Virus record (IMG/VR): IMGVR_UViG_3300048016_000081
Location: 1 to 54,984 of that record
Length of the DNA stretch: 54,984 nucleotides
Source of the DNA: a virus
Lineage: Duplodnaviria > Caudoviricetes
Reading direction: 5' to 3' (one strand)
Shown here: positions 1-54,984 of the stretch, piece by piece
Numbering within the stretch: position 1 is the stretch's first letter
How the letters are laid out: the number at the start of each line of letters is the position of its first letter
The notes under the pieces: generated by a model
Told to the model about the DNA's origin: nothing
Seen by the model: the letters and a program-made list of their open reading frames with translations, nothing else
The model's database searches: none
Position numbers and translations under genes: made by a program

Positions 1-127
1 GATGTATCGGCGGAAAAAATTGTGATTGAGTTAGTCATGAAAATACTCCAGTTAAGTTGCTTGATTGTGTGCACTCAGAATCAAATACACACAAAGAAGC
101 CGCTTGCTCATAACAAGCGAACTTGAG
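1..127. repeat. Terminal direct repeat (copy 1), probably assembly overlap of a circular contig
   Basis: 1-127 is identical to 54858-54984; 127 is a common maximum assembler k-mer, and a gene reads through the junction. Confidence 0.95.
93..120 (-). terminator. Hairpin with weak U-rich tail at the 3' side of the ncRNA candidate
   Basis: Minus strand CGCTTGTT-ATG-AGCAAGCG then GCTTCTTT. Confidence 0.4.
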
Positions 128-541
128 ACGGATTTTGCTGTTCTTGGTATCCGTGTGGTTGACCTCATCGCCCGTTTTACAGTCGGCGCTACTGACACTA
201 GGCATTACTCCCCTAGTGATTTAACGTGGTGGGACTCTTACCCCTCTACACGTTTCGCAGTGCCGTACAGATACCCATAGTGCTGTATCTTGGCTTTGCC
301 GTGTCACTAGGACGCGGATGCTTACCAGATGGGCATAGATAATCCCCCCATCAAGTCACTGTGTAATGGATGCTAACCCCCCACATAGTGCTGTTCACGA
401 ACGTAGATTTTTAATGAATTACCGCCTGAGCAAACTATGCTTTCCATGCGCTACCTACTCTGAGCCACAAAGGGCTGAATCGTACGGCGCGTTACTCACA
501 CAATGAACTGTTATCAGCGGGTAAAACTGCGATCAGTCTCA
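124..541 (-). ncRNA. Candidate large structured non-coding RNA or structured early leader, family unknown
   Basis: Nested long-range helices 124-129/536-541, 255-261/526-532 and 262-268/482-488, plus about 9 local hairpins; G-U pairs and A-rich loops favour the minus strand; no credible ORF. Confidence 0.6.
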
Positions 542-870
542 CTATTTGGTGGGGCGGTAGGTTTGCACCATATCGACCCCTTCCACTACTAGGTGGCACG
601 GTAGGTTCGGGCGGTAGGGGTAGGGGGAGGGCCACGTGCCAGAGACCCCCCGGCCTATATTTACATATGCCACACACAACAAAGGTCATTTTTTGACTAT
701 ATACACACAATCGCCACACGTTGTAAACTTATTCCGCCCCATTGAATACTTAACCCACCCTATACTCCAAACCGTGCAGCTGTCAAACCGGCGTAATGGG
801 GATGGAGAACTTGGTTATTTTCCGGTTTTCATGCCAAGGCCAACGAAACGGCAGGCGAGCTTCTTACCCA

Positions 871-899
871 TTGCTGTACATTTCAAATGTGTGTACCAT
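871..899 (+). promoter_or_regulatory. Sigma70-type promoter for the packaging/structural arm
   Basis: TTGCTG-17 nt-TACCAT, then AGGAG RBS and ATG at 931; the -10 lies inside the palindrome GTGTGTA-cca-TACACAC. Confidence 0.55.
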
Positions 900-930
900 A
901 CACACGTCATCAACCAACTAGGAGTTTTAT

Positions 931-1077
931 ATGGCCAGCAAAATGCCCGCAGCCCTCATGGCTAAGTTCAAAGGCAAGGAAACCAAGAAGGAAGAGAAAG
1001 CTGAGAAGAAGATGCCTCCAGCTATGTACAAAAAAGGCGAGATGAAAGAAGCCGCCAAAACAGCAAAGAAAAAATAA
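931..1077 (+). CDS. Small Lys-rich protein (48 aa), not in ORF track
   Basis: AGGAG RBS; MASKMPAALMAKFKGKETKKEEKAEKKMPPAMYKKGEMKEAAKTAKKK. Confidence 0.75.
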   Translation: MASKMPAALMAKFKGKETKKEEKAEKKMPPAMYKKGEMKEAAKTAKKK

Positions 1078-1078
1078 T

Positions 1079-1354
1079 ATGACTACCCTCAAGCTAGAGC
1101 TCACCATTCAAGAAATCGACATGGCCTTCGTTCTGTTTCAAGCTGCCCGTCAGGCGCAGTACACATACGACGAAGTCAACACGCTGATGCGCAAAATCCA
1201 AGAGCAGGGCAAACCCCAGTTGGAAGCATTGGCTGTCAAAGCGGAAACTCCGCCCCCAGCTCCGAAGGTGCGTAAGCCACGTGAACCCAAAGCAGTCCCA
1301 GTGGTAGCAGTGGACCCAGCTCTGCCAGACCTCAGTGACTTGAAGCTCGACTAA
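1079..1354 (+). CDS. Hypothetical protein
   Basis: Tightly packed in operon, TAATG coupling to next gene. Confidence 0.7.
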   Translation: MTTLKLELTIQEIDMAFVLFQAARQAQYTYDEVNTLMRKIQEQGKPQLEALAVKAETPPPAPKVRKPREPKAVPVVAVDPALPDLSDLKLD

Positions 1355-1485
1355 TGAAACGCTACAACTTCTTCCTCCCCGAACAGGTTGTGGCTGCTCT
1401 ACGCGCAGAAGCAGAGCGCACTGGGCTGACCATGTCTGAACTGATTCGACGCATCTTGACCGACGGGTTGAAGAAGTATGAGTAA
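1354..1485 (+). CDS. Ribbon-helix-helix (CopG/Arc-like) DNA-binding protein (43 aa), not in ORF track
   Basis: MKRYNFFLPEQVVAALRAEAERTGLTMSELIRRILTDGLKKYE: beta strand, helix, GxxxSELIR helix. Confidence 0.85.
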   Translation: MKRYNFFLPEQVVAALRAEAERTGLTMSELIRRILTDGLKKYE

Positions 1486-1969
1486 CGACTTAGACCACTT
1501 CGCGGACTTCACCGAGTTCGCGCTCTCACCTCAATCCAGCGAACCTCATGTCACCCTAGACATCCCGCCCCAGTTGGTGTGGGAGTGCGCTGCGGGGCTG
1601 GAGAATCCGACCGACGTAGCAGCTCGCTTTGGTTTCGCTGGTGAGAAGTGGGAGCGCTTACAACAGTGGCCGCCGTTCATACACGCGGTTCAGAACCAAC
1701 GCGCTGAGTTTGAGCGCAATGGCATGACGTTCCGGCTCAAGGCCGGTCTGATGGCTGAAGAGATGATGAGCCAGATGTTCAAGCAGGCCATCGCCAACGA
1801 CACGTCAATCATGCAGAAGCTGAGTGTGTTCAACTCACTCGTGGATGTTGCTGGCTTGAAGCCTGACAAGAAGGCCGTGGACACAAACGTGCAGGCCGCA
1901 CCGAAGTTCAGTATCACGATCAACATTCCGCAGGCACAAGGCCCAGCTCCAATCACAATCGACGCATGA
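1478..1969 (+). CDS. terS: Probable terminase small subunit
   Basis: N-terminal HTH-like segment, helical core, C-terminal FSITINI strand; upstream of TerL. Confidence 0.65.
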   Translation: MSNDLDHFADFTEFALSPQSSEPHVTLDIPPQLVWECAAGLENPTDVAARFGFAGEKWERLQQWPPFIHAVQNQRAEFERNGMTFRLKAGLMAEEMMSQMFKQAIANDTSIMQKLSVFNSLVDVAGLKPDKKAVDTNVQAAPKFSITINIPQAQGPAPITIDA

Positions 1970-2124
1970 ACTACAACGGCAATCTTACTCAGGGGCTGGT
2001 TGACGAGCTACTGGCAGTCATCCATAAATACGACGAGACGCTATTGCTCCCTACTGCACTTGGCTGTCTTGAGTTAGTTAAACAGCAGCTTATCCAAGAC
2101 CACATGGGCGACATAGATGGCTAA
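1966..2124 (+). CDS. Hypothetical protein (52 aa), not in ORF track
   Basis: ATGA coupling to terS; MNYNGNLTQGLVDELLAVIHKYDETLLLPTALGCLELVKQQLIQDHMGDIDG. Confidence 0.7.
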   Translation: MNYNGNLTQGLVDELLAVIHKYDETLLLPTALGCLELVKQQLIQDHMGDIDG

Positions 2125-2752
2125 AATAGGGTATAATACCCCTATGGAAGAAACTCTAAACTCCGGCGTGTACCTAATTCGCAATGTCTACACCAAAGAC
2201 GCGTATGTTGGGTCTGCGCACGACTTCACTAAACGCTGGCGGCTGCATCGAATCAACCTTGACGCTAGGCGGCACCACTCTCGGATACTGCAAAATGCAT
2301 GGAACAAGTATGGCGCTGATGCTTTTGAGTGGGTTGTTCTAGCGCGCTGTCCAAAGAACGCCGTGCTCGCGGCTGAGCAGGTTTGGTTAGACCAGCTTAC
2401 TGCTAAATACAACGTGTGCCGGGTAGCGGGGTCTCGTGCAGGGACTAAAAATACCGATGCTCAGAATGCTAGGATTTCGGAAAAAGCGAAAGCTCGTTGG
2501 GCAGACCCCGCGTTCAAAGCCAAGATTTCCTTAGCGGCAAAACAAAACGCCGTGCGTGGGGCACGTATTCAGCTCCATGGGACGGAGAGAATGATTACTT
2601 TTTTGGGTGAGACCAAGACCTTGTCCGCATGGAGCGTCAGCACAGGTGTGAAGCGAGAGACTATTGCGTATCGACTTAATGCAGGGCATCCTGTTGAAAT
2701 TGCATTGAGCACATCCAAACTACCCAAAGGGCCAAAGAAATGTCCGCAGTAA
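2117..2752 (+). CDS. Free-standing GIY-YIG homing endonuclease (start may be ATG 2144)
   Basis: GVYLIRN...YVGSA...RWRLH...LQNAWNKYG...E...YN catalytic domain followed by NUMOD/HTH-like DNA-binding region. Confidence 0.9.
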   Translation: MAKIGYNTPMEETLNSGVYLIRNVYTKDAYVGSAHDFTKRWRLHRINLDARRHHSRILQNAWNKYGADAFEWVVLARCPKNAVLAAEQVWLDQLTAKYNVCRVAGSRAGTKNTDAQNARISEKAKARWADPAFKAKISLAAKQNAVRGARIQLHGTERMITFLGETKTLSAWSVSTGVKRETIAYRLNAGHPVEIALSTSKLPKGPKKCPQ

Positions 2753-4185
2753 ATTACACCCCCGTACCCTCAGTGGTGCCGTATCTTTTGTCTGACAAGT
2801 TTCAGTCCTTTATCGTTGGTCCTGTAGGTTCCACGAAGACTACAGCTAGCCTTATGAAAATACCCATGGAGGCCAAAAAGATGGCTCCATGTGCTGATGG
2901 AATCCGTCGTAGCCGATGTGCTGTTGTGCGAAACACGCGTCAGATGTTGCTTGACTCAACCATCAAAGACTTCTTAAATCTGTTCCCAGAAGGGGACGCA
3001 GGCGATTACCACCGCACAGAACTTCGGTTTACGTTGAAGTTTGATGATGTTGAGTGTGATATCTTGTTTCGCGGACTTGACGACGCCAATGACGTACGTC
3101 GTTTGCTTTCATTGCAGCTTTCTTTTGCTATGGTGGACGAGGTTCGTGAGATTAATCCAGACGTGTACGATGCGCTGACGGGTCGACTCGGGCGATACCC
3201 AAACGGCATGCTAGTGCCGCACCGCCCTGAGTGGGGGGTGGATGAAAAAGGCAACCCCATTCAAGGGTGCGTAGATGATGACGGTAACCAGATGAAGAAG
3301 GTCTGGGGGGCAACTAACCCCGCTGACGCTGATTCGTTTTGGGAAAAACATTTGTCCGACTACGACGAAGAAAAAGTTCATGTGACAATCCAGCCGTCTG
3401 GGTTGAGCCAAGAAGCAGACTGGGTACAACATCTACCATCCAATTACTATGAAGACTTGATTGTTGGTAAGTCTGAAGACTGGATTGACGTGTATATCCA
3501 CGGCCACTGGGGGCGTTCTCTCTCGGGCCAGCCAGTATTTAAGGCGTTTGACCGAAGCATCCATGTCTCCAAGCAACCACTAAATCACATCAAACTCCAG
3601 ACCCACCCACTCATAATTGGGCACGACTTTGGGCTTACGCCGTCTTGCACGATTAGCCAAGTCGATGCTCAGGGTAGGCTGCTCACTTTTGCAGACCTGA
3701 CGTCAGATGGTATGGGGGAGGTGCGTTTTATTCGGGAAAAGCTAAAACCCTTGCTAGCTAACCGGTTCCCGGGCATGAACGTCATTGTTATCGGTGACCC
3801 TGCTGGCACGCAGCGGGCTCAGACTGATGAGCGCTCGGTATTCGACATTCTCAAACAAGAGGGGTTCCGAGTCATCCCAGCCAAGACAAACAGTATTGTT
3901 TCTCGGGTCAACGCAGTGGATAAATTCCTTACCCGGACGGTGGACGGTAAACCCGGGCATTTGATCGACCCGAGCTGTACAAATTTAATTGCTGCACTTC
4001 GGGGCGGATATAGGTATAAAATCCGCAAGAACGGCGAAACAGATGACACACCTGAAAAAAATTCGCACTCCCACATTGCAGATGCCCATCAGTACGCGTG
4101 TCTGCACGCAGATGGAAACGTCACAGGCGATGTTTGGGCTCGTAAGGCAGTAGCGGTACAGAAATCCAACTATGTATGGACCTGA
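2740..4185 (+). CDS. terL: Terminase large subunit
   Basis: Walker A-like GPVGSTKT, VVRNT, Walker B AMVDE, GATNP coupling motif, RNase H-like GHDFG...GDPAG...SHIADA. Confidence 0.93.
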   Translation: MSAVNYTPVPSVVPYLLSDKFQSFIVGPVGSTKTTASLMKIPMEAKKMAPCADGIRRSRCAVVRNTRQMLLDSTIKDFLNLFPEGDAGDYHRTELRFTLKFDDVECDILFRGLDDANDVRRLLSLQLSFAMVDEVREINPDVYDALTGRLGRYPNGMLVPHRPEWGVDEKGNPIQGCVDDDGNQMKKVWGATNPADADSFWEKHLSDYDEEKVHVTIQPSGLSQEADWVQHLPSNYYEDLIVGKSEDWIDVYIHGHWGRSLSGQPVFKAFDRSIHVSKQPLNHIKLQTHPLIIGHDFGLTPSCTISQVDAQGRLLTFADLTSDGMGEVRFIREKLKPLLANRFPGMNVIVIGDPAGTQRAQTDERSVFDILKQEGFRVIPAKTNSIVSRVNAVDKFLTRTVDGKPGHLIDPSCTNLIAALRGGYRYKIRKNGETDDTPEKNSHSHIADAHQYACLHADGNVTGDVWARKAVAVQKSNYVWT

Positions 4186-4233
4186 TACTGAAACTGTGCC
4201 ATAGTATTCCCATTCGCACAAAGTGACGCACAT

Positions 4234-6380
<2,147 letters not shown>

Positions 6381-6384
<4 letters not shown>

Positions 6385-6408
6385 CAACGCTAAAATGTTG
6401 TACATAAT
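6381..6408 (+). promoter_or_regulatory. Sigma70-type promoter upstream of head genes
   Basis: TTGACA-16 nt-CATAAT, then GGAG RBS and ATG 6434. Confidence 0.65.
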
Positions 6409-6433
6409 CGTATTAACCTAACGGAGTAATCCC

Positions 6434-6625
6434 ATGCAAGCAATCAACCCAATGGAAAAGCGCGGCGCTGAGTACAAGCAAGAATCAGCCAAGACCGACG
6501 GCATGTCTAAAGGCCCAGCCTCTCAAGGCAACGGCGGCTCCGACGGCGGCATCTTCGCTACCCTGAAGCGCGGCGGCAAAGAAGTGGCCCAAGAGTCTGC
6601 GAAGACTGACGGCATGTGTAAATAA
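6434..6625 (+). CDS. Small protein with internal repeat
   Basis: GGAG RBS; QESAKTDGM occurs twice. Confidence 0.75.
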   Translation: MQAINPMEKRGAEYKQESAKTDGMSKGPASQGNGGSDGGIFATLKRGGKEVAQESAKTDGMCK

Positions 6626-6627
6626 AA

Positions 6628-6858
6628 ATGGTGCGAGTTGACGAGCGTGTAGCTCGTTGCCTTACACTACTGAAAACGCAAGAGTTCCAACCACTGGTAG
6701 AATTCATGCAAAAGCAGCACGCAGACACGCTAATGCGCCTGTGTGAAGCAAGAGATAAAGATGAAATGCTCCGACTGCAAGGTCGGGCGTTGCAGGTCAA
6801 GGATTTCCTTGACCTTGTCGATGAAGGTAGCACTTTGTTGACTAAAACCCGTAGATGA
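6628..6858 (+). CDS. Small helical head-module protein
   Basis: Portal-scaffold position; RLQGRA motif like small proteins at this position in podoviruses. Confidence 0.7.
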   Translation: MVRVDERVARCLTLLKTQEFQPLVEFMQKQHADTLMRLCEARDKDEMLRLQGRALQVKDFLDLVDEGSTLLTKTRR

Positions 6859-6859
6859 A

Positions 6860-6969
6860 GAGCTTACCCGCAAGGGCGCTTGGAATCAAAAATTAACCGT
6901 AGTAGCTGACCGTAAGCGTGAGTGGGCACACCGTAACTGGAGCCCTCCAGCGTAGTCGGAGCGAAGGAG
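6860..6969 (+). promoter_or_regulatory. Structured leader upstream of the scaffold gene
   Basis: CCC-GCAA-GGG GNRA hairpin; CTGAC/GTCGG enclosing GGGC/GCCC, ending next to AAGGAG. Confidence 0.45.
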
Positions 6970-6975
6970 ATAGAG

Positions 6976-7938
6976 ATGTCATTGCCTCGTGCTGTTCAAC
7001 AGCAAGTTGAAGAAGCTGACGCGCTTGTCGCGAACATGAATGGAACCCAACCCGTTAACCCGGAAACTGGCGAACCGATCATTACAGACCCTCAACCTAA
7101 TCCTGAACCACAACCGCAGAATGTCTCGCCAGAGCCAGAAGCGAAGCCAGCGGTGTCCGAAGAAACGTGGGAACAGAAGTACCACACTCTGAAGGGCAAG
7201 TTTGACGCTGAGGTGCCTCGTCTATATGCACAAGTTCGAGAGATGAATGGTCAACTGACCAGCCTGACCTCTGAGCTAGCTGTAGCCAAAGCAACTCAAG
7301 CCCAACCTGTACCGGCCTCGACTCCGTCTCTAATCACTGAACAAGACAAAGAAGCATTTGGCTCCGACTTGATCGACTTGATTGAGCGAGCAACTGAAGC
7401 AAAGATGGCGGGCAGCCGCAGTCTTGAAGCCCAGTTGACCGCGGAGATCGCCGAACTGAAGGGCAAGCTAGGTAATGTGACTGAGCGCCAAGTAGTGTCT
7501 GATAAGGACCGCTACGAAAGCTCTCTGACAACCGCAGTACCAGATTGGCAAGCCCTGAATGTGGACCAAGGTTTCTTGAATTGGTTAGCGGAAGTGGACC
7601 CCGTTTACGGTATGCCCCGCCAATACGCGCTCACAAACGCGTACGAAGCACTGGATGCAGCCCGTACCGCCACGATCTTTAACCAGTACAAGAAGTCTGT
7701 AACGCCACCAGCGCAACAGTCGAACAACCGTGCCGATCTTCAGCGTCAAGTAGCACCGACCCGCTCGCGTACGTCGCCAGCTCCTACAAATCCAAACGTG
7801 GACAAGCGTGTTTATACCCAACAGGATATTGACTCGTTCTACTCGGAATGGAGACGTGGGTTCATCGACGAGGCAGAAGCGGTGCAGATTGAAAAAGATA
7901 TCCATGCCGCCACCGTCGAAGGACGCATTCGCTACTAA
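6976..7938 (+). CDS. Capsid scaffolding protein
   Basis: Pro/Glu-rich N-terminus, WEQKYHTLKGKF coiled coil, C-terminal EGRI; directly before capsid. Confidence 0.8.
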   Translation: MSLPRAVQQQVEEADALVANMNGTQPVNPETGEPIITDPQPNPEPQPQNVSPEPEAKPAVSEETWEQKYHTLKGKFDAEVPRLYAQVREMNGQLTSLTSELAVAKATQAQPVPASTPSLITEQDKEAFGSDLIDLIERATEAKMAGSRSLEAQLTAEIAELKGKLGNVTERQVVSDKDRYESSLTTAVPDWQALNVDQGFLNWLAEVDPVYGMPRQYALTNAYEALDAARTATIFNQYKKSVTPPAQQSNNRADLQRQVAPTRSRTSPAPTNPNVDKRVYTQQDIDSFYSEWRRGFIDEAEAVQIEKDIHAATVEGRIRY

Positions 7939-7998
7939 GCAAGCAACCTAGACATGGCGGTTCAAACCAAACCGTTTTTTAACTGAAAGAGGACCTCC

Positions 7999-9021
7999 AT
8001 GTCTACAATCACCGCAGCAGCAGCCTATCCCATTAACTCTGGTGGTTTCAACACCCCCGGCGGCCAAGTAGCGTACTCCGGTACTGCTTACTCTGGCTCG
8101 TTCATTCCAGCCCTCTGGTCTGGCAAGTTGGCCCAGAAGTTCTACGCAGCCACCGTGTTCGGCGAAATCGCTAACACTGACTGGCAAGGCGACATCACTG
8201 GTATGGGTGACACTGTCATCATCAACACCATCCCTTCGATCACAATCAACAGCTACTCTGTTGGCCAAAACTTGGCTTACGAAGTTCCAGCTCCAAGCAC
8301 AATCACTTTGGTGATCAACAAGGGTAAGTACTTTGGTGTGAACGTGAACAACGTGTTGGAATTGCAAGCCAAGCCAAAGTTGATGGACATGTTCACCAAC
8401 GACGCCGCTATGCAAATGAAGATCAACATCGACAAAGACGTCATGTACACGAACTTCAACCAAGGCGACGCAGCTAACCAAGGTGCCACTGCTGGTGCTA
8501 TCTCTGGTGGCTACAACCTCGGTACCGATCTGGCTGCCGTGACTTTGACTGCTTCTAACATCTTGTCTAGCATCACTGCTTTGTCAAGCGTGTTGGATGA
8601 AGCCAACGTGCCCGAGACAGACCGCTGGCTCATCATCACCCCAACAGAGCGTCAAATCTTGATGCAATCGAACTTGGCTCAAGCCCAGTTCATGGGTGAC
8701 GCGTCTAGCGTTCTGCGCAACGGCAAGATCGGCATGATCGATCGCTTCACTGTGTACGTGTCCAACTTGGTCCCACGTGGTGCAGCTGGTAAGACTTGGA
8801 TGAACCCCAACACTGGTACTGACGCTACATTGACATCCGCTGTCAAGCGCCACGCCATCTTGGCCGGCCACAAGTCTGCGATCACTTTCGCATCTCAGAT
8901 CGCTAAGGTCGAGAGCTTGCAGAACCCCAACGACTTCGGTACATTGGTGCGCGGCTTGAACGTGTACGGTACTCAAGTGGCTCAAGCTAAAGGCTTGGCA
9001 CTGTTGGTCGCCGCAGGTTAA
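7999..9021 (+). CDS. Major capsid protein (HK97 fold)
   Basis: FIPALWSGKL, GDTVII, LDEANVPETDRW, GKIGMIDRF, VRGLNVYG; strongly biased codons; followed by terminator. Confidence 0.92.
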   Translation: MSTITAAAAYPINSGGFNTPGGQVAYSGTAYSGSFIPALWSGKLAQKFYAATVFGEIANTDWQGDITGMGDTVIINTIPSITINSYSVGQNLAYEVPAPSTITLVINKGKYFGVNVNNVLELQAKPKLMDMFTNDAAMQMKINIDKDVMYTNFNQGDAANQGATAGAISGGYNLGTDLAAVTLTASNILSSITALSSVLDEANVPETDRWLIITPTERQILMQSNLAQAQFMGDASSVLRNGKIGMIDRFTVYVSNLVPRGAAGKTWMNPNTGTDATLTSAVKRHAILAGHKSAITFASQIAKVESLQNPNDFGTLVRGLNVYGTQVAQAKGLALLVAAG

Positions 9022-9038
9022 TCGCTTCCCCAAGCGTC

Positions 9039-9063
9039 GTAGGGGCTTCGGCCCCTACTTTTT
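9039..9063 (+). terminator. Rho-independent terminator after capsid gene
   Basis: GTAGGGGC-TTCG-GCCCCTAC-TTTTT. Confidence 0.92.
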
Positions 9064-9081
9064 AACCTTTAGGAGAACGAC

Positions 9082-9324
9082 ATGGCGATTATTGACGACT
9101 TGATTTCCAGCGGTTTATCTCTGCCCCAAGCACAGCAAGTGATTCTTGAAGACACTACAAACGCTGTCGACGGCTTGGTAGCAGCTGGTTTTTCACCTAC
9201 CGCAGCAGCAGCTATGGCAGGATTGGATGCAGGCACCTCAAACGGCGCTGAACTGGTCCGGCAAGGTATCTGGGCTGGTACCCAAGTTCCCGCAATCACA
9301 GCTGCACTCGCAGTAACACCGTAA
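9082..9324 (+). CDS. Small protein with three LxxxG repeats, possible virion accessory
   Basis: AGGAG RBS; LISSGLS / LVAAGFS / LVRQGIW. Confidence 0.7.
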   Translation: MAIIDDLISSGLSLPQAQQVILEDTTNAVDGLVAAGFSPTAAAAMAGLDAGTSNGAELVRQGIWAGTQVPAITAALAVTP

Positions 9325-9331
9325 GGCGAAC

Positions 9332-10018
9332 ATGGGCACGGTAACAGCAAAAACCATCATCGACAAAGCTTCGATTCAGCTGATCGACTTGACCAACATC
9401 CGTTGGACGCGAGCCGAACTGCTTTCATGGCTCAATGACGGTATGCGCCAAATCGTGACCATTCAGCCAAGCGCTTCCTCCACCACAGTGTCAAAGCTGT
9501 TGGTGGCCGGAACCCGCCAAACCCTTCCTGCTGATGGATGGCTGTTGCTGTCTGTTTATCGCAACATGGGCACAAATGGCTCTACTCCCGGACGGGCTAT
9601 CCGCATTATCTCGCGTGAGATTCTTGACAGCTTTAACCCCGACTGGAACACAGACGCAGCTAAGGCTGAAGTCCGTAACTACATTTATACAGACCAAGAC
9701 CAGACGGCGTTCTACATTTACCCGCCAAACACAGGCACCCAATACATTGAGTTGAACTACTCGGCACAGATTACTGATCTGACTGCGGAGACTCAGCCAA
9801 TTCCAATTTTTGACATCTTCCAGTCTTCACTGGTTGATTACATTCTGTATCGCGCCTGTAGCAAGGACGCTGAGTACGCTCCCGGTCTGCAACTGGCTCA
9901 GGGCTATTTGGCTACGTTCGTGGCTGCTATCCAAGGTAAGAACGCATCTGAGGTTACCAGTAACCCGACGCAGTCCCTTGGCCCCCGTAACCCACCAGTC
10001 CGAGGTAGCGCACAATGA
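9332..10018 (+). CDS. Head-tail adaptor-like virion protein (DUF6682-like)
   Basis: RWTRAELLSWLNDG, FYIYPP, LVDYILYRA motifs; position after capsid. Confidence 0.7.
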   Translation: MGTVTAKTIIDKASIQLIDLTNIRWTRAELLSWLNDGMRQIVTIQPSASSTTVSKLLVAGTRQTLPADGWLLLSVYRNMGTNGSTPGRAIRIISREILDSFNPDWNTDAAKAEVRNYIYTDQDQTAFYIYPPNTGTQYIELNYSAQITDLTAETQPIPIFDIFQSSLVDYILYRACSKDAEYAPGLQLAQGYLATFVAAIQGKNASEVTSNPTQSLGPRNPPVRGSAQ

Positions 10019-10665
10019 CCGCCGTTTCATACGAAGTCTTCTTGCCCGAGGTCATGCCGTACGTTCAAGACGTGCCAGAAGTCGTGGCTGTACAGGCCAT
10101 CCGCAATGCTTGCATCCAGTTTTGTGAAGAGACGCACTACCTACAGGAAAGCCTCGACCCCATTGCTGGGCAAGAGAATGTGGGTGAGTACGACTTAGAT
10201 GCCAACGACTCCAACTACAAAGTAGTGGAGATCATGCAGGCGTACTATGGCGACCAGCTTTTGATTCCTAAGGCTCAAGAAGAGCTGAACCAGATTTATC
10301 GTACATCGAACTGGGAAACCCTTAAGGGTAATCCCTATTATTACTTTCGCCCCCGTTCCGGCGTGATTCGTCTGGTCACAAAGCCAGTCATTACTGAGCA
10401 GAACAAGCTGAAGGTGAAGGCAGCGATTGCTCCTAAGCGTTCATCGACCACAGTTGACGAAGAACTGTTCGAGCGCTTCCTTGAGTACATCGCGCATGGC
10501 GCACGCGCCCGCCTGTACAACACACCAAACCAGCCGTACTACGACCCAAGAACCGCGATGGAGTACACCAAGCGCTTCAACGATGATATGGCTGAAGTCC
10601 GCACTCGCGTGTACAAGGGCTTGACCCGTGCAGCCGCACGAATTGAATTCCAGAGGTTCGCATGA
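10015..10665 (+). CDS. Adaptor / tail tubular protein A-like
   Basis: AIRNACIQFCEET, YDL, IAHGARARL; position. Confidence 0.65.
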   Translation: MTAVSYEVFLPEVMPYVQDVPEVVAVQAIRNACIQFCEETHYLQESLDPIAGQENVGEYDLDANDSNYKVVEIMQAYYGDQLLIPKAQEELNQIYRTSNWETLKGNPYYYFRPRSGVIRLVTKPVITEQNKLKVKAAIAPKRSSTTVDEELFERFLEYIAHGARARLYNTPNQPYYDPRTAMEYTKRFNDDMAEVRTRVYKGLTRAAARIEFQRFA

Positions 10666-10994
10666 GTGAAAAGATTAAACTCGTACAAAACGACACCCGC
10701 CCTGCACTGGTGTGCAATCTAACGGACAACACCACTGAGCTTCCTGTAAACATTACAGGGGCTACGGTCGTGATGAAGTTTCGCGCTGCTGGCGCTACTA
10801 CGCTGCAAGCTACGGTGCCCGGTACTGTGACTGACGGTGTGAATGGCCAAGTGACCTTCTACCCAGCTTCTGCTCCTGAGATGCTTCAGGGGGCTGCGGG
10901 TGACTATGAAGGCGAGATTGAAGTCACGTTCTCTGATACCCAGATTCAGACTGTGTACGACGTACTCAAGTTTCGCCTCCGCGAGGACTTCTAA
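10662..10994 (+). CDS. Ig-like tail protein (BppU N-terminal-like)
   Basis: LVQNDT...NITGATV...GDYEGEIEVTF. Confidence 0.6.
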   Translation: MSEKIKLVQNDTRPALVCNLTDNTTELPVNITGATVVMKFRAAGATTLQATVPGTVTDGVNGQVTFYPASAPEMLQGAAGDYEGEIEVTFSDTQIQTVYDVLKFRLREDF

Positions 10995-11647
10995 TGGCTG
11001 ATCGGTCGCTACGTGCCAGTGTCACGCTAGTTGATCTCCGTGCTGCTACTACTCATGTGGTTCCAGTCGCTGAGGTTGATTATGTGCTGCTGGCCGTGTC
11101 GGCTTCTATGGACACTTCAGGGCGCTATCGGTATCTGACTGACGCGTTTACCGTAGTAGACGGAATGAGCTTCTCGCTCTCCAAGAGCCTTAGTGACTCG
11201 TTTAGCGTAGCGGATACGGCTCCTACGTTTGTCGTTGGGAAAGCGCTTGCAGATTCTGTCTCGTTCACTGAGCTGTTCAGCGCGATTTTGATCTTTTTGC
11301 GCGACTTCACTGATACACAGGCTTTCTCCGATACGAGTAGCTGGGCAGTGGCTAAACCATTGACGGATACAGTTGGCTTCTCCGATGCCAGATCGTTTGT
11401 CTTGACCCGCACGTTTACCGACGGGTTTGCCATGAACGACTCGTTCGACCTTGGCGACGGAGCGGTGTATTCGTTTACCAAAGCAATCAACAACGTAGTC
11501 TTCCTAAGCGACTCGTTTTCGCAGATAATCACTAAGACCGTGGCTGATTCAGTCACTATGTCTGACAGCGGTTTAGGGAGCATGCAGAGCTACTGCGACA
11601 TCACTTATTTTGCTGAAGACTACGTCGGCATCAGTTTCACGTTTTAA
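10994..11647 (+). CDS. Tail-associated protein with repeated K-x-L-x-D...S-D units
   Basis: KSLSDSFSVAD, KALADSVSFTE, KPLTDTVGFSD, KTVADSVTMSD. Confidence 0.65.
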   Translation: MADRSLRASVTLVDLRAATTHVVPVAEVDYVLLAVSASMDTSGRYRYLTDAFTVVDGMSFSLSKSLSDSFSVADTAPTFVVGKALADSVSFTELFSAILIFLRDFTDTQAFSDTSSWAVAKPLTDTVGFSDARSFVLTRTFTDGFAMNDSFDLGDGAVYSFTKAINNVVFLSDSFSQIITKTVADSVTMSDSGLGSMQSYCDITYFAEDYVGISFTF

Positions 11648-11657
11648 GGAGTAGGAA

Positions 11658-12104
11658 ATGAACCTGCAAGAGCACGTTAAATTCACTGGCGACGTTAGCG
11701 TTGTCTTATATAACCCAGCCACAGGCGAAGTCAAAGACCGCCGCGAGATTAAGAACCTCGTTGTGACCGCTGGTAAGAACTATATTGCGTCTCGCATGGT
11801 TGGCACCGCAGCTACCGTGATGAGCCACATGGCCCTTGGAGCAGGAACTACAGCAGCTGCTGTTGGTGATACTGCCCTCGGTTCCGAACTCGGTCGAGTT
11901 GCACTTGCAACTGGTACTGCTTCAGGCGCTGTTGTGACTTATACCGCTACGTTTGGCGCAGGTACAGCTACTGGTGCAGTGACCGAAGCCGGTGTGTTGA
12001 ACGCCGCCAGTGCAGGCACTTTACTGTGCCGCACCGTGTTTGCTGTGGTGAACAAAGGCGCTAACGACGCAATGGCCATCACATGGGCGATCACCGCTAG
12101 CTAA
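11658..12104 (+). CDS. Tail fibre-associated structural protein
   Basis: KNLVVTAG, MALGAG...DTAL..ELGR, VTEAGVLNA motifs. Confidence 0.7.
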   Translation: MNLQEHVKFTGDVSVVLYNPATGEVKDRREIKNLVVTAGKNYIASRMVGTAATVMSHMALGAGTTAAAVGDTALGSELGRVALATGTASGAVVTYTATFGAGTATGAVTEAGVLNAASAGTLLCRTVFAVVNKGANDAMAITWAITAS

Positions 12105-12115
12105 GGAGTTAGCTA

Positions 12116-13048
12116 ATGTCAACCATCGTAACCCGCGCTGGCAAAGGCACTCCGCTGACCAATGCGGAGGTCGATGCGAACTTCTTAAACCTGAATACAG
12201 ACAAGCTGGAGCTTTCTGGTGGCACGTTGACGGGGTTCTTGACTCTGCATGCCGCCCCTACAGCTAGCCTTCATGCGGCTAGTAAGGGCTATGTGGATGG
12301 AGTGGTCCCTACCCAGACCGGCAACTCCGGCAAGTTTTTAACCACGAACGGCACAGCCCTGTCTTGGGGTACGGTTGACCTAACACCGTATCTAGCCAAG
12401 TCTGGCGGGACAATGACGGGGGCAATCACGTTTGCCGCAGGGCAGACATGGCCTACGTTCAACCAGAACACCACTGGTACAGCCGCTGGTTTATCAGCGA
12501 CTCTTGCTATTGCTTCAGGTGGTACAGGAGCTACATCAGCTGCTACTGCTTTGACTAACTTGGGGGCGCAAGCCACGCTGGTTAGCGCTACAAACATCAA
12601 GACTGTCAATGGTAACTCGTTGCTTGGGGCAGGAAACATTGCGGTGTCTGCTTCCCCCGGCGGGGCTAACACTCAAGTGCAGTACAACTCTGGAGGCGCT
12701 TTTGCTGGCTCTGCCAACATGACGTTTGATGGGGCTAGTTTGACCGTAGCTGGCAACGTAACAGCCAACTCAGACGAGACCTTGAAGATTAACTGGCGCG
12801 ACCTTCCAACCGACTTTATTGACCATTTAGCTAATGTGAAGCACGGTACTTATGACCGTACTGATATGCCACTCACGCAAGATGGCGTCTCTGCGCAGTC
12901 ACTCCGCAAATTGTTGGAGAACTCTGTCCTTGAAGACGAGGACGGAAAACTGTCTGTAGCGTATGGCAATGCCGCTTTGGTGTCCGCCATCCAACTGGCC
13001 AAACGCCTTGTAGCCCTAGAAGCTATTGTGGCAAAATTGGTCGACTAA
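12116..13048 (+). CDS. Tail fibre with C-terminal intramolecular chaperone (peptidase S74-like)
   Basis: LTNAEVDANF N-terminus, GGTLTG/GGTMTG fibre repeats, SDETLK cleavage motif, GVSAQ, terminal coiled coil. Confidence 0.8.
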   Translation: MSTIVTRAGKGTPLTNAEVDANFLNLNTDKLELSGGTLTGFLTLHAAPTASLHAASKGYVDGVVPTQTGNSGKFLTTNGTALSWGTVDLTPYLAKSGGTMTGAITFAAGQTWPTFNQNTTGTAAGLSATLAIASGGTGATSAATALTNLGAQATLVSATNIKTVNGNSLLGAGNIAVSASPGGANTQVQYNSGGAFAGSANMTFDGASLTVAGNVTANSDETLKINWRDLPTDFIDHLANVKHGTYDRTDMPLTQDGVSAQSLRKLLENSVLEDEDGKLSVAYGNAALVSAIQLAKRLVALEAIVAKLVD

Positions 13049-13059
13049 AAGGAAACATC

Positions 13060-13419
13060 ATGATTGGCCGCCTACTCGCACTGTTGTTCCTAGGACGTGA
13101 GCTAGCTCACCGTGAACACCTGCGAACAAAATCTTATTCCCAGCATATGGCGCTCAACACGTTCTATGACGAGATTGTTGGGATTGCTGACTCAATCGCT
13201 GAGGCGTATCAAGGCCGTAATGGAATCATTGATAGCATCCCCATGCTGACAGAAACTTCGGGCGGGGACATTGTCTCTGTGTTGGAGAAGCAACTGGCCG
13301 CCATTGAGAAACTGCGCTACACCGCTGTGAGTAAAGATGAAACGTCAATTCAGAACTTGATTGACGAGGCCGTAGCCTTGTACCTCAGCACGCTGTACAA
13401 GCTCAAGAACTTAAAGTAA
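13060..13419 (+). CDS. Ferritin/Dps-like four-helix protein (DUF5856-like)
   Basis: HREHLRTKSYSQHMALNTFYD...DSIAEAYQG...NLIDE...TLYKL. Confidence 0.7.
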   Translation: MIGRLLALLFLGRELAHREHLRTKSYSQHMALNTFYDEIVGIADSIAEAYQGRNGIIDSIPMLTETSGGDIVSVLEKQLAAIEKLRYTAVSKDETSIQNLIDEAVALYLSTLYKLKNLK

Positions 13420-13428
13420 GAGGCCGAC

Positions 13429-14049
13429 ATGCCAGCATTATTTTCAAACAACGCATCGGCTACGCTAGCGTCGTCAATTTCGACTTCAGTAACGTCAATT
13501 ACTGTTTCAACAGGACAAGGTGCGCTGTTCCCTACTATTACGGCAGATACGTATTTCTACGCTACGCTGACAGACTCGAGCAACAATCTTGAGATTGTTA
13601 AAGTCACTGGCCGCACTTCAGACACATTGACTGTGGTTCGTGCCCAAGAGGGTACAACCGCTCGCGCCTACGCTGCCGCTAGCAAAATTGAGTTGCGTAT
13701 TACGGCTGCCGTGTTAACTAATCTTGTCCAGCTCGATGGTGCACAGACGCTCACGGGGGTAAAGACATTCTCATCCGGGCTTGTCGGAGCACTGACTGGC
13801 AACGTAACTGGCAACGTAACTGGCAACGTAACTGGTAATGTGACTGGTAATGTGACTGGAAACGTCACTGGCAACGTAACTGGCTCATCGGGTTCTTGTA
13901 CAGGCAACTCTGCAACAGCTACGAACGCTACCAATTTGGCAACCACTGACTGGGTAATCTCCCAAGTCGGTACAGCCCTAGTCTTTAAATATAATGGCAC
14001 CACAGTCGCTCAGATCGACAGCACTGGTGTCATCACATCAATGCCATAA
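13429..14049 (+). CDS. Short tail fibre / spike protein
   Basis: EIVKVT...LTVVRAQEGT N-terminal domain; (TGNV)7 repeat. Confidence 0.75.
   Translation: MPALFSNNASATLASSISTSVTSITVSTGQGALFPTITADTYFYATLTDSSNNLEIVKVTGRTSDTLTVVRAQEGTTARAYAAASKIELRITAAVLTNLVQLDGAQTLTGVKTFSSGLVGALTGNVTGNVTGNVTGNVTGNVTGNVTGNVTGSSGSCTGNSATATNATNLATTDWVISQVGTALVFKYNGTTVAQIDSTGVITSMP
13795..13883 (+). repeat. 12-bp tandem repeat, about 7 copies, encoding TGNV
   Basis: actggcaacgta x3 then synonymous variants. Confidence 0.9.
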
Positions 14050-14061
14050 GGAGAAAATTAA

Positions 14062-14451
14062 ATGCCATCAAGTCTTAATGGAACAGGTTTAACTTTTAAC
14101 AGTGGGCAAACGCTTAACAGCCCTCCTGTCACGTCTATTGCAACAGGCAACGGTTTGCAAGGCGGTACGATTACGACCACAGGAACTTTGTCGATTGCTG
14201 CGCCGAGCTATAACAGCGTTGGCTCCTATATTCTAGGAGCTATATACGCATCTTCCGTTACCACAGGGGGGAGTTATGCGGCTGGAAGCGGAGCCAATCA
14301 GGTGCAAGCAGGTACTTTTGCGTTTAGTGCGTGTGGATTTCCCTATTTTAGCGGTTTCTCAGTTAATTTGTCAGGGACGTGGCGGTTGATGGGGGGGAGT
14401 ACCTCTAGCCCTTCAGGGCTAGTTGCAGGTTTGTTTGTCAGAATTGCGTAA
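14062..14451 (+). CDS. Tail fibre tip-like protein
   Basis: VGSY...LSGTWRLMG...LFVRIA, typical fibre C-terminal pattern. Confidence 0.7.
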   Translation: MPSSLNGTGLTFNSGQTLNSPPVTSIATGNGLQGGTITTTGTLSIAAPSYNSVGSYILGAIYASSVTTGGSYAAGSGANQVQAGTFAFSACGFPYFSGFSVNLSGTWRLMGGSTSSPSGLVAGLFVRIA

Positions 14452-14463
14452 TGAAGGATAAAA

Positions 14464-14709
14464 ATGTTAATTATTGAAACCGCGTCAAACCCTTGTTGGA
14501 ATGATGCCAACAAAACCAGTATTCAATTAACTGTGAAATTCACGGAGTTTGAAGAAATTTTGCCGTTTACAGCCACGCCCAACGACTCAATGCCATACGG
14601 TGTTGAACTGTATAACCGCGCGGTAGCGGGTGAATTTGGGGAAGTCGCGCCTTATGTTGCGCCGCCTGAAGTCACTCAACCAACAACTCAAGGCGCGCAG
14701 ACTTTGTAA
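14464..14709 (+). CDS. Tail fibre assembly chaperone-like protein
   Basis: PFTATPND..YG.ELY..AVAGEFGEVAPY; follows fibre tip gene. Confidence 0.7.
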   Translation: MLIIETASNPCWNDANKTSIQLTVKFTEFEEILPFTATPNDSMPYGVELYNRAVAGEFGEVAPYVAPPEVTQPTTQGAQTL

Positions 14710-14987
14710 TGCAAGCCGTAACCCCTGTTCACCAAGTCGCCTATGACGGTGCAACTTTGAATGTGTATCACGCAAACAAAGGGCAGGGGTTGCCACGTCA
14801 CCAACACGTTTATGCGCATCTGACAATGGTTCACGCAGGCTCATGTCTAGTCACCAAAGAGGGCAAGTCCCTCACAATGACCAAAGACACACAGCCTGTG
14901 AACCTCACGGCGAACGAGTGGCATGAGATTGAAGCGCTTGAAGATGGCACAGTGTTTGTGAATGTGTTCGCCGAAGGTAAGATGTAG
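14709..14987 (+). CDS. Cupin-domain protein
   Basis: LPRHQHVYAHLTMVHAGS...WHEIEALEDGTVF. Confidence 0.85.
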   Translation: MQAVTPVHQVAYDGATLNVYHANKGQGLPRHQHVYAHLTMVHAGSCLVTKEGKSLTMTKDTQPVNLTANEWHEIEALEDGTVFVNVFAEGKM

Positions 14988-14989
14988 AT

Positions 14990-15727
14990 GTGGACCCAAT
15001 CAGTCTTCTACTCATGGCACAAAGCGCAGTCGGTGCTATCCGCGCTGGTTGTCAAATGCTATCTGAAGGCAAAGCAGAGCTTGGCAAGTTTAAAAAGCAA
15101 GTCGAAGGTGGAGTCGCTGACGCCAAAGCCATCTTCAACGAAGTCACCGGCATCTGGGGGTGGTTATCCGGCCTCTTCGGCGCAGCCCCTAAGCCAAGCG
15201 TTAAGCAACTACCTGAGCCACGTTCAGGTGGAGAGCAACCCAAGCCCGTCGCCAAAGCCCAAAAGAAAACCCCCGAGCCAGAGCTTAGCTACGAAGAGTT
15301 CCAAGCCCGCGCCGTCCACGAAATTTGTGAGAACCTCAAAATCTATTTCGAAGCAATCCGCCACCTCAAAGCCCACTGCCGCGAGCTCGAAGAAGAAGCT
15401 TTGACGACCGAGAAGGTTGCCGACAGTGCCATTGACCGTATTGAGATGCAGTGGCAGATGAAACAGTTGAACGCGCAGCTTAAGCAATCTATGATCTACG
15501 GCACGCCTGAGTCACTGGGTTTGGGTGCGATGTACCAAGAGTTCCTGCTGAAGTACAACGAGATTCTGGAAGAGCAAGATGTTGCTCGTGAGTTGAAACG
15601 CAAGAAAGAGCGAGACACGGCATGGCGACACGAGCACCGAGAGCGAATTCTGATAGCCAAGCTGGGGTACGTGATCGTGCTAACAGTAGCAGTTCTGTGG
15701 ATGACGGGGTTGTATTCCGCTCTATGA
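14990..15727 (+). CDS. Coiled-coil protein with C-terminal membrane anchor
   Basis: MDPISLL start, long helical region, C-terminal hydrophobic segment; lysis neighbourhood. Confidence 0.75.
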   Translation: MDPISLLLMAQSAVGAIRAGCQMLSEGKAELGKFKKQVEGGVADAKAIFNEVTGIWGWLSGLFGAAPKPSVKQLPEPRSGGEQPKPVAKAQKKTPEPELSYEEFQARAVHEICENLKIYFEAIRHLKAHCRELEEEALTTEKVADSAIDRIEMQWQMKQLNAQLKQSMIYGTPESLGLGAMYQEFLLKYNEILEEQDVARELKRKKERDTAWRHEHRERILIAKLGYVIVLTVAVLWMTGLYSAL

Positions 15728-15897
15728 AGGAATTTTATTGGTGGGTTTTGATTGTCACGTTCTTGCTTGTGTTGCTTGGGTTCTCTGCCGCTCTTGCGTT
15801 ATATGCAGATCGAACGGTACGCAAGGCTGAGGTAATTCTGCAACGTGCTGAGCAGGTTGAGAAGAAACAAAAACTGTTTAAAGAGAAGGAAGAATAA
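15724..15897 (+). CDS. Small N-terminally membrane-anchored protein (57 aa)
   Basis: ATGA coupling; hydrophobic WWVLIVTFLLVLLGFSAALALY then charged helix. Confidence 0.7.
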   Translation: MKEFYWWVLIVTFLLVLLGFSAALALYADRTVRKAEVILQRAEQVEKKQKLFKEKEE

Positions 15898-16379
15898 TGT
15901 TACCAATCATCGCAGGCATCGTGGCCAACCTCATTAACAACGGGATGCACAAGGTAGCCGACGAGGTTATCGAGAAGGGCGTTGACGCCGTCCAAGCAAA
16001 GCTGGGCATTGAGCTCAAGCCTGAAGGCGAAGCCACACCCGAGTACAACGCCAAGCTACAAGAAGAGGCTAACCGCCACAGTGAGTTCATGGCGCAGCTC
16101 GATGAGAAGTCTACCCAACGCGCAACGGATATGTATATGGCTGACCCCAGTACTCGCGCCTTTACTCAACACTACGCTTGGTTCTTGACCTTCGTGTCGT
16201 TCCTGTATTTCTTCTTGGTGTCATTCATGCCGATTGACAACCACAACCGCGACTTCATCAACATCATCTTAGGTTTCCTGATTGGCACAGCAGTGAACTC
16301 GCTCATCCGTTTCTTTTACGGTAGCAGCAACAAGAGCCAAGAGGACGTCGACAAGAAGCAGAAGGACCAACAGCCATGA
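15897..16379 (+). CDS. Probable holin
   Basis: Hydrophobic N-terminus and two TM segments ending FFYGSS; directly upstream of endolysin. Confidence 0.7.
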   Translation: MLPIIAGIVANLINNGMHKVADEVIEKGVDAVQAKLGIELKPEGEATPEYNAKLQEEANRHSEFMAQLDEKSTQRATDMYMADPSTRAFTQHYAWFLTFVSFLYFFLVSFMPIDNHNRDFINIILGFLIGTAVNSLIRFFYGSSNKSQEDVDKKQKDQQP

Positions 16380-17032
16380 CACCAACCGTTGCTGATCTCC
16401 AAGCCGCCAAGATTAAGAACCCCGAGAAGTGGATTGACGCTGTAGTTGCCACTTGCCAAGAGTTCGAGATCAACATACCCCAGCGAATTGCTGGGTTCTT
16501 AGCCCAGACTTCACACGAGTCTGGTGGCTATACCATGCTGTCTGAGAACTTAAACTACCGCGCTGCTACGCTAGCTGCGTGCTGGCCCAACCGTTTTGCT
16601 GTGCTCGGCGCGGACAAGAAGCCCATTAAGAAAGACGGCAAGTTAGTACCCACCGCCGTGGCCAACTCCATAGCTGGTAAGCCAGAGCTCATTGCTAACT
16701 TGGTGTACAGCGCACGTATGGGCAACGGCCCTGCTGAGTCTGGTGAGGGGTGGAAGTTCCGTGGGCGTGGACTGAAACAATTAACTGGGAAAGATAACTA
16801 TGCGCGTTGTGGAGCCGCTTTGGGCGTTGATCTTGTGGGCAATCCTGATCTACTTCTTGAACCTATGTATGCCGCCAGAAGTGCAGGATGGTTTTGGCAC
16901 GCGAACGCCCTATCCGTATTCGCAGACGCGGGCGATATCAAGGGTATGACCAAGAAGATCAACGGCGGCTACATTGGTCTTGAGGCCCGTCAGGCTCTGT
17001 ACGATGCGTGCTATGGTCAATGCCGAGCATAG
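16376..17032 (+). CDS. Endolysin, glycoside hydrolase family 19
   Basis: FLAQTSHESGG, ENLNY, FRGRGLKQLTGKDNY, SAGWFW, TKKINGG. Confidence 0.93.
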   Translation: MTPTVADLQAAKIKNPEKWIDAVVATCQEFEINIPQRIAGFLAQTSHESGGYTMLSENLNYRAATLAACWPNRFAVLGADKKPIKKDGKLVPTAVANSIAGKPELIANLVYSARMGNGPAESGEGWKFRGRGLKQLTGKDNYARCGAALGVDLVGNPDLLLEPMYAARSAGWFWHANALSVFADAGDIKGMTKKINGGYIGLEARQALYDACYGQCRA

Positions 17033-17071
17033 GCTCTACAATAAGGCTCCCCTAACTCTTTGGAGAACAAA

Positions 17072-17302
17072 ATGGCTTTAAGCTTTGAGAAATTTATGGA
17101 AATGTCCGGTGCTGATCTGTGTGCAGGCAACATCATTGTTGGCATGATGGGCGACCGCAAGAAGGTTGGTTCGTTGGGCGACGATGGCGTATTCAATTTG
17201 AACGACGATGGTAAGGCACTGGCTGAAGAGCTGGAAGCTGCACCTGCCGCTAAGGCAACACGCACTAAAAAAACTGACGCACCTGCTGAAGCTGCCGAGT
17301 AA
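17072..17302 (+). CDS. Hypothetical protein (start moved to ATG 17072)
   Basis: GGAG at 17062; candidate promoter TGGTCA-17 nt-TACAAT just upstream. Confidence 0.7.
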   Translation: MALSFEKFMEMSGADLCAGNIIVGMMGDRKKVGSLGDDGVFNLNDDGKALAEELEAAPAAKATRTKKTDAPAEAAE

Positions 17303-17317
17303 TCGTAAGGGGGCGAC

Positions 17318-19156
17318 ATGCCATATTTGAAGCTAGAAGGTTTCTCGGGTATCTCGCCCCGTACGGGTCCGGCCCTGCTCCAGCCTAATCAGGCTCAGGT
17401 TGCCAAGAACGTCAAACTCCAATCGGGAGAGCTGCGCCCATGGCGTAAGTCTGTTCTCACATATCAGCCCGGTTTGCCCGATGTGCGCTCTATCTATCGG
17501 ATGGAGAACACCGTAACAGGCGGCACCGCATGGCTTGAGTTTGACAAAGACACAGACGTTGTGCCCGGCCCTGTCGCCGACACTACTGAGGTGCGGGTGT
17601 TCTATACAGATGGTGTAGCCCCAAAAAAGACAAACTGGAATTTGGCCACTACGAGTGGTACAGGTACCAAACCATTCCCGAACGCTTCATTAAACATGGG
17701 GGTTCCAAGCCCTACTGCTGCTCCTACACTGGTTAAATCAGGTGGCTCAGGTACTGTCCATGAAGATCGTGCCTACGTGTACACGTACATCAGCACCTTT
17801 GGCTCTGTGCTTGAGGAATCTGCTCCTAGCCCTGCGGCAACCATCCTTACAGTAGAGCCAAATGCCACTGTAACAGTGAGCGCGTTTAGCACTGCACCGA
17901 CTACGGCTGCGGGGTATAACATCACGGCCATTCGTATCTATCGGTCAGTCACTAGTGCTACCAGCGCAGTCTATCTGTATGTGGGCACAGTTACTGTGAA
18001 TCCTGCTACCGGTGCAGCCTCAGGTTCTTTTTCAGATACCGTGCTTGCTGCCAATCTTGGCGTGGCACTTCCTTCGCTGTACTACACTCCCCCGCCTGCA
18101 ACGCTGCATGGCTTGATCGCCCTGCCCAACGGTATCTTTGCGGGCTTCACTGGTAACCAAGTGTGGTTCTCTGAGCCGTACCTGCCGCACGCGTGGCCTG
18201 TTGCATACATGATGACTGTGGGAGCTCCCATCGTGGGACTCGGCGTATTCGGGCAAACCCTTGTTGTTTGTACGACACAGAATCCGTACCTCCTTACAGG
18301 CTCCCAGCCCGGTGCAATGTCTCAGGAGAAGATTCCGCTCCCAGAGCCGTGCGTAGCCAAGAAGTCAATCACGTCTGACCAGTTCGGTGTGCTGTACGCT
18401 AGCCCTAACGGTTTGGTGTCTATCGCCCCCGGTACACAAGATGTCATTAGCCGTGCTTTGTTCACTCGCGATGAGTGGCAAGCGTATGTGCCTACCAGCA
18501 TGGTTGGCGTGATTTATCAGAACATGTACATTGCGTTCTATCAGGTCGGCCAGACGAAAGCTGCGCTAATTCTGATGCGTGGGGACACACCGCCGCTAGT
18601 AACACTAGATGTGGCATCACAGGCTGTCTTTGTGGCTACTTCAACCGCAGAGGTGTACTACGTATCCCCAGTGGACAACGCCATATACGAGCTCGATGCA
18701 GACCCAGTTAACAACACGTACTACGAGTGGTTGTCAAAGACGTTCATCTTGTCTGAGCCTACGAACTTTGCAATCGCCAAGGTCCAAGCTGACTGGGGGT
18801 ATATCTCTGACACAGTAGCGTACAACGAGTTGGTAGCATCAATCACTGCATCTAACCAAGCCCTGTGGACAGCTGGTACCCCGCTTCAGAGCACGATCAA
18901 CAGTGTGACGCTCAACGGCATGCAGGTCAACGGCAGCATCTTGGCCAATATTCCAACGCAAGCTGAGACTCGAGTGGTGCAGGCGTTTATCTATGCCAAC
19001 GAAGTTCTAGTGTCTGAGCACGGATTTACGGACCAAGAGCCAGAGCGCATGCCCGCAGGCAAAAAAGAATACATCTACGAAGTCAAGCTGACAGGTAACG
19101 CCCCGCTGCGTAAGTTCGCTATGGCTACTTCTATTGCTGAGCTCCGAGCCGTATGA
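17318..19156 (+). CDS. Tail nozzle / tail tubular protein B-like
   Basis: F.GISPR...AKNVKL.SG.LRP start, YVYTY...EESAPS, WFSEPYLPHAWP; beta-rich 612 aa. Confidence 0.75.
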   Translation: MPYLKLEGFSGISPRTGPALLQPNQAQVAKNVKLQSGELRPWRKSVLTYQPGLPDVRSIYRMENTVTGGTAWLEFDKDTDVVPGPVADTTEVRVFYTDGVAPKKTNWNLATTSGTGTKPFPNASLNMGVPSPTAAPTLVKSGGSGTVHEDRAYVYTYISTFGSVLEESAPSPAATILTVEPNATVTVSAFSTAPTTAAGYNITAIRIYRSVTSATSAVYLYVGTVTVNPATGAASGSFSDTVLAANLGVALPSLYYTPPPATLHGLIALPNGIFAGFTGNQVWFSEPYLPHAWPVAYMMTVGAPIVGLGVFGQTLVVCTTQNPYLLTGSQPGAMSQEKIPLPEPCVAKKSITSDQFGVLYASPNGLVSIAPGTQDVISRALFTRDEWQAYVPTSMVGVIYQNMYIAFYQVGQTKAALILMRGDTPPLVTLDVASQAVFVATSTAEVYYVSPVDNAIYELDADPVNNTYYEWLSKTFILSEPTNFAIAKVQADWGYISDTVAYNELVASITASNQALWTAGTPLQSTINSVTLNGMQVNGSILANIPTQAETRVVQAFIYANEVLVSEHGFTDQEPERMPAGKKEYIYEVKLTGNAPLRKFAMATSIAELRAV

Positions 19157-19356
19157 GAAAGCCGGCCATCCCCCCAACCAGCATGCTGCCACTCGATATC
19201 GCTCGAGTGATGGAGCCATTGAAGCAGAACGTGGAGTTGATTACCGGCTCTCGCCCCGGCGCAGTATCTATCAGCCCTCTCCCCCCAACAGCAACATTGG
19301 CTGACTGCATCGCACAACTGAATTTAGTTCTTTCGCGTATCGAGCACTCAGGTTAA
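19153..19356 (+). CDS. Small hypothetical virion-module protein
   Basis: ATGA coupling; PLKQNVELITG. Confidence 0.7.
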   Translation: MRKPAIPPTSMLPLDIARVMEPLKQNVELITGSRPGAVSISPLPPTATLADCIAQLNLVLSRIEHSG

Positions 19357-19365
19357 ACTACGCGC

Positions 19366-19791
19366 ATGAAAAATCTGGTATATGGCCAAGACAAGCGCGT
19401 ACGAGACTGGGTTGCTGAACGAATCGGCGAGAACCTAGACGACGCTGAAGTGGCCATCGGAGTAGAAGAAGACGGTGAGCTGATTGCTGGTGTGGCGTAC
19501 AACATGTACACCGGAGCAGCCATCTGTATGAATGTAGCGGCGACACCCGGCAAACGCTGGACCTCCAAAGAGTTTATGTATGCGTTCTTCGCTTACCCGT
19601 TCATCCAGCTTAAGTGCCGTCGTGTCACTGGGTTGGTTCGGATGAGCAACGAGACAGCTAAAAAATTTGACGAGCATGTGGGGTTCATCCAAGAAGGGGT
19701 GATACGCGAAGCGTTCGAGGACGGCGAAGATGCCATCCTGTACGGCATGCTTAGAAGTGAGTGTAGGTATTTAGGAGTTCACCATGGGTAA
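19366..19791 (+). CDS. GNAT-family acetyltransferase-like protein
   Basis: FAYPFIQLKCRRVTGLV..SN...KF.EHVGF.QEG.IR (RimJ/RimL-like). Confidence 0.85.
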   Translation: MKNLVYGQDKRVRDWVAERIGENLDDAEVAIGVEEDGELIAGVAYNMYTGAAICMNVAATPGKRWTSKEFMYAFFAYPFIQLKCRRVTGLVRMSNETAKKFDEHVGFIQEGVIREAFEDGEDAILYGMLRSECRYLGVHHG

Positions 19792-20845
19792 ATCATCAGT
19801 CAGCGCTCCAGCAGCCGACCCAAATATTGGCATCGCCCAGCGCGAGTTGTCCGCGCTCGCCAAAGAACAGTGGAGCAAGTTCACCACTGACATCTACCCT
19901 GAGATGCTTAAGCAGTCACAGCAGCAAGAAGCACGCGCTCAGGACCAGTACGAGTTCACAAAAGGTATCACTGAGAAGCAGCAGGGCTACGCGGACAAAG
20001 ACCGAGCGCGGTATGAAGAAGGCGCTATTCCGGCAATGGAGAAGCTCCGAGCTGATGCAGATCAGTACAACACCGAGGCGGAACGAGAGCGTATGGCTCT
20101 GGGCGCTCGCGCTGATATTTCTACCGCCATGGAGAACCAACGCAGCCAACAGGAAATGCGCCAACGAGCTTATGGTATTGACCCAACTTCTGGTACAGCG
20201 CAGTTCAACAGCAACGCCATGGGTGCAAACCAAGCCCTGATGGAAGCTCAAGCCGCTAACCAAACTCGTCAGGCAGCCAAAGATATTGGCTTACAGAAAC
20301 AAGCCAACGTGTACAACATGTATGCGGGCTTACCCGCACAGGGCAACGCCTCTACCGGTATCGCCCTTGGTGCTGCGAATCAAGGCTTTCAGACGGGTCA
20401 AGCTGCCCTTAGCAACTTTGGTACGACCGGAGCGGCGCTAAATTCAGGAGCCCAGACAGCAATGTCTGGCTGGAATAGCGTAGGCCAACTGGGTGTCGGG
20501 GCTACTAACGCTGCTAACCAAGCTGCTGCTAATCAAGCAGCTGCTGCAAATGCAAGTGCTGCCGGCCTCGGTTCTGCCCTCGGTACTGGTATCAGTGTGG
20601 CCGCTAAGATGGGTATGTTCTCGGACATCCGCATGAAAGAAAACATCGCTCAAGTTGGTATGCTGGATAACGGCCTTCCTATCTACGTGTTTGAGTACAA
20701 ACCAGAGTTCAAGAATATCGCTGGCTATGGCCCTGTTATTGGTGTGATGGCGCACGAAGTCGCTCATATCCCCGGTGCTGTATCTGTACACGCAAACGGC
20801 TACAAACAAGTCGACTACTCTAAGGTGGTGAACCATGGCATTTAA
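19784..20845 (+). CDS. Internal virion/ejection protein with C-terminal S74-like chaperone domain
   Basis: MGKSS..APAADP start, Ala/Gln/Gly-rich helices, FSDIRMKENI...GVMAHEV...VDY. Confidence 0.75.
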   Translation: MGKSSVSAPAADPNIGIAQRELSALAKEQWSKFTTDIYPEMLKQSQQQEARAQDQYEFTKGITEKQQGYADKDRARYEEGAIPAMEKLRADADQYNTEAERERMALGARADISTAMENQRSQQEMRQRAYGIDPTSGTAQFNSNAMGANQALMEAQAANQTRQAAKDIGLQKQANVYNMYAGLPAQGNASTGIALGAANQGFQTGQAALSNFGTTGAALNSGAQTAMSGWNSVGQLGVGATNAANQAAANQAAAANASAAGLGSALGTGISVAAKMGMFSDIRMKENIAQVGMLDNGLPIYVFEYKPEFKNIAGYGPVIGVMAHEVAHIPGAVSVHANGYKQVDYSKVVNHGI

Positions 20846-22319
20846 TTTAGGCGCATTTGCTGGTGGTCTGGCCAAAGGCGGCATGGACACGTACCAGACA
20901 CTGGAAGCTATCGAGTCTCAGAAGAAGCGTGATGCTTTGATTGAGCTACAAGCGCAGGAAGCTAGGGCTGCTGCGGAAGAACGCACTGCGCTCAAAGGCG
21001 CAGCAGCTAGTACATTTGGGCAAGTTGGTGCTCCTGAAACTGCTATTCCCGGGCGCAAGTTGTCTGAGGCTGATGTCACTAATGCTTACGCCATTGACCA
21101 AGGTGACCCTACGGCAGTTGCTCCTAAGGCATACACTCAAGCGCAAGCGGAAGCTGACTATCTTTCTAAGGTGCGGGGGATTAGCCCAGAACGTGCTTTG
21201 GATGTTGAAGCTAAGCAAATGCAAATTCAGTCTGGCCGTCGCGAGCAAAAGTTTGACCAAGACTTTGACGCTGAGCGTACTAAATGGAACCAGCAGACTA
21301 CTGACCTGATGAGCAAGTTTGACACCGCCCTAACTCAAGACGGGGCAAATGGTGTTGTGCGCGAAATTGGGCCGGAGTTTAAAAAGATTACAGGTAAGAG
21401 CATTGCTCTCGTGGGTAACGACATCGTAGTGGGCACCGGCAAAGACGCTGAAAAAATCCCAGCTAAAGACTTGCGCGGCGCGTTTGAGTCTGCCATGACA
21501 CAGCACTACACCCAAGGTTTTGCCGATACATTGGTAAAGAAGGGTATGTTCAAGAACGCTAATGAGGCTATTACGTACCAGCTCAAGCGCGGAGAACTTA
21601 ATGTTGCTGAACGTGGAGCAGCCGTTGGCGAACGCGGAGCAGCAGTTAAAGAAGCCCGCCTGCCATTTGAAAATGCCAAAGATGCTGCGTACGCTGGATA
21701 TTTAGGCGGCGGCGGTAAAGGCGGCGTTGGCGGTACTGCGGGCAAAGCAGCTACAGCCCAACAAATGGTGGATGACGGTACAGCTCCAGATTTGGCCACT
21801 GCGTACCGCATCATGGCAGCTAAAGGCGCTACACCTGCTGTTGATGCTCAATGGGGGAAACTCGAAGAGAAGTTAGCGGGTGCTACGCCAGCTGAGCTTG
21901 CAGTTCAGAAAGAAGCCTTCTACGCCCGCAATGGGTATGCCCCAGCCACGCTAGCAGCTTCTATCACTAGTGGGGTTAAGCCCGATGGTAAGAAATGGAG
22001 CCCTGAAGACGCTAAGAAAGTAGTAGCTGACTTCAATGCAAAGTACCCCAATTCAAAAATCAATATGGCCGACCTTACTTGGGTTAAGTCAAAAGACAAA
22101 GCCGAGACTAGCAAACCCGACTCCGCCATACCTGCCAAGGGTAAGGGTTCATCGAACTTCTATTCCTCAGAAGCCGCCGCAGCTCGCAAGGCTGAACGTG
22201 TGGCCCGTGACGCCGCAGTTGCTGAAGAAGAACGCAAAAAACGTGAGGTCGCAGATGCCGAATCTGCTAAGATGCGCTCAGCTATTGCCGCTGACTTCAA
22301 TAGCAAGTACGGACGCTAA
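20835..22319 (+). CDS. Internal virion/ejection protein
   Basis: MAFNLGAFAGGLAKG start, Ala/Lys/Glu-rich helices; position before giant gene. Confidence 0.7.
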   Translation: MAFNLGAFAGGLAKGGMDTYQTLEAIESQKKRDALIELQAQEARAAAEERTALKGAAASTFGQVGAPETAIPGRKLSEADVTNAYAIDQGDPTAVAPKAYTQAQAEADYLSKVRGISPERALDVEAKQMQIQSGRREQKFDQDFDAERTKWNQQTTDLMSKFDTALTQDGANGVVREIGPEFKKITGKSIALVGNDIVVGTGKDAEKIPAKDLRGAFESAMTQHYTQGFADTLVKKGMFKNANEAITYQLKRGELNVAERGAAVGERGAAVKEARLPFENAKDAAYAGYLGGGGKGGVGGTAGKAATAQQMVDDGTAPDLATAYRIMAAKGATPAVDAQWGKLEEKLAGATPAELAVQKEAFYARNGYAPATLAASITSGVKPDGKKWSPEDAKKVVADFNAKYPNSKINMADLTWVKSKDKAETSKPDSAIPAKGKGSSNFYSSEAAAARKAERVARDAAVAEEERKKREVADAESAKMRSAIAADFNSKYGR

Positions 22320-22337
22320 TGCGGAGAACAGAAAATC

Positions 22338-25300
22338 ATGGCTAATATTTGGGACGAGTACGAACGCGACCTGTTCTCCGAGAAAAAGAAAAAGGACGAC
22401 AAACCTGCTTCTTCCAATATCTGGGATGACATCGAGCAAGAGCATTTCAACCCAAAGCCAAAGGCTGGACTTACCTCTAGCCAAGTTTCTTCCTCCATTG
22501 ACCGTTACCAAGCTGGCCTATACGGCGTAGGCGAAGCTGTCGCTGAAGGCGTCGGAGCTAAAGATTCTGCCGAGTGGCTTAAAGGCCGCCGTGAAGAAAA
22601 CGAATTCTTGGCCGATAAAGCATCTCAACGCGCTCGCGACCTTGGTGCGGTTGACCAATTTAAAGATGTACATAGCCTAAGTGATTTTGGCAGCTACGCA
22701 AAAGGCTTGGCCATCCAATCCCTGCCATACGCTGGTGAAGCCTTGGCTGGAGGTCTTCTTGCTCGTGGCGCTATGTCTGGCACTCGCGCTGCCCTTACGG
22801 CGGCCAAAGAAGCTAAAGACGTTGCCGGCGTCGCCCGTGCTGAACGCGCCTTGAACGCAGGCTCCCAAGCTGGTGCAGTGGCCGCATCCTATCCGTCTGC
22901 TGTGGGCGATGTGCTGGGTAACCAGCGTGAACAATCTGATGGTGAGACTCGTGGTGGTGTCGCTGCTGCACTAGCCGTGCCGTATGCTGCGCTGAACGCG
23001 TTTGGTGTTGAGGGTGCTTTAGCCCGTGGCACTGCCTTCAAGAACACCGTGAACCTCCTTGACCGTGGCACCGGCTTGACTGGTGCTGCTGCTCGTACTG
23101 CTGCTACTGCAACTGGCGTGGCCCTCAAAGAAGGTGCTTCGGAAACTGGCCAAGAGATGCTGAACCAAGTTGGTCGCATGTCGGTTGACTCAAGCGAAGC
23201 CTTCCTAAGTGAAGCAGCCCAAGAGCGATTCAAAGAATCATTCATTGGTGGTGCAGCCCTTGGTGGTCTGGCCGGTGGTATCGGTGGCGGCTGGCGTCGT
23301 AGCTCTGCTGGTGGTAATGACATCTCCCAAGCCATGGGTAGCAAGGACGCTACACAGCCGGACATCACGACAACTCAGTTCACTCCGCCCCCTCCACCCC
23401 CCGCTGCTGATATAACTGGCACCCCGTCTGTTGTTTCTACGCAACAGACCATTCCTTCGGCTCCGGCAGTCGTAGGTGGTACTACGGATATTGCACAGGC
23501 GCAAGCCCAAGCTCAGGCTGCCCAACAACAACAGCAGATGCAGGAACAGCAGCAGGCTGCTCGCGAAGAGTTCACTCAGCGCTTTGGCGGTGTGCGCCCA
23601 GCCTTGGATGAGAATGGCCAGCCTACGCAAAGCGTGGTGTTCCAGAACAAGACATACCACACCCGCGACGAGCTCAATGCTGCCGTGGACAAACTGGTAG
23701 CTAAAGATCAGACTAAGGACGACCATGCTCGTCAAGTACAAGCTGCATTTACCAAGACTTACTCTACTCAAGAGAAGACCCCGAACGTAAACTCAGTTGT
23801 CTCCCAGACCAGCCGGTACACCAATCGCACTGCATCTGTGGAAGAGGCTGCCGCACGAATTAACATCGAGATCGCCACACTGGTGGGCCAAGGTAAAAAG
23901 CTGGATGACACTAAGTTATCTAAGCTGGCCGAGTTTTACGAGAACCTTACTGGTGTGACAGCACCAGCTTACGCAGCCGCTGAACAAGCACAACCAACAG
24001 GAGTTAACAATGGAAAACTGCAACTGCAAAACGATGCCGGGCTTCGAGAAGTACCAGTCACAGGCGGAGCAACAGAAACAAACGATGGACAAGCTGGGGG
24101 TGTACGACCCGCTGTGCTTCAATCCGTCGGAGCAACAAGTGTCGGAGCGGGACCGCTTGACCTCCAAGCTGGACAGCCATCAACAGGCGGAGTACGGACA
24201 AGCACCGGAGATGTATCCAATGCTGCCGGTGGCGATGCCACGCAAGCGCAAGTAAATGGGCAAGCTCAAGCAACCGTTCCAAGTGCCGCCCAAGTCACCG
24301 ACGAACGACTCCCTAATGAAAATCTTGGGTCAGTTCCTCCAGTACAACAAGAGCAGTCAGTTGAAGAACAACGAGCCGAAGAAGTCCCCAACTTAATTCG
24401 CTCCGCGCTTCGCATGATTTACAAGTCAGACCGCAAGGTCGACTTGTTGTTGCTCTTGACCGAAAAAACACAGCGCAGTGACTACGCCGCAATCGCTAAG
24501 GAATACGGAGTAACCGAGCAGTACGTTAAGGAGCTGGCGGCAGAAGCCATTACTGACAAAGGTAAAACTTTCCCCCGTTTCATTGAAGCCAACATTGACA
24601 AGTTCATGGCCGCAGTCAACGTACAAGCGGAGCAATCCGGTATTAGCGTACTAGAAGCTCTCGATGCGTTGCAGACTATCCATGACGCCTACGAGGGCGG
24701 GCTCGCTTCCCAATTAGGCGTGGAAGTGAATGAGGGCGACCTCATTAATGCTGGTATGGAAATCCAGAATCTCAAAGAGCGCACTGACAATGAAGGCAAA
24801 GGTACTGGCAAAGTAGACCGCACCAACGTATCCGACTTGGCCGAAGAAGGCAACAAGATGGAAGCCTTGATGCAACAGTACTTGGACCTGTCCAATGAGC
24901 TGGAAGCTGCCACTGAGGCCAATGACGAGCGTGTTCAAGAGCTGGAAGAGCAAGTCGCAGAGTTAACTACAAAAATCGCCGCCGCCGAGAAGAAAGAAAA
25001 AGCTCGCGTTCGCGCCACGGCTGGAAAACAAGCACCAAAGGAAACTGAAAATGCCGTTCAAGTCGAAAGCACAGATGAGGGAGATGTTCGCGAACCAGCC
25101 GGAGGTAGCGAAACGGTGGGCGAAGGAAACGCCGAACCCCAAAAGCCTGCCAGAAAAACTAAGCAAGCCAAAGTCGAAGACAACGCCGACCAAGCCGCGC
25201 CGGAAATAAGAACTCCGCAAGAGCAGTATGACGCTCTGGCCGCCACAACCAATCTGTTACCTCCGTACGAGGCATTGGATGAACGCGAGCGTGCTCAAAT

Positions 25301-28300
25301 AGAAGACCAAGCCTATCAAGGTAAGTTGACTCTTGCGTCATTGAACACCATGTTCTCGGGCAACGCCAAGTTCGGTAAAGACGTTCGCGCTATCAATCCG
25401 TACACCGTGGCTGAGCTGACCAAAGATATTGAAGATTTTGTTCGTGCATCAATCTCATCGCGTAAGCTGGTGATAGTTAACTCAGTTGAGGACTTGACGA
25501 ACTCTGCTGATAAGGTTGTAAAACAGATTGGTGCCGTGCTTGCCGTTGAAGGCGCGTATGGTGTTGCAGTAAATGGCCGTGCCTTCCTGATTGCAAACCG
25601 TATCGAAAAAGGTATGGGTCGTGCCAAGTTTATGCACGAGGTCGGAGCTCACATAGGGCTAGAGAATCTGCTACCTAAAGCAACATATGACCGCCTTGTC
25701 GCCCAGATTAAAAAGTGGACAAACTCTGAGGCTGACACTGATGAAGTTACCTTGGCTGCCAGAGCTGAGATGCGTGTCCTCAACGCTAACACTCCTGCCG
25801 CTGACTATGACGCAGAACTGCTGGCTTACTTTATTGAAGAAGCTGTCCAAGCCGGCATTGACCCAACCGCTTCTGGCAAAGAGACTGGTGCTCTGCGCGA
25901 GTGGTTCCGTACGTTGTGGGCTGCGTTTAAGGTTGCTGTGCGTAAGCTGGGGTACAACCCTGAGGCCATGACTGCGCAAGACATTGTGGATATGGCTTTT
26001 GGCGCTGCTCGCTTGGAGATGTCAGGTACGTACCACGGCACTGCTGCTAACTTCCGTAACTTCCGTAATGAGTACATTGGCTCTGGCGAAGGGGCTACCG
26101 CTTATGGCTGGGGTACATACCTTGCCGAACGCTATGGGATTGCTAAGGGGTATTTTGAAGCTGACGTGCGTCGTAAGACCAAGGATGCCCCCGTTACGAA
26201 TCCAGCGCAGGCGGTACAGGATTTCTTTGGTTTTGGGAAGCTGGTAAAGCCAGACGGCAGCCTCATGCGCGTTGATACCTCAGTTGCTGATGACGAGCTG
26301 TTTAACTACAACGCCACAGTGGCAGAGCAACCACAACGGGTGAAGGACGCTATTAAGTCCATGCTTGACCCCATCGCAGATGAAGTGTTAGATCGCACCA
26401 ACTCTGACGTGGATGAGCTCACTGGGCGAGACCTCTTTGGTACGGGGGAGAATGACCTCGGCTTGTTGAGCCGCTTAATCATGGACGACGTGCTAGTCGC
26501 CGACGGTGCCAAGTTCAACAAAGCTGTGCAGCAAGGCGAATTCCACAAGGCAGCGTCACTGTTGCTCGAGGAAGCTGGTATCGCAGGCATTAAGCATCTG
26601 GATGCTCGTAGCCGTGGCACCGCCACTAGCGTCATTCAGTTCCGTGGGAAAGCATACAACCGAGATGAGCTGCGGGACGCTGCCCGAGCTGCTTATGCAG
26701 CCAAAGATGAGCAGCAGACCTTTGAGATGGGCATGCTACGAAGCCTGTTACAGAACGGGATTGACCACGTCAGAGCTATGCACCAGTCCAAGCAAGCGTA
26801 TTACGAGCGCTTGTTCTACAAGACTGACAAAGAATCCGCTGAGAAGTTCAAAGTTCCTTTCGACGAAGAGCAAGCTCGCGCTGACGCAAAGCGAAAAACT
26901 AAAGACTTGTTTGAGACCAAAGCGCTCGACTGGCTGGACAAGCACGAGGCTGAGATTTCCATGGCGGAGAATCCGCGCACATACAACCGTATTTTGTTTA
27001 GTGATAAGAACATCTTCCGTGTTGGCACCCAAGTGGCCGCAGATCGCCAACGCATGCGCTTTGGTAAAAATATGTCTACCCGCCTGAACGAAGGACTAGA
27101 AAACAATCTCCCCGCCTCGGTGGTAAAGCCTGCTAAGTCTGTAGTGTCTACAATGGGTGCTGCCGTGAAGAACGGCTTGTTGGCTGTGGGTATCACTGAA
27201 GATGTAGTCAACGCCGCTAGCAAGTACATGCGCTCCGCTCAGGATTACCTGACTGCTCAGTACGCTCGCCAGAAGACTCGCCTCGAGTTTGAACAGCGCA
27301 TTGAGGCTATCCTCGACTCGTTCGACAAGCTGCCCAAGAACCTCCAAGGTGAAGACGCTGGCAGCGTGAACCGCTACATCTTGGACTCCACGATGAGCAA
27401 GAAGTGGGGCTACTACCCCGGTGAAAAGCGCATTGGCACAAAGTTGTTTGAGGTTGACCCAGACTTAGAGAAGCGCTTCCTTGCGTTCCCACCTGCTGCC
27501 CAGCAACTAATTCGTGACGTGTTTGAGCACGGCTACACCGCCCTCAAGGCTAAGAGCGACGCTATTGATGTAGCAGTTGAGCGTGAGTTTGCTGAACGCA
27601 CCAAGGCCGCCGCAGGCGATGCTGACCTATTAGATGAAGTGGCTACTGCCAAGAAGCTGATGCGTACTCAGTTGAGCAGCATCCAGAACGTCGACTTCAC
27701 TACCCCCTACGCCTACCTCGGTCGTTACGGCGACTACGTCGTGGCAGCCAAGTCTGCTGAGTTTAAGTACTGGGAAGGCGTTGCTGCTGAGAAGGGTGAG
27801 AACAAAGAACGTGCCGCTGCATGGTTGGCTGAGAATACTTCCAACCCAGACCACTACGTTGTACAGTTTGCTGAGACCCAAGGTGAGGCTGACTCGATTG
27901 CTGCTGATCTGATTGCCACTGGCAAGTTCGACATGGACGGCACTGAGGCTGGCCCCAAAGAAGACATCGGTTCTTACATTGGTTCTGATGTCCACCTCGC
28001 TGTAGCGCGTCTGCGCAACTTGATCTCTCGCCAAGAAGGCGAAAGCGGTGAGGGCAACTCTGACCTCAACCGTATGATTTCTGACCTGTACCTGACGACT
28101 GCTGCTGAAAACAGTGCTCGTAAGTCTGAGATCATGCGTAAGTACGTGGCCGGTGCAAACGGAAACATGATGCGTAACTTGGCCACGTCTGGCCGAGCCG
28201 ATGCCCACTTCCTGAGCACAATGAAACACAACGACGATGTGGTGGATGCCCTCGAGCGCATGCGCAACGAAGCCAAGGGCAACGTGCGTAACGCAATGCC

Positions 28301-29867
28301 CATCTACAACGAGTTGTTCAAACGCCAGACAGACAGCCTTGAGTACAAGTCGCCATCGACTTTGAGCCTCGCGTTGACTCGGGCCACATCCGTGTGGTTC
28401 TTGGCTACTAGCCCTGCGTTCTACCTGCAACAGATGCTGCAAACTACTGTGCTGTCGCTGCCTTATATGTCTGGTCGCCTCGGTTACTTCCGTTCTGCTC
28501 GCGCCATCAAGGCTGCATACAGTGACGTGGCTACGCTGGTCAAGGGCATGGGTATCAACGAGCACATTGATTTCTCTAAGGCTCCAGCTGATGTGCGCCC
28601 TATGCTCCAGACTCTGGTTGGCATGGGCAAGATTGACATTGGTATTGACGCCGACGCCAAGGCTCGTGCTGGCGAGAACAATGTGCTGAATACAGTGATG
28701 CGCAAACTCCAAGGTGTGAACAACCGCATTGAAGCTGTGAACCGTGCGACTGCCGCGATTGCTGCGTACCGTGGATACATCCAACGCTACGGCGCTGGTA
28801 ATACTGACGCTGCCACTAAGTTCGCTGCTGATGTCGTGTCCAACACACACGGCTCATACGATGGGTTTAACACGCCGCGAGTTCTGAATAGCGACATTGG
28901 CCGTTTGGTTGGTCAGTTCAAGCGCTTCCAGATCATCCAGCTCTCTATGCTGGGCAAGCTTATCAACACATCCTTCAAGGGCGCAAGTCCCGAGGAACGA
29001 GTTGTGGCTCGCCGCGCATTGGCTTTCATCACTGGCCACATGGCTGTCGTGGGCGGCGCACTGGGTGTTCCTTTTGTACAACAAGTTGCTAGCTTAATGC
29101 TTGCTGCCTTCGGCGACGATGACGAACCTAAGAACCTTGAGTACACACTGCGCCAAGCCATTGGCGACGAGACTATGGCTAACCTGCTCCTGAACGGTGT
29201 GCCCGCTGCGGCTGGCGTGAACCTCAGTGGTAAGCTGGGTATGGGTAACGTGGCTTCTATCCTGCCGTTTACTGACGTGGACTTGTCCACTCGCTCTGGC
29301 TACGAGAAGACGATGGTCGGATTGATGGGCCCATTCCTTGGCGGTCTGGCTCCTAAGTTTGCCGATGGCGCTGGTATGGTTGCCAAGGGTGAGTACTACA
29401 AGGGTCTGGAGCTGCTGATGCCTAACGGTATTGGTAACGCAATGAAGGGTGCTCGTATCGCCAACGAAGGTGTGACGATGCGCAACGGCGATGTAGTCCT
29501 GAAGCCAGAAGAAATTAGCATGGTAGACGCTGCGTTCCAAGCTGTTGGTTTGCCAACGACTACCCTCACTGGCCGTCAGTACACCCAGAAGATCGCAATG
29601 GACTTTGACAAGTTCTACAGCACCAAGGCTGCCGACATCAAGGGCGCGTACGTCAATGCCAACCGCGATGGCGACACGGAAAGTATGGCGGAGGCCCGTA
29701 AAGATTGGGAAGACCTGCAAGCATCACGCCGCAAGAATGGCTATAAAATACAGCCAATGTCGGAGCTGTTTAAGGCTACCGTTGCTGCCCGTAGGCGTGA
29801 AGCTGGTGTGGTAGATGGCGTTGAGACTACTAAGTCCAACAAAGAGTTTGTGAAGAACATCATCTAA
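22338..29867 (+). CDS. Giant polyvalent ejection protein (2509 aa) with HTH-like, zincin-like and ADP-ribosyltransferase-like regions
   Basis: EGASETGQE membrane-type N-terminal region; YAAIAKEYGVTEQYV; MHEVGAHIG...ELLAY; YHGT..NF..F...IGSGEGATAYGWGTY; long helical C-terminal region. Confidence 0.85.
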   Translation: MANIWDEYERDLFSEKKKKDDKPASSNIWDDIEQEHFNPKPKAGLTSSQVSSSIDRYQAGLYGVGEAVAEGVGAKDSAEWLKGRREENEFLADKASQRARDLGAVDQFKDVHSLSDFGSYAKGLAIQSLPYAGEALAGGLLARGAMSGTRAALTAAKEAKDVAGVARAERALNAGSQAGAVAASYPSAVGDVLGNQREQSDGETRGGVAAALAVPYAALNAFGVEGALARGTAFKNTVNLLDRGTGLTGAAARTAATATGVALKEGASETGQEMLNQVGRMSVDSSEAFLSEAAQERFKESFIGGAALGGLAGGIGGGWRRSSAGGNDISQAMGSKDATQPDITTTQFTPPPPPPAADITGTPSVVSTQQTIPSAPAVVGGTTDIAQAQAQAQAAQQQQQMQEQQQAAREEFTQRFGGVRPALDENGQPTQSVVFQNKTYHTRDELNAAVDKLVAKDQTKDDHARQVQAAFTKTYSTQEKTPNVNSVVSQTSRYTNRTASVEEAAARINIEIATLVGQGKKLDDTKLSKLAEFYENLTGVTAPAYAAAEQAQPTGVNNGKLQLQNDAGLREVPVTGGATETNDGQAGGVRPAVLQSVGATSVGAGPLDLQAGQPSTGGVRTSTGDVSNAAGGDATQAQVNGQAQATVPSAAQVTDERLPNENLGSVPPVQQEQSVEEQRAEEVPNLIRSALRMIYKSDRKVDLLLLLTEKTQRSDYAAIAKEYGVTEQYVKELAAEAITDKGKTFPRFIEANIDKFMAAVNVQAEQSGISVLEALDALQTIHDAYEGGLASQLGVEVNEGDLINAGMEIQNLKERTDNEGKGTGKVDRTNVSDLAEEGNKMEALMQQYLDLSNELEAATEANDERVQELEEQVAELTTKIAAAEKKEKARVRATAGKQAPKETENAVQVESTDEGDVREPAGGSETVGEGNAEPQKPARKTKQAKVEDNADQAAPEIRTPQEQYDALAATTNLLPPYEALDERERAQIEDQAYQGKLTLASLNTMFSGNAKFGKDVRAINPYTVAELTKDIEDFVRASISSRKLVIVNSVEDLTNSADKVVKQIGAVLAVEGAYGVAVNGRAFLIANRIEKGMGRAKFMHEVGAHIGLENLLPKATYDRLVAQIKKWTNSEADTDEVTLAARAEMRVLNANTPAADYDAELLAYFIEEAVQAGIDPTASGKETGALREWFRTLWAAFKVAVRKLGYNPEAMTAQDIVDMAFGAARLEMSGTYHGTAANFRNFRNEYIGSGEGATAYGWGTYLAERYGIAKGYFEADVRRKTKDAPVTNPAQAVQDFFGFGKLVKPDGSLMRVDTSVADDELFNYNATVAEQPQRVKDAIKSMLDPIADEVLDRTNSDVDELTGRDLFGTGENDLGLLSRLIMDDVLVADGAKFNKAVQQGEFHKAASLLLEEAGIAGIKHLDARSRGTATSVIQFRGKAYNRDELRDAARAAYAAKDEQQTFEMGMLRSLLQNGIDHVRAMHQSKQAYYERLFYKTDKESAEKFKVPFDEEQARADAKRKTKDLFETKALDWLDKHEAEISMAENPRTYNRILFSDKNIFRVGTQVAADRQRMRFGKNMSTRLNEGLENNLPASVVKPAKSVVSTMGAAVKNGLLAVGITEDVVNAASKYMRSAQDYLTAQYARQKTRLEFEQRIEAILDSFDKLPKNLQGEDAGSVNRYILDSTMSKKWGYYPGEKRIGTKLFEVDPDLEKRFLAFPPAAQQLIRDVFEHGYTALKAKSDAIDVAVEREFAERTKAAAGDADLLDEVATAKKLMRTQLSSIQNVDFTTPYAYLGRYGDYVVAAKSAEFKYWEGVAAEKGENKERAAAWLAENTSNPDHYVVQFAETQGEADSIAADLIATGKFDMDGTEAGPKEDIGSYIGSDVHLAVARLRNLISRQEGESGEGNSDLNRMISDLYLTTAAENSARKSEIMRKYVAGANGNMMRNLATSGRADAHFLSTMKHNDDVVDALERMRNEAKGNVRNAMPIYNELFKRQTDSLEYKSPSTLSLALTRATSVWFLATSPAFYLQQMLQTTVLSLPYMSGRLGYFRSARAIKAAYSDVATLVKGMGINEHIDFSKAPADVRPMLQTLVGMGKIDIGIDADAKARAGENNVLNTVMRKLQGVNNRIEAVNRATAAIAAYRGYIQRYGAGNTDAATKFAADVVSNTHGSYDGFNTPRVLNSDIGRLVGQFKRFQIIQLSMLGKLINTSFKGASPEERVVARRALAFITGHMAVVGGALGVPFVQQVASLMLAAFGDDDEPKNLEYTLRQAIGDETMANLLLNGVPAAAGVNLSGKLGMGNVASILPFTDVDLSTRSGYEKTMVGLMGPFLGGLAPKFADGAGMVAKGEYYKGLELLMPNGIGNAMKGARIANEGVTMRNGDVVLKPEEISMVDAAFQAVGLPTTTLTGRQYTQKIAMDFDKFYSTKAADIKGAYVNANRDGDTESMAEARKDWEDLQASRRKNGYKIQPMSELFKATVAARRREAGVVDGVETTKSNKEFVKNII
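24010..24255 (+). CDS. Nested +1-frame gene A inside the giant gene (81 aa)
   Basis: AGGAG-ttaaca-ATG; host frame turns low-complexity with rare CGA/GGA/ACA codons here. Confidence 0.55.
   Translation: MENCNCKTMPGFEKYQSQAEQQKQTMDKLGVYDPLCFNPSEQQVSERDRLTSKLDSHQQAEYGQAPEMYPMLPVAMPRKRK
24256..24396 (+). CDS. Nested +1-frame gene B (46 aa), abuts gene A as TAA-ATG
   Basis: MGKLKQPFQVPPKSPTNDSLMKILGQFLQYNKSSQLKNNEPKKSPT. Confidence 0.5.
   Translation: MGKLKQPFQVPPKSPTNDSLMKILGQFLQYNKSSQLKNNEPKKSPT
25051..25209 (+). CDS. Nested +1-frame gene C (52 aa), small basic MPFKSKAQ-type phage protein
   Basis: AAGGA RBS; MPFKSKAQMREMFANQPEVAKRWAKETPNPKSLPEKLSKPKSKTTPTKPRRK. Confidence 0.75.
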   Translation: MPFKSKAQMREMFANQPEVAKRWAKETPNPKSLPEKLSKPKSKTTPTKPRRK

Positions 29868-29877
29868 GGAGTAATCC

Positions 29878-30135
29878 ATGGCTACAAAGAAAACACCATC
29901 CTTGGCCGTAGGCCGTGGCGAGAAACTCCCTGTCTCTAAGGGGGCTGGCCTCACAGCTAAGGGCCGCGCTAAATACAACGCTGCCACTGGCTCAAACCTA
30001 AAGGCTCCACAACCTGAAGGCGGCGCTCGTAAAAAATCTTTCTGTGCACGGATGTCTGGTATGCCCGGCCCGATGAAAGACGAGAAGGGTAACCCCACTC
30101 GCAAGGCCGCGTCTCTCGCTCGTTGGAAGTGCTGA
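29878..30135 (+). CDS. Small basic protein (DUF6321-like)
   Basis: GLTAKGRAKYN, RKKSFCARMSG, SLARWKC; AAGGAG RBS. Confidence 0.8.
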   Translation: MATKKTPSLAVGRGEKLPVSKGAGLTAKGRAKYNAATGSNLKAPQPEGGARKKSFCARMSGMPGPMKDEKGNPTRKAASLARWKC

Positions 30136-30136
30136 T

Positions 30137-30325
30137 ATGGCCACGAAAGCTAAATCAACTGTCAACGCTGCTGGCAACTACACCAAGCCTACGCTTCGCA
30201 AGAAGATCGTGTCTCAGGTAAAAGCCGCAGCAACCCAAGGTACTGGCGCAGGTCTTTGGTCAGCCCGCAAAGCACAGCTCGTGGCCAAGAAGTACAAAGC
30301 CGCCGGTGGTGGCTACAAGGACTGA
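30137..30325 (+). CDS. Small basic protein (N-terminal half of DUF5872-like family)
   Basis: YTKPTLRKKI...WSARKAQLVAKKYKAAGGGY. Confidence 0.8.
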   Translation: MATKAKSTVNAAGNYTKPTLRKKIVSQVKAAATQGTGAGLWSARKAQLVAKKYKAAGGGYKD

Positions 30326-30326
30326 C

Positions 30327-30560
30327 ATGAAAGCCTTACAGAAATCCCTCAAAGATTGGACTGATCAAAAATGGCGTACCAAGTCAGGCAAGCCTTCGTC
30401 CAAAACAGGGGAGCGATACCTGCCTGAGGCTGCCATCAAGTCATTGACTCCTGCTGAATATGCAGCGACAACTAAAGCAAAGCGCGAAGGCAAAGCGCAA
30501 GGCAAACAGTTCGTGGCGCAGCCAAAAAAGATTGCAGCGAAAACTGCCAAACATCGTTAA
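30327..30560 (+). CDS. Small basic protein (C-terminal half of DUF5872-like family)
   Basis: QKSLKDWTDQKWRT...ERYLP...GKQFV.QP; AAGGA upstream of ATG 30327. Confidence 0.8.
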   Translation: MKALQKSLKDWTDQKWRTKSGKPSSKTGERYLPEAAIKSLTPAEYAATTKAKREGKAQGKQFVAQPKKIAAKTAKHR

Positions 30561-30582
30561 CCCCAAAGCTTGAAAGCTTGAG

Positions 30583-30828
30583 ATGACAGACTCTATTGAA
30601 ACCGCTCGTGAGCTAGCTACGCATGCTGCTGACATCCGTCATCTACAAGAAGACATGGACAAGCTCGTTGAGAGCGTCGCAGATATGCAGAAGTGCCTCG
30701 CTGAAATCAATACCACTCTGTCCGAGGCTAAGGGCGGGTGGAAAGTCCTCATGATGATTGGCGGCGCAGGTGGCGCACTGGGCGCAGTGATTACCCAGAT
30801 CATCCACAACGTACCTTGGTCTAAGTGA
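30583..30828 (+). CDS. Coiled-coil protein with C-terminal TM segment (holin/XhlA-like)
   Basis: Heptad pattern followed by KGGWKVLMMIGGAGGALGAVI. Confidence 0.65.
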   Translation: MTDSIETARELATHAADIRHLQEDMDKLVESVADMQKCLAEINTTLSEAKGGWKVLMMIGGAGGALGAVITQIIHNVPWSK

Positions 30829-30861
30829 AAAAAGCCCCCGGGTTTGACGCCGGGGGCAAAA
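30828..30861 (-). terminator. Terminator between the convergent arms
   Basis: AAAAAA-GCCCCCGG-loop-CCGGGGGC; the U tract is on the minus strand. Confidence 0.8.
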
Positions 30862-30890
30862 CCCTCACCCTAGAGACAACCAGTAACGAA

Positions 30891-33884
30891 TTACTGGCCT
30901 GCGGATGATACCGCAGCGGTCTCTAAACTGACAACAGTCGGGCCACTTGTTTTCTCAACAACGCCTTCCATCGCAGCAAAGTCAAAGCAGTAACAGACAC
31001 ACGCGCCTGTCGAGTGGGCAGTGCCACGACCGATGTTGAATCGCTCAGAGCTTTTACCGACCCACTTCTTCTCCTGTGCAAACTTCAGCACTTCCTTTGG
31101 CTCCATGCGGTTCTTGGAGCACCAGTCGTAGAAGTCCTTCTTGGCGATGAACAGCTTACCAACCAGCTTGGGGTCAACAGTCTCACCGGAATTCTTGTTG
31201 GGCGAACCCAGTATGCGGCGGCCAACCGCCACGCCATTGATGCGCGACAGAGATTCTTCAGGGCCACGAGCATCAGCACGGGTATCACGGTAGCCCACGG
31301 TCACCAAGATGCGGCTAGACATCTCACGAATCATGCGGCTCACAGCCTCACCCGGGTCAGTCACGTTGCCCTTGGACACAGCAGCAGTCAGGTCAGTCAT
31401 CAGCAGAACTGTAAAGTCTTCCAGCTTTTGGTAGTCGAACTCCACGATGTTGTGATCGATCAGAATCTTGGCCGCCACCAGAGTACAAGTCGCATGGCTA
31501 CGGAAGAAACGATATTCAGACTGCGGCATCAAGCGGCTCATCTTGTTCTCGATCTTGGCGTAGAGGTCAGCGACTTCTTGCTGGTGCGTCACGATGTACT
31601 TCACGAACTCATGCCCTGCATTGCCCATGTTCTCGCGCATCTTGTCGATGGCGTTGGATACTTCGACGGCTGGGTCAATGATAGGTACGTTGTACGTGGC
31701 GAAGTTAATGCCGATCATGCGCACTGCTTCCGCTTGGGTGTTGGCGTTGTGGCCAGCTAGCTTAGAGTGCATGTCTTCGTTGGCAGTCAATCCAACCACA
31801 GTCTTCCATGTGTGCTGTTCAGCGAAGCCAACCTTACCACCAGCAGAAGTCAGACGAGCACGGTCAGTACCCTGAGATGTTGTGTAGGCCATAGCCGACA
31901 CTTCCGCTGCATCCATGTCAGTCATCTCATCAAACACCACGGGCAAGTTCTTGTGTGCACCGACGATAGCCCAGCGGGCATTGCGAGTTGCACCTTCCTT
32001 ACCAGCGAAGATCATCTTGTTGGCATCACAGATACCGTACAGCGCAGAACGCCACACAGAAGTCTTGCCCTTACCAGATGCGCCAGAGTTGACGGCTACC
32101 AGAGCTCCGTTATAGCTATCTTCGCCGAATGGAGTGATGAGCGAACCGTAGACATTACAGAAGACATACTGGGCAGCTTGGCTGTTCTCTCGGTTGTAAA
32201 TGTAATTAACGGCTGCGCTATAAGCAGCAAGAGAACCACGGGGCTCAGGATAAGCGTTGCGATGGTCAGCAGCAGCACCGCCGATAAACACTTTACGGAT
32301 TGAACCGTCTTGGTGATAAAGCCTGTCTCCAAGTAACACCCCGCTCATGTTGTCGCGCCAGCCAAACGCAGTCAATGTATCTGTCTCACGTTGCTCGGCC
32401 ATCAGCTTGTGGATTGAGTCGCGGATGTACGCGGTCATGTGCATCGTTGAGTCCTTGTTGTTAGATGGCATCAGTTCATACTTAGACAGTGCCTTGAGCA
32501 AGTCCGTGGATGAAGCCAATGCAGAAGTGTCCACCTCGAAGTCACGTACCCGTTGATCAGGCAAGTGCATGCGGATAGTGAACGCGTAAGCGCCGTCAGC
32601 CTTCTTGATGCGTTGGATTGGGTAGAACAGCGTACGGCAGAACGTGTACGGTTGCATCACACCGTCTTTGTCACGGATGAAGCGCAGCATGTGCTCTGAC
32701 TGATACTCATAGCCCTCGGGCATCGGGGGCACAATGGCCTCCAACACTTGGTCAGGCTTGGCCTCGTCAATGACCTCTACCGTTGATTCTGCTGGTTCAG
32801 GCAGTAGCCGTCCCAACACGATTGGTGACTTGATGTTTCCCTTATGAACACAGCTTTCGCAGGCGGTCGGGTTACAGCGTTGAAAATATTCACAAGTAGC
32901 AGGGCCGCTATCCCAAGTGTTATAACGGGTATCAACGTCCACATTAGAGTGGCCAGTAGCTGCTCTATGTTCGCTCCACTCATGTGCCAGAGGTTCTCCC
33001 TCGACGCAGTGTTTGATAATGCCGATGATGCCGCGCCATGATTCATAGTCAACGTCTCCTTTGGTGTCACGCATCTTGCCAACTTGAGCGCAGTGGTTTG
33101 CAACCTCATGGGCAGACGAGTCAATCTGTGGGCCAAGATGGCCAATCAAGTCATCGTTCAGACCAGCAATGGGAGCACGACTGACTGGTTGTTGTGGAAT
33201 AACGTCGTACTTAGCAACAGCGGCTTGCACCGCTGCGTGAAAATCTTTTGGGTCAACCGCTGTACCTTCACGGACAACTTTAACTTGGCGCGGGTCACGG
33301 CCCGGCTTTCGGTTATGACTTCCCGCAGGACGCAACACAGATGACAGATCAGCAGTGCGAGTTGGGTCAACAAGAAGGCCAGCCCCAGCCAATGCAGCTT
33401 TAAAACCACTGGCCATACCTCGCCAGCTATTTGGACCAATACTACGGGTGAGCGGCCAATAACAATGTATGCCGCCACCACTGTCAACAAGCATAGGGTC
33501 AGGGAACCCGTTAGCGCGGCAAAAACCCAAGATAGCAGATGCAGCAGACTTCTTATCGGGGTAGCCCTTGCCTTCAGCAGCTTTGTCCGCACCGCAGTCG
33601 ATGTCAGCCCAAAACGATTTGGCTTTGAACCAGTTGGGTTCGCCGCGATATTTTTTCTTAGTCTCGCCGTTGACGACAGCTTCATAGCTTGGCTCCTTAT
33701 AAGCAGCACAGGCGTGATAGACAGTTAAGTTAGTTTGCTCGTTGTAAGAAGCGATGGCCTCGGCCATCGTCTCCAGTGAAGCGTATGCCTTGTGGGCAAT
33801 GCCAGACGAACCAGCACGGCTCAAGCCAACGAACTTATACCCATCTTCCGGCAAGATTGTTTTGAGGAAGGTGAGTGCGTCCAT
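30891..33884 (-). CDS. Primase-helicase (AEP/RepB-like primase, PriCT-like, Zn-binding, DUF927, P-loop)
   Basis: WADIDCG, DSGGGIHCYW, VLRPAGSHNRK, Cys cluster CEYFQRCNPTACESC, GASGKGKTS, VVFDE. Confidence 0.88.
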   Translation of the reverse strand: MDALTFLKTILPEDGYKFVGLSRAGSSGIAHKAYASLETMAEAIASYNEQTNLTVYHACAAYKEPSYEAVVNGETKKKYRGEPNWFKAKSFWADIDCGADKAAEGKGYPDKKSAASAILGFCRANGFPDPMLVDSGGGIHCYWPLTRSIGPNSWRGMASGFKAALAGAGLLVDPTRTADLSSVLRPAGSHNRKPGRDPRQVKVVREGTAVDPKDFHAAVQAAVAKYDVIPQQPVSRAPIAGLNDDLIGHLGPQIDSSAHEVANHCAQVGKMRDTKGDVDYESWRGIIGIIKHCVEGEPLAHEWSEHRAATGHSNVDVDTRYNTWDSGPATCEYFQRCNPTACESCVHKGNIKSPIVLGRLLPEPAESTVEVIDEAKPDQVLEAIVPPMPEGYEYQSEHMLRFIRDKDGVMQPYTFCRTLFYPIQRIKKADGAYAFTIRMHLPDQRVRDFEVDTSALASSTDLLKALSKYELMPSNNKDSTMHMTAYIRDSIHKLMAEQRETDTLTAFGWRDNMSGVLLGDRLYHQDGSIRKVFIGGAAADHRNAYPEPRGSLAAYSAAVNYIYNRENSQAAQYVFCNVYGSLITPFGEDSYNGALVAVNSGASGKGKTSVWRSALYGICDANKMIFAGKEGATRNARWAIVGAHKNLPVVFDEMTDMDAAEVSAMAYTTSQGTDRARLTSAGGKVGFAEQHTWKTVVGLTANEDMHSKLAGHNANTQAEAVRMIGINFATYNVPIIDPAVEVSNAIDKMRENMGNAGHEFVKYIVTHQQEVADLYAKIENKMSRLMPQSEYRFFRSHATCTLVAAKILIDHNIVEFDYQKLEDFTVLLMTDLTAAVSKGNVTDPGEAVSRMIREMSSRILVTVGYRDTRADARGPEESLSRINGVAVGRRILGSPNKNSGETVDPKLVGKLFIAKKDFYDWCSKNRMEPKEVLKFAQEKKWVGKSSERFNIGRGTAHSTGACVCYCFDFAAMEGVVEKTSGPTVVSLETAAVSSAGQ

Positions 33885-33885
33885 G

Positions 33886-34137
33886 TTATGCCTGTGCGAT
33901 GATTGATTTACCCGAGGCGTGTGCGCCGATAGTGATGGTGCGGTCCATGTGTGCCATGGCTACCTTCACGAGTTCTTTAGCTTGGATGTTGGTATCCGAA
34001 GCCTCTACGATGACACGGGCCAGCAGTTCAGCCAGACCGATGATGATTTCTCCGTGGTTGAAGTCTTTGCCACTGAGGGCTAGATTTGCTTCGACTACGA
34101 CACCAGCGACTTTGCGCTGGTCAACTTGATATGACAT
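33886..34137 (-). CDS. Hypothetical protein (83 aa, start moved to MSYQVD)
   Basis: GGAG RBS before ATG; upstream in-frame part is a terminator/structured spacer. Confidence 0.75.
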   Translation of the reverse strand: MSYQVDQRKVAGVVVEANLALSGKDFNHGEIIIGLAELLARVIVEASDTNIQAKELVKVAMAHMDRTITIGAHASGKSIIAQA

Positions 34138-34147
34138 ATGCTCTCCA

Positions 34148-34170
34148 GAAAATGAAAGCCCCGAAGGGCT
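34148..34170 (-). terminator. Rho-independent terminator downstream of SSB gene
   Basis: Minus strand AGCCC-TTCG-GGGCT-TTCATTTTC. Confidence 0.75.
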
Positions 34171-34257
34171 GGGAAGAAGGTGGGGTACTTGGCCTGTGCG
34201 TCTTTCTATGCTATGGGCATAGCGACCATCCTTTGGCAGCCTTTCCCCCAAAACCAA

Positions 34258-35187
34258 TTAGTCGTCGAAGTTCAGATCGTCGAGGTTCAGGTCTGGAATG
34301 TCAACCTCAACAGGTGCAGCTTTCACTTCAGGCTTAGGCTCAGCTTTCGGCTTGGCCACAGCTTTAGGTTTCTCAGCCACGGGTGCTGGTGTAGCAGCCT
34401 TGACTTCCACGGTTGGCAGCTCTTCTTCATGGGCAGCCTCGGCAGCAGCCGCAGCAGCAATACCGTCAGAACCCAAGATGGACTGCACAACTTCGGACAC
34501 TGCAACTTCTTGCACTTGGGCATAGCCAGCATCGCTCAACAAACCTGTAGGCTTGAAGGTCAGCTTAGGAGTGGGCGACTCCATGTCAAAGCCAATGCGG
34601 GTAACCACCATGTTGTATCCAACGCCGCGCTTAGCGAGCATCTTGCCATATTCGCCCAAGGACTTGATGGATGCTGGGGGCACACGCAACAGGTATGGGT
34701 CGTTGATCTGGTCAGCCGTAGCGATAGCCATACGGACGCTGTCTTGGCAAGCCTTGCCTTTGCCGCCGTTGTCGCCGATCTTGCTGCCCCATTGGTTGTG
34801 TGGGCAGATTGCGCATGACTTGGACTGAGGTTCAGCCACGGAGCCATCAGGCTTATCGCCAGTGTTGGAGAAGCAGTCAGGCTTAGTGGCCTCGCTACCT
34901 TCTTGGTAGCCCTTCATGTAGAACACTTTGGACGTGCCCTTGTTGGCCTTGACCAACACGACTTCGATTGACGGTACTGCGATCTTCTCGCCGTCCACAT
35001 CTTTGGTCAGTACGGTGCGCTCGCCGTCACGAACGACGGTGAAGTTCTTGCCCTTGATGGACATAACAGGAAAGCCACCAACGCCAGCGTGAGCCGTCAA
35101 GTCATCGTTGACTGCGGAGCGGTTAGCTGTTTTCAAATAGGCTGGCAGGTTGCCAGAGGCGGTGTCGAAGGGGATGATGTTTGACAT
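34258..35187 (-). CDS. Probable single-stranded DNA-binding protein
   Basis: PDCFS.G..P, CAICPHNQWGS, GKACQ, LRVPPAS; acidic tail DLNLDDLNFDD; highly biased codons. Confidence 0.7.
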   Translation of the reverse strand: MSNIIPFDTASGNLPAYLKTANRSAVNDDLTAHAGVGGFPVMSIKGKNFTVVRDGERTVLTKDVDGEKIAVPSIEVVLVKANKGTSKVFYMKGYQEGSEATKPDCFSNTGDKPDGSVAEPQSKSCAICPHNQWGSKIGDNGGKGKACQDSVRMAIATADQINDPYLLRVPPASIKSLGEYGKMLAKRGVGYNMVVTRIGFDMESPTPKLTFKPTGLLSDAGYAQVQEVAVSEVVQSILGSDGIAAAAAAEAAHEEELPTVEVKAATPAPVAEKPKAVAKPKAEPKPEVKAAPVEVDIPDLNLDDLNFDD

Positions 35188-35213
35188 CTTAGTTTTCTCC
35201 AGAGGGTTAAGGG

Positions 35214-35594
35214 TTAGGTACGACGGATGTTGACCACGCGCTCCGAGCGCCAGTTGATGCCGGGCGGGAGGTCTTGGTGTTCATCTTTGTATTGTTGTAT
35301 GGCTGTCTTAGAAGCGCGAACTTCCATCAGATGCCAGTCTTCACGGGACTTAACGAAGGACATGAAAGCGTCCTTGTCAGCCACAGAAGCAGTGCTGCGT
35401 TCAGTAGTATAGGCTGTACCAAACTCAGTCTTGACTGAGTCCATGCCTGTAGTTTCAAACGTCTTAAGTAGGGCGGATTCAATCTGGTCAAGGACTGCAT
35501 CCAATTTCTCTACTTTGTTTTCGTACTCGGCTTTGAACTCAGCTTTTTTGTCGCGTAGCTCAATGTACTTGGCTACCAGTTCTGATATTTTCAT
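35214..35594 (-). CDS. Replication-module protein (coiled coil plus SVKTEFGTAY)
   Basis: Position between SSB and helicase; LPPGIN motif. Confidence 0.75.
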   Translation of the reverse strand: MKISELVAKYIELRDKKAEFKAEYENKVEKLDAVLDQIESALLKTFETTGMDSVKTEFGTAYTTERSTASVADKDAFMSFVKSREDWHLMEVRASKTAIQQYKDEHQDLPPGINWRSERVVNIRRT

Positions 35595-35655
35595 TGTTTG
35601 TTCCAGTGAGGGGGACGGAGGTTACCATCAAATAAGTGCGTGTGTATAGTGGTTT

Positions 35656-37221
35656 CTACTGGTCGCTCTCGATTCCTTTCATAATGTCTAACAAAGAGCC
35701 TTGCAGCTTTTCTTTTGCTTGTAATCGCTTATAAATACGTCGTTCAATATCACTGCCAGCTATATGGGCGATGACTGTTGTACGGGTTTGCCCGGGGCGA
35801 CGAACGCGAGCACACGCTTGGACGTAAATATCATTTGAGTGGATGGGCGCATACCAGATGATGGTTGTCGCCGCAGTTAGGGTTAGCCCATGAGACATGG
35901 TTGCAGGGTTGGCCACGATGACACGGATACGATCAGTTTTTTGGAATGCCCCAAAGATTTCATCACGGTCTGTCTTTGACGTACCCCCATGCACAGACGC
36001 TGTCTCCCAATCAGAGCTTAGCTCTTGAGCTACATGCTCAAGCACACCAGTCAACGGGACGAACACAAGCACCTTGCCCTCGGACTCTTCAATGAGCTCT
36101 TTCAGCACGTCTATGCGTGGTTTGTTCGGGATGTGGATGTACTCACCCTTGGCTCCGTATGCCACACCGCAAGCGATCTGCACCAGCTTGTTAGCCTTCA
36201 CAGCTTCGTTCACAGCGAGCACTTGGCCGCCTTCGTATTCCATCTTCAACTTGTCCAGCATGCCTTTGTACGCTGCCTTCTGTTCAACAGTCATCTCCAC
36301 GTCGCGGGTAACGAACGTCTGCTCGGGCAAGTCAATACAGTCATCCAATGCGAAGCGCACTGACGGTTGCATGATGGCCTTCACTGTGTCCACTGCGTCC
36401 TTGCGGGCAACCCACTTGAACTGAGTCAACTGCTTCATCACCATGTCGCGGAACTTGCCGAAGTATTTAGGTACTACGGGGCTCGTTGGTACAACGATAC
36501 GGCACTGCGCCCATGCGTCTGTTGGTTCATGCGGTGTTGGTGCACCAGTCAATCCCCACACACGTCGCGCTGACTGCTTGTTGCAGATGGCGTTCAATGT
36601 CTTCCAGCGGTCAGTACCAGCATTACGGAACATGGCGATCTCGTCCACGATGATGAGGTCAATGTCATCACGCTTTTGCAAGTCTTCCAAGATGGTCTTG
36701 ATACCGTCGGTGTTGATGATGTACAGATCAGCGTCTTGTGCCAACAATTTCTTGCGTCGCTCACGAGTTCCATACACCACTGTCGCATCCAGATGCGGGA
36801 ACGTCTTGAAGACTTCATCAGCCCAAGTGCGCTCCATCGTAGACAACGGACAGACAATCAAAGCCTTCTTCACTAGCTTGCACTCACGCATGTAGTCGAA
36901 CGCCCACAGCGATGTAACTGTCTTACCGAGGCCCATACTATTTAAGCAGAAGGCCCTGTCGTGCATAGCTAGGAAGTTGGCAGTCTCTACCTGAGCAGCG
37001 AATGGTTTGAACCGGCCCGGCCATTGGTAGTAGTACTCCATAGGGTCTGGTGGATTGAACCCCAGATTACGAAGCACCTTGACTTCCTCTGGTCGGTGCG
37101 GTACAGCCACTAGCGTGTCCCCCTCATGAGAAACCAAACGTGCCGTTGGGATGACAGTGGTAACTCTTGAAGGGTTGCGCAGTTTAAAGATGAGGGCTTT
37201 TTTGTCTTTTCTAATTAGCAT
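35656..37221 (-). CDS. SNF2-family superfamily 2 helicase
   Basis: MGLGKT, IIVDE, LTGAP, KVLVF, HGLTLTAA, QACARVRRPGQ. Confidence 0.92.
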   Translation of the reverse strand: MLIRKDKKALIFKLRNPSRVTTVIPTARLVSHEGDTLVAVPHRPEEVKVLRNLGFNPPDPMEYYYQWPGRFKPFAAQVETANFLAMHDRAFCLNSMGLGKTVTSLWAFDYMRECKLVKKALIVCPLSTMERTWADEVFKTFPHLDATVVYGTRERRKKLLAQDADLYIINTDGIKTILEDLQKRDDIDLIIVDEIAMFRNAGTDRWKTLNAICNKQSARRVWGLTGAPTPHEPTDAWAQCRIVVPTSPVVPKYFGKFRDMVMKQLTQFKWVARKDAVDTVKAIMQPSVRFALDDCIDLPEQTFVTRDVEMTVEQKAAYKGMLDKLKMEYEGGQVLAVNEAVKANKLVQIACGVAYGAKGEYIHIPNKPRIDVLKELIEESEGKVLVFVPLTGVLEHVAQELSSDWETASVHGGTSKTDRDEIFGAFQKTDRIRVIVANPATMSHGLTLTAATTIIWYAPIHSNDIYVQACARVRRPGQTRTTVIAHIAGSDIERRIYKRLQAKEKLQGSLLDIMKGIESDQ

Positions 37222-37454
37222 GAGAGTCTCATTGCAGCGAGCACAGCCAGAATGGTTTCATCTGTCGGATACGGGAAGTCCATCTCGTGGATGGTGGAAT
37301 CACCTTTGACTCGCCACTTGATGGTCTTTGAGTCCCAATCCCTGTCGTCTGACATGATTAGCGCGGATACGTTCTCGGGTACTGGGTATCCAAAGAATGT
37401 GTATCGCCCAGTGTCAACATGCCTGATTGCGTCACTTGCCGTACTGCGAGCCAT
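37215..37454 (-). CDS. Hypothetical protein (start MARSTAS)
   Basis: GGAG RBS before ATG 37454. Confidence 0.65.
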   Translation of the reverse strand: MARSTASDAIRHVDTGRYTFFGYPVPENVSALIMSDDRDWDSKTIKWRVKGDSTIHEMDFPYPTDETILAVLAAMRLSC

Positions 37455-37695
37455 TGGTTTTTCTCCATCCTCGGTTGGTAGTTTGGTCAACCACACGGAG
37501 ATTGCCTTTGCTATTGCCGCCACCGCCGTCCAGCATCTTCTTGTGATCTACATCGCGCCCGTCGCCCTTCTTGACTTTGCCTTCTTTGGCTAGTGCAGCT
37601 CGGGCTGCGTTGCGCTTCTCACGGTTGTCCACTTGCTCTGGTCTGGCGTTGTATGCCTTGTCGTATGCGGCTTTCTTAGCCCCGCCCTTGTTCAT
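37432..37695 (-). CDS. Small HNH-like endonuclease
   Basis: KRNAAR...GDGRDVDHKK.L..GG.N...NLRV.....NR. Confidence 0.8.
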   Translation of the reverse strand: MNKGGAKKAAYDKAYNARPEQVDNREKRNAARAALAKEGKVKKGDGRDVDHKKMLDGGGGNSKGNLRVVDQTTNRGWRKTNGSQYGK

Positions 37696-37984
37696 AGGAG
37701 TCCTCCAAATAGTCACGTAGTTGTTCGACATCATCGACTACCAAGGCTCTACCCCAGTGGTCTTTGATCTCTGCGATGACACGGTCTTGATTAGCCGTGG
37801 TGTCACCCCTCTTGCCGGGGGCCTTTGTCTCGATTGCCAGAAACTTTCCTTCCCAGCAGCAGATGAAATCAGGGATGCCCACTACGCCAAACCCATTCTG
37901 CATGGGCATGAAGTACCAGATGTCTCTCTTGCGCAGTTCTTTTTTAACTGCGTCTTTGACTTTACCTTCGGGTGTCTGTGCCAT
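37676..37984 (-). CDS. VRR-NUC domain nuclease (probable junction resolvase)
   Basis: TPEGKVK, GIPDFI, FLAIETKAPG, Q. Confidence 0.9.
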   Translation of the reverse strand: MAQTPEGKVKDAVKKELRKRDIWYFMPMQNGFGVVGIPDFICCWEGKFLAIETKAPGKRGDTTANQDRVIAEIKDHWGRALVVDDVEQLRDYLEDSYEQGRG

Positions 37985-38082
37985 TATTTACTCCAAAACT
38001 TAACCAGTGACAGCCACATTACTACACCAGCGACGGCAACAATGAGGCCGAGACTTAGTCCGACGATTTGCATCCAGCTCAT
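37984..38082 (-). CDS. Small membrane peptide (32 aa), not in ORF track
   Basis: ATGA and TAATG couplings; MSWMQIVGLSLGLIVAVAGVVMWLSLVKFWSK. Confidence 0.6.
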   Translation of the reverse strand: MSWMQIVGLSLGLIVAVAGVVMWLSLVKFWSK

Positions 38083-38732
38083 TTCTTCTCCTTGTAAAAG
38101 TCACACGATTTAACTGGGCACCAGCCACGGCACAGGCCACTAGGACGGCACGGCCATGACTCACGCTCATATGCAGACTCTAGCTTACGCACCCTTGGTA
38201 GGAAGCCGTTCCAGATACCAGCGACTTGGTCACGATGATAGGTGGCCTTGTCAATCTTCTTGTCACGCAGCCACACGAAGCCAGTCGTCACATAGTTCAC
38301 TTCAGGGTAAGTTGCAAACGTGTAGCCAACATAGAGTTCGAGCTGCTCAGTGAGCTTGCGCTTACCAGTCTTGTAGTCAAACACACCAGCCTTGTCACCA
38401 TGGATAACCAGCAAGTCAGCGATACCGCGTGACCACGCATTGCCCCACTCAGCAGGTTGGAAGTTTTTGTCCACTGCCATCTGTTCTTCACAGAGCTTCT
38501 GGCCGGGGAGCGCAGCGAACTTAGCAGCGATGCTTTCCCATTGCTCCATGCCTTCGGGCAGAGGTGTGCCATCACGGACACGGTACTCCATAGCAGTGTG
38601 GACTTTCTCGCCCCACATCGTTGCCTCAGTCGGCGGCTCCTTGATGTCCTTCAGTACACGAACATGGTAGAACTGCCTTGGGCACGTCTCAAATTTGTCA
38701 AGCTGGGAGTATGTCCAAGCGGGTATAGCCAT
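38079..38732 (-). CDS. PD-(D/E)XK exonuclease, Cas4/RecB-like with four Cys
   Basis: WTYSQL..FETCP, G..VH, RGIADL, FDYKTG, QLELY, LCRGWCPVKSC. Confidence 0.9.
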   Translation of the reverse strand: MAIPAWTYSQLDKFETCPRQFYHVRVLKDIKEPPTEATMWGEKVHTAMEYRVRDGTPLPEGMEQWESIAAKFAALPGQKLCEEQMAVDKNFQPAEWGNAWSRGIADLLVIHGDKAGVFDYKTGKRKLTEQLELYVGYTFATYPEVNYVTTGFVWLRDKKIDKATYHRDQVAGIWNGFLPRVRKLESAYERESWPCRPSGLCRGWCPVKSCDFYKEKK

Positions 38733-38764
38733 AGGGGTTCCTCTCAAAGACCAAAGTCTTTAAG

Positions 38765-40657
38765 TTATTTAGCGTCAGCGTAGTTCTTACCGATGTCGCC
38801 TTCACATGAGACAGGCAGGTCAGCACACCACTTAGGTGGAACTTTCATTACCTCTAGCATGTACTCTAGACACCACTTTGCAGCGGGGGTCGGTACAACA
38901 GATATTACCTCATCATGCACGGTCAGTGCAACTTTATATCGTCGATCAGCATCAGGGTTGTCGTTCTTACGCAACTCAATGTCGATCTTGGCCATCTGGT
39001 CAAACACAACGATACGAGCCAGAGCTTGCACGATGTTCTCAACCATCTTACCGCCGTAGATTTTAACAGGGCCGTAGCGTCCGTCGTACTCGTAGCCGTC
39101 TGCGTTCTTACGCAAGTTGGGGTAACGAATCATCGTGCCGTTAGGCAGGTGCACACCTTCGGGGGTACAGCGCAGAGCGATGCCAACACCGAGCTCACAC
39201 TCAAAGCCCTTGGCCATTTTCTCGAGCGACTTCTGTGCGTCTTTCCATATCTGGGCGATCATATGGTACTTGGCGCGGTACAGCTTGACTGTGTTCTGCG
39301 CGTCTTCCAATGGCATGTCCACGGAGATGCCGCCCATACCGATCTTGAGTGTCGCCTTGAACTTGTCAGGCCCCATGCCGTAGCCTAGGCCCAAGATACA
39401 GGTCTTGCCTACGAAGCCCTCAACCTTGTCTGGGTTGTACTCCTTGCCGTTCTCGTCAATGGCTTTGCGTTTACGGTCAACATGGCGGCCATACACCACA
39501 GAGGCAAACGATGAATAGATGTCCACGTTGTTGCGGAAGTCTTCAACCAAGTCCTCTTGGCCAGCCCACCATGCAACGACACGAGCTTCGATCTGTGCAG
39601 AGTCAACTGCTACCAGTGAGTGCCCATCAGGTACGGTGATTGACTTACGCAACGCCCCGCCGCGAGGCAGGTTCTGAAGGTTCATCTTGTCGCCACCTGA
39701 AGCCCGACCAGTATGCGCTCCCCAGTAGTTGAGCAGAATCGGTAGACTCCCTCGCTCGGCAATACCAATGAACGACTCGGTACGGGTTTCCTCGAGCGTA
39801 GATTTGATGCCGAGACGCGCAGCAACGATGGCCTGCACCCTTGGGTCATGATGCTCGGCGAGAGCTTTGAATTCTTGGTCAGTTTTACTAAAGGCATAGG
39901 CTTCCTTGTTTGTACGCAGGCTCACCTTTACGGGCGGCTCAACTCCAAGCCTCTTCAACACCTCAGCGAACTTGGGGTTCGACATCAGTGCTTCACGTCC
40001 AACAGTAGCGTCGATGCGCTCCATCAGTTTCTCTTTGTTCGACTGCACCTTGAACAGATGGTCAACCAACACATTCCTGTCCAGCTTAAGCACTGGGTCA
40101 GTGAACATGCGAATCATCAGGTCTTGGATGTAGAGTTCCTTGGGAGGGTTCCACTGCTTGAACACATGGTAGAGGGCATACGTCAGGTCAACGTCGTGTT
40201 TGCAGTACTCACCATAGCGAGCCAACTGGTCAGCAGGGAAGTCTTCACGGCGTAGGCCAAGTGCATTGACAACCTCTGTGCCCTTCTCGTCCAGCAGATA
40301 CTTCTTAGCCAGTGCTGCTAGTGAACCACCAACAGTGAGTCCAGTAACGGGGCGTGCCATCGATAAGGTATCGAGATAGTACTTCGGCTTGATGCCATAG
40401 CGCCATGCAAGGATTGCTCCGTCGAAGGCCATGTTGTGACAAATGAGGTAGGCATTAGGGATACCGAGTTCATGAAGCGCTTCGGTAATCTGCCTGTCCG
40501 TACCTGTAACCCAACGGGTTTCTCCGTCGTCGACTTTGTAGGCGAATCCAATGACTTGGAATTGCTCGTCTCGGATGTAGTGTTCAGTGGTGTATTTTTT
40601 GAGTCCATAGTCTTTACTGTAGTACGTCTCAAAGTCGAGGGTGATGAGTTGTGTCAT
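38765..40657 (-). CDS. polA: DNA polymerase family A with 3'-5' exonuclease (630 aa, start MTQLIT)
   Basis: LDFET, HNMAFD, YCKHD, HTGRASG, DSAQIEAR, KTCILGLGYG, TVHDE. Confidence 0.95.
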   Translation of the reverse strand: MTQLITLDFETYYSKDYGLKKYTTEHYIRDEQFQVIGFAYKVDDGETRWVTGTDRQITEALHELGIPNAYLICHNMAFDGAILAWRYGIKPKYYLDTLSMARPVTGLTVGGSLAALAKKYLLDEKGTEVVNALGLRREDFPADQLARYGEYCKHDVDLTYALYHVFKQWNPPKELYIQDLMIRMFTDPVLKLDRNVLVDHLFKVQSNKEKLMERIDATVGREALMSNPKFAEVLKRLGVEPPVKVSLRTNKEAYAFSKTDQEFKALAEHHDPRVQAIVAARLGIKSTLEETRTESFIGIAERGSLPILLNYWGAHTGRASGGDKMNLQNLPRGGALRKSITVPDGHSLVAVDSAQIEARVVAWWAGQEDLVEDFRNNVDIYSSFASVVYGRHVDRKRKAIDENGKEYNPDKVEGFVGKTCILGLGYGMGPDKFKATLKIGMGGISVDMPLEDAQNTVKLYRAKYHMIAQIWKDAQKSLEKMAKGFECELGVGIALRCTPEGVHLPNGTMIRYPNLRKNADGYEYDGRYGPVKIYGGKMVENIVQALARIVVFDQMAKIDIELRKNDNPDADRRYKVALTVHDEVISVVPTPAAKWCLEYMLEVMKVPPKWCADLPVSCEGDIGKNYADAK

Positions 40658-40866
40658 GTCTTCTTCTCGTGGTGATCTTTTAGGTAGTTGAAGGCTGCTT
40701 GCCAGCCCACCCATCGGCAGCGCACATGAGCATTGGCGTACGTGTTGTCGTAAGGAGTAAGCGGCTGAGAATGGTTCTTTGCGTGCCAAATCTCAAAGGC
40801 TTCCCGCATGGTCTTACTGTCCTTCTTCCTATATGGCACAGTGATGCCAATTTCTTTCCTAGTCAT
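40654..40866 (-). CDS. Hypothetical protein
   Basis: REAFEIW...Y....V..RW.GWQAA pattern; ATGA coupling to polA. Confidence 0.65.
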   Translation of the reverse strand: MTRKEIGITVPYRKKDSKTMREAFEIWHAKNHSQPLTPYDNTYANAHVRCRWVGWQAAFNYLKDHHEKKT

Positions 40867-41065
40867 TTGGCATTGCTCGTTGGATAGTGATGCGCACTCT
40901 CAGTGGCTCACCTTTGATCTTGAAGCTGTCGATGTCAGACTGTGCTTCGCTCTTGTTTGCATACAGTGAGTAGCCCACTGTGCTCCATGCTGCTTTGTGA
41001 AAGGCGCTGTCGTGGATGCCAATAGCCCACATGGTGACTGTGGTGCGGTAAGGTTGCCTGCTCAT
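40859..41065 (-). CDS. Hypothetical protein
   Basis: Coupled to both neighbours. Confidence 0.65.
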   Translation of the reverse strand: MSRQPYRTTVTMWAIGIHDSAFHKAAWSTVGYSLYANKSEAQSDIDSFKIKGEPLRVRITIQRAMPND

Positions 41066-41247
41066 AAGGGGGCCGCTTCGAGTTGCTTGAGTTTATTTAC
41101 GGTCATAGTTCGGATTGCGTTTGGCTCTTCCCGAGGCGATCTGTTCGCGAGCTTCAGCAAAGAAGTCAAGTCCACTGCTGGAAACGGCCACTGGCCTTGG
41201 TTTTGGTCGGGGGCTGCGGTACGGCTTTTTCTCTTTTGGTTTTTCAT
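41062..41247 (-). CDS. Hypothetical protein with WPFP motif
   Basis: GGAGG RBS; ATGA couplings. Confidence 0.6.
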   Translation of the reverse strand: MKNQKRKSRTAAPDQNQGQWPFPAVDLTSLLKLANRSPREEPNAIRTMTVNKLKQLEAAPL

Positions 41248-41299
41248 TTAGTTCCTCCCAGTTCGGCCAAGGTGCGCCGGGCGCTAACACCGTCTTCAT
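41093..41299 (-). CDS. Possible overlapping gene (68 aa, MKTVLAPGAPWP)
   Basis: Protein-like sequence in a second frame; weak RBS. Confidence 0.4.
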   Translation of the reverse strand: MKTVLAPGAPWPNWEELNEKPKEKKPYRSPRPKPRPVAVSSSGLDFFAEAREQIASGRAKRNPNYDRK

Positions 41300-41759
41300 C
41301 GTTGATTGCTCGGGCTCGTTTGTAGATGATGTCTTCTTTGACAATGTCGAGAGCCTGTTCGAGTTGTCTAACATTGCACGCGTCAAGCTGCGCATCATGA
41401 ATCTCCATTGCTAAGTTAATTGCCACAAGTTCAGGGCCAGTGGCCACGAACCGCATGTCGTTCTTTACACCACGCTTAGCCACAGATAGTAGAGCGTCTT
41501 GGCCAGCACGAATCTCTTCTTGCCAGTCGTCCCCGATACCCATACGTCCGAAGCCCTCCATCATATTGAACGCGCCAATGATGATGTCGATGTCTTCTTT
41601 GTTGGCCTCGCCCTTACGCAGTTGCTCGATGGCTACGTGGTTCTTGATGCGAATGTCCACAGCTAACGACACAGATGAGAATGGTTTAAGGCCACTCGTC
41701 ACCCATGTCATCACGTCAAGGCGTACGCCCTTCGGTTTGTACTTACTCTTCTTTCGCAT
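41244..41759 (-). CDS. Hypothetical protein
   Basis: Basic MRKKSKYKPK start, helical body, HDAQL. Confidence 0.75.
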   Translation of the reverse strand: MRKKSKYKPKGVRLDVMTWVTSGLKPFSSVSLAVDIRIKNHVAIEQLRKGEANKEDIDIIIGAFNMMEGFGRMGIGDDWQEEIRAGQDALLSVAKRGVKNDMRFVATGPELVAINLAMEIHDAQLDACNVRQLEQALDIVKEDIIYKRARAINDEDGVSARRTLAELGGTK

Positions 41760-41913
41760 CACGCGCCACTATCGCTTGGAGTTGGAAGAAGATAGCCATG
41801 AGGAAGAAACACATGGCATAGCCGACAGTGAAGAACGTCATTGACAGCGCGCCCATCAGGAACGCGCCAGCGGCACAGACACATAGGACGTTGTAGAGGA
41901 AGTGGTAAGTCAC
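41743..41913 (-). CDS. Small two-TM membrane protein (56 aa), not in ORF track
   Basis: GTGA coupling; MTYHFLYNVLCVCAAGAFLMGALSMTFFTVGYAMCFFLMAIFFQLQAIVARDAKEE. Confidence 0.55.
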   Translation of the reverse strand: MTYHFLYNVLCVCAAGAFLMGALSMTFFTVGYAMCFFLMAIFFQLQAIVARDAKEE

Positions 41914-42206
41914 ATTGAATCCAATCTTGCTTTGACTAGTAACGTAGCGACAGCATCTTGGACACTCTCGCCTTCCTTGAGGACGTACATGGTCGGGCCT
42001 GACTGGCGACCACCAACTAGGTTTTTGCCCATCGTGTTTTGGCTATGCGACACAAGCACTGTTCCGTTCATTGCTCGAAACATTTGCACAGATGTTTGTG
42101 GCTCACCCATGCTGTGATGTGTAGTTGCATACGCACGGTCTTCAGCGATGCTAATCTCAGCACTAGAGTTCAGCCAGTTGCGTAGTTTTCTTTTTAACCA
42201 ACTCAT
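41910..42206 (-). CDS. Hypothetical protein (start MSWLKRK)
   Basis: GGAG RBS; FRAMNGTVL motif. Confidence 0.7.
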   Translation of the reverse strand: MSWLKRKLRNWLNSSAEISIAEDRAYATTHHSMGEPQTSVQMFRAMNGTVLVSHSQNTMGKNLVGGRQSGPTMYVLKEGESVQDAVATLLVKARLDSM

Positions 42207-42207
42207 A

Positions 42208-42792
42208 CTATGCTCCAAAGATTTGTTTGAGTTCGTCGTACAGCTTACGGGCTTGCACGATGGAAAGTGTGTTGAGGTCAACGGGTGTGACTTGTACTGT
42301 GGGTGTAGCAGCAGCTTTATTCTTAACTGGCTCGAGCTTTACCTCGGCGACCGCTTGCTTATTGGCTTTGTGCCCTTCCTTGATGCGGCGAGTCATCTCT
42401 TCTTTACCGAGCTTGGCGCGGGCTGCTTGCATCTTGGACACAATTTCCAGCTTAGCGGCGCGAGGGTACGCATCCACTGCAACTGAGTACATGTATCTCC
42501 CAGTAGTACTGCACATGGCTTTGTGTAAAAGCTTGCGCTTTGCCATCGTATAGAGCTGAGACATCACAGATGACTCTAGAATCTCACCAGTGAAAGCTTT
42601 GGCAACTGCATTACCGTAGCAAGCTGGGTGGGCTTTAACCCAATCGAAGATGCGCTCGTTGTTGGTAAGCACCACCGGCTCCAACGGCTGCTCAGGGTCA
42701 TCGAAGCTTAAGTTATCAAGCTCTGTGTGTTTAGTGAGTAGTTGCATTTTAGGTAATACCTTTGTGAAAAGTTCAGTACGTAAGTCAGACAT
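42208..42792 (-). CDS. Probable winged-helix DNA-binding protein
   Basis: IFDWVKAHP...SSVMSQL.TM....LL pattern; LSIVQARKLYDELKQIFG tail. Confidence 0.6.
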   Translation of the reverse strand: MSDLRTELFTKVLPKMQLLTKHTELDNLSFDDPEQPLEPVVLTNNERIFDWVKAHPACYGNAVAKAFTGEILESSVMSQLYTMAKRKLLHKAMCSTTGRYMYSVAVDAYPRAAKLEIVSKMQAARAKLGKEEMTRRIKEGHKANKQAVAEVKLEPVKNKAAATPTVQVTPVDLNTLSIVQARKLYDELKQIFGA

Positions 42793-42794
42793 AG

Positions 42795-43238
42795 TTATTT
42801 GTCCAGTTGTTGTTCAACGATGGTTGCGATGAATTGATCTTTCAACTCGTCCATGTCTTTGCAGATTTTTGAATATTTGCCACTGCGGAGGATGAAGCCG
42901 TTGTCGACTTTCTCTACCGTGAATGACGTGGTGTTGTGCATAAATACTCGAGGCTCTAGCGGGGCCTGCGGCCATTGTTGGTTAACTGCTCCCATACCTA
43001 ATCCTGTGTTCCCGAAGCCTTGGCTAGCGGGCCATATGGCGTTTTGCGCTGCGTTTGCTGCTGAGTTCATAGGTAGATGCCTCTGTACATGTGCGTTGTA
43101 TTCCGCTTCGCGCATACGTTCCGTAAGATACGCCATCGCGTCCGCATGATCATCGTGCTTCTTCTCTCTGGCGCTTGAGGCACTCGACGAGCTTCTCCAA
43201 GTAGTGCAAGCCTTTACCAACTTCTTGAATTGATTCAT
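42795..43238 (-). CDS. Hypothetical protein overlapping the DUF3310 gene end
   Basis: GGAG before ATG 43238; FTVEKVDNGFIL motif. Confidence 0.65.
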   Translation of the reverse strand: MNQFKKLVKACTTWRSSSSASSAREKKHDDHADAMAYLTERMREAEYNAHVQRHLPMNSAANAAQNAIWPASQGFGNTGLGMGAVNQQWPQAPLEPRVFMHNTTSFTVEKVDNGFILRSGKYSKICKDMDELKDQFIATIVEQQLDK

Positions 43239-43524
43239 CTTTACTCCCCATACGCATTACATATTTCAAAGCACCGCCACGGTAGTAGCCGATTTGTTGT
43301 TCGATTGGCCATGTGTCCACCACATCCCACGGTTGAACCGCGAGTTTCTTGTAGTGATCGCCGCCGACTTGTCGCAGACTTGGTTGCATGATAGGTGTCA
43401 CTCTCTCAGTTGTTGGAATGTAGCCAGTAGCCAATCGAATGTTGCGAACGACAGGGCACACATCAGGCTCGTCGTATTTACATCCAGTGGCATCGCAGTG
43501 ATTCATGTGTTGGTAGTATTCCAT
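43150..43524 (-). CDS. DUF3310-family protein (putative nucleotide kinase-like)
   Basis: QVGGDHYKK...QPWD...GGALKYVMR.G.K...KGLHYL. Confidence 0.85.
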   Translation of the reverse strand: MEYYQHMNHCDATGCKYDEPDVCPVVRNIRLATGYIPTTERVTPIMQPSLRQVGGDHYKKLAVQPWDVVDTWPIEQQIGYYRGGALKYVMRMGSKDESIQEVGKGLHYLEKLVECLKRQREEAR

Positions 43525-43799
43525 CAGTCGTATACCTTTATGTATGGGTCAAGCCCTTGGTGAATCATCAGTTGTACGAGGCGTGACTCGATACGTGCCA
43601 TCCTCGCAGCGAGCTCCTTGTTGCTCGGTTGTGAGCTTGACGGCGTACTGAGCAAAGAGCCACTTGTCTCCAAGGGCTTTGACACATTGAATCCAGTCTC
43701 GCTTGTAGCGGTCACGGACTTCTGGTGTGACGTCGTAGTTGTTAAAGAGCTTTTCAGCTCGTGCTTCGAGTGTGAGTATTGACATTCGTCGTCTTTCAT
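43524..43799 (-). CDS. Hypothetical protein enclosing a second ORF
   Basis: ATGA coupling upstream, TGATG coupling downstream; RMARIESRLVQLM tail. Confidence 0.5.
   Translation of the reverse strand: MKDDECQYSHSKHELKSSLTTTTSHQKSVTATSETGFNVSKPLETSGSLLSTPSSSQPSNKELAARMARIESRLVQLMIHQGLDPYIKVYD
43549..43785 (-). CDS. Hypothetical protein nested in 43524-43799
   Basis: Protein-like LFNN...RDW..CVKALGDKWLFA. Confidence 0.6.
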   Translation of the reverse strand: MSILTLEARAEKLFNNYDVTPEVRDRYKRDWIQCVKALGDKWLFAQYAVKLTTEQQGARCEDGTYRVTPRTTDDSPRA

Positions 43800-44470
43800 A
43801 CAGTCAGTTTGGATGCGACAGCGGCTGCTGTCAGGGTATCGACATCAAGGGTGCCAAGGAGTTCCTCAGCACTGGTCTTGGGCTTCTCTCGCTTGATGCC
43901 ATTGGCTTTCTCAGCCACACGGTCAAGGTAATCTTGGTTGATGTACAAGGACAGGCCGGGCCACAGCTTGAGTGCTTCGTTCAACGACTTAGCAGAGTTC
44001 AAGAACTGGCGAACCTTGTCTGTCACAGCTTCCCATCGGTCGTCAATCTCTCGCATAACTTTGCGATGGGCAACAAGCTCTTTAGCACCTTGGGGGAGAA
44101 GGTAACTGTTCTCGTTGACCTTAGTGATATACCCGTAGTAGCTGCTGTTACTCTGCTCAGTGCGGGGGCATGGAAATCCAGAGGTTGCCATAACTTGGAA
44201 GTCGACGTTGTATTCTCTCTCAGCCTCGGGGTCTAGCCTGTATGCGACGCGCAGTGTGATCTTTCCGGGATTGATCTTCCAGTCCTCGGGCATCTGGTCG
44301 CGTAAGTGTTGGTGGTTGCCCCAGATAAGGGCCGTCATGTTCCCATCGTTATCAGGGACGGTGCACGACTCGGGCGGCACAGTGTGCAGTGCCTTTTCTT
44401 TGTCCCGCATGTTGCGGATGTTGACCCGCGTAGAGTCTAGGAGGCCATTGGAAATGGATACGTATGCCAT
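43796..44470 (-). CDS. Nmad5-like (nucleotide modification associated domain 5) protein
   Basis: C-terminal VRQFLNSAKSLNEALKLWPGL resembles the Nmad5 signature; size fits. Confidence 0.55.
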   Translation of the reverse strand: MAYVSISNGLLDSTRVNIRNMRDKEKALHTVPPESCTVPDNDGNMTALIWGNHQHLRDQMPEDWKINPGKITLRVAYRLDPEAEREYNVDFQVMATSGFPCPRTEQSNSSYYGYITKVNENSYLLPQGAKELVAHRKVMREIDDRWEAVTDKVRQFLNSAKSLNEALKLWPGLSLYINQDYLDRVAEKANGIKREKPKTSAEELLGTLDVDTLTAAAVASKLTV

Positions 44471-44544
44471 GGTTGTCTTTCAGTAAGTGATTTGATGATA
44501 CAGGAAACGTGTGTATGTTCTATAGTTCGCTATAGTTTATTTTT

Positions 44545-45459
44545 TCATGAGACCTCCACTTGTTCATAACCGTTGGTTGTAGCGTAGATGTGTTTACGCA
44601 GTGCCTTCATGCCGTTGTCAAGGGTACGCTCACGCATCAGACGAACACGCTCATCCATCGTGCGCTTCTTGTACTCACCATCTACCCATACATGTGTGTC
44701 GGGCTTGTTGGCGATACGCATACCGTGATTGAGCACAGCTAGTGCATCGTCACCTGTTGGGTTCTTGTAGTCGATGTCAGCAATCAGCTTACCAATAGGG
44801 GGCGAGTACCAGTAGTTGCTGAGCTTCTTCTCGATGTGTTCTTCAAAGCCAACACGTAGCATGACCATGGCTAACTTTCGGATGACTGCGGTGTCTGCTT
44901 TGACTGATTGGATTGCTTCGTTCTTCACGATAGTCTTAATGTCCTTGGGGATGTTGAGGCAGTCGACTCGGCCTTGTGGGAGGTCAACTTGGAACTGTGT
45001 GCCCTGCTTGTAGGGGATGGTCTTGTCTCTGGTGTTTGCACACCATGCTGGCTTCTCCCACCCATGGGCACCATAGAAGTGGCTCGTGACACGAATGGCA
45101 GTCTCTTTGTTACGGTGGTGCCCTGTGTCTGAGTAGATAGTCAACCCAGTGATGTCTTGCAGACGGTTGCGAATCGTCATGTGGTGCACACTAGGCCAGC
45201 TCTTCGTATTAGGTGCAAGCAGTGTCATCACGTTGTCTGGTGCGATGCTGACCAATGGCGTTTCGTTGCGTACTTCACTACGCTTGTATTGGCCGGAGGT
45301 TTCATCTTTCTCCCAGTTGTACTGCAAGAAGGTGAATGTGAACGTACCGTCATCTGCTTTGGTTAGCCGTGTGTCTGTTTTGTACGCCTTGAAGTCATTG
45401 CTCTTGCGGCGTGTATCGAAGATTTTTTCTGTCCAGTTGTAAGTAAGTATCGCGCCCAT
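44545..45459 (-). CDS. Hypothetical protein (304 aa)
   Basis: AAGGAG RBS; long ORF. Confidence 0.8.
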   Translation of the reverse strand: MGAILTYNWTEKIFDTRRKSNDFKAYKTDTRLTKADDGTFTFTFLQYNWEKDETSGQYKRSEVRNETPLVSIAPDNVMTLLAPNTKSWPSVHHMTIRNRLQDITGLTIYSDTGHHRNKETAIRVTSHFYGAHGWEKPAWCANTRDKTIPYKQGTQFQVDLPQGRVDCLNIPKDIKTIVKNEAIQSVKADTAVIRKLAMVMLRVGFEEHIEKKLSNYWYSPPIGKLIADIDYKNPTGDDALAVLNHGMRIANKPDTHVWVDGEYKKRTMDERVRLMRERTLDNGMKALRKHIYATTNGYEQVEVS

Positions 45460-45468
45460 GTTTTCTCC

Positions 45469-45726
45469 TTAAGTAAGTTTCTCTGCTATCTCAACAGCAA
45501 GCCAACGCTCCATCGAGCTTATAGTTGCTTCACAGTCTGCCTTGATGGTTTGGTCTGACGCCAAGTCTGTCTTGTGTTGTGTGGTTATCACGAACGCGCC
45601 GTCCATATACTGAACAGTAGCGATCAGTCTGTTGTACACCGAGTGGATGTTGGTCTCGAATAGCTTGGACTTCCGAGTCCCGTACATCCATCTAAGTTGC
45701 TTCGTCGAGTCGTTGCTTAACGTCAT
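45469..45726 (-). CDS. Hypothetical protein, possible distant member of the small paralogue family
   Basis: GGAGG RBS; LRW...LIATVQ...MERWLAVEI. Confidence 0.65.
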   Translation of the reverse strand: MTLSNDSTKQLRWMYGTRKSKLFETNIHSVYNRLIATVQYMDGAFVITTQHKTDLASDQTIKADCEATISSMERWLAVEIAEKLT

Positions 45727-45916
45727 ACGCTTCCTCCAAACTTGGATGCACCTCGTGTATCCATTCGATTCGTTCCTCAAGCTCAGCTAATTGGTCTTCA
45801 AGGTCACTGACTTCATCCTTGAGTCGAGCGTTCTCTTCTTGCAGCTCGTTGCATAACGATTGGTGATACGCCAAGTCTTCTTCTATCTCAGCGATTTGGT
45901 CACTTAGGTTGGCCAT
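45692..45916 (-). CDS. Acidic coiled-coil protein
   Basis: Heptads rich in E/D. Confidence 0.75.
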   Translation of the reverse strand: MANLSDQIAEIEEDLAYHQSLCNELQEENARLKDEVSDLEDQLAELEERIEWIHEVHPSLEEAYDVKQRLDEAT

Positions 45917-46159
45917 TTAGTTCATCCTTTCACATGCTGTTACCCATGCTTGTGCTTCTGCTCTGGTGTTGAACACCATCTTCTGCTTCACACTAAAGGC
46001 ATGTGCGTGATACTCATGCACTGGTTCGTCGTAGCTTTGCCTTGCCCGAATAACTCTGTGCACTTCGCCTAAGCGAGCTCGTGACTCACCTCCATACAAT
46101 CCGTAGCTCCATTTCTGAGTGTCGTATGAAAGGTTCTCCCATCTGTACTCGACTGTCAT
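45917..46159 (-). CDS. Small paralogue-family protein
   Basis: YRW...FNTRAEAQAWV; ATGA coupling. Confidence 0.7.
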   Translation of the reverse strand: MTVEYRWENLSYDTQKWSYGLYGGESRARLGEVHRVIRARQSYDEPVHEYHAHAFSVKQKMVFNTRAEAQAWVTACERMN

Positions 46160-46395
46160 AGTCTCACTATTGCTATCGTCCATGCCTTGGCCTCCTCCTC
46201 TGTGTAGAACATTTTTCTGTGTCTACCAACCTCTACGCCATACATCCACATCTTGAATGACTGCTTCGTAGTGCATAGAAGAAGGCGCACCGTCGCTTTG
46301 TAGTGGTAGCGGCTATACAGAGCGTAGTCAAAGTCATACAGCCTCCACCCCCGCAGCTCTTCTTCCTTAACAACAGTGCGCCACTCTAGTTGCAT
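46156..46395 (-). CDS. Small paralogue-family protein
   Basis: LEW...FYTEEEAKAWT; GGAG RBS. Confidence 0.7.
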   Translation of the reverse strand: MQLEWRTVVKEEELRGWRLYDFDYALYSRYHYKATVRLLLCTTKQSFKMWMYGVEVGRHRKMFYTEEEAKAWTIAIVRL

Positions 46396-46631
46396 GATGC
46401 TTTCTCCAATGCGTAGAGAGTCCACAGATATGCTTTGGCGTCCTCCACATCAGTGAAGTACCTAAGGCCTTTACCCATGGACAAGTCTGCGTAGTAAGTT
46501 CCGAGCTCTTCATTGATTTGCACAACCTCGCCAACGATGTAGCCCTTGCCTACTGTGGCATCGCATAGATACCACTGAACTAAACCAGCCCTGTCACGGC
46601 TAGTCTCGTCGGAATTAACCCAGTGCGTCAC
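46386..46631 (-). CDS. Small paralogue-family protein
   Basis: THW...FTDVEDAKAYL; GTGA coupling. Confidence 0.7.
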   Translation of the reverse strand: MTHWVNSDETSRDRAGLVQWYLCDATVGKGYIVGEVVQINEELGTYYADLSMGKGLRYFTDVEDAKAYLWTLYALEKASCN

Positions 46632-47734
46632 TGCTCTAACTCGAAGTGAATGTTGTCACCCCATGGTGCGTCGACGTCGCTGCTGATACACCACACGACT
46701 GGATAGCCGGGGTCTTGGCCGAAGTATGTGTAGCCGTCAGTCAAGCACACGAACACCTGTGGCTCGATACCCTGCTCGGCAAGGAAGTCAAAGCCTGCTG
46801 GCATATGTGTGCCACCACCTGAGAAGAACTCGAGGCTGACCTCTTCACCGCAGTCGAACTCCATGTGCTTCTTGACCTCGGTGTCTGTGTAGATGACATG
46901 CACCTTCTCTGGTCGGCACTGCTCGATGATGCGTGATAGGTGACCGTTGTAGTAGTCGAGCTCGCGTTTGCTGATAGAACCAGATACATCGACCTGCACA
47001 ACAAGCTCACCCATCTGTGGCAACTTGTCAACGCTAGGCAGATAGTGATCTACGAAGCGACGGTTAGGACGACGCCAGCTCTGACCCTGTGCAACGCACG
47101 CAGTCATGTGCTTCTCAAGGATGTCATACCAAGGAGTCTTGACCTCGAGCAAGCCAGCAACCATCTCGGCTAACTTGCCAGACAACTTGCCGCGCATCTT
47201 GGCAGCTTGAGCAGCCTCGGCGATCTCGACCTTGATCTGACCCTCGATCTCTTTAATCTCGTCAGGTGTCAGGGGCTTGCCATTACCATCAGCACCAATG
47301 CCATAGATAACGTCCTCACCTAAGCCGTTGTCACCGTGGTCTTCGGGCAGCTCGTCATAAATAGTCTCGGTGGTCTTGTCCTTGGAGCCAGCCATGTTGA
47401 CTGTGTTGGGGATGCGCTGGCCTACGTTGCTGTCGTCGAGCGTGTCGTTAATCCAAGCGTCACCTGCATAGTTCCACTTCTTATGATTGCGAGCACCCTT
47501 GCGTACTGCGTGCTGACCGATGACGTGGCCTACCTCGTGGCACAGACCCCACACAATCTGCGGCACAGTCAACGACTCGATGAAGTCATTGTTGTAATAG
47601 ATGTTGGCACGTGCATCGACGGCCAGTGTTTGGATGCTGTTGTCACAGATGAGCTTACGACGCAGAAGAATTGCTGCGAAGAAGGGATGGTCAAGCACGA
47701 TTTGTGCTTTTGCTTTTTCTAGTTTAGTTGCCAT
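46628..47734 (-). CDS. Metallopeptidase-vWA protein (DUF2201-like)
   Basis: HEVGH, WNYAGDAWIN, SWRRPNRR, MIDAS DVSGS, GGGT, LTDG. Confidence 0.9.
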   Translation of the reverse strand: MATKLEKAKAQIVLDHPFFAAILLRRKLICDNSIQTLAVDARANIYYNNDFIESLTVPQIVWGLCHEVGHVIGQHAVRKGARNHKKWNYAGDAWINDTLDDSNVGQRIPNTVNMAGSKDKTTETIYDELPEDHGDNGLGEDVIYGIGADGNGKPLTPDEIKEIEGQIKVEIAEAAQAAKMRGKLSGKLAEMVAGLLEVKTPWYDILEKHMTACVAQGQSWRRPNRRFVDHYLPSVDKLPQMGELVVQVDVSGSISKRELDYYNGHLSRIIEQCRPEKVHVIYTDTEVKKHMEFDCGEEVSLEFFSGGGTHMPAGFDFLAEQGIEPQVFVCLTDGYTYFGQDPGYPVVWCISSDVDAPWGDNIHFELEQ

Positions 47735-48065
47735 TTGCGGCCTCCAGTTTCTCGTTTACACACATTGCTACTGCCTGAGCGAATGACACCTTCTGCACAC
47801 TGACAGACTGGTCTTTCTTGCGGTGCCAGATTTTGTTCTCTCCATACCCATCGCTACTTACCATCACGATGGTGTCCTCAACTAACTTGAGTGCTGACGC
47901 GGGCATCATCATGTCGTACCCAATCACCACGAACTCGCTCATCTTCTCGTCAGCTTTGGGCTTGCGTTGTGGTTTGAACTCAACCTTTACCTCACAGTCA
48001 CGCAAGATGCGAAGCATGTACCTCGCCGTCTTGATCGGTCGAAACACTAAGTTAATTAGTCTCAT
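47724..48065 (-). CDS. Hypothetical protein
   Basis: AAGGAG RBS; overlaps neighbours. Confidence 0.65.
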   Translation of the reverse strand: MRLINLVFRPIKTARYMLRILRDCEVKVEFKPQRKPKADEKMSEFVVIGYDMMMPASALKLVEDTIVMVSSDGYGENKIWHRKKDQSVSVQKVSFAQAVAMCVNEKLEAANGN

Positions 48066-48264
48066 GCTTTATCTCCTTAAATTTAAGCAGCCCATCACGT
48101 CCCCGTGTAGCTGTTGCCTTTCCGTCAACGAGGCAGTCCACGATGAACTTAGCCTCGCGAATTGTGTGCACCAGAAACGCAATCTTCACTCGTTGTGCAT
48201 AGAAGTACGCAAGGAAGCACACGTTGAGCCCGATGCTTACGATCAGTAAGTCAAAGTCTGTCAT
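48052..48264 (-). CDS. Small membrane-anchored protein
   Basis: N-terminal hydrophobic segment; ATGA coupling. Confidence 0.65.
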   Translation of the reverse strand: MTDFDLLIVSIGLNVCFLAYFYAQRVKIAFLVHTIREAKFIVDCLVDGKATATRGRDGLLKFKEIKHETN

Positions 48265-48452
48265 AAGAACCCCATTGGTTGTTTGACCTTGCCGTCCACT
48301 TTCTGTGGTTGCTTGGCCTGTTGCACATAGCGACGTTGGAGCCAGTCGCTAACTATTCGTGACAGCGTGTATGCGATAGCAATCAGGAAAGCCAATAGCA
48401 ATCCTGACGCCATGTACACCATGTCACGTACCCAACCATCAAGCCAGTCCAT
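48261..48452 (-). CDS. Small membrane protein (start MDWLDGW)
   Basis: One TM segment; start inside the upstream gene end. Confidence 0.55.
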   Translation of the reverse strand: MDWLDGWVRDMVYMASGLLLAFLIAIAYTLSRIVSDWLQRRYVQQAKQPQKVDGKVKQPMGFL

Positions 48453-49314
48453 ACGCAGCCATCTTCTTGGCAATCGCATCGAGCTTCGAGGCAGCCTGCT
48501 CACGCACTGCTGGTGACTCACGCAGAGAGTCCTTGTTGAAGTTGTAGATGTCAATCGCTTGCATCAGTGTGTCAGCCATGGTGTCTACATCAGGGTCACT
48601 GTTGACGTTCAATGCCTTGGCACGCCGTAAGCCCTCGACTACATTCTCCACAGCGGTGTCACGGAAGATAGCGCCCTCAGTACCGATGGGCTTGTTGAGC
48701 TTCTCGACTAAGTGTTGCAATGGTTCGAGCATGCCCTTGATAACCTCAGCACGCGCACCCTGCGCAACCTGCTCCATCGACGCATTGAACTCAGCCATGT
48801 CGTCGTCGCTAATGTCGAACAAGAAGTGCTTAGCATCAGGCAGTGGAGTGAAGCGTAAGTCGAAGCCCATCTTGCTACGGAACTCATCAGCTGTTGGGTA
48901 GTCTTCTACTTTGGCAGCACCCACGTTACCCAATGCACGAGCCTTGATGTCAAGCTGCACATAGTTATCGTAGTCAGGCATGTACTTGTCGAGCATGTCA
49001 TCTACTGCTCGGATGCGTTGTCGCATCTGCGCCGTGTACTCCATGTACTGCGTGTTGGGCAGCAGTCGTGGGCCTTTGTCAATGTACGCCAGTGTGTGTG
49101 CCTTATGATAGGTGTAGACCTCGCTCGCTGTCTGCATGATGCGGTTGATTGGATTGAGCTTGTCACGAAACAGTTTGCGGTTGACCACAAGTGATGTGTC
49201 ATCCATCTGACTCTGAATCAGTAACTCAGCCGTAATATCACGGCGTGTTAAGTTTGCTCGGCGTACTGTCAGCTTGACTAGCATTGCTTTGCTTGAGAGT
49301 GTTGTCGGTTGCAT
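48439..49314 (-). CDS. DUF3150-like protein associated with AAA/vWA pair
   Basis: KAMLVKL, HTLAY...GPRLLP, DYPT.DE; AGGAGG RBS; neighbourhood. Confidence 0.65.
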   Translation of the reverse strand: MQPTTLSSKAMLVKLTVRRANLTRRDITAELLIQSQMDDTSLVVNRKLFRDKLNPINRIMQTASEVYTYHKAHTLAYIDKGPRLLPNTQYMEYTAQMRQRIRAVDDMLDKYMPDYDNYVQLDIKARALGNVGAAKVEDYPTADEFRSKMGFDLRFTPLPDAKHFLFDISDDDMAEFNASMEQVAQGARAEVIKGMLEPLQHLVEKLNKPIGTEGAIFRDTAVENVVEGLRRAKALNVNSDPDVDTMADTLMQAIDIYNFNKDSLRESPAVREQAASKLDAIAKKMAAYGLA

Positions 49315-49322
49315 GTGTCCTC

Positions 49323-49529
49323 CTAAAAAGGTGTGTCAGTTGAGTCGTTGCGTAGTTTGTAGTCAGCTTGGAAAGCCAAGAACATTTCTCCAATCTCCTT
49401 GGGGTCAAGAGACTTGCATATGTACAGCTTGGTACCTGAGTCAACTCGACCTCCATCAGTGACGGGGCCAGTAATCATCATCCCCTCGTTGTCAGCGAAG
49501 GCTATCTGTACGAAGTAGCGCGTTGCCAT
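49323..49529 (-). CDS. Hypothetical protein
   Basis: GGA RBS; fills operon gap. Confidence 0.65.
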   Translation of the reverse strand: MATRYFVQIAFADNEGMMITGPVTDGGRVDSGTKLYICKSLDPKEIGEMFLAFQADYKLRNDSTDTPF

Positions 49530-49758
49530 CGTCCATCCTTACTTGGGTAAACACCCATGCTTTCGCAGTCTCCACATCGAAGAACTCCATGCGGTTGCCT
49601 GCATCGTTGGGAACCCACGCCGTGTATGACGTGGGGCCTGACTTCATGATGAAGCCGTGAGATACGCCGTTGATGACTTTGACATCACCTTCCTGCTTGG
49701 GTGCTTCACGCAACACATAGTCAGCTAACCCCATAGCGTCTTGCCATTCATATCCCAT
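49492..49758 (-). CDS. Small paralogue-family protein
   Basis: YEW...FFDVETAKAWV. Confidence 0.7.
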   Translation of the reverse strand: MGYEWQDAMGLADYVLREAPKQEGDVKVINGVSHGFIMKSGPTSYTAWVPNDAGNRMEFFDVETAKAWVFTQVRMDDGNALLRTDSLR

Positions 49759-49760
49759 GA

Positions 49761-50765
49761 TTAGCTAAGCACGTTAGCATTTTTAACGGCCCATTGCACG
49801 AAGGCTTTGGTGTTGACGATCTCGGGCTTGAGCTTCTTGGAGTCAAGCACACACATCACTTGGAATTCAGCGGGGATGCGGTTGATGTACTCACACACTC
49901 GGTCGAAGTTGTCCTTGGATACACGGTGAGCAAGCGCACCAGTCAGAGCAAACAACACGGGCATGTCGTCAGGCACATTAGCCTTGGCAGGGTTCATCAA
50001 GATGCCGTCAATGTCAGGCAGGTTCTCGAAGATACGCTTAAAGCCCGTGTACTCGGCAGCGGCACCCTCGCCAACAAGTCCTGCAATATTTGCGAAGTAC
50101 AAGTCACTAGGCAACTCAGTGGCAACTTGGTTGGCCATTTCCCATGAACGTGGCGTTGGGTTGATTGCACGGTTGGGGTCGAAGTCAGACAGCATGTTTG
50201 GTCGGAAGCGCAGGAACTGCACCATCTCCACAGCGATGTCATTGTCGAGCGCCCAGTCACACCAGTCGTCAAGGTTCTCGTCGAAGGTCAACGTCTGCAC
50301 ACGGTTACCCAGCTTGGTAGTCATGCGAGTCGCACCAGACTTGTCCTCGGTACGGTTACCTGTTGCAATGATGTGCAACTTGGGGTGCAGCTTGAGCTCG
50401 CCAGCATAGCGGTCTAACAACACACGACACAGTGGGTTCTGCATGGGTGTAGTCGCGTCAGACATTTCTTCTACGATCAATGCACACGCTTGGTCAGTAC
50501 CGTCGTCACGGATGCGCCAGAACTCTGAGGGAGGCAACCACGAGGAATGGTCACCGTCAGTCTTGGGTAAGCCCATGATGTCTACTGGGTCGCGCAGTGA
50601 GGGGTTGAATTCTGTGATGCGGGCTGGGTCGATACCGAGCTCTGCAACGATTGAACGAGCGAGAGACGACTTACCACCGCCGGGTTTGCCCACGATGAAT
50701 GGGACTAGGCTGGTACCGCGTTGGAAGTTAGCGAGCACAGAGCGTTTGATGTCAGAGTATTTCAT
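49761..50765 (-). CDS. MoxR/CbbQ-like AAA+ ATPase (334 aa, start MKYSDIK)
   Basis: GKPGGGKS, DIMGLP, LIVEE, ATGNR, LGNR, TPRSWE. Confidence 0.9.
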   Translation of the reverse strand: MKYSDIKRSVLANFQRGTSLVPFIVGKPGGGKSSLARSIVAELGIDPARITEFNPSLRDPVDIMGLPKTDGDHSSWLPPSEFWRIRDDGTDQACALIVEEMSDATTPMQNPLCRVLLDRYAGELKLHPKLHIIATGNRTEDKSGATRMTTKLGNRVQTLTFDENLDDWCDWALDNDIAVEMVQFLRFRPNMLSDFDPNRAINPTPRSWEMANQVATELPSDLYFANIAGLVGEGAAAEYTGFKRIFENLPDIDGILMNPAKANVPDDMPVLFALTGALAHRVSKDNFDRVCEYINRIPAEFQVMCVLDSKKLKPEIVNTKAFVQWAVKNANVLS

Positions 50766-50799
50766 GAGAGTCTTTCTAAGTGATTGAGTTTGAGAAGTT

Positions 50800-50933
50800 G
50801 AGGGGATAGTCGATTCGTCCATGCCCCTCGTCATGGTTGGGCTGTCACTTGCTAGTTCATACATGGGGGGAGCAAGTAACCACGATGCCAGTCACATCGA
50901 CAAAGCTAGGCAACGCGATTCATGAACCCCCCG
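50800..50933 (-). ncRNA. Candidate structured RNA with pseudoknot in the leader of the AAA+ gene
   Basis: 10-bp stem 50844-50853/50871-50880; hairpin 50819-50823/50832-50836 whose loop pairs with 50800-50805. Confidence 0.5.
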
Positions 50934-51032
50934 TTATTGTGATAGGTGCGCCCACAACGCCGTGGCGAGGACGATGATGATTGCGATGCACCAGATGATT
51001 TGGAATTCAGTTAGGTCATTTGTTGGTTTCAT
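50934..51032 (-). CDS. Small membrane peptide (32 aa), not in ORF track
   Basis: GGAGG RBS; MKPTNDLTEFQIIWCIAIIIVLATALWAHLSQ. Confidence 0.6.
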   Translation of the reverse strand: MKPTNDLTEFQIIWCIAIIIVLATALWAHLSQ

Positions 51033-51147
51033 GTGCTTCCTCCGCGTCCATACAGAACAGTTCTAAGATTTCATACAGCTCAACGCATCTGTTTTGCCAA
51101 GCGATAGCGTTGTCCAATGCTTTGAGGAATAGTTCGCGGTCTGTCAT
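51016..51147 (-). CDS. Small protein (43 aa), not in ORF track
   Basis: ATGA coupling; MTDRELFLKALDNAIAWQNRCVELYEILELFCMDAEEAHETNK. Confidence 0.6.
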   Translation of the reverse strand: MTDRELFLKALDNAIAWQNRCVELYEILELFCMDAEEAHETNK

Positions 51148-51296
51148 GATTTGTCTCTAGCCTCCATCATTGAATCAGCCAAGATGTATGCGTAGTGTGG
51201 AATAACCTGTTGTGACCTGAAGTTAGCCTGCACCAATGCCTGCATTGCCTTAGCTGCGAAGTAGTCACGCAGTAGCCTGCGGAATAGTTTCTTCAT
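51144..51296 (-). CDS. Small phage protein of the LRDYFAAKAMQ type (50 aa), not in ORF track
   Basis: LRDYFAAKAMQAL...AY.LAD.M..AR, a motif I recognise from many phage early regions. Confidence 0.8.
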   Translation of the reverse strand: MKKLFRRLLRDYFAAKAMQALVQANFRSQQVIPHYAYILADSMMEARDKS

Positions 51297-51517
51297 GCTT
51301 GCTCCAATCTGTTTGCTACATACCTTGCCGTACCCTCAGGACTCATTTGCACGAAGATGTATCCAGCAAATTCTTCACCGTCATCGCACAGATGTTCATC
51401 GCCTCTGTCGTAGTTGATGCACCCGCCGCCTTCTAGGTCACAGCCTACGCATCCCGGTTCCTCAATCCAAGGCATGGGCTTGTAGAACTTGCCGTCGACT
51501 TTGATTTTTGATCTCAT
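51293..51517 (-). CDS. Small Cys-containing protein
   Basis: GCVGCDL...C...LC; GGAG RBS. Confidence 0.7.
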   Translation of the reverse strand: MRSKIKVDGKFYKPMPWIEEPGCVGCDLEGGGCINYDRGDEHLCDDGEEFAGYIFVQMSPEGTARYVANRLEQA

Positions 51518-51771
51518 GCTTGCTCCAATCGTTTGAGAACTTGGTGGGCTATGTACTCGTCAGTGACAAGCTCCGCACCATTAGCCAGTCTGAATGTGTG
51601 GGCTGTTACGCGCCGTTTCCCGCATGCACCCATAGGTATTAGTGCGTTAAGCAAAGTTACTTGCCAGCACTTCACATCAGGAGTTACATGGGTTGTGTCT
51701 GTGACATATGCCCACACAGCCCCTTGCGCGTCATGTCGTTGCACTAAGTCCATCAGATGCACCTGACTCAT
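51514..51771 (-). CDS. Hypothetical protein
   Basis: ATGA couplings. Confidence 0.65.
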   Translation of the reverse strand: MSQVHLMDLVQRHDAQGAVWAYVTDTTHVTPDVKCWQVTLLNALIPMGACGKRRVTAHTFRLANGAELVTDEYIAHQVLKRLEQA

Positions 51772-51944
51772 GACAGGTGACGAGGCTCTATCTCGATGTT
51801 GTACCCAAGTGCTAGGATGATTTGGCGTGTGTCATGTGTGAGTGTTGCCGTGCCCGCAAGTCGTGCGAACAGTTTGGCCTTGTCGCATACGGGATACGCT
51901 GTCTGTCTGCCGTATACGTCTTTGATTCGGATGGTGATCTTCAT
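51768..51944 (-). CDS. Small hypothetical protein (start MKITIRI)
   Basis: VYGRQTAYPVCDKAKLFARLAGTATLT; AAGGA RBS. Confidence 0.75.
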   Translation of the reverse strand: MKITIRIKDVYGRQTAYPVCDKAKLFARLAGTATLTHDTRQIILALGYNIEIEPRHLS

Positions 51945-52135
51945 GCTCTGTCCTTGTAGATGTTGTATCTCCACGAGGTTGCCTCGGCGTCGATGCGTTG
52001 CCATACAACTTCGCGTTGTTCTTCAGTCAGTCCTACCCATTGGGAGACTTCGATGTATGTACGTCCACAGCCTTTGCAGACTTCATCGTACAGTGTGGTG
52101 CATACGGCAATGCACGGGCTATCTGGTCTTGTCAT
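51941..52135 (-). CDS. DUF1289-family putative Fe-S protein
   Basis: SPCIAVC......CKGCGRT..EV.QW. Confidence 0.88.
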   Translation of the reverse strand: MTRPDSPCIAVCTTLYDEVCKGCGRTYIEVSQWVGLTEEQREVVWQRIDAEATSWRYNIYKDRA

Positions 52136-52398
52136 TGGTCTAACCTCCGTTTCCACAGCTCCGCGATACACCAGTCTTTGGCTTCTTGGAGTGTGTCGTG
52201 TGTGTAGTGGTAGGGTTTACCCGCTTTATGGTCGGGCAATGAGTAGTCGTGGTTTTTGTGGTTGGGCTTCGGCACCATCGCCCTGAATCCGTTAGCTTCT
52301 AGGGACACGAACGCCACGTACTCGTCGTTGCTTACTAATATGTGCAGTGGTTTGGCATTGGAAGCATAAGCGTGTGGCTTCTGCTCTACCCAGTTCAC
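52132..52398 (-). CDS. Small paralogue-family protein
   Basis: MNW...HDTLQEAKDWC; GGAGG RBS. Confidence 0.7.
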   Translation of the reverse strand: MNWVEQKPHAYASNAKPLHILVSNDEYVAFVSLEANGFRAMVPKPNHKNHDYSLPDHKAGKPYHYTHDTLQEAKDWCIAELWKRRLDQ

Positions 52399-52619
52399 AG
52401 CTTGCCTCCACCCTTATGGGATGAGTTGAGTCCTTGGAGCAGAGATAAGTCTGTCACCAATATGTAGTTTGATTTGGGCATGGGCACGACTGTGTGCTTG
52501 CGTTGTTTGGCCAAGAGTTCACCACATGCCGCGCAGGTTGGTCTCAGTGACTTAGCTCGTTGTGGTTCCACACGGACTGCATAGCAGTGGGTGCATATAG
52601 GAATGTGATAATCTTCCAT
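52395..52619 (-). CDS. Zn-ribbon protein (start MEDYHIP)
   Basis: CTHC...CAACGE...VVPMPKSNY. Confidence 0.75.
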   Translation of the reverse strand: MEDYHIPICTHCYAVRVEPQRAKSLRPTCAACGELLAKQRKHTVVPMPKSNYILVTDLSLLQGLNSSHKGGGKL

Positions 52620-52620
52620 G

Positions 52621-53094
52621 TCATAACCTCGATGTTGAGTGGTAAGTTCGTTTGGCTTCGATGTACGCTTGTGCCGCGTCTTCAGGTGTATTGAATACAC
52701 CTAGATGTTTCTGTTTTCCAGATACCTGAATCACAGCTCGCCACTTACCACGGAAGGCAGACACACCTAGGTATGGGTTTGCCCGCTTCGGCTTGGCCTG
52801 ATTCATGTTGTTCTCTGCGTGTGTGCCGTCTCTCAGGTTGGACAGTCTGTTGTCTAAGCGGTCGCCATTTATGTGGTCAATGATATTCGGCCATACCCCA
52901 TGGACTAACAGCCACGCGATTCGGTGTGCTCGGTAGTTGTGCCCTTCGTACCCAATGATTCGGTAGCCGTACATTGGGCAGACATTACCAGCGACAGCCC
53001 CAGCCTTTACTCGGCCTCGGCTTTTAAGCCATTTAATCTCTCCGGTTTGTGGGTCGTAGGCAAATACCTGTTGCGCGGTTATGTGGTCTAACAT
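52621..53094 (-). CDS. HNH homing endonuclease with AP2-like domain
   Basis: YDPQTG, AHRIAW, IDHINGDRLDNRLSNLR...N, HLGVFNTPEDAAQAY. Confidence 0.93.
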   Translation of the reverse strand: MLDHITAQQVFAYDPQTGEIKWLKSRGRVKAGAVAGNVCPMYGYRIIGYEGHNYRAHRIAWLLVHGVWPNIIDHINGDRLDNRLSNLRDGTHAENNMNQAKPKRANPYLGVSAFRGKWRAVIQVSGKQKHLGVFNTPEDAAQAYIEAKRTYHSTSRL

Positions 53095-53135
53095 TTGTGG
53101 CTCCTTGTTCAGATGCTAAATGGTAGCACAAACAT

Positions 53136-53381
53136 TTATGCATGTACAGACTTTTGTACGGCTTTTCTGGTTCGGTGGAATGAGCTGATAGCCGCGTTTA
53201 TGTTGCTCGGTGCATTACGCTCACGTATGGATTGCAAGCGTGCCATGGTTGGGTGATGTTTGGCCACAGTCTCGTCATCCAAACGGTGAGTTAGTGTGTA
53301 TATAACCATGAGCTCGAGGTAGTCCCCCAAGTCCATGCCGCACGTGTTGGAGTCCGTGATAGGTCGCGGTTCTCTGCTCAT
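53136..53381 (-). CDS. Hypothetical protein
   Basis: ATGA coupling. Confidence 0.6.
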   Translation of the reverse strand: MSREPRPITDSNTCGMDLGDYLELMVIYTLTHRLDDETVAKHHPTMARLQSIRERNAPSNINAAISSFHRTRKAVQKSVHA

Positions 53382-53539
53382 GACCAGATTGCGCGGTATG
53401 AATCCAAGATGGTGTCGCCCAAGGTGTCAGACAACATGGCCTCGGGCACGGGTAAGTCACAGACATATTCGTCTATGTCATCCATCAGGTCGATGGGTTG
53501 GTCGTTGGTGTTGGTTGGGATGAGTAAGTGAGTGAGCAT
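53378..53539 (-). CDS. Small acidic protein (53 aa), not in ORF track
   Basis: GAGG RBS; MLTHLLIPTNTNDQPIDLMDDIDEYVCDLPVPEAMLSDTLGDTILDSYRAIWS. Confidence 0.65.
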   Translation of the reverse strand: MLTHLLIPTNTNDQPIDLMDDIDEYVCDLPVPEAMLSDTLGDTILDSYRAIWS

Positions 53540-53541
53540 GA

Positions 53542-53751
53542 TTAGATTTCCTCGGTTTGTAATTCAGTGATAGCCAGTTTGTCGATCTGAGAACTCAGTG
53601 CATAGAATTCGTCGTCGTCAATCCACCCACGTTCAGATGCAGATTCGATAATCATTTGGGCGGCAAGGGTTCGCGTGACTCGGTCGTGCTCAGCGTTGTG
53701 CATTGCGTCCAACATGAGGACTTGAATGGTGTGTGAGATGGGTTCAGTCAT
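53542..53751 (-). CDS. Small acidic protein
   Basis: AGGA RBS; GWIDDDEFYAL. Confidence 0.7.
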   Translation of the reverse strand: MTEPISHTIQVLMLDAMHNAEHDRVTRTLAAQMIIESASERGWIDDDEFYALSSQIDKLAITELQTEEI

Positions 53752-53762
53752 GATGTGTCCTA

Positions 53763-53867
53763 TTAGATGAAGCTAAAGTCGGAGCCGGCTACACAAGCGG
53801 CCAAGGTTGCATTGAGGCACATACGTTGTGCAGTCGTGAGGTCGTTCAAGAAGACGATGTCAGTCAT
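53763..53867 (-). CDS. Small peptide (34 aa), not in ORF track
   Basis: ATGA coupling; MTDIVFLNDLTTAQRMCLNATLAACVAGSDFSFI. Confidence 0.55.
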   Translation of the reverse strand: MTDIVFLNDLTTAQRMCLNATLAACVAGSDFSFI

Positions 53868-54082
53868 GATGGTGTCCGTTCAATAATAAAGTTACCTTGG
53901 GTAAGGTAGTTGAGTAACTCAGGACGATTGAGGGTTCTGTCTGTGGTGAATACTTTAGTTGCGTGGGATACCATTTGGGCGTCAGTCAGGTTGTCCGATA
54001 CATCCAAACGGGTTTGGCACCAAACGTATCCATTGGGGCGTGTGTTCGGGGCGAGTTTGAGGGTTGTCCACATGATGTACAT
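53864..54082 (-). CDS. Hypothetical protein
   Basis: First ORF after the AT-rich gap; start could be 54073. Confidence 0.6.
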   Translation of the reverse strand: MYIMWTTLKLAPNTRPNGYVWCQTRLDVSDNLTDAQMVSHATKVFTTDRTLNRPELLNYLTQGNFIIERTPS

Positions 54083-54094
54083 CTTTCTTCTACG

Positions 54095-54435
54095 TGAATT
54101 TGTTGGAAAAAATTAGGCGTGAGAAAACCAGCAAATTGAGTACTACATTGAGACCCGCATAAACATTGGGTTTTTTGAAAAAGTAATACTGAATTTGTGA
54201 ATTTGTTGGGTTTTCCAGAGGGTCAGAGACTTTTACGAGAACGTAGATAGCCATGTGTGATACGCGCCGCGTAGAACACTTTACAGACTGTCTCTCTCTA
54301 TAATATTTCTGACTCAAAATACATAACAAATCGTAAAATCGTAAAATTACCCCTTGGAAACCCACTGTTTACACCATTCTTTGAATTTGCTGGGTAATTT
54401 GCTGGTTTGCCTTTTGGACAATTCCAGCAAATTCG
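54095..54435. other. Candidate replication origin with AATTTG(C/T)TGG repeats
   Basis: AT-rich gap with six 10-mers in both orientations and dyad symmetry. Confidence 0.55.
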
Positions 54436-54460
54436 ACCTGTGCTTACGCACAGTAAGTAA

Positions 54461-54895
54461 TTAAGCCTCAACAATGAACGCGTTGTCGGTTGCAGATTCG
54501 AGGGACTTGATACCGCGCAACAGTTGGATAAAGTCACGGGCTTCGAGTTGCTTCTTAGTAAAACCCTTGGCGTCATTAGTTGGGCGCATGGCTTCGAGTT
54601 TGTCCAAGTACAACGCCATTGTGGTCTTTGATTGCCATGTGGGCAGACCAATAAACTTCTCGAACGCTTTGGCCATTGATGGAAACGCGGCGCTCAGAAT
54701 GTCAGACGCGGCACGATACTTACCGTTCTCAGCCTTGTGGAACGCTGAAGCCTTGGCCATGTCCTTGTATGCACGAAGCGCGGCACCGCCCTTAAACAAT
54801 GCGCCCTCAGGTGTGACAGAGAACTGTTCGCCCTTTTTGTTCTCATAAGAGACAACAGATGTATCGGCGGAAAAAATTGTGATTGAGTTAGTCAT
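54461..54895 (-). CDS. First early protein (144 aa, start MTNSITI)
   Basis: TGGAG RBS 7 nt before ATG; downstream of the ncRNA candidate across the circular junction. Confidence 0.8.
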   Translation of the reverse strand: MTNSITIFSADTSVVSYENKKGEQFSVTPEGALFKGGAALRAYKDMAKASAFHKAENGKYRAASDILSAAFPSMAKAFEKFIGLPTWQSKTTMALYLDKLEAMRPTNDAKGFTKKQLEARDFIQLLRGIKSLESATDNAFIVEA

Positions 54896-54984
54896 GAAAA
54901 TACTCCAGTTAAGTTGCTTGATTGTGTGCACTCAGAATCAAATACACACAAAGAAGCCGCTTGCTCATAACAAGCGAACTTGAG
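54858..54984. repeat. Terminal direct repeat (copy 2)
   Basis: Exact copy of 1-127. Confidence 0.95.

Follow-up and report, generated by a model that had tools for sequence, protein, structure and literature searches.

The divergent control region

The window analysed here is the whole of the viral record IMGVR_UViG_3300048016_000081 (Duplodnaviria; Caudoviricetes), 54,984 bp in length. Its two ends are identical over an exact 127-bp terminal direct repeat (positions 1-127 and 54858-54984), which is probably the assembly sign of a circular or permuted genome. The collection classes the repeat as direct terminal repeats, but a length of 127 bp points to an overlap of the assembly. A number of related contigs of complete length (L003, L013, L022 and L043) likewise break in or near the same intergenic region.

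The genes fall into two arms. The plus strand carries the structural genes, running from 931, where its first gene starts, to ~30,000, and encoding a terminase relative, a portal or adaptor, the major capsid protein, internal virion proteins and a DarB-like polyvalent protein. The minus strand carries the replication genes from ~54,900 down to 30,900, including DNA polymerase, helicase and primase/helicase. Since the replication genes form the minus arm and the structural genes the plus arm, the ~890 nt between them (39-930) constitute a divergent control region, and from its gene content the minus arm is presumably the early one. The phage belongs to a clade without a close cultured relative. 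The terminase-like protein is 41% identical to its nearest relative in the phage collection, and the DNA of positions 1-1100 has no blastn match among 50,697 phage records.

Several genes close to the control region, or further along the structural arm, deserve mention in their own right. A 43-aa ribbon-helix-helix (CopG-like) protein is encoded at 1354-1485 (plus strand), just before a gene for a conserved 163-aa protein, possibly the small terminase, at 1478-1969 (plus strand). Relatives of the 43-aa protein occur in 68 of the 70 related loci, with no hit in L050 or L069, and it is a candidate binder of the repeated motifs of the control region. Between the 163-aa gene and the terminase-like gene (2740-4185) lies a GIY-YIG endonuclease gene (2117-2752, plus strand; Pfam E 5e-9) that overlaps the start of the terminase-like gene by 13 bases, and looks like a homing endonuclease insertion. 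The structural arm also encodes a protein of 2509 aa (22338-29867, plus strand) that matches DarB-like antirestriction/polyvalent-protein families (PHROG E 2e-45), together with a weak ADP-ribosyltransferase hit below the Pfam cut-off. Hairpin promoters of the N4 type served by a giant virion RNA polymerase were considered, and this reading was dropped because the giant protein matches the DarB-like families and is not a polymerase.

A modular array of hairpins

An initial annotation of this DNA had described 124-541 as a single structured RNA of about 420 nt, drawn from twelve helices. What the sequences contain, in our reading, is an array of short, modular hairpins, of which a core of five (H1-H5) occupies ~100-254, some 155 nt in length. 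The features are set out below; for the hairpins the strand is that on which we read them, and the other features apart from the gene start are given without a strand.

36-49, minus strand: start of the first minus-arm gene (144 aa), with ATG at 38-36 and a GGAG Shine-Dalgarno sequence at 49-46; the gene continues at 54895 on the circular map.
57-95: conserved spacer between H1 and the first minus-strand gene, with TGTGTG/CACACA-type repeats or palindromes.
100-120, minus strand: H1 (stem 101-106/114-119), a GC-rich hairpin with a U-rich tail on the minus strand.
128-154, minus strand: H2, a lineage-specific stem of 5-6 bp with a loop of 14-15 nt, whose core CTGTTCTTGG (plus-strand reading) is nearly invariant.
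169-188, minus strand: H3, a stem of 4-6 bp with a loop of 8-14 nt and conserved flanks.
196-218, minus strand: H4, a lineage-specific stem of 5-8 bp, with the loop TCTTTC in most relatives and CATTACTCC in the window.
223-254, minus strand: H5, an outer helix 223-228/249-254 around an inner hairpin 231-233/241-243 with the loop ACTCTTA.
255-268: sequence block conserved in the window, L233, L072 and L053, comprising the 5' strands of two long-range helices of the initial annotation.
269-390: lineage-specific hairpins 269-274/285-290, 299-303/313-317, 328-333/347-352 and 357-364/383-390.
407-417: motif ATTTTTAATGA, of which 10 of 11 positions are invariant in 8/8 aligned intergenic regions, with variable flanks.
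482-541: 3' strands of the long-range helices, a sequence common to L015, L004, L223 and L233; the pairing is unsupported.

Read along the minus strand the order is H5, H4, H3, H2, H1 with its U-rich tail, then ~50 nt of repeats or palindromes, GGAG and the start codon. The 144-aa protein that follows is conserved in L004, L005, L007, L014 and L015 (54-93% identity). The spacer at 57-95 is a candidate operator and/or early promoter; promoter-like hexamers are present there in several relatives, at noise level.

H1 resembles an intrinsic terminator of the minus strand, since a GC-rich hairpin is followed there by a U-rich tail, and it appears as terminator-like on that strand in the list produced by the terminator scan. 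Its stem varies among lineages with the pairing kept, and is GC-rich in all relatives. The tail (at least four T in 8 nt) is found on the minus strand in 13 of 24 relatives and on the plus strand in none of the 24, and 13 is a lower bound because the automatic finder missed H1 in about five loci (L190, L210, L063, L225 and L217), taking a neighbouring palindrome instead. In the L044 group the tail is poor, with two T in 8 nt. Over most of the early arm (35000-54984) the terminators on both strands number 25 against 19.3 +/- 4.6 in shuffles, and thus show no excess.

The loops have a character of their own. On the minus strand those of H2, H4 and H5 share an A-rich, AAGA-type motif, and the loop of H2 reads as four A-purine-any triplets. 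We take such triplets to be the kind of site bound by the distal face of Hfq, which provides a lead. A short complementarity of the H2 loop to the first plus-strand gene was also considered, and rejected when inspection by eye found that it is not kept in the relatives. Inner hairpins of the H5 type occur with other stems in L072, L053, L224, L225 and L229.

Does the region encode protein instead? It had been called free of open reading frames, which is not strictly so, as reading frames of up to 71-75 aa overlap it. Yet loop lengths differ by 2 nt between relatives, which argues against coding.

Conservation and covariation

How well is the array preserved in related phages? Through the neighbouring 163-aa protein we gathered 70 related viral loci. 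Blocks conserved by blastn in these lie at 35-196, 407-541 (two loci only), ~528-752 and 753-931, and positions 197-406 have no blastn homologue in the 70. A covariance model, R1, was constructed for H2-H4, and extra copies were collected using more specific patterns in viral and metagenome contigs, giving 32 matching places in 34 sources, equivalent to 27 distinct rows. A first pattern scan of viral contigs had been too loose; among its first 100 loci there was one R1 match (L157, on the same contig as L005), and the other 16 loci gave none. In the loci searched, the R1 element has so far been found in contigs of uncultured freshwater phages, with one marine copy. Two rows, L207 (cut by the end of its contig) and L226 (19.8 bits), were left out of the strand z-scores and of the counts of stems, right-hand folds and H1 tails, and L222, where the context is too short, was also left out of the H1-tail count.

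The base pairs of the core are kept by compensatory changes across the homologues, as is the mark of a structured RNA. The pair-count alignments were fitted to the structure of the model, so that their counts lean towards it; in that of R1, 90.3% of cells pair, compared with 29-44% when the partners are slid by one to three columns. Changes on both sides are seen in 16/16 pairs (99 cells), and the observed values were reached in 0/500 shuffles. The first 17 R1 sequences alone give the same picture. The stems were also read directly from 25 sequences, and nearly all their pairs are Watson-Crick. H2 has 16 different 5' arms, with 136 Watson-Crick pairs and a single wobble. For H3 the stem variants number 8, and in L072, L053 and L227 the whole stem is exchanged; 99% of its cells pair. 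H4 has 16 variants, with 94% of cells paired and double changes in 6/6 pairs. In H1 and H5 too the stems change with the pairing kept. In an ordinary MAFFT alignment register shifts hid H2 from RNAalifold, and the model-based alignment was used in its place.

A structured element that is conserved and covaries thus stands where the early (replication) arm begins, much as had been proposed. The covariation is strong for the three local hairpins that we call H2, H3 and H4 (128-133/149-154, 169-172/185-188 and 196-202/212-218), and is thinner, mixed or uninformative for the rest of the nine local hairpins of the initial annotation. The outer helix of H5 (223-228/249-254) and the hairpin 328-333/347-352 each have two compensatory double changes, in the single relative L233. 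The hairpin 269-274/285-290 is invariant in L233, and a hairpin with another stem stands at the same place in L072 and L053. In L233 the hairpin 357-364/383-390 has one compensated pair and two broken ones, while 394-398/414-418 and 463-466/473-476 are uninformative.

The element has no counterpart in Rfam. A cmscan search against Rfam 15, whose families include ROOL, GOLLD, tmRNA, RNase P and introns, at the gathering score on the window and with E up to 10 on positions 1-1000, gave nothing over the element and a single match elsewhere, to Atu_At1 at 772-877. At the gathering score, 18 related loci once again gave nothing over the element and only Atu_At1, in seven of them. The claim of novelty with respect to Rfam therefore stands.

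Extent of the element

Beyond the core the relatives become few. L233, a metagenome contig, is homologous to the window over 3-489 (78%), and is the only metagenome contig homologous across the region. In it the U.G pair of the extra hairpin 299-303/313-317 of the window has become U-A. Most relatives have unrelated sequence in place of the middle of the region. L015 retains the long-range helices' 3' strands without H2, H3 or the 5' partners, and a run contig has 101-202 replaced as in L015, H2 and H3 being absent. After the block 255-268, L072 and L053 have hairpins at places matching those of the window but with different stems, two of them compensated between both loci. The hairpins at 269-390 thus rest on two sequence pairs only, window/L233 and L072/L053. 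This part of the window also contains an internal repeat, 303-326 with 355-378 and 276-286 with 384-394. A pattern constructed on 255-268 was abandoned, returning four loci, of which two were already known and two were chance hits in coding sequence. Over the 25 relatives no fold signal is seen in the 175 nt that follow the R1 match rightwards from 227, a stretch that takes in H5 (mean z +0.09 on the plus strand and +0.39 on the minus strand). We regard ~100-254 as the secure element, and find hairpins up to ~390 plausible on thin support; for the closed 420-nt architecture there is no support.

That architecture, a multi-domain fold on the scale of ROOL or GOLLD RNA tied by helices 124-129/536-541, 255-261/526-532 and 262-268/482-488, is very unlikely to exist. 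All twelve helices from which it was drawn are indeed complementary, ten of them perfectly Watson-Crick; 357-364/383-390 has one G.U pair on the plus strand, and 394-398/414-418 one plus-strand mismatch that is a wobble on the minus strand. The long-range helices are among those present in the window, the closing helix is used by the RNAfold minimum-free-energy structure of the plus strand, and L233 conserves both of the blocks 255-268 and 482-488 well. Yet as a folding unit 124-541 is no better in energy than dinucleotide shuffles on either strand (-122.9 kcal/mol, z -1.49 and 7/100 shuffles as good on the plus; -124.5 kcal/mol, z -0.34 and 36/100 as good on the minus), and no long-range pair shows a compensatory change. 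Of the six pairs of the closing helix L233 loses three, turns two into G.T wobbles and keeps one as Watson-Crick, so that the helix is broken there; its 5' strand is missing in L015. Helix 255-261/526-532 is weakened in L233 (four Watson-Crick pairs, one mismatch and two wobbles, that is, one pair lost and two wobbles gained), and 262-268/482-488 is invariant there and has no 5' partner aligning in L015. With H2 and H3 absent in L015 and the run contig, the middle replaced in most relatives and its sequence without a homologue in the 70 loci, a single closed molecule is hard to maintain. At the opposite extreme, the hairpins might be functionless products of chance in a fast-evolving spacer, in keeping with the non-significant fold z of the whole region and the family-wide z near zero of its right-hand part. 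This is the least probable reading of all. For the core at 100-254 it is contradicted by the compensatory changes and by the contrast between true and slid pairing. Moreover the loops are conserved across contigs whose 163-aa proteins are only 58-93% identical, and perfect hairpins are in excess even in the single sequence. Counting perfect stems of at least 6 bp with loops of 3-20 nt against 500 dinucleotide shuffles, 124-541 has five against 1.22 +/- 1.05 (five being reached in 2/500), and 96-400 has six against 0.87 (six being reached in 0/500).

Other elements of the gap

The remainder of the intergenic region is not empty. A full-length match to Atu_At1 (RF02496, 'Rhizobiales sRNA') lies at 772-877 on the plus strand, scoring 88.4 bits against a gathering score of 60. 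It stands directly upstream of the first plus-arm gene, and a metatranscriptome contig covers 807-1078. A search of the full-text literature for the family name found no paper. It is puzzling that an sRNA family of Rhizobiales plasmids should stand in front of the packaging operon in freshwater phages.

Three direct repeats with a unit of ~24 nt containing CGGTAGG (540-563, 584-607 and 597-620) run into a G-rich block at 617-631, with four G-tracts that might fold into a G-quadruplex. Its counterpart in L190 and L210 is rich in C, as though it had been inverted. The repeats and the block (540-631) could be an origin or a packaging site. A ATACACAC-type motif, conserved in relatives, occurs four times in the same (plus) orientation, at 84-93, 672-684, 701-712 and 896-905. 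Copies thus precede H1, the Atu_At1-like element and, at a distance of 26 nt, the start codon of the first plus-arm gene. The motif may serve as a binding site for a regulator or as a promoter element of an unusual kind.

RNA or DNA, and the question of strand

Is the array an RNA, and if so of which strand? We put the chances of its being an RNA of the minus strand at about even. The proposal of a stable minus-strand structure with A-rich loops holds for the core. Against dinucleotide shuffles the mean z of H1-H5 is -2.29 on the minus strand and -1.13 on the plus strand, with the minus lower in 23 of 25 sequences, and the raw minimum free energy of the core is lower on the minus strand in 16/16 sequences. 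The U-rich tail of H1, confined to the minus strand, points the same way. Positions 96-400 of the window fold better on the plus strand (z -2.19, with 3/100 shuffles as good, versus z -0.53 on the minus). Wobble pairs proved uninformative as an indicator of strand, the 25 sequences having three of each kind in H2-H4 (three G.T and three A.C) beside 393 Watson-Crick pairs. A consensus promoter scan of 1-1100 gave no promoter-like site, and a relaxed sigma-70 scan of the minus strand gave hits at noise level and at inconsistent positions. The single RNA run with any of 1-1400 (X23) has a contig that corresponds to 807-1078, outside 124-541, and is silent either way.

The near absence of wobbles is odd for an RNA of one strand. 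It fits a structure formed at the DNA level, or pairing that matters on two strands, and suits a reading in which the hairpins form in single-stranded DNA, for example as origin priming or initiation signals, or in which both strands are transcribed as a sense/antisense pair. This is the weightiest alternative, though on balance unlikely. In its favour the stems turn over fast (16 variants in 25 sequences) and still remain perfect inverted repeats. The same gap has iteron-like direct repeats (540-620), a G-rich block and a conserved AT-rich motif (8/8 aligned regions), the phage encodes its own primase/helicase and polymerase, and the signals of strand conflict between the core and the extended part. 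Against it, the conserved loops of 6-15 nt and the fixed orientation beside the early gene are unlike double-stranded binding sites, the scans revealed no antisense promoter, and a single transcribed strand is indicated both by the asymmetry of z in the core and by the U-rich tail that H1 has on one side only. That strand might of course be the plus. An RNA transcribed rightwards, starting close to the ATACACAC-type motif at 84-93 on the left flank of H1, would present pyrimidine-rich (TCTT-type) loops. It would agree with the better plus-strand fold of 96-400, with G.U pairs on the plus strand in the extra hairpins 299-303/313-317 and 357-364/383-390, and with a repeated plus-oriented motif standing before each plus-strand element. 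We consider it improbable, and distinctly more so than a structure of DNA or of both strands, as the core favours the minus strand across 25 relatives while the extended part favours neither. H1 would then lie at the 5' end with no evident role, no sigma-70-like promoter is seen on the plus strand, and A.C oppositions on the plus strand, which are G.U on the minus, occur in H1 of L004/L007 and L038, H4 of L223 and H3 of L217.

A possible role in early transcription

Best among the explanations, and possible though short of an even chance, is that the array is a terminated, structured RNA of the early strand that governs or accompanies early transcription through control at a leader or terminator. 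It is from the sequences that we infer an RNA nature, a minus-strand origin and a terminator function for H1, and the effect on the early genes is a prediction of the same kind. Transcription of the minus strand would start at a putative promoter to the right of H5, pass through H5, H4, H3 and H2, and stop, wholly or in part, at H1, whose distance to the Shine-Dalgarno sequence of the first early gene is ~50-60 nt. H1 might then gate transcription into the early operon, or insulate the operon from it. The conserved block of repeats or palindromes between H1 and the gene has the look of an operator and/or promoter, and the A-rich, AAGA-type loops of H2, H4 and H5 might be docking sites for RNA polymerase or for an RNA-binding protein. 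The outcome could be a leader of the attenuation or antitermination type, the latter being a possibility that the initial annotation had raised, or a separate small RNA lying head-to-tail with the early promoter.

A bolder version of the minus-strand RNA can be envisaged. The array might belong to a new, modular class of phage RNA that is produced first when a cell is infected and whose modules come and go between lineages. The AAGA loops displayed by each short hairpin, with the U-rich 3' end that follows H1, would then bind up or attract a protein of the host (RNA polymerase, or a chaperone similar to Hfq or ProQ) and in this way take over early expression. We regard this as speculative, and as a little less probable even than a plus-strand transcript.

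Comparison with known systems

Judged by its absence from Rfam, the modular ~155-nt hairpin element is apparently undescribed. Phages are rich in candidate RNA motifs without an assigned function, and this is a modest find and not a surprise. If it is RNA, early transcription in this clade of uncultured freshwater phages (one copy is marine) has at its switch point a conserved non-coding element not described before. Its construction is unusual, combining separable hairpins and conserved loops with quick-turnover stems that stay Watson-Crick, and this offers a clear test of selection at the level of RNA versus that of DNA.

The array can be set beside several known RNAs. With ROOL and GOLLD it shares an origin in phage or environmental sequence and a non-coding character, but it differs from them in having no Rfam match, a core of only ~155 nt, and no supported long-range helices or multistem junctions. 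ColE1 RNA I and RNA II are consecutive stem-loops under antisense control, in which the loops determine specificity. Here too there are consecutive stem-loops, and pairing between two strands would explain both the Watson-Crick purity and the lineage-specific stems; in contrast to the ColE1 RNAs, however, the loops are conserved, and the scans gave no promoters. The CsrB and RsmZ sponge RNAs are series of hairpins with a repeated GGA motif in the loops and a terminator at the end. The array resembles them as a series of short hairpins with a purine-rich loop motif, a terminator-like end, and loops more conserved than stems. Yet GGA is found only in some H4 loops (minus-strand reading, by eye), the shared motif is AAGA-like, and the element does not qualify as a sponge of this type.

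The 6S RNA of phage lambda is a short terminated leader, extending from pR' to tR', that is read through under the action of Q. Read-through dependent on Q is mentioned in PMC9378689. The predicted likeness is that of a short non-coding transcript ending at an intrinsic terminator directly upstream of a large operon, with the terminator as the point of control. The possible promoter or operator between H1 and the gene is a difference, and with it the array would be a unit of its own and not a leader.

A bipartite antitermination system of RNA plus protein is reported for conjugative elements (PMC8191782). The put RNAs of phage HK022 (putL and putR) are described in PMC9378689 as cis-acting antiterminators, stem-loops that head the early operons, after an early promoter and before terminators, and require no dedicated phage protein. 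Each folds into two stem-loops within ~70 nt, and its target is the zinc-binding domain in the beta-prime subunit of the polymerase (PMC9378689). As compared by the description of put only, the array has five or more hairpins spread over ~155 nt and can lose modules (L015 has neither H2 nor H3), and because of this difference in size and construction it is not a member of the put family. Yet here, as in HK022, a terminator-like hairpin comes after conserved stem-loops where the early arm begins, and by this analogy put would be the closest functional counterpart of the array.

Follow-up and report, generated by a model that had tools for sequence, protein, structure and literature searches.

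A probable small gene in the +1 frame of a giant virion-type phage gene, with relatives that are nested, adjacent, free-standing and fused

Known embedded genes and the present locus

Embedded genes are textbook cases in phiX174 and in lambda Rz/Rz1, and the B, K and E genes of phiX174 are overprinted genes of a small virus. Packaging of the P1 protein DarB needs small helper proteins. To our knowledge, the giant virion genes so frequent among environmental phages have not been screened for embedded genes. Lambda Rz1 is a small gene with its own start that is wholly embedded at +1 in a larger phage gene (Kongari et al. 2018, PMC6139136). In the sections of that paper available to us, the spanin gene pairs of phages are described as embedded, overlapped or separated, the embedded gene is usually missed by gene callers and encodes a product rich in disorder-promoting residues, and no family with both embedded and separated members is reported (PMC6139136). 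A search of the polyvalent-protein paper gave 0 instances of "overlapping" and "frameshift" and no passage on genes nested in another frame (Iyer et al. 2017, PMC5512222).

The window analysed here is a complete phage record of 54,984 bp. One of its genes encodes a protein of 2,509 amino acids and contains two small open reading frames (ORFs) at +1. The features, in window coordinates, are:

22338..29867, plus strand: host gene, an ORF for a giant virion/polyvalent-type protein of 2509 aa, whose frame runs through both nested genes
24000..24003, plus strand: Shine-Dalgarno sequence GGAG, 6 nt 5' of the nested gene 2 ATG
24010..24255, plus strand: nested gene 2, 81 aa, pI 6.6, +1 frame, over host residues 558-640, found in a constraint scan
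25038..25042, plus strand: Shine-Dalgarno-like AAGGA, 8 nt 5' of the nested gene 1 ATG
25051..25209, plus strand: nested gene 1, a 52-codon ORF with an ATG start, +1 frame, over host residues 905-958

Nested gene 1 resembles Rz1 in that it lies whole within a longer ORF of the same strand in another frame, as do 72 distinct copies of its family, and in that these copies start with an ATG of their own, mostly behind a Shine-Dalgarno sequence, and have an embedded frame under purifying selection distinct from that of the host. As with Rz1, the product is rich in disorder-promoting residues and the gene tends to escape gene callers. Unlike the Rz1 o-spanin, its product has neither a lipoprotein signal nor a lipobox Cys (the 52-aa translation contains no Cys and no hydrophobic signal segment), and the host is a 2,509-aa virion/polyvalent-type protein rather than a 150-aa i-spanin, with the overlap placed in a linker free of amino-acid constraint. 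The present system also departs from Rz/Rz1 in that one family occurs nested, adjacent, free-standing and fused in frame, and in that a single host gene carries two embedded genes. With the phiX174 overprints it shares the derivation of two proteins from one DNA stretch in different frames and the suppression of synonymous variation in the host frame, but nested gene 1 has many free-standing relatives and is therefore not a de novo overprint.

Like polyvalent proteins and the P1 DarB-like packaged antirestriction proteins, the host is a giant and apparently multi-module protein encoded in a virion module, downstream of internal-virion and virion-structural genes, and a strong match to phrog_10089, "DarB-like antirestriction" (E 2.1e-45), covers only the C-terminal part, some 1,400 residues (1047-2489). 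ART-PolyVal scored 19 bits against it (cut-off 31.2), and the protein (P0002) has HEVGAH instead of a canonical HExxH. A megablast search of the giant gene against phage records gave no match. The name "ejection protein" used in the initial annotation is best taken as putative, its sole basis being the neighbouring PHROG hits and the DarB-like C-terminal match.

Start signal and selection at nested gene 1

The initial annotation had described a 52-codon ORF preceded by AAGGA within the 2509-aa ORF, and the DNA agrees with it in each respect. The local sequence around the start is caccAAAGGAaactgaaaATGccgttcaag, with the ATG at 25051; translation of 25051..25209 gives the 52 residues quoted there, followed by a stop; the offset from the giant gene (25051-22338 = 2713 = 3k+1) places the ORF at +1; and the giant frame reads across the overlap as quoted, KETENAVQVESTDEGDVREPAGGSETVGEGNAEPQKPARKTKQ. 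The product is basic (pI 10.9; K+R 15 vs D+E 4) and the 53-residue giant-frame stretch over it (ENAVQ...AAPEI) is acidic (pI 4.3), the host gene reading both nested genes as acidic, poorly conserved linker. The length of the ORF is within chance, since 25 ORFs of at least 20 aa occur in 1.3 kb, including one of 94 aa on the plus strand at 25687..25971; its significance derives from conservation.

For this we used relatives picked only by homology of the host protein, over its C-terminal 937-aa domain. The +1 frame is kept open with an ATG in 27 of 29 5'-complete giant genes of this type and the gene is absent from the other 2, so that the small frame persists among close relatives, as had been supposed. 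Selection likewise falls on the frame to which the initial annotation had assigned a function and not on that of the host. Over the overlap, pN/pS is 0.41 in the +1 frame and 1.50 in the host frame, compared with 0.63 and 0.69 for the host frame in the flanks and 0.40 for free copies of the small gene; these ratios are rough, as non-independent pairs were pooled and pS is high (0.5-0.7). The codons of nested gene 1 are under purifying selection of the same strength as those of free-standing copies. Diversity by host codon position (1/2/3), taken from a host-guided alignment, amounts to 0.46/0.42/0.62 and 0.50/0.44/0.63 in the two flanks, against 0.38/0.26/0.20 inside the overlap; the pattern of variation thus switches within the overlap, where host third positions become the least variable.

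These measurements bear directly on whether the ORF is a chance one or a by-product, its +1 similarity mirroring the conservation of the host protein with no separate product. Alternative-frame ORFs of such length are common in the window, and 18 of the 21 alternative-frame clusters listed in a survey of giant genes were by-products by the rule that host identity equals or exceeds alternative-frame identity or comes within 5 points of it. At nested gene 1, however, the host frame is less conserved than the +1 frame (median identity over the same bases 35% vs 56%), its third positions vary least, the pN/pS values stand in the opposite order, and free-standing homologues, which have no giant frame, are equally constrained. 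We rejected the by-product reading because the host frame is the less conserved of the two, and regard it as very improbable.

The host frame is nevertheless not free to decay. It is stop-free in all 41 distinct nested copies, compared with 24 of 53 free copies (Fisher p = 6e-10), and Phe3 is encoded by TTC in every nested copy, because TTT would make TAA in the host frame. Over nested gene 1, the host frame shows no amino-acid constraint, yet stops are kept out of it.

A third view of the same positions would be that the shared wobble sites serve an antisense gene or a nucleotide-level or RNA element. The window has an 85-codon minus-strand ORF (24963..25220) that shares its third positions with the nested ORF, and across the first 40 codons of the latter this antisense frame contains no stop in 23 of 41 nested copies and in 37 of 53 free ones. 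The frame is interrupted in the remaining 18 of 41 nested copies, which led us to reject the antisense gene, as well as in 16 of 53 free ones, and in two annotated phages only 24-25 codons of it are open. As to an RNA element, variation is concentrated at the third positions of the plus-strand ORF while its residues, start and Shine-Dalgarno sequence are conserved, which fits a protein. We consider either form of this view extremely improbable.

A Shine-Dalgarno motif (at least 4 nt, spacer 4-9) precedes 36 of 42 distinct nested starts but only 18.9% of 5577 internal control ATGs, an excess with a binomial tail of 1e-20 if the contexts are independent; the 6 contexts that have none are A-rich and low in GC. 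A sigma-70-like promoter was sought in 23700..25400, with 0 found and 0.8 expected. Ribosomes would start independently at the gene's own Shine-Dalgarno sequence and ATG on the late mRNA of the giant gene, in the manner of lambda Rz1. The product would be a 6-kDa protein whose conserved N-terminal core, MPFKSKAQ..W..ETP..LP, is followed by a tail rich in Lys and Pro, and the giant polypeptide would read the overlap as a disordered acidic linker.

Since the nested ORF lies on the same strand within the host ORF, and no +1-frame stop occurs in the 28 codons before the ATG in the window, ribosomes might instead enter it from the giant frame by programmed +1 frameshifting, so that the giant protein would be cut short and end in a basic extension. 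This is highly unlikely: in 22 of 42 distinct contexts a +1-frame stop lies 0-9 codons upstream of the ATG (0 in locus L065, 1 in L025), the Shine-Dalgarno sequence stands at the proper spacing before the nested ATG, and conservation sets in precisely at Met1, as it does in free-standing genes; of the best 150 representatives, 128 carry the motif from residue 1. On the evidence of sequence comparison, 25051..25209 is very probably a genuine coding gene that lies entirely within a giant virion-protein gene, in its +1 frame.

The gene family, a second nested gene and other hosts

By sequence similarity, nested gene 1 falls into a large family of small viral proteins whose net charge is about +11. 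The phrog_1375 profile matches its product over residues 3-32 (E 3.8e-4, 21.8 bits) and relatives at about 1e-5 to 1e-7, among them the fused relatives P0098, P0100, P0101 and P0102 (E 9e-6 to 1e-7). Among 1.84 billion representatives clustered at 50% identity, the family takes in 3,160 clusters at E<=1e-3 and 566 at E<=1e-10. The window record has a single member (E 5.2e-26). Whereas the PHROG consists of annotated, free-standing phage proteins, the nested form is unannotated in both GenBank records inspected, and none of five nested products that we looked up occurs as a called protein among ~15 billion predicted proteins.

Pfam, NCBIfam and PDB-sequence searches with nested genes 1 and 2 gave nothing significant, and the strings MPFKSKAQ, MPFKSK and PFKSKAQ did not occur in the literature searched. 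The nearest named cluster in a language-model search, from the homologue P0023, was Pfam DUF3008 (PF11450; score 0.88), which we treat as a lead only. Both are small viral proteins, and DUF3008 presumably has a similar N-terminal motif. The link was not confirmed: the HMM (curated cut-off 24 bits) matched neither the six frames of the window at E<=10, nor 31 members at E<=1, nor 5 more at E<=10.

The initial annotation had listed the peptide's motif as occurring in a free-standing small protein of other phages, and this proved sound: 90 of 94 candidate small proteins scored E<=1 (best 2.9e-16), and homologues exist in both nested and free-standing form. At the loci examined, 61 of 83 family copies are not nested; the other 22 lie within open frames of 437-3,260 codons, every one at +1. 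Streptomyces phage FlowerPower gp48, for example, is a separate annotated CDS that scores 27 bits against the family profile. Over three sets of loci, the first ascertained through the small frame and not through the host protein, nested copies make up 94 locus entries with 72 distinct starts, all of them ATG and all at +1. Nested examples in cultured phages come from Flavobacterium elemoviruses and Podoviridae ctfjg026; the matches to cultured-phage records are individually weak (E 0.09-0.6).

Members of the family thus stand alone, lie immediately behind giant genes, are nested in them, or form the in-frame N-terminal part of larger proteins. At five loci the small gene begins 2 nt past the stop of the giant gene, and where the giant gene is split, some copies come after its last piece. 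In the fused forms, the family constitutes the in-frame N-terminus of proteins of 100-1,200 aa in which glycine-zipper segments are abundant; fusions to large glycine-zipper proteins number 14 of 55, compared with 0.9 expected. The bodies of the fused proteins showed no similarity to the giant protein of the window. Free-standing copies have varied contexts, following TerL in locus L057 and standing beside a holin gene in Streptomyces phages; in a PHROG scan of 10 genes 5' of such copies, 8 had no match, 1 was TerL and 1 belonged to an uncharacterised family.

The initial annotation spoke of a small gene absorbed by the giant one, which would be one direction of evolution among these states. 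On the tree, changes between nested and free number at least 2 and, most parsimoniously, 6. Nesting at +1 would be cheap because the host-like frame is often stop-free by composition (22 of 53 free copies, vs 6 of 53 for the other frame).

It had also been suggested that linkers of giant proteins may hide further genes, and two observations support this. The first is nested gene 2, in the same host gene. Of 28 5'-complete hosts of the window's type, 25 have it with an ATG, and AAGGAG, AAAGGAG or AAAGGAA stands at equal distance from its start in all 25 relatives listed. Over its overlap, pN/pS is 0.39 in the +1 frame vs 1.47 in the host frame, with host flanks at 0.49 and 0.61. The loci found through its own similarity are nested at +1 without exception (46/46), and it may be a de novo overprint. 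The second observation, also a product of the constraint scan, is a third nested family, small, basic and unrelated, at the same position in other, related giant genes, with the motif ...GKPRS..QILAIALS.... A profile comparison of families 1 and 3 gave no relationship, and a tblastn search of the third family against phage records gave no match.

The hosts of a second family carry an HExxH domain. At 80 such loci the MPFKSKAQ gene is nested in 39, just downstream in 7 and missing in 34. It is absent from all five whole records of HExxH-type hosts (90-100% complete) and is therefore dispensable or replaceable; in three of these five records the unrelated nested family takes its place. No convincing nested family emerged in the remaining 23 HExxH-type hosts. 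We also considered that the nested ORF might be the old N-terminus of a captured HExxH gene and set this aside as speculation, since hhalign of HExxH-bearing fused proteins against the giant HExxH domain gave a non-significant E of 0.12.

Standard annotation would miss at least two hidden genes in one host gene, besides a third family in related hosts, which would leave phage proteomes systematically incomplete; nor can it be taken for granted, in engineering, that the linkers of giant proteins tolerate mutation or deletion. A very large family of 3,160 clusters gains a concrete genomic association, and its function could be tested in the cultured Flavobacterium elemoviruses. As a clean natural case of one gene family found nested, adjacent, separate and fused, it should be useful for studying the origin of overlaps.

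Possible roles and a putative linker slot

Our reading of the nested genes is that their products may be small partners of the giant virion protein, each translated on its own. For nested gene 1 we tentatively propose a small basic protein that is produced along with the giant internal virion protein as its partner and probably either is packaged or ejected with it or binds nucleic acid. The proposal draws on the repeated tie between the family and giant genes, in which it is nested, begins 2 nt after the stop or follows the last piece of a split gene, and on its occurrence elsewhere as the in-frame N-terminus of glycine-zipper-rich proteins; it is weakened by the neighbours of free-standing copies, which are diverse and mostly unannotated.

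A real gene whose function has nothing to do with the giant protein (host takeover, counter-defence or general nucleic-acid binding) and which is nested for the free linker space and late co-expression is a rather unlikely reading, and one that has several observations in its favour. The variety of free-standing contexts agrees with it, as do the absence of the gene from many relatives of the host gene, the ability of an unrelated small basic family to occupy the same position, and the frequent absence of stops from the host-like frame by composition alone. The recurrence of the giant-gene linkage in four arrangements, including the five loci with the 2-nt spacing, and the enrichment of glycine-zipper fusions speak against it and for a partner of the giant protein.

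More broadly, and with similar reserve, many uncultured podophage-like viruses may have giant internal-virion or polyvalent genes with a conserved "slot" in a disordered linker, in which unrelated small basic genes (the MPFKSKAQ and GKPRS families) sit at +1 and swap with adjacent, free-standing and fused states as dedicated partners of the giant protein. The small proteins would, for example, help to package or eject it or bind the DNA that accompanies it, as cofactors, and embedding would fix their co-expression and co-inheritance with it. If this holds, the largest phage genes would contain a general unannotated coding layer. The slot would lie ~800-1,100 codons from the start of the giant gene, and in one host family it would precede the HExxH domain by 87-626 codons; the host family of the window would additionally carry the 81-aa gene, which is found only nested.

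The nested reading frame and its host gene

The viral record is complete (54,984 bp, direct terminal repeats, completeness estimate 100%), and on the plus strand of the window the giant gene lies downstream of a structural module. The module encodes a terminase large subunit, a protein for which phrog_332 (head-tail adaptor) is the best match and a portal match is weaker, a major head protein, and internal virion and virion structural proteins. The C-terminal 1,400 residues of the giant protein match phrog_10089, 'DarB-like antirestriction' (E 2.1e-45). The two overlapping genes are:

22338..29867 (+): host gene, 2,509 codons
25051..25209 (+): nested gene 1, ATG ORF of 52 codons in the host +1 frame, AAGGA 8 nt upstream

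The ORF, its +1 frame, the AAGGA and the host linker were all found in the sequence as the initial annotation had described them. The product, MPFKSKAQMREMFANQPEVAKRWAKETPNPKSLPEKLSKPKSKTTPTKPRRK, is small and basic (6.1 kDa, pI 10.9, K+R 15 versus D+E 4), and the host-frame translation of this stretch is acidic (pI 4.3). The length of the ORF alone is no proof of a gene, since ORFs of 20 aa or more number 25 in 1.3 kb. Residues about 1095-1105 of the giant protein (P0002) read FMHEVGAHIGLE (HExxxH); giant proteins of a second host family show a canonical HExxH domain there, encoded downstream of the nested gene. H[ED]xxH is absent from the entire P0002.

Selection, start signals and choice of frame

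Nucleotide diversity was compared by host codon position in 30 distinct host segments aligned via the host protein. Within the overlap, the host wobble position is the least variable, and host position 1, the wobble position of the nested gene, is the most variable.

Nucleotide diversity at host codon positions 1 / 2 / 3
Upstream flank: 0.46 / 0.42 / 0.62
Overlap with nested gene 1: 0.38 / 0.26 / 0.20
Downstream flank: 0.50 / 0.44 / 0.63

The initial annotation had taken the nested gene to be functional, and selection on the two frames agrees: within the overlap constraint lies on the +1 frame (pN/pS 0.41) and not on the host frame (1.50), compared with 0.63 and 0.69 for the host frame and about 1.0 for the +1 frame in the flanks (pooled Nei-Gojobori, same alignment), values that give direction rather than precise magnitude because related pairs were pooled and pS is high. 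Alignments guided by the small protein gave the same pN/pS for nested (0.41) and free-standing (0.40) copies. The host frame is stop-free across the first 40 ORF codons in 41/41 distinct nested versus 24/53 free copies (Fisher p = 6e-10, the copies being related). The Phe3 codon is TTC in every nested copy, where TTT would create a host-frame TAA, and is variable in free copies. The host frame is kept open despite the overlap.

Of the 42 distinct nested starts, 36 are preceded by a Shine-Dalgarno match (4 nt or longer, spacer 4-9); among 5,577 further ATGs of these host genes the share is 18.9%. The six starts that lack the match lie in A-rich, low-GC contexts, Flavobacterium phages among them. 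In 22 of 42 contexts the +1 frame has a stop 0-9 codons before the ATG, which argues against entry by frameshifting from the giant frame. The antisense frame that has its wobble positions in common with the nested ORF is interrupted in 18/41 nested and 16/53 free copies, which speaks against an antisense gene. No sigma-70-like promoter was found near the nested genes (23700..25400 scanned); the giant gene's own mRNA is the likely template. As for the frame itself, composition alone leaves the would-be host frame of free copies stop-free over the whole ORF in 22/53, against 6/53 for the other frame, so the +1 arrangement is intrinsically cheap.

Nested, adjacent, separate and fused members of one family

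A word-indexed search with the nested gene 1 product retrieved 90 small proteins (37-89 aa, best E 2.9e-16). Searched against 1.84 billion representatives, the profile built from 31 of them (A1) matched 3,160 clusters with a cut-off of E<=1e-3 and 566 with the stricter E<=1e-10. The window protein matches phrog_1375 (function unknown) at E 3.8e-4 and its relatives do so at 1e-5 to 1e-7; no relatives of this family (family 1) were found in Pfam, NCBIfam or PDB. DUF3008, a language-model lead (score 0.88), was not confirmed by HMM searches. Seeding by words and patterns accounts in part for the invariance of MPFKSKAQ in the first sets, and the host-ascertained sets show the variants MPFKSQAQ, MPFKNQAQ, MPYKS.AQ and MPVKSKAQ. 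Among 185,579 prokaryote genomes only 38 family 1 loci were confirmed, all in metagenome-assembled records, and the family is essentially viral. In one such contig (L363, 5001.., plus strand) the nested copy is shortened to 22 codons by a stop and is possibly decaying; in two others (L346, L354) copies scored as free lie inside 396-399-codon open frames, just below the 400-codon threshold.

A tblastn search of cultured-phage records gave weak matches (E 0.09-0.6 among the matches listed), each beginning at residue 1. Three of the matched records were inspected. Two have a copy nested in a giant gene, in each case an unannotated ATG ORF lying +1 to its host CDS: 43 codons within a 3,860-aa CDS in Podoviridae ctfjg026 (MW202828.1) and 42 codons within a 3,695-aa CDS in Flavobacterium phage elemoC_14-1A (MT497067.1). 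The third has a free-standing match, the separate gene 48 of Streptomyces phage FlowerPower, which adjoins the holin. An IMG/VR pattern search confirmed at least 403 loci among 600 matches listed. With the best 80 of these, three annotated records and the window, we counted 83 copies of 30 codons or more: 22 lie inside same-strand open frames of 437-3,260 codons, at offset +1 in all 22, and 61 are not nested, in line with the free-standing occurrence described in the initial annotation. The ATG of many non-nested copies overlaps the TGA of the upstream gene. Apart from those of elemoviruses, all nested examples come from uncultured viruses, and five nested products that were looked up were absent from about 15 billion called proteins. 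All sets combined hold 94 locus entries (related genomes included) with 72 distinct nested starts, every one an ATG at +1. The elemovirus locus L002 also carries, at 5605..5637 (+), a 10-codon +1-frame remnant (MPFKSKKLMK and a stop) about 130 codons upstream of its intact nested gene, where the host frame repeats a QEDAVQKQ motif. The remnant resembles a duplicate that has decayed and was left out of the 83.

We then ascertained copies through the host protein. A search with alignment A2, which spans the C-terminal 937 aa of the host product, retrieved 39 loci at 34-88% identity. Of the 29 loci whose giant ORF has a complete 5' end, 27 contain an intact family 1 ATG ORF at +1; the exceptions, L118 and L120, are the most divergent and hold no copy within either locus. 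Six of the ten 5'-cut loci hold the ORF, and of the remaining four at least L087 is cut downstream of the site. The HExxH domain (alignment A3), common to the second host family, which BLAST does not connect to that of the window, retrieved 80 loci.

Family 1 copies at the 80 loci found through the HExxH domain
In the +1 frame of the giant ORF, 87-626 codons ahead of the domain match: 39
Separate gene on the same strand, following the giant ORF: 7
Copy absent, giant ORF with complete 5' end: 32
Copy absent, 5' end of the giant ORF cut off: 2

Five of the seven downstream copies begin 2 nt past the giant-gene stop (L161, L189, L190, L197, L199), one lies about 98 nt past it, and one comes after the final piece of a giant gene that is split. 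L198 and L074/L187 likewise belong to the loci with the small gene directly downstream of the giant ORF or behind the last piece of a split one. A motif check of the copy-less loci was positive in 0/34. The whole records of five of them (90-100% complete) yielded no family 1 copy with a profile that finds the window's at 5e-26. With the nested stretch masked, the hosts form two BLAST-unconnected families and three singletons. The tree built from 41 nested and 41 free small proteins, 82 in all, is weakly resolved with only 51 columns; it needs 6 changes between nested and free states, and its well-supported branches force at least 2.

Other members are fused. Among the best 150 representatives, the motif stands at residue 1 in 128, and 74 exceed 100 aa (longest 1,163 aa). 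Of 55 representatives longer than 150 aa, 14 carry GxxxGxxxG segments (0.9 expected from shuffles) and four an HExxH at residues 147-175 (0.4 expected); most fusion partners are without a known domain, and one has a YkuD domain. The small domain forms the in-frame N-terminus of the large low-complexity proteins P0098, P0100, P0101, P0208 and P0243 (980-1,176 aa), which have hydrophobic glycine-rich segments at the C-terminal side, and the head of P0156, P0164, P0179 and P0213 (297-406 aa), in which the HExxH lies at residues 147-175, a spacing resembling that from nested ORF to HExxH in giant genes. Homology between the HExxH regions of fused proteins and giant genes was not significant (hhalign E 0.12). 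Genes preceding free copies can also be large, encoding 959 aa in L032, 979 aa in L074 and 1,401 aa or more in L068. In L074 the giant protein is divided among several genes.

Given the nesting, the position after the giant-gene stop, the large upstream genes and the in-frame fusions, we favour the hypothesis that the nested gene 1 product would be a small basic partner of the giant internal protein, produced together with it and perhaps also packaged with it. The patchy distribution among hosts and the varied contexts of free copies would fully fit an independent accessory function as well.

Further hidden genes and comparison with Rz1

The initial annotation had supposed that such linkers hide more genes, and two further cases were recovered, one in the same host gene and one in other giant genes. 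In a constraint scan of 23 distinct giant ORFs aligned at full length (392 windows), host position 3 is less variable than position 1 in only two stretches, codons about 886-974 (nested gene 1) and about 550-660, the latter containing:

24010..24255 (+): nested gene 2, product P0108 of 81 aa, +1 frame, GGAG 6 nt upstream

An ATG with a purine-rich Shine-Dalgarno sequence (AAGGAG, AAAGGAG, AAAGGAA) marks nested gene 2 in 25 of 28 5'-complete window-type hosts, and within the overlap the host frame has pN/pS 1.47 and the +1 frame 0.39. P0108 has seven homologues among called proteins and matched no family in the family searches. All 46 loci retrieved with it carry the gene nested at +1, and a free-standing copy was seen in none; nested gene 2 may have arisen inside the host gene.

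A survey of alternative frames (1,293 pieces clustered, from 113 distinct giant ORFs) found identity far above that of the host frame in only three clusters: nested gene 1 (56% versus 35%), nested gene 2 (64% versus 46%) and family 3 (69% versus 49%). Family 3 (MPLKKA...GKPRS..QILAIALS...) comprises small basic proteins of 56-63 aa encoded in the +1 frame, codons 777-976, of nine hosts without nested gene 1 (L131:9153-9341 (+); also L128, L134, L138, L141, L154, L156, L173, L182), a position similar to that of nested gene 1. A search with family 3 gave 80 loci, 25 with a free-standing copy and 55 with a nested one, always at +1; within the overlap the host frame has pN/pS 1.83 and the +1 frame 0.37. 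It occurs in three of the five whole records without nested gene 1. Kinship with family 1 was rejected, as profile comparison shows no relation.

The architecture of nested gene 1 is that of lambda Rz1 in Rz, and passages of a spanin survey note that gene callers are equally blind to embedded genes (PMC6139136). Unlike Rz, the host here is a giant virion or polyvalent-type gene, the overlap sits in a linker under no amino-acid constraint, one host holds two embedded genes, and unrelated families occupy the same position. Moreover, one family spans nested, adjacent, separate and fused states, for which those passages of the survey report no counterpart (PMC6139136). These five features are new. 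A search of article texts yielded no mention of the family 1 motif strings, and a term search of the text of the polyvalent-protein paper found no passage on overlapping frames (PMC5512222).

Three window-type hosts, L093, L095 and L098, carry a different nested gene 1 subtype (...AKEWASKYGVPKSLP...) that groups with free-standing genes, and they are exactly the three hosts without nested gene 2. In the tree, the subtype in L093 and L098 groups with nested L067 and free L023, L032 and L042 (support 99/95). The different subtype and the lack of nested gene 2 in L093, L095 and L098 together suggest that a whole N-terminal or linker module was exchanged.

Follow-up and report, generated by a model that had tools for sequence, protein, structure and literature searches.

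Overprinted genes are found in several phages. In phiX174, gene B lies in A and gene E in D, with K as a further overprinted gene, and in lambda Rz1 lies inside Rz, both products being needed. The gene architecture of embedded two-component spanins (PMC6139136) and the overprinted genes of viruses in general (PMC8227390) have been reviewed, and polyvalent or DarB-like proteins packaged in virions have been described as well (Iyer et al., 2017; PMC5512222). The words "overlap" and "linker" are absent from the accessible text of the last of these sources, so nested genes in such proteins do not appear to be described in that text.

The locus considered here belongs to a virus of the Caudoviricetes (IMG/VR record IMGVR_UViG_3300048016_000081), the whole 54,984-nt stretch of which is referred to as the window. 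Three small ORFs, termed orfA, orfB, and orfC, lie in the +1 frame of a single giant gene (Table 1). As judged from their relatives, orfA and orfB are very probably real protein-coding genes, overprinted in +1 on a disordered linker of ~125 residues in the giant protein. Both reading frames are maintained across the overlap, where the pattern of substitutions places selection chiefly on the frame of the nested genes. Although the host frame is kept open, those genes largely dictate its amino-acid sequence and its odd A-ending codons.

Table 1. Features of the giant gene and its putative nested genes, in window coordinates.
Feature	Start	End	Strand	Description
Host gene	22338	29867	+	2509-aa giant internal-virion protein (polyvalent, DarB-like/PLxRFG C-terminus) of the late structural module; assigned from the ORF list and phrog_10089
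Shine-Dalgarno (SD) AGGAG	23999	24003	+	6 nt (ttaaca) before the orfA ATG
Interdomain linker, host frame	24000	24374	+	Host aa 555-679, predicted disordered (AlphaFold2); carries the overlap
orfA	24010	24255	+	Putative nested gene of 81 aa in frame +1, ending RKRK-TAA; intact in 56 of 56 complete loci
TAA/ATG junction	24253	24258	+	orfA stop abuts orfB start; candidate termination-reinitiation site
orfB	24256	24396	+	Putative 46-aa basic (pI 10.1) nested gene in orfA's +1 frame; type-1 signature and scan
orfC	25051	25209	+	Third putative nested gene, of 52 aa in frame +1; AAGGA upstream at 25038-25042

The Host Gene and Its Linker

A PHROGs profile search matches the host protein to phrog_10089, "DarB-like antirestriction" (E 2.1e-45), and by tblastn 80 phage records match it, only across aa ~1710-2494. 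The adjoining genes encode internal virion or ejection proteins. The host gene thus has both the DarB-like/PLxRFG C-terminal homology and the late structural location that mark DarB-like/polyvalent proteins. In Pfam, the match to ART-PolyVal stays below threshold (19 bits against a cut-off of 31.2), and the methylase-helicase dyad of P1 DarB was not found in the host protein. The giant protein contains no cysteine. A promoter scan placed no sigma-70-like promoter inside 22000-30200, and the region has no blastn match among 50,697 isolated phage records.

The initial annotation described the host frame in this interval as a Gly/Ala/Gln/Thr linker, and the computed composition (rich in Gly, Ala, Gln, Val, and Thr) agrees with that description. 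An AlphaFold2 model of host aa 428-797, built on a 17-row alignment, likewise shows a disordered linker at the site of the overlap. In this model, pLDDT is below 50 and secondary structure is absent over residues 128-252, which are flanked by helical domains with 10-residue block means of ~80-90 on one side and 70-86 on the other.

A shift of the host frame to otherwise rare codons had also been claimed, and it is borne out by calculation. The shares of CGA (4/5 against 10/137 in the rest of the host gene), GGA (9/18 against 14/193), ACA (6/10 against 24/147), and GTA (6/15 against 25/155) are all raised in the interval, and third-position A reaches 0.45 compared with 0.16 elsewhere in it. Codon adaptation over the full length of the host gene is lowest at codon 570 (0.521, with a gene mean of 0.743 and sd of 0.073). 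These codons appear because host position 3 coincides with orfA position 2, and are thus a geometric by-product. Overprinting would account in this way for a codon-usage anomaly that otherwise resembles foreign DNA.

Both orfA and orfB fall in frame +1 of the host ORF, as (24010-22338) mod 3 = 1. That all three nested ORFs share this frame is correct, and is explained by its scarcity of stops (88 per 2509 codons, versus 200 in frame +2). ORF length by itself is within chance, and the support beyond chance comes from the relatives. The 81-aa orfA is the fifth longest among the 65 ORFs of frame +1, and at least three ATG-ORFs of at least 81 aa arise in 31% of 2000 synonymous-codon shuffles. The interval contains two stops, for a shuffle expectation of 3.3 ± 1.3.

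Conservation and Coding Signature of orfA

The reported start of orfA, AGGAG-ttaaca-ATG at 24010, and its RKRK-TAA end are present in the sequence, and this AGGAG forms the sole AGGAG-N4-8-ATG within the giant gene. Conservation of the ribosome-binding site, start, and stop in relatives had been proposed as a check. The set used comprises 58 related loci, after removal of five duplicates or the window's own copy, with 50 distinct nucleotide sequences (49 from the 56 complete loci), all of them metagenomic relatives from uncultured phages that are phylogenetically non-independent. The start is ATG in 58 of 58 loci, an SD-like motif precedes it in 57, and in 49 the motif is GGAG with a 6-nt spacer; the stop is TAA in 55 of the 56 complete copies and TAG in one. 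At identities of 37.5-89% and lengths of 78-91 aa, orfA is unbroken and nested in all 56 complete loci, and the host frame is open across it in every one of them.

The variation among these sequences follows the codons of orfA. Pairwise comparison of the 49 distinct sequences over 78 columns gives per-site differences of 0.356, 0.265, and 0.427 at positions 1, 2, and 3 of the orfA codons, with position 3 more variable than position 2 (Wilcoxon p = 1.2e-6). In the flanking host-only stretches the most variable site is host position 3 (0.655-0.684), and the variability of host third positions is 0.09-0.14 in the overlap versus 0.6-0.7 outside it. The Nei-Gojobori estimator, which is not designed for overlapping frames, gives a median dN/dS of 0.175 for the orfA frame (91 pairs), compared with 2.43 for the host frame (81 evaluable pairs). 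Amino-acid identity is higher in the orfA frame than in the host frame in 13 of 13 comparisons with the window. Re-encoding orfA with synonymous codons typical of the genome adds a mean of 6.2 stops to the host frame, which remains open in 0 of 5000 resamples. Furthermore, the best eight 80-codon segments of the gene for +1-frame coding potential all start within 23989-24199 and reach ~24440, and, apart from one tie, 23937-24398 and 25026-25157 are the sole stretches singled out by whole-gene scans.

ORFs taken as negative controls behaved like chance ORFs in the sequences of relatives. One of them, 175 aa long, starts at an AGGAG-ATG inside a primase/helicase-like gene and contains stops in three of four relatives. 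Within the giant gene, four other +1 ORFs are interrupted, unalignable, or only partly alignable in relatives L001 and/or L002; a fifth, at 29656, is open in both and is not flagged by the third-position scan. Conservation is absent for +1 ORFs of this gene that are 94 and 161 aa long.

Small proteins homologous to orfA number 59. An exhaustive HMM search returned 11 orfA representatives, all of them 55-99 aa long and not one embedded in a longer protein. No match to orfA was found by tblastn in the 50,697 isolated phage records or, at E <= 1, among PDB sequence profiles; the ESM Atlas gave no usable match, and neither orfA nor orfB gave anything significant in Pfam, PHROGs, or NCBIfam. AlphaFold2 predicts three short helices for orfA at low confidence (pLDDT 70, pTM 0.39), and its N-terminus is polar, with no hydrophobic stretch. 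In two metatranscriptome runs with small shares, contigs cover 23486-23792 exactly, and contigs from relatives match short pieces at 24168-24255 and 24966-25148. All of these may reflect DNA carry-over, and they have no bearing on translation.

orfB and Its Junction with orfA

As originally noted, an ATG at 24256 directly follows the orfA TAA and opens a 46-aa ORF in the same frame, which ends at 24396. Of the 49 distinct relatives, 35 have an orfB behind orfA, invariably in its frame and never in the third, and the other 14 lack orfB; its support is for this reason weaker than that of orfA. The junction is abutting in 14 of the 35, while in 20 the two ORFs are separated by a spacer of 12-15 nt that mostly carries a GGAG-like motif, and in the remaining one orfB starts 24 nt after orfA. 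This start geometry, abutting or at 12-15 nt and always in orfA's frame, fits translational coupling.

The coding signature of orfB depends on its type. In type-1 orfB, to which the window belongs, pN and pS are 0.185 and 0.591 in its own frame versus 0.311 and 0.145 in the host frame, and the nested frame is better conserved in 15 of 15 pairs, in a test of only 5-6 sequences. The own frame is also better conserved in type-3 orfB (three of three pairs), and a three-genome scan singles out 24210-24398. The widespread type-2 orfB is without excess own-frame constraint, nested identity exceeding host identity in 7 of 55 pairs. Since the host frame stays open in 2.8% of resamples when orfB is re-encoded synonymously, the evidence for dual coding is weaker at orfB. 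A predicted complex of orfA and orfB scored 0.00 in a run without controls and is no evidence either way. The core of the initial proposal, a coupled, overprinted pair, therefore holds: it is supported by the phase and openness of orfA, the type-1 signature of orfB, and the geometry of the junction, but not by the relatives that lack orfB or by the unconstrained type 2.

orfC, a Probable Third Nested Gene

The 52-aa orfC lies ~800 bases downstream of the orfA/orfB tandem. It is kept in nine distinct relatives, the host third position varies less than the first across it, and resampling with synonymous codons leaves the host frame open in 0.2% of cases. Residues 3-32 match phrog_1375 (E 3.8e-4, over 30 residues only); orfC has no tblastn match among the 50,697 isolated phage records and none at E <= 1 among PDB sequence profiles. 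Its family of 380 proteins, which start with MPFKS, is widespread as free-standing genes of 41-66 aa. Among 80 sampled viral loci, family members are free-standing in 56, whereas the other 24 have them embedded in long ORFs with the relative frame unchanged, and in only 8 of these 24 are the flanks like those of this giant protein.

Alternative Explanations

A frame so poor in stops could yield ATG-ORFs of 46-81 codons that are not genes, and the shuffles, the number of stops in the interval, and the unconserved 94- and 161-aa ORFs in the same gene are all in keeping with such an origin. However, the control ORFs are broken in relatives, whereas orfA remains unbroken down to 37.5% identity with its SD, ATG, and TAA conserved. 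For orfA, a chance origin is ruled out by intactness in 56 of 56 loci together with substitutions phased to its codons, and chance ORFs have a negligible probability as an explanation of the locus. A different possibility is that orfA is real and orfB is not, the latter being a passive continuation of the stop-poor frame preserved as shared nucleotides in near relatives. This would agree with the loss of orfB from 14 of 49 relatives, the few type-2 pairs with nested excess, the resamples in which the host frame remains open, and the small type-1 sample. It is unlikely, however, given the own-frame conservation in every type-1 and type-3 pair, the orfB start that abuts orfA or lies 12-15 nt away in its frame in 34 of 35 relatives, and the scan signal at 24210-24398.

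Lambda G/GT and T7 10A/10B are products of programmed frameshifting, which can be stimulated by SD-like sequences, as in prfB and dnaX. At the present locus, slippage out of the host frame would give a fusion of the N-terminal module to orfA instead of a separate small protein. The SD-like sequence could stimulate this, and a median of 21 stop-free codons precedes the ATG in the orfA frame. Yet in some relatives the distance from the preceding in-frame stop to the ATG falls to 0 codons, the alignment has no conserved slippery heptamer, the sequence 5′ of the SD is divergent, and a -1 slip leads into the other frame. As the universal ATG and the GGAG exactly 6 nt upstream of it in 49 of 58 loci have the geometry of initiation, frameshifting is highly improbable. 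Conserved host third positions could also result from a nucleic-acid element, such as an RNA structure or a regulatory or packaging signal, and the giant ORF could be a split gene model, made up in reality of separate genes. Against these two readings, variation recurs every three bases in step with the orfA codons and is of the synonymous type, the small-protein family is recognizable by HMM, and Rfam gave no match at E <= 1. In addition, host-frame stops occur in 0 of 56 loci, set against the 0 of 5000 resamples that stay open, and homology runs on both sides in one frame. Either of these in place of dual coding deserves hardly any credence.

Proposed Expression and Possible Origin of the Nested Genes

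The reading of orfA and orfB as overprinted genes is consistent with the features by which such genes are recognized: an intact ORF, phased purifying selection (except in type-2 orfB), start signals, and a host frame that is kept. Translation of orfA would begin by internal initiation at AGGAG-N6-ATG on a long late mRNA, and ribosomes finishing orfA at its TAA would reinitiate at the adjoining ATG to make orfB. The predicted products are small accessory proteins, one of ~9.4 kDa with a hydrophobic-then-basic tail and the other a basic peptide of 5 kDa, that would be made alongside the internal virion and ejection proteins. They would most likely act in assembly or be delivered with the giant protein. 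Roles as chaperones, toxin inhibitors, or DNA-binding peptides, raised in the initial annotation, are conjectural.

The occurrence of the orfC family as both free-standing and nested genes leads to a tentative proposal, possible but doubtful, that the giant virion gene was built partly by engulfing older small genes. Modules would have been fused via out-of-frame read-through, turning the small genes into disordered linkers that are still translated from their own starts. On this view, the small proteins could also be dedicated partners of the giant protein, as assembly or neutralising factors. For orfC, the smaller gene seems to be the older of the two and not the newcomer. With members that stand alone in some phages and are embedded in others, the orfC family offers a testable natural series for the origin of overlaps, and engulfing, if general, would be a recurrent growth route for polyvalent phage proteins, with a natural series bearing on how overlaps originate.

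Comparison with Known Systems

Standard gene callers forbid nested genes, and small proteins like those of orfA, orfB, and orfC are thus systematically missed; orfA is intact in 49 distinct sequences from uncultured phages. The locus is an unusually clean case, with a constrained nested frame, a host frame that serves as disordered spacer, and both maintained, and the internal-virion and ejection apparatus, itself poorly understood, would gain new families of small proteins. An embedded, Rz1-like o-spanin was considered and rejected, as there is no lipobox or signal peptide and the 2509-aa DarB-like host is a virion protein, not an i-spanin.

As with lambda Rz1 in Rz, a small gene would be contained wholly within a larger phage gene, in +1 and with its own start signals. 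Unlike that pair, the host here is a giant internal-virion gene, orfA and orfB lack the secretion features just mentioned, and a tandem pair is joined by a third nested gene. The overlap resembles those of phiX174 and other viruses in that the constraint falls largely on one frame, the other being prone to disorder and odd composition. Nevertheless, the genome is double-stranded DNA of 55 kb, and no pressure on its size is obvious. The short match of orfC residues 3-32 would tentatively relate it to the small phage proteins of phrog_1375, from which it differs in being nested in a long ORF. The host protein shares with the polyvalent and DarB-like proteins, as far as these are presented in the accessible text of PMC5512222, a giant multi-module, late-gene character, a DarB-like C-terminal region, and a weak ART-PolyVal similarity, and differs from them in having no methylase-helicase dyad by Pfam. 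Taken together with the conservation in relatives, the nested genes appear to be genuine new examples of the known phenomenon of overprinting.

Genomic context of the nested ORFs

The virus record is complete (54,984 bp, with direct terminal repeats), and the left half of the window is a podovirus-like structural module encoding terminase, portal, major head protein, tail fibre, a 612-aa internal virion protein and a 353-aa virion/ejection protein. The giant gene beside this module hosts three small nested ORFs, orfA, orfB and orfC (see the table). Resemblance of the giant protein to isolated-phage proteins is limited to its C-terminal third (aa ~1710-2494), which matches 80 isolated-phage records, each at <60% identity and annotated as DarB-like antirestriction or PLxRFG. 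The giant protein also matches phrog_10089 (E 2.1e-45), and its only Pfam match, to ART-PolyVal, is sub-threshold. The 2509-aa protein contains no cysteine; orfA, by contrast, has a near-invariant Cys close to its N-terminus.

Coordinates of the giant gene, its nested ORFs and the control ORFs
Feature	Position	Strand	Remarks
Giant host gene, 2509 aa	22338..29867	+	ORF following structural module
SD AGGAG	23999-24003	+	six bases upstream of orfA ATG
orfA, 81 aa, +1 frame	24010-24255	+	ATG at 24010; C-terminus RKRK-TAA
orfB, 46 aa, +1 frame	24256-24396	+	ATG is the codon directly after orfA TAA
orfC, 52 aa, +1 frame	25051-25209	+	AAGGA upstream; basic; begins MPFKS
Control ORF, 52 aa, +1 frame	29656-29814	+	near 3′ end of giant gene
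Primase/helicase-like gene, 997 aa	30891..33884	-	contains 175-aa control ORF
Control ORF, 175 aa	33161-33697	-	AGGAG-N7-ATG start; out of frame in primase/helicase-like gene

ORF length and codon usage

The initial annotation described orfA and orfB as translationally coupled, overprinted genes, and the elements that it listed (AGGAG-N6-ATG, an 81-aa ORF ending in RKRK-TAA and an abutting 46-aa ORF, both in frame +1) are present as claimed. The length of the nested ORFs is not beyond chance. Across its 2509 codons the giant gene carries 88 stops in frame +1 and 200 in frame +2, and this relative scarcity is sufficient on its own to explain why all nested ORFs lie in +1. By length, orfA ranks fifth among the 65 frame +1 ORFs, and synonymous-codon shuffles of the giant gene (n=2000) contain at least three ATG-ORFs of ≥81 aa in 31% of cases and at least one in 97%. 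Within the orfA-orfB interval, 2 stops are observed in +1 against 3.3 ± 1.3 expected.

The switch of the host frame to CGA, GGA, ACA and GTA, also read from the sequence, proved real. In the interval, CGA makes up 4/5 of its synonymous set versus 10/137 in the remaining gene (p = 3e-4), GGA 9/18 versus 14/193 (p = 1e-5), ACA 6/10 versus 24/147 and GTA 6/15 versus 25/155; third-position A reaches 0.45 versus 0.16 elsewhere, with the maximum for the giant gene at codon 540. The codon-adaptation minimum lies at codon 570 (0.521; mean 0.743, sd 0.073). These rare codons follow from geometry, as host position 3 is nested position 2, which is A-rich because the nested genes use many Gln, Glu, Lys, Asn and Asp codons. 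Sliding-window codon usage agrees with the overprinting proposal: scored with a codon table of this genome (8942 codons), the top eight +1-frame coding-potential windows of the giant gene all start at 23989-24199, and in each the +1 frame outscores the host frame. AGGAG-N4-8-ATG occurs 17 times in the window against 7.8 ± 2.5 expected, a count reached in 0/100 shuffles; the majority of these copies head ORFs of ≥80 aa, and the giant gene holds only that of orfA.

Conservation of orfA

Isolated phages gave no DNA-level alignable match to the region, and relatives were taken from viral, metagenome and genome contig collections. With the window's own copy and four contig-repeating loci left out (L004, L005, L010, L012, L014), 58 loci with an orfA match were retained, 56 complete and 2 cut at a contig end. 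They comprise 50 distinct orfA nucleotide sequences, their proteins being 37.5 to 89% identical to that of the window. The start is ATG in 58/58 loci, an SD-like motif precedes it in 57/58, and GGAG stands at exactly 6-nt spacing in 49/58. In the complete loci orfA spans 78-91 aa and ends in TAA (55/56) or TAG (1/56), and the host frame is open across it in all 56, with ~520-710 host codons upstream; downstream, the frame remains open until the locus or the giant gene ends. No free-standing orfA was found among the related loci. In the nucleotide alignment the SD, the ATG, the orfA body and CGCAAGTAA are conserved, substitutions fall at orfA third positions, and upstream of the SD the lineages have strongly diverged.

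Across 49 distinct sequences and 78 codon columns, orfA positions 1/2/3 differ between pairs by a mean of 0.356/0.265/0.427, position 3 exceeding position 2 (Wilcoxon p = 1.2e-6) and position 1 (p = 0.023). Position 2 of orfA corresponds to host position 3, which shows the greatest variability in just 9/78 columns; in three flanking host-only stretches host position 3 is by far the most variable (0.655-0.684). For a 61-codon gap-free core of 14 sequences, median Nei-Gojobori dN/dS in the frame of orfA is 0.175 over 91 pairs, and in the host frame 2.43 over the 81 pairs that could be evaluated. In all 13 comparisons against the window, the orfA frame gives the higher identity. When ~5 kb of the host gene was scanned by sliding window in 10 sequences, variability at host position 3 fell below that at position 1 along two extended stretches, 23997-24210, where d3 is 0.09-0.14 against a background of 0.6-0.7, and 25035-25170; a few isolated single windows were also flagged, in gap-rich alignment regions. 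The whole-gene third-position scan of three full-length sequences flags only 23937-24398 and 25026-25157, plus a tie at 25581-25697.

Members of the orfA family number 59 in a 5.8-billion-protein collection and measure 51-108 aa. Of 1.84 billion representatives searched exhaustively by HMM, 11 matched, all of 55-99 aa and none within a larger protein. Invariant residues in a 56-row alignment are K7, P10, G11, E13, P39, S40, Q42, R49, S52 and K53, and the C-terminus is hydrophobic over a short stretch and then basic. The structure model is of low confidence, with three short helices. No relatives of orfA or orfB were found in Pfam, PHROG, NCBIfam, PDB or Atlas. Calculated pI is 6.6 for orfA, 10.1 for orfB and 10.9 for orfC.

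Variation in orfB

An ORF of ≥40 aa starting 0-24 nt past the orfA stop, always in the frame of orfA, is found in 35/49 distinct relatives and is absent from 14, mostly the most divergent lineages. Of the 35, 14 abut the stop (TAA|ATG or TAA|GTG), 20 begin 12-15 nt past it, mostly behind a GGAG-like motif, and one begins at 24 nt; orfB of the window has no SD upstream. Several sequence types can be distinguished. For type 1 (the window and related loci L001, L002, L003, L018 and L041), pN 0.185/pS 0.591 in the orfB frame compares with 0.311/0.145 in the host frame, and the orfB frame is the better conserved one in 15/15 pairs (10/10 in another comparison), as it is for type 3 (L006, L008, L015) in 3/3 pairs. 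For type 2 (11 distinct sequences), the nested frame has the higher identity in just 7/55 pairs, and pN/pS is 0.266/0.314 nested versus 0.238/0.416 host. Therefore, orfB is neither universal nor uniformly constrained; in the lineage of the window, sequence comparison leaves orfB well supported. The L018 contig (1261 bp), in which orfA and orfB are nested in the host frame, was binned with an Actinomycetota MAG; the binning may be a host hint or may reflect a mis-binned phage fragment.

Chance ORFs and dual coding

ORF length is compatible with chance, and control ORFs indicate how chance ORFs behave. The frame of the 175-aa control ORF carries stops in 3/4 related genomes, which marks it as a chance ORF and a negative control. 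Among five other +1 ORFs of the giant gene checked in L001 and L002, the 94-aa ORF has stops in both, and the 161-, 59- and 42-aa ORFs are unalignable or partly alignable in L001. The ORF at 29656 is open in both of these full-length relatives (53-56% identity) and is probably also due to chance, since the third-position scan does not flag it. L001 and L002 each have all three nested genes (orfA, orfB, orfC) open and alignable.

Conversely, the giant ORF might be mis-called across the overlap. When nested amino acids were re-encoded with genome-typical synonymous codons and host-frame stops counted, the host frame gained a mean of 6.2 stops over orfA and was open in 0/5000 resamples, which rules out a mis-call; it stayed open in 2.8% for orfB and 0.2% for orfC. 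The overlap is therefore a case of true dual coding. The comparisons show two reading frames maintained there, with constraint dominated by the nested frame. Relatives, substitution phase and the retention of both frames thus bear out the proposal of overprinted genes, and the comparative case is unusually clean.

Host aa 428-797, modelled with AlphaFold2 on a 17-row alignment, have pLDDT <50 and no secondary structure at aa 555-679 (nt 24000-24374), between helical domains with 10-residue block means of ~80-90 before and ~70-86 after. The overlap is thus predicted to sit on a disordered interdomain linker, the host frame there being a disordered spacer. The end of orfB coincides with the start of the next conserved host domain.

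Proposed origin and expression of the nested genes

orfC is kept in 9 distinct relatives and matches phrog_1375 weakly (E 3.8e-4). Its family numbers 380 small proteins (E ≤ 1e-3), and viral contigs gave at least 409 matches, from which 80 loci were kept. The gene is free-standing in 56/80 and nested in the same relative frame in 24/80, where the surrounding ORF is open across the whole 3-kb locus. Flanks have detectable similarity to this giant protein in just 8 of these 24; they have none in L070, L076, L081-L083, L101, L102, L106, L115, L116, L119, L120, L124, L127, L128 and L138. Such dissimilar flanks suggest that nesting recurs in other large genes. Since orfC is mostly free-standing, the small gene is probably the older partner in that overlap, through which the giant gene reads; this reading applies to orfC, orfA being always nested. 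The case raises the question of whether taking in small genes is a route by which giant virion genes lengthen.

A promoter scan found no sigma-70-like promoter inside the giant gene and the region has no Rfam match, so that translation off a long late transcript is the simplest reading. orfA would be translated by internal initiation at AGGAG-N6-ATG and orfB by termination-reinitiation at TAA|ATG, and the products may be small accessory proteins made together with internal-virion/ejection proteins. That they partner the giant protein, in the virion or during assembly, is a tentative and rather unlikely proposal.

Full-text literature searches brought up general work on overlapping genes and embedded spanins (PMC6139136, PMC8227390); none described nesting within polyvalent or DarB-like virion genes. 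The words "overlap" and "linker" do not occur in the polyvalent-protein paper (PMC5512222). Embedded out-of-frame phage genes are a class already known, and on the comparative evidence orfA and orfB belong to it. Known systems for comparison are lambda Rz/Rz1, phiX174, G/GT and T7 10A/10B.
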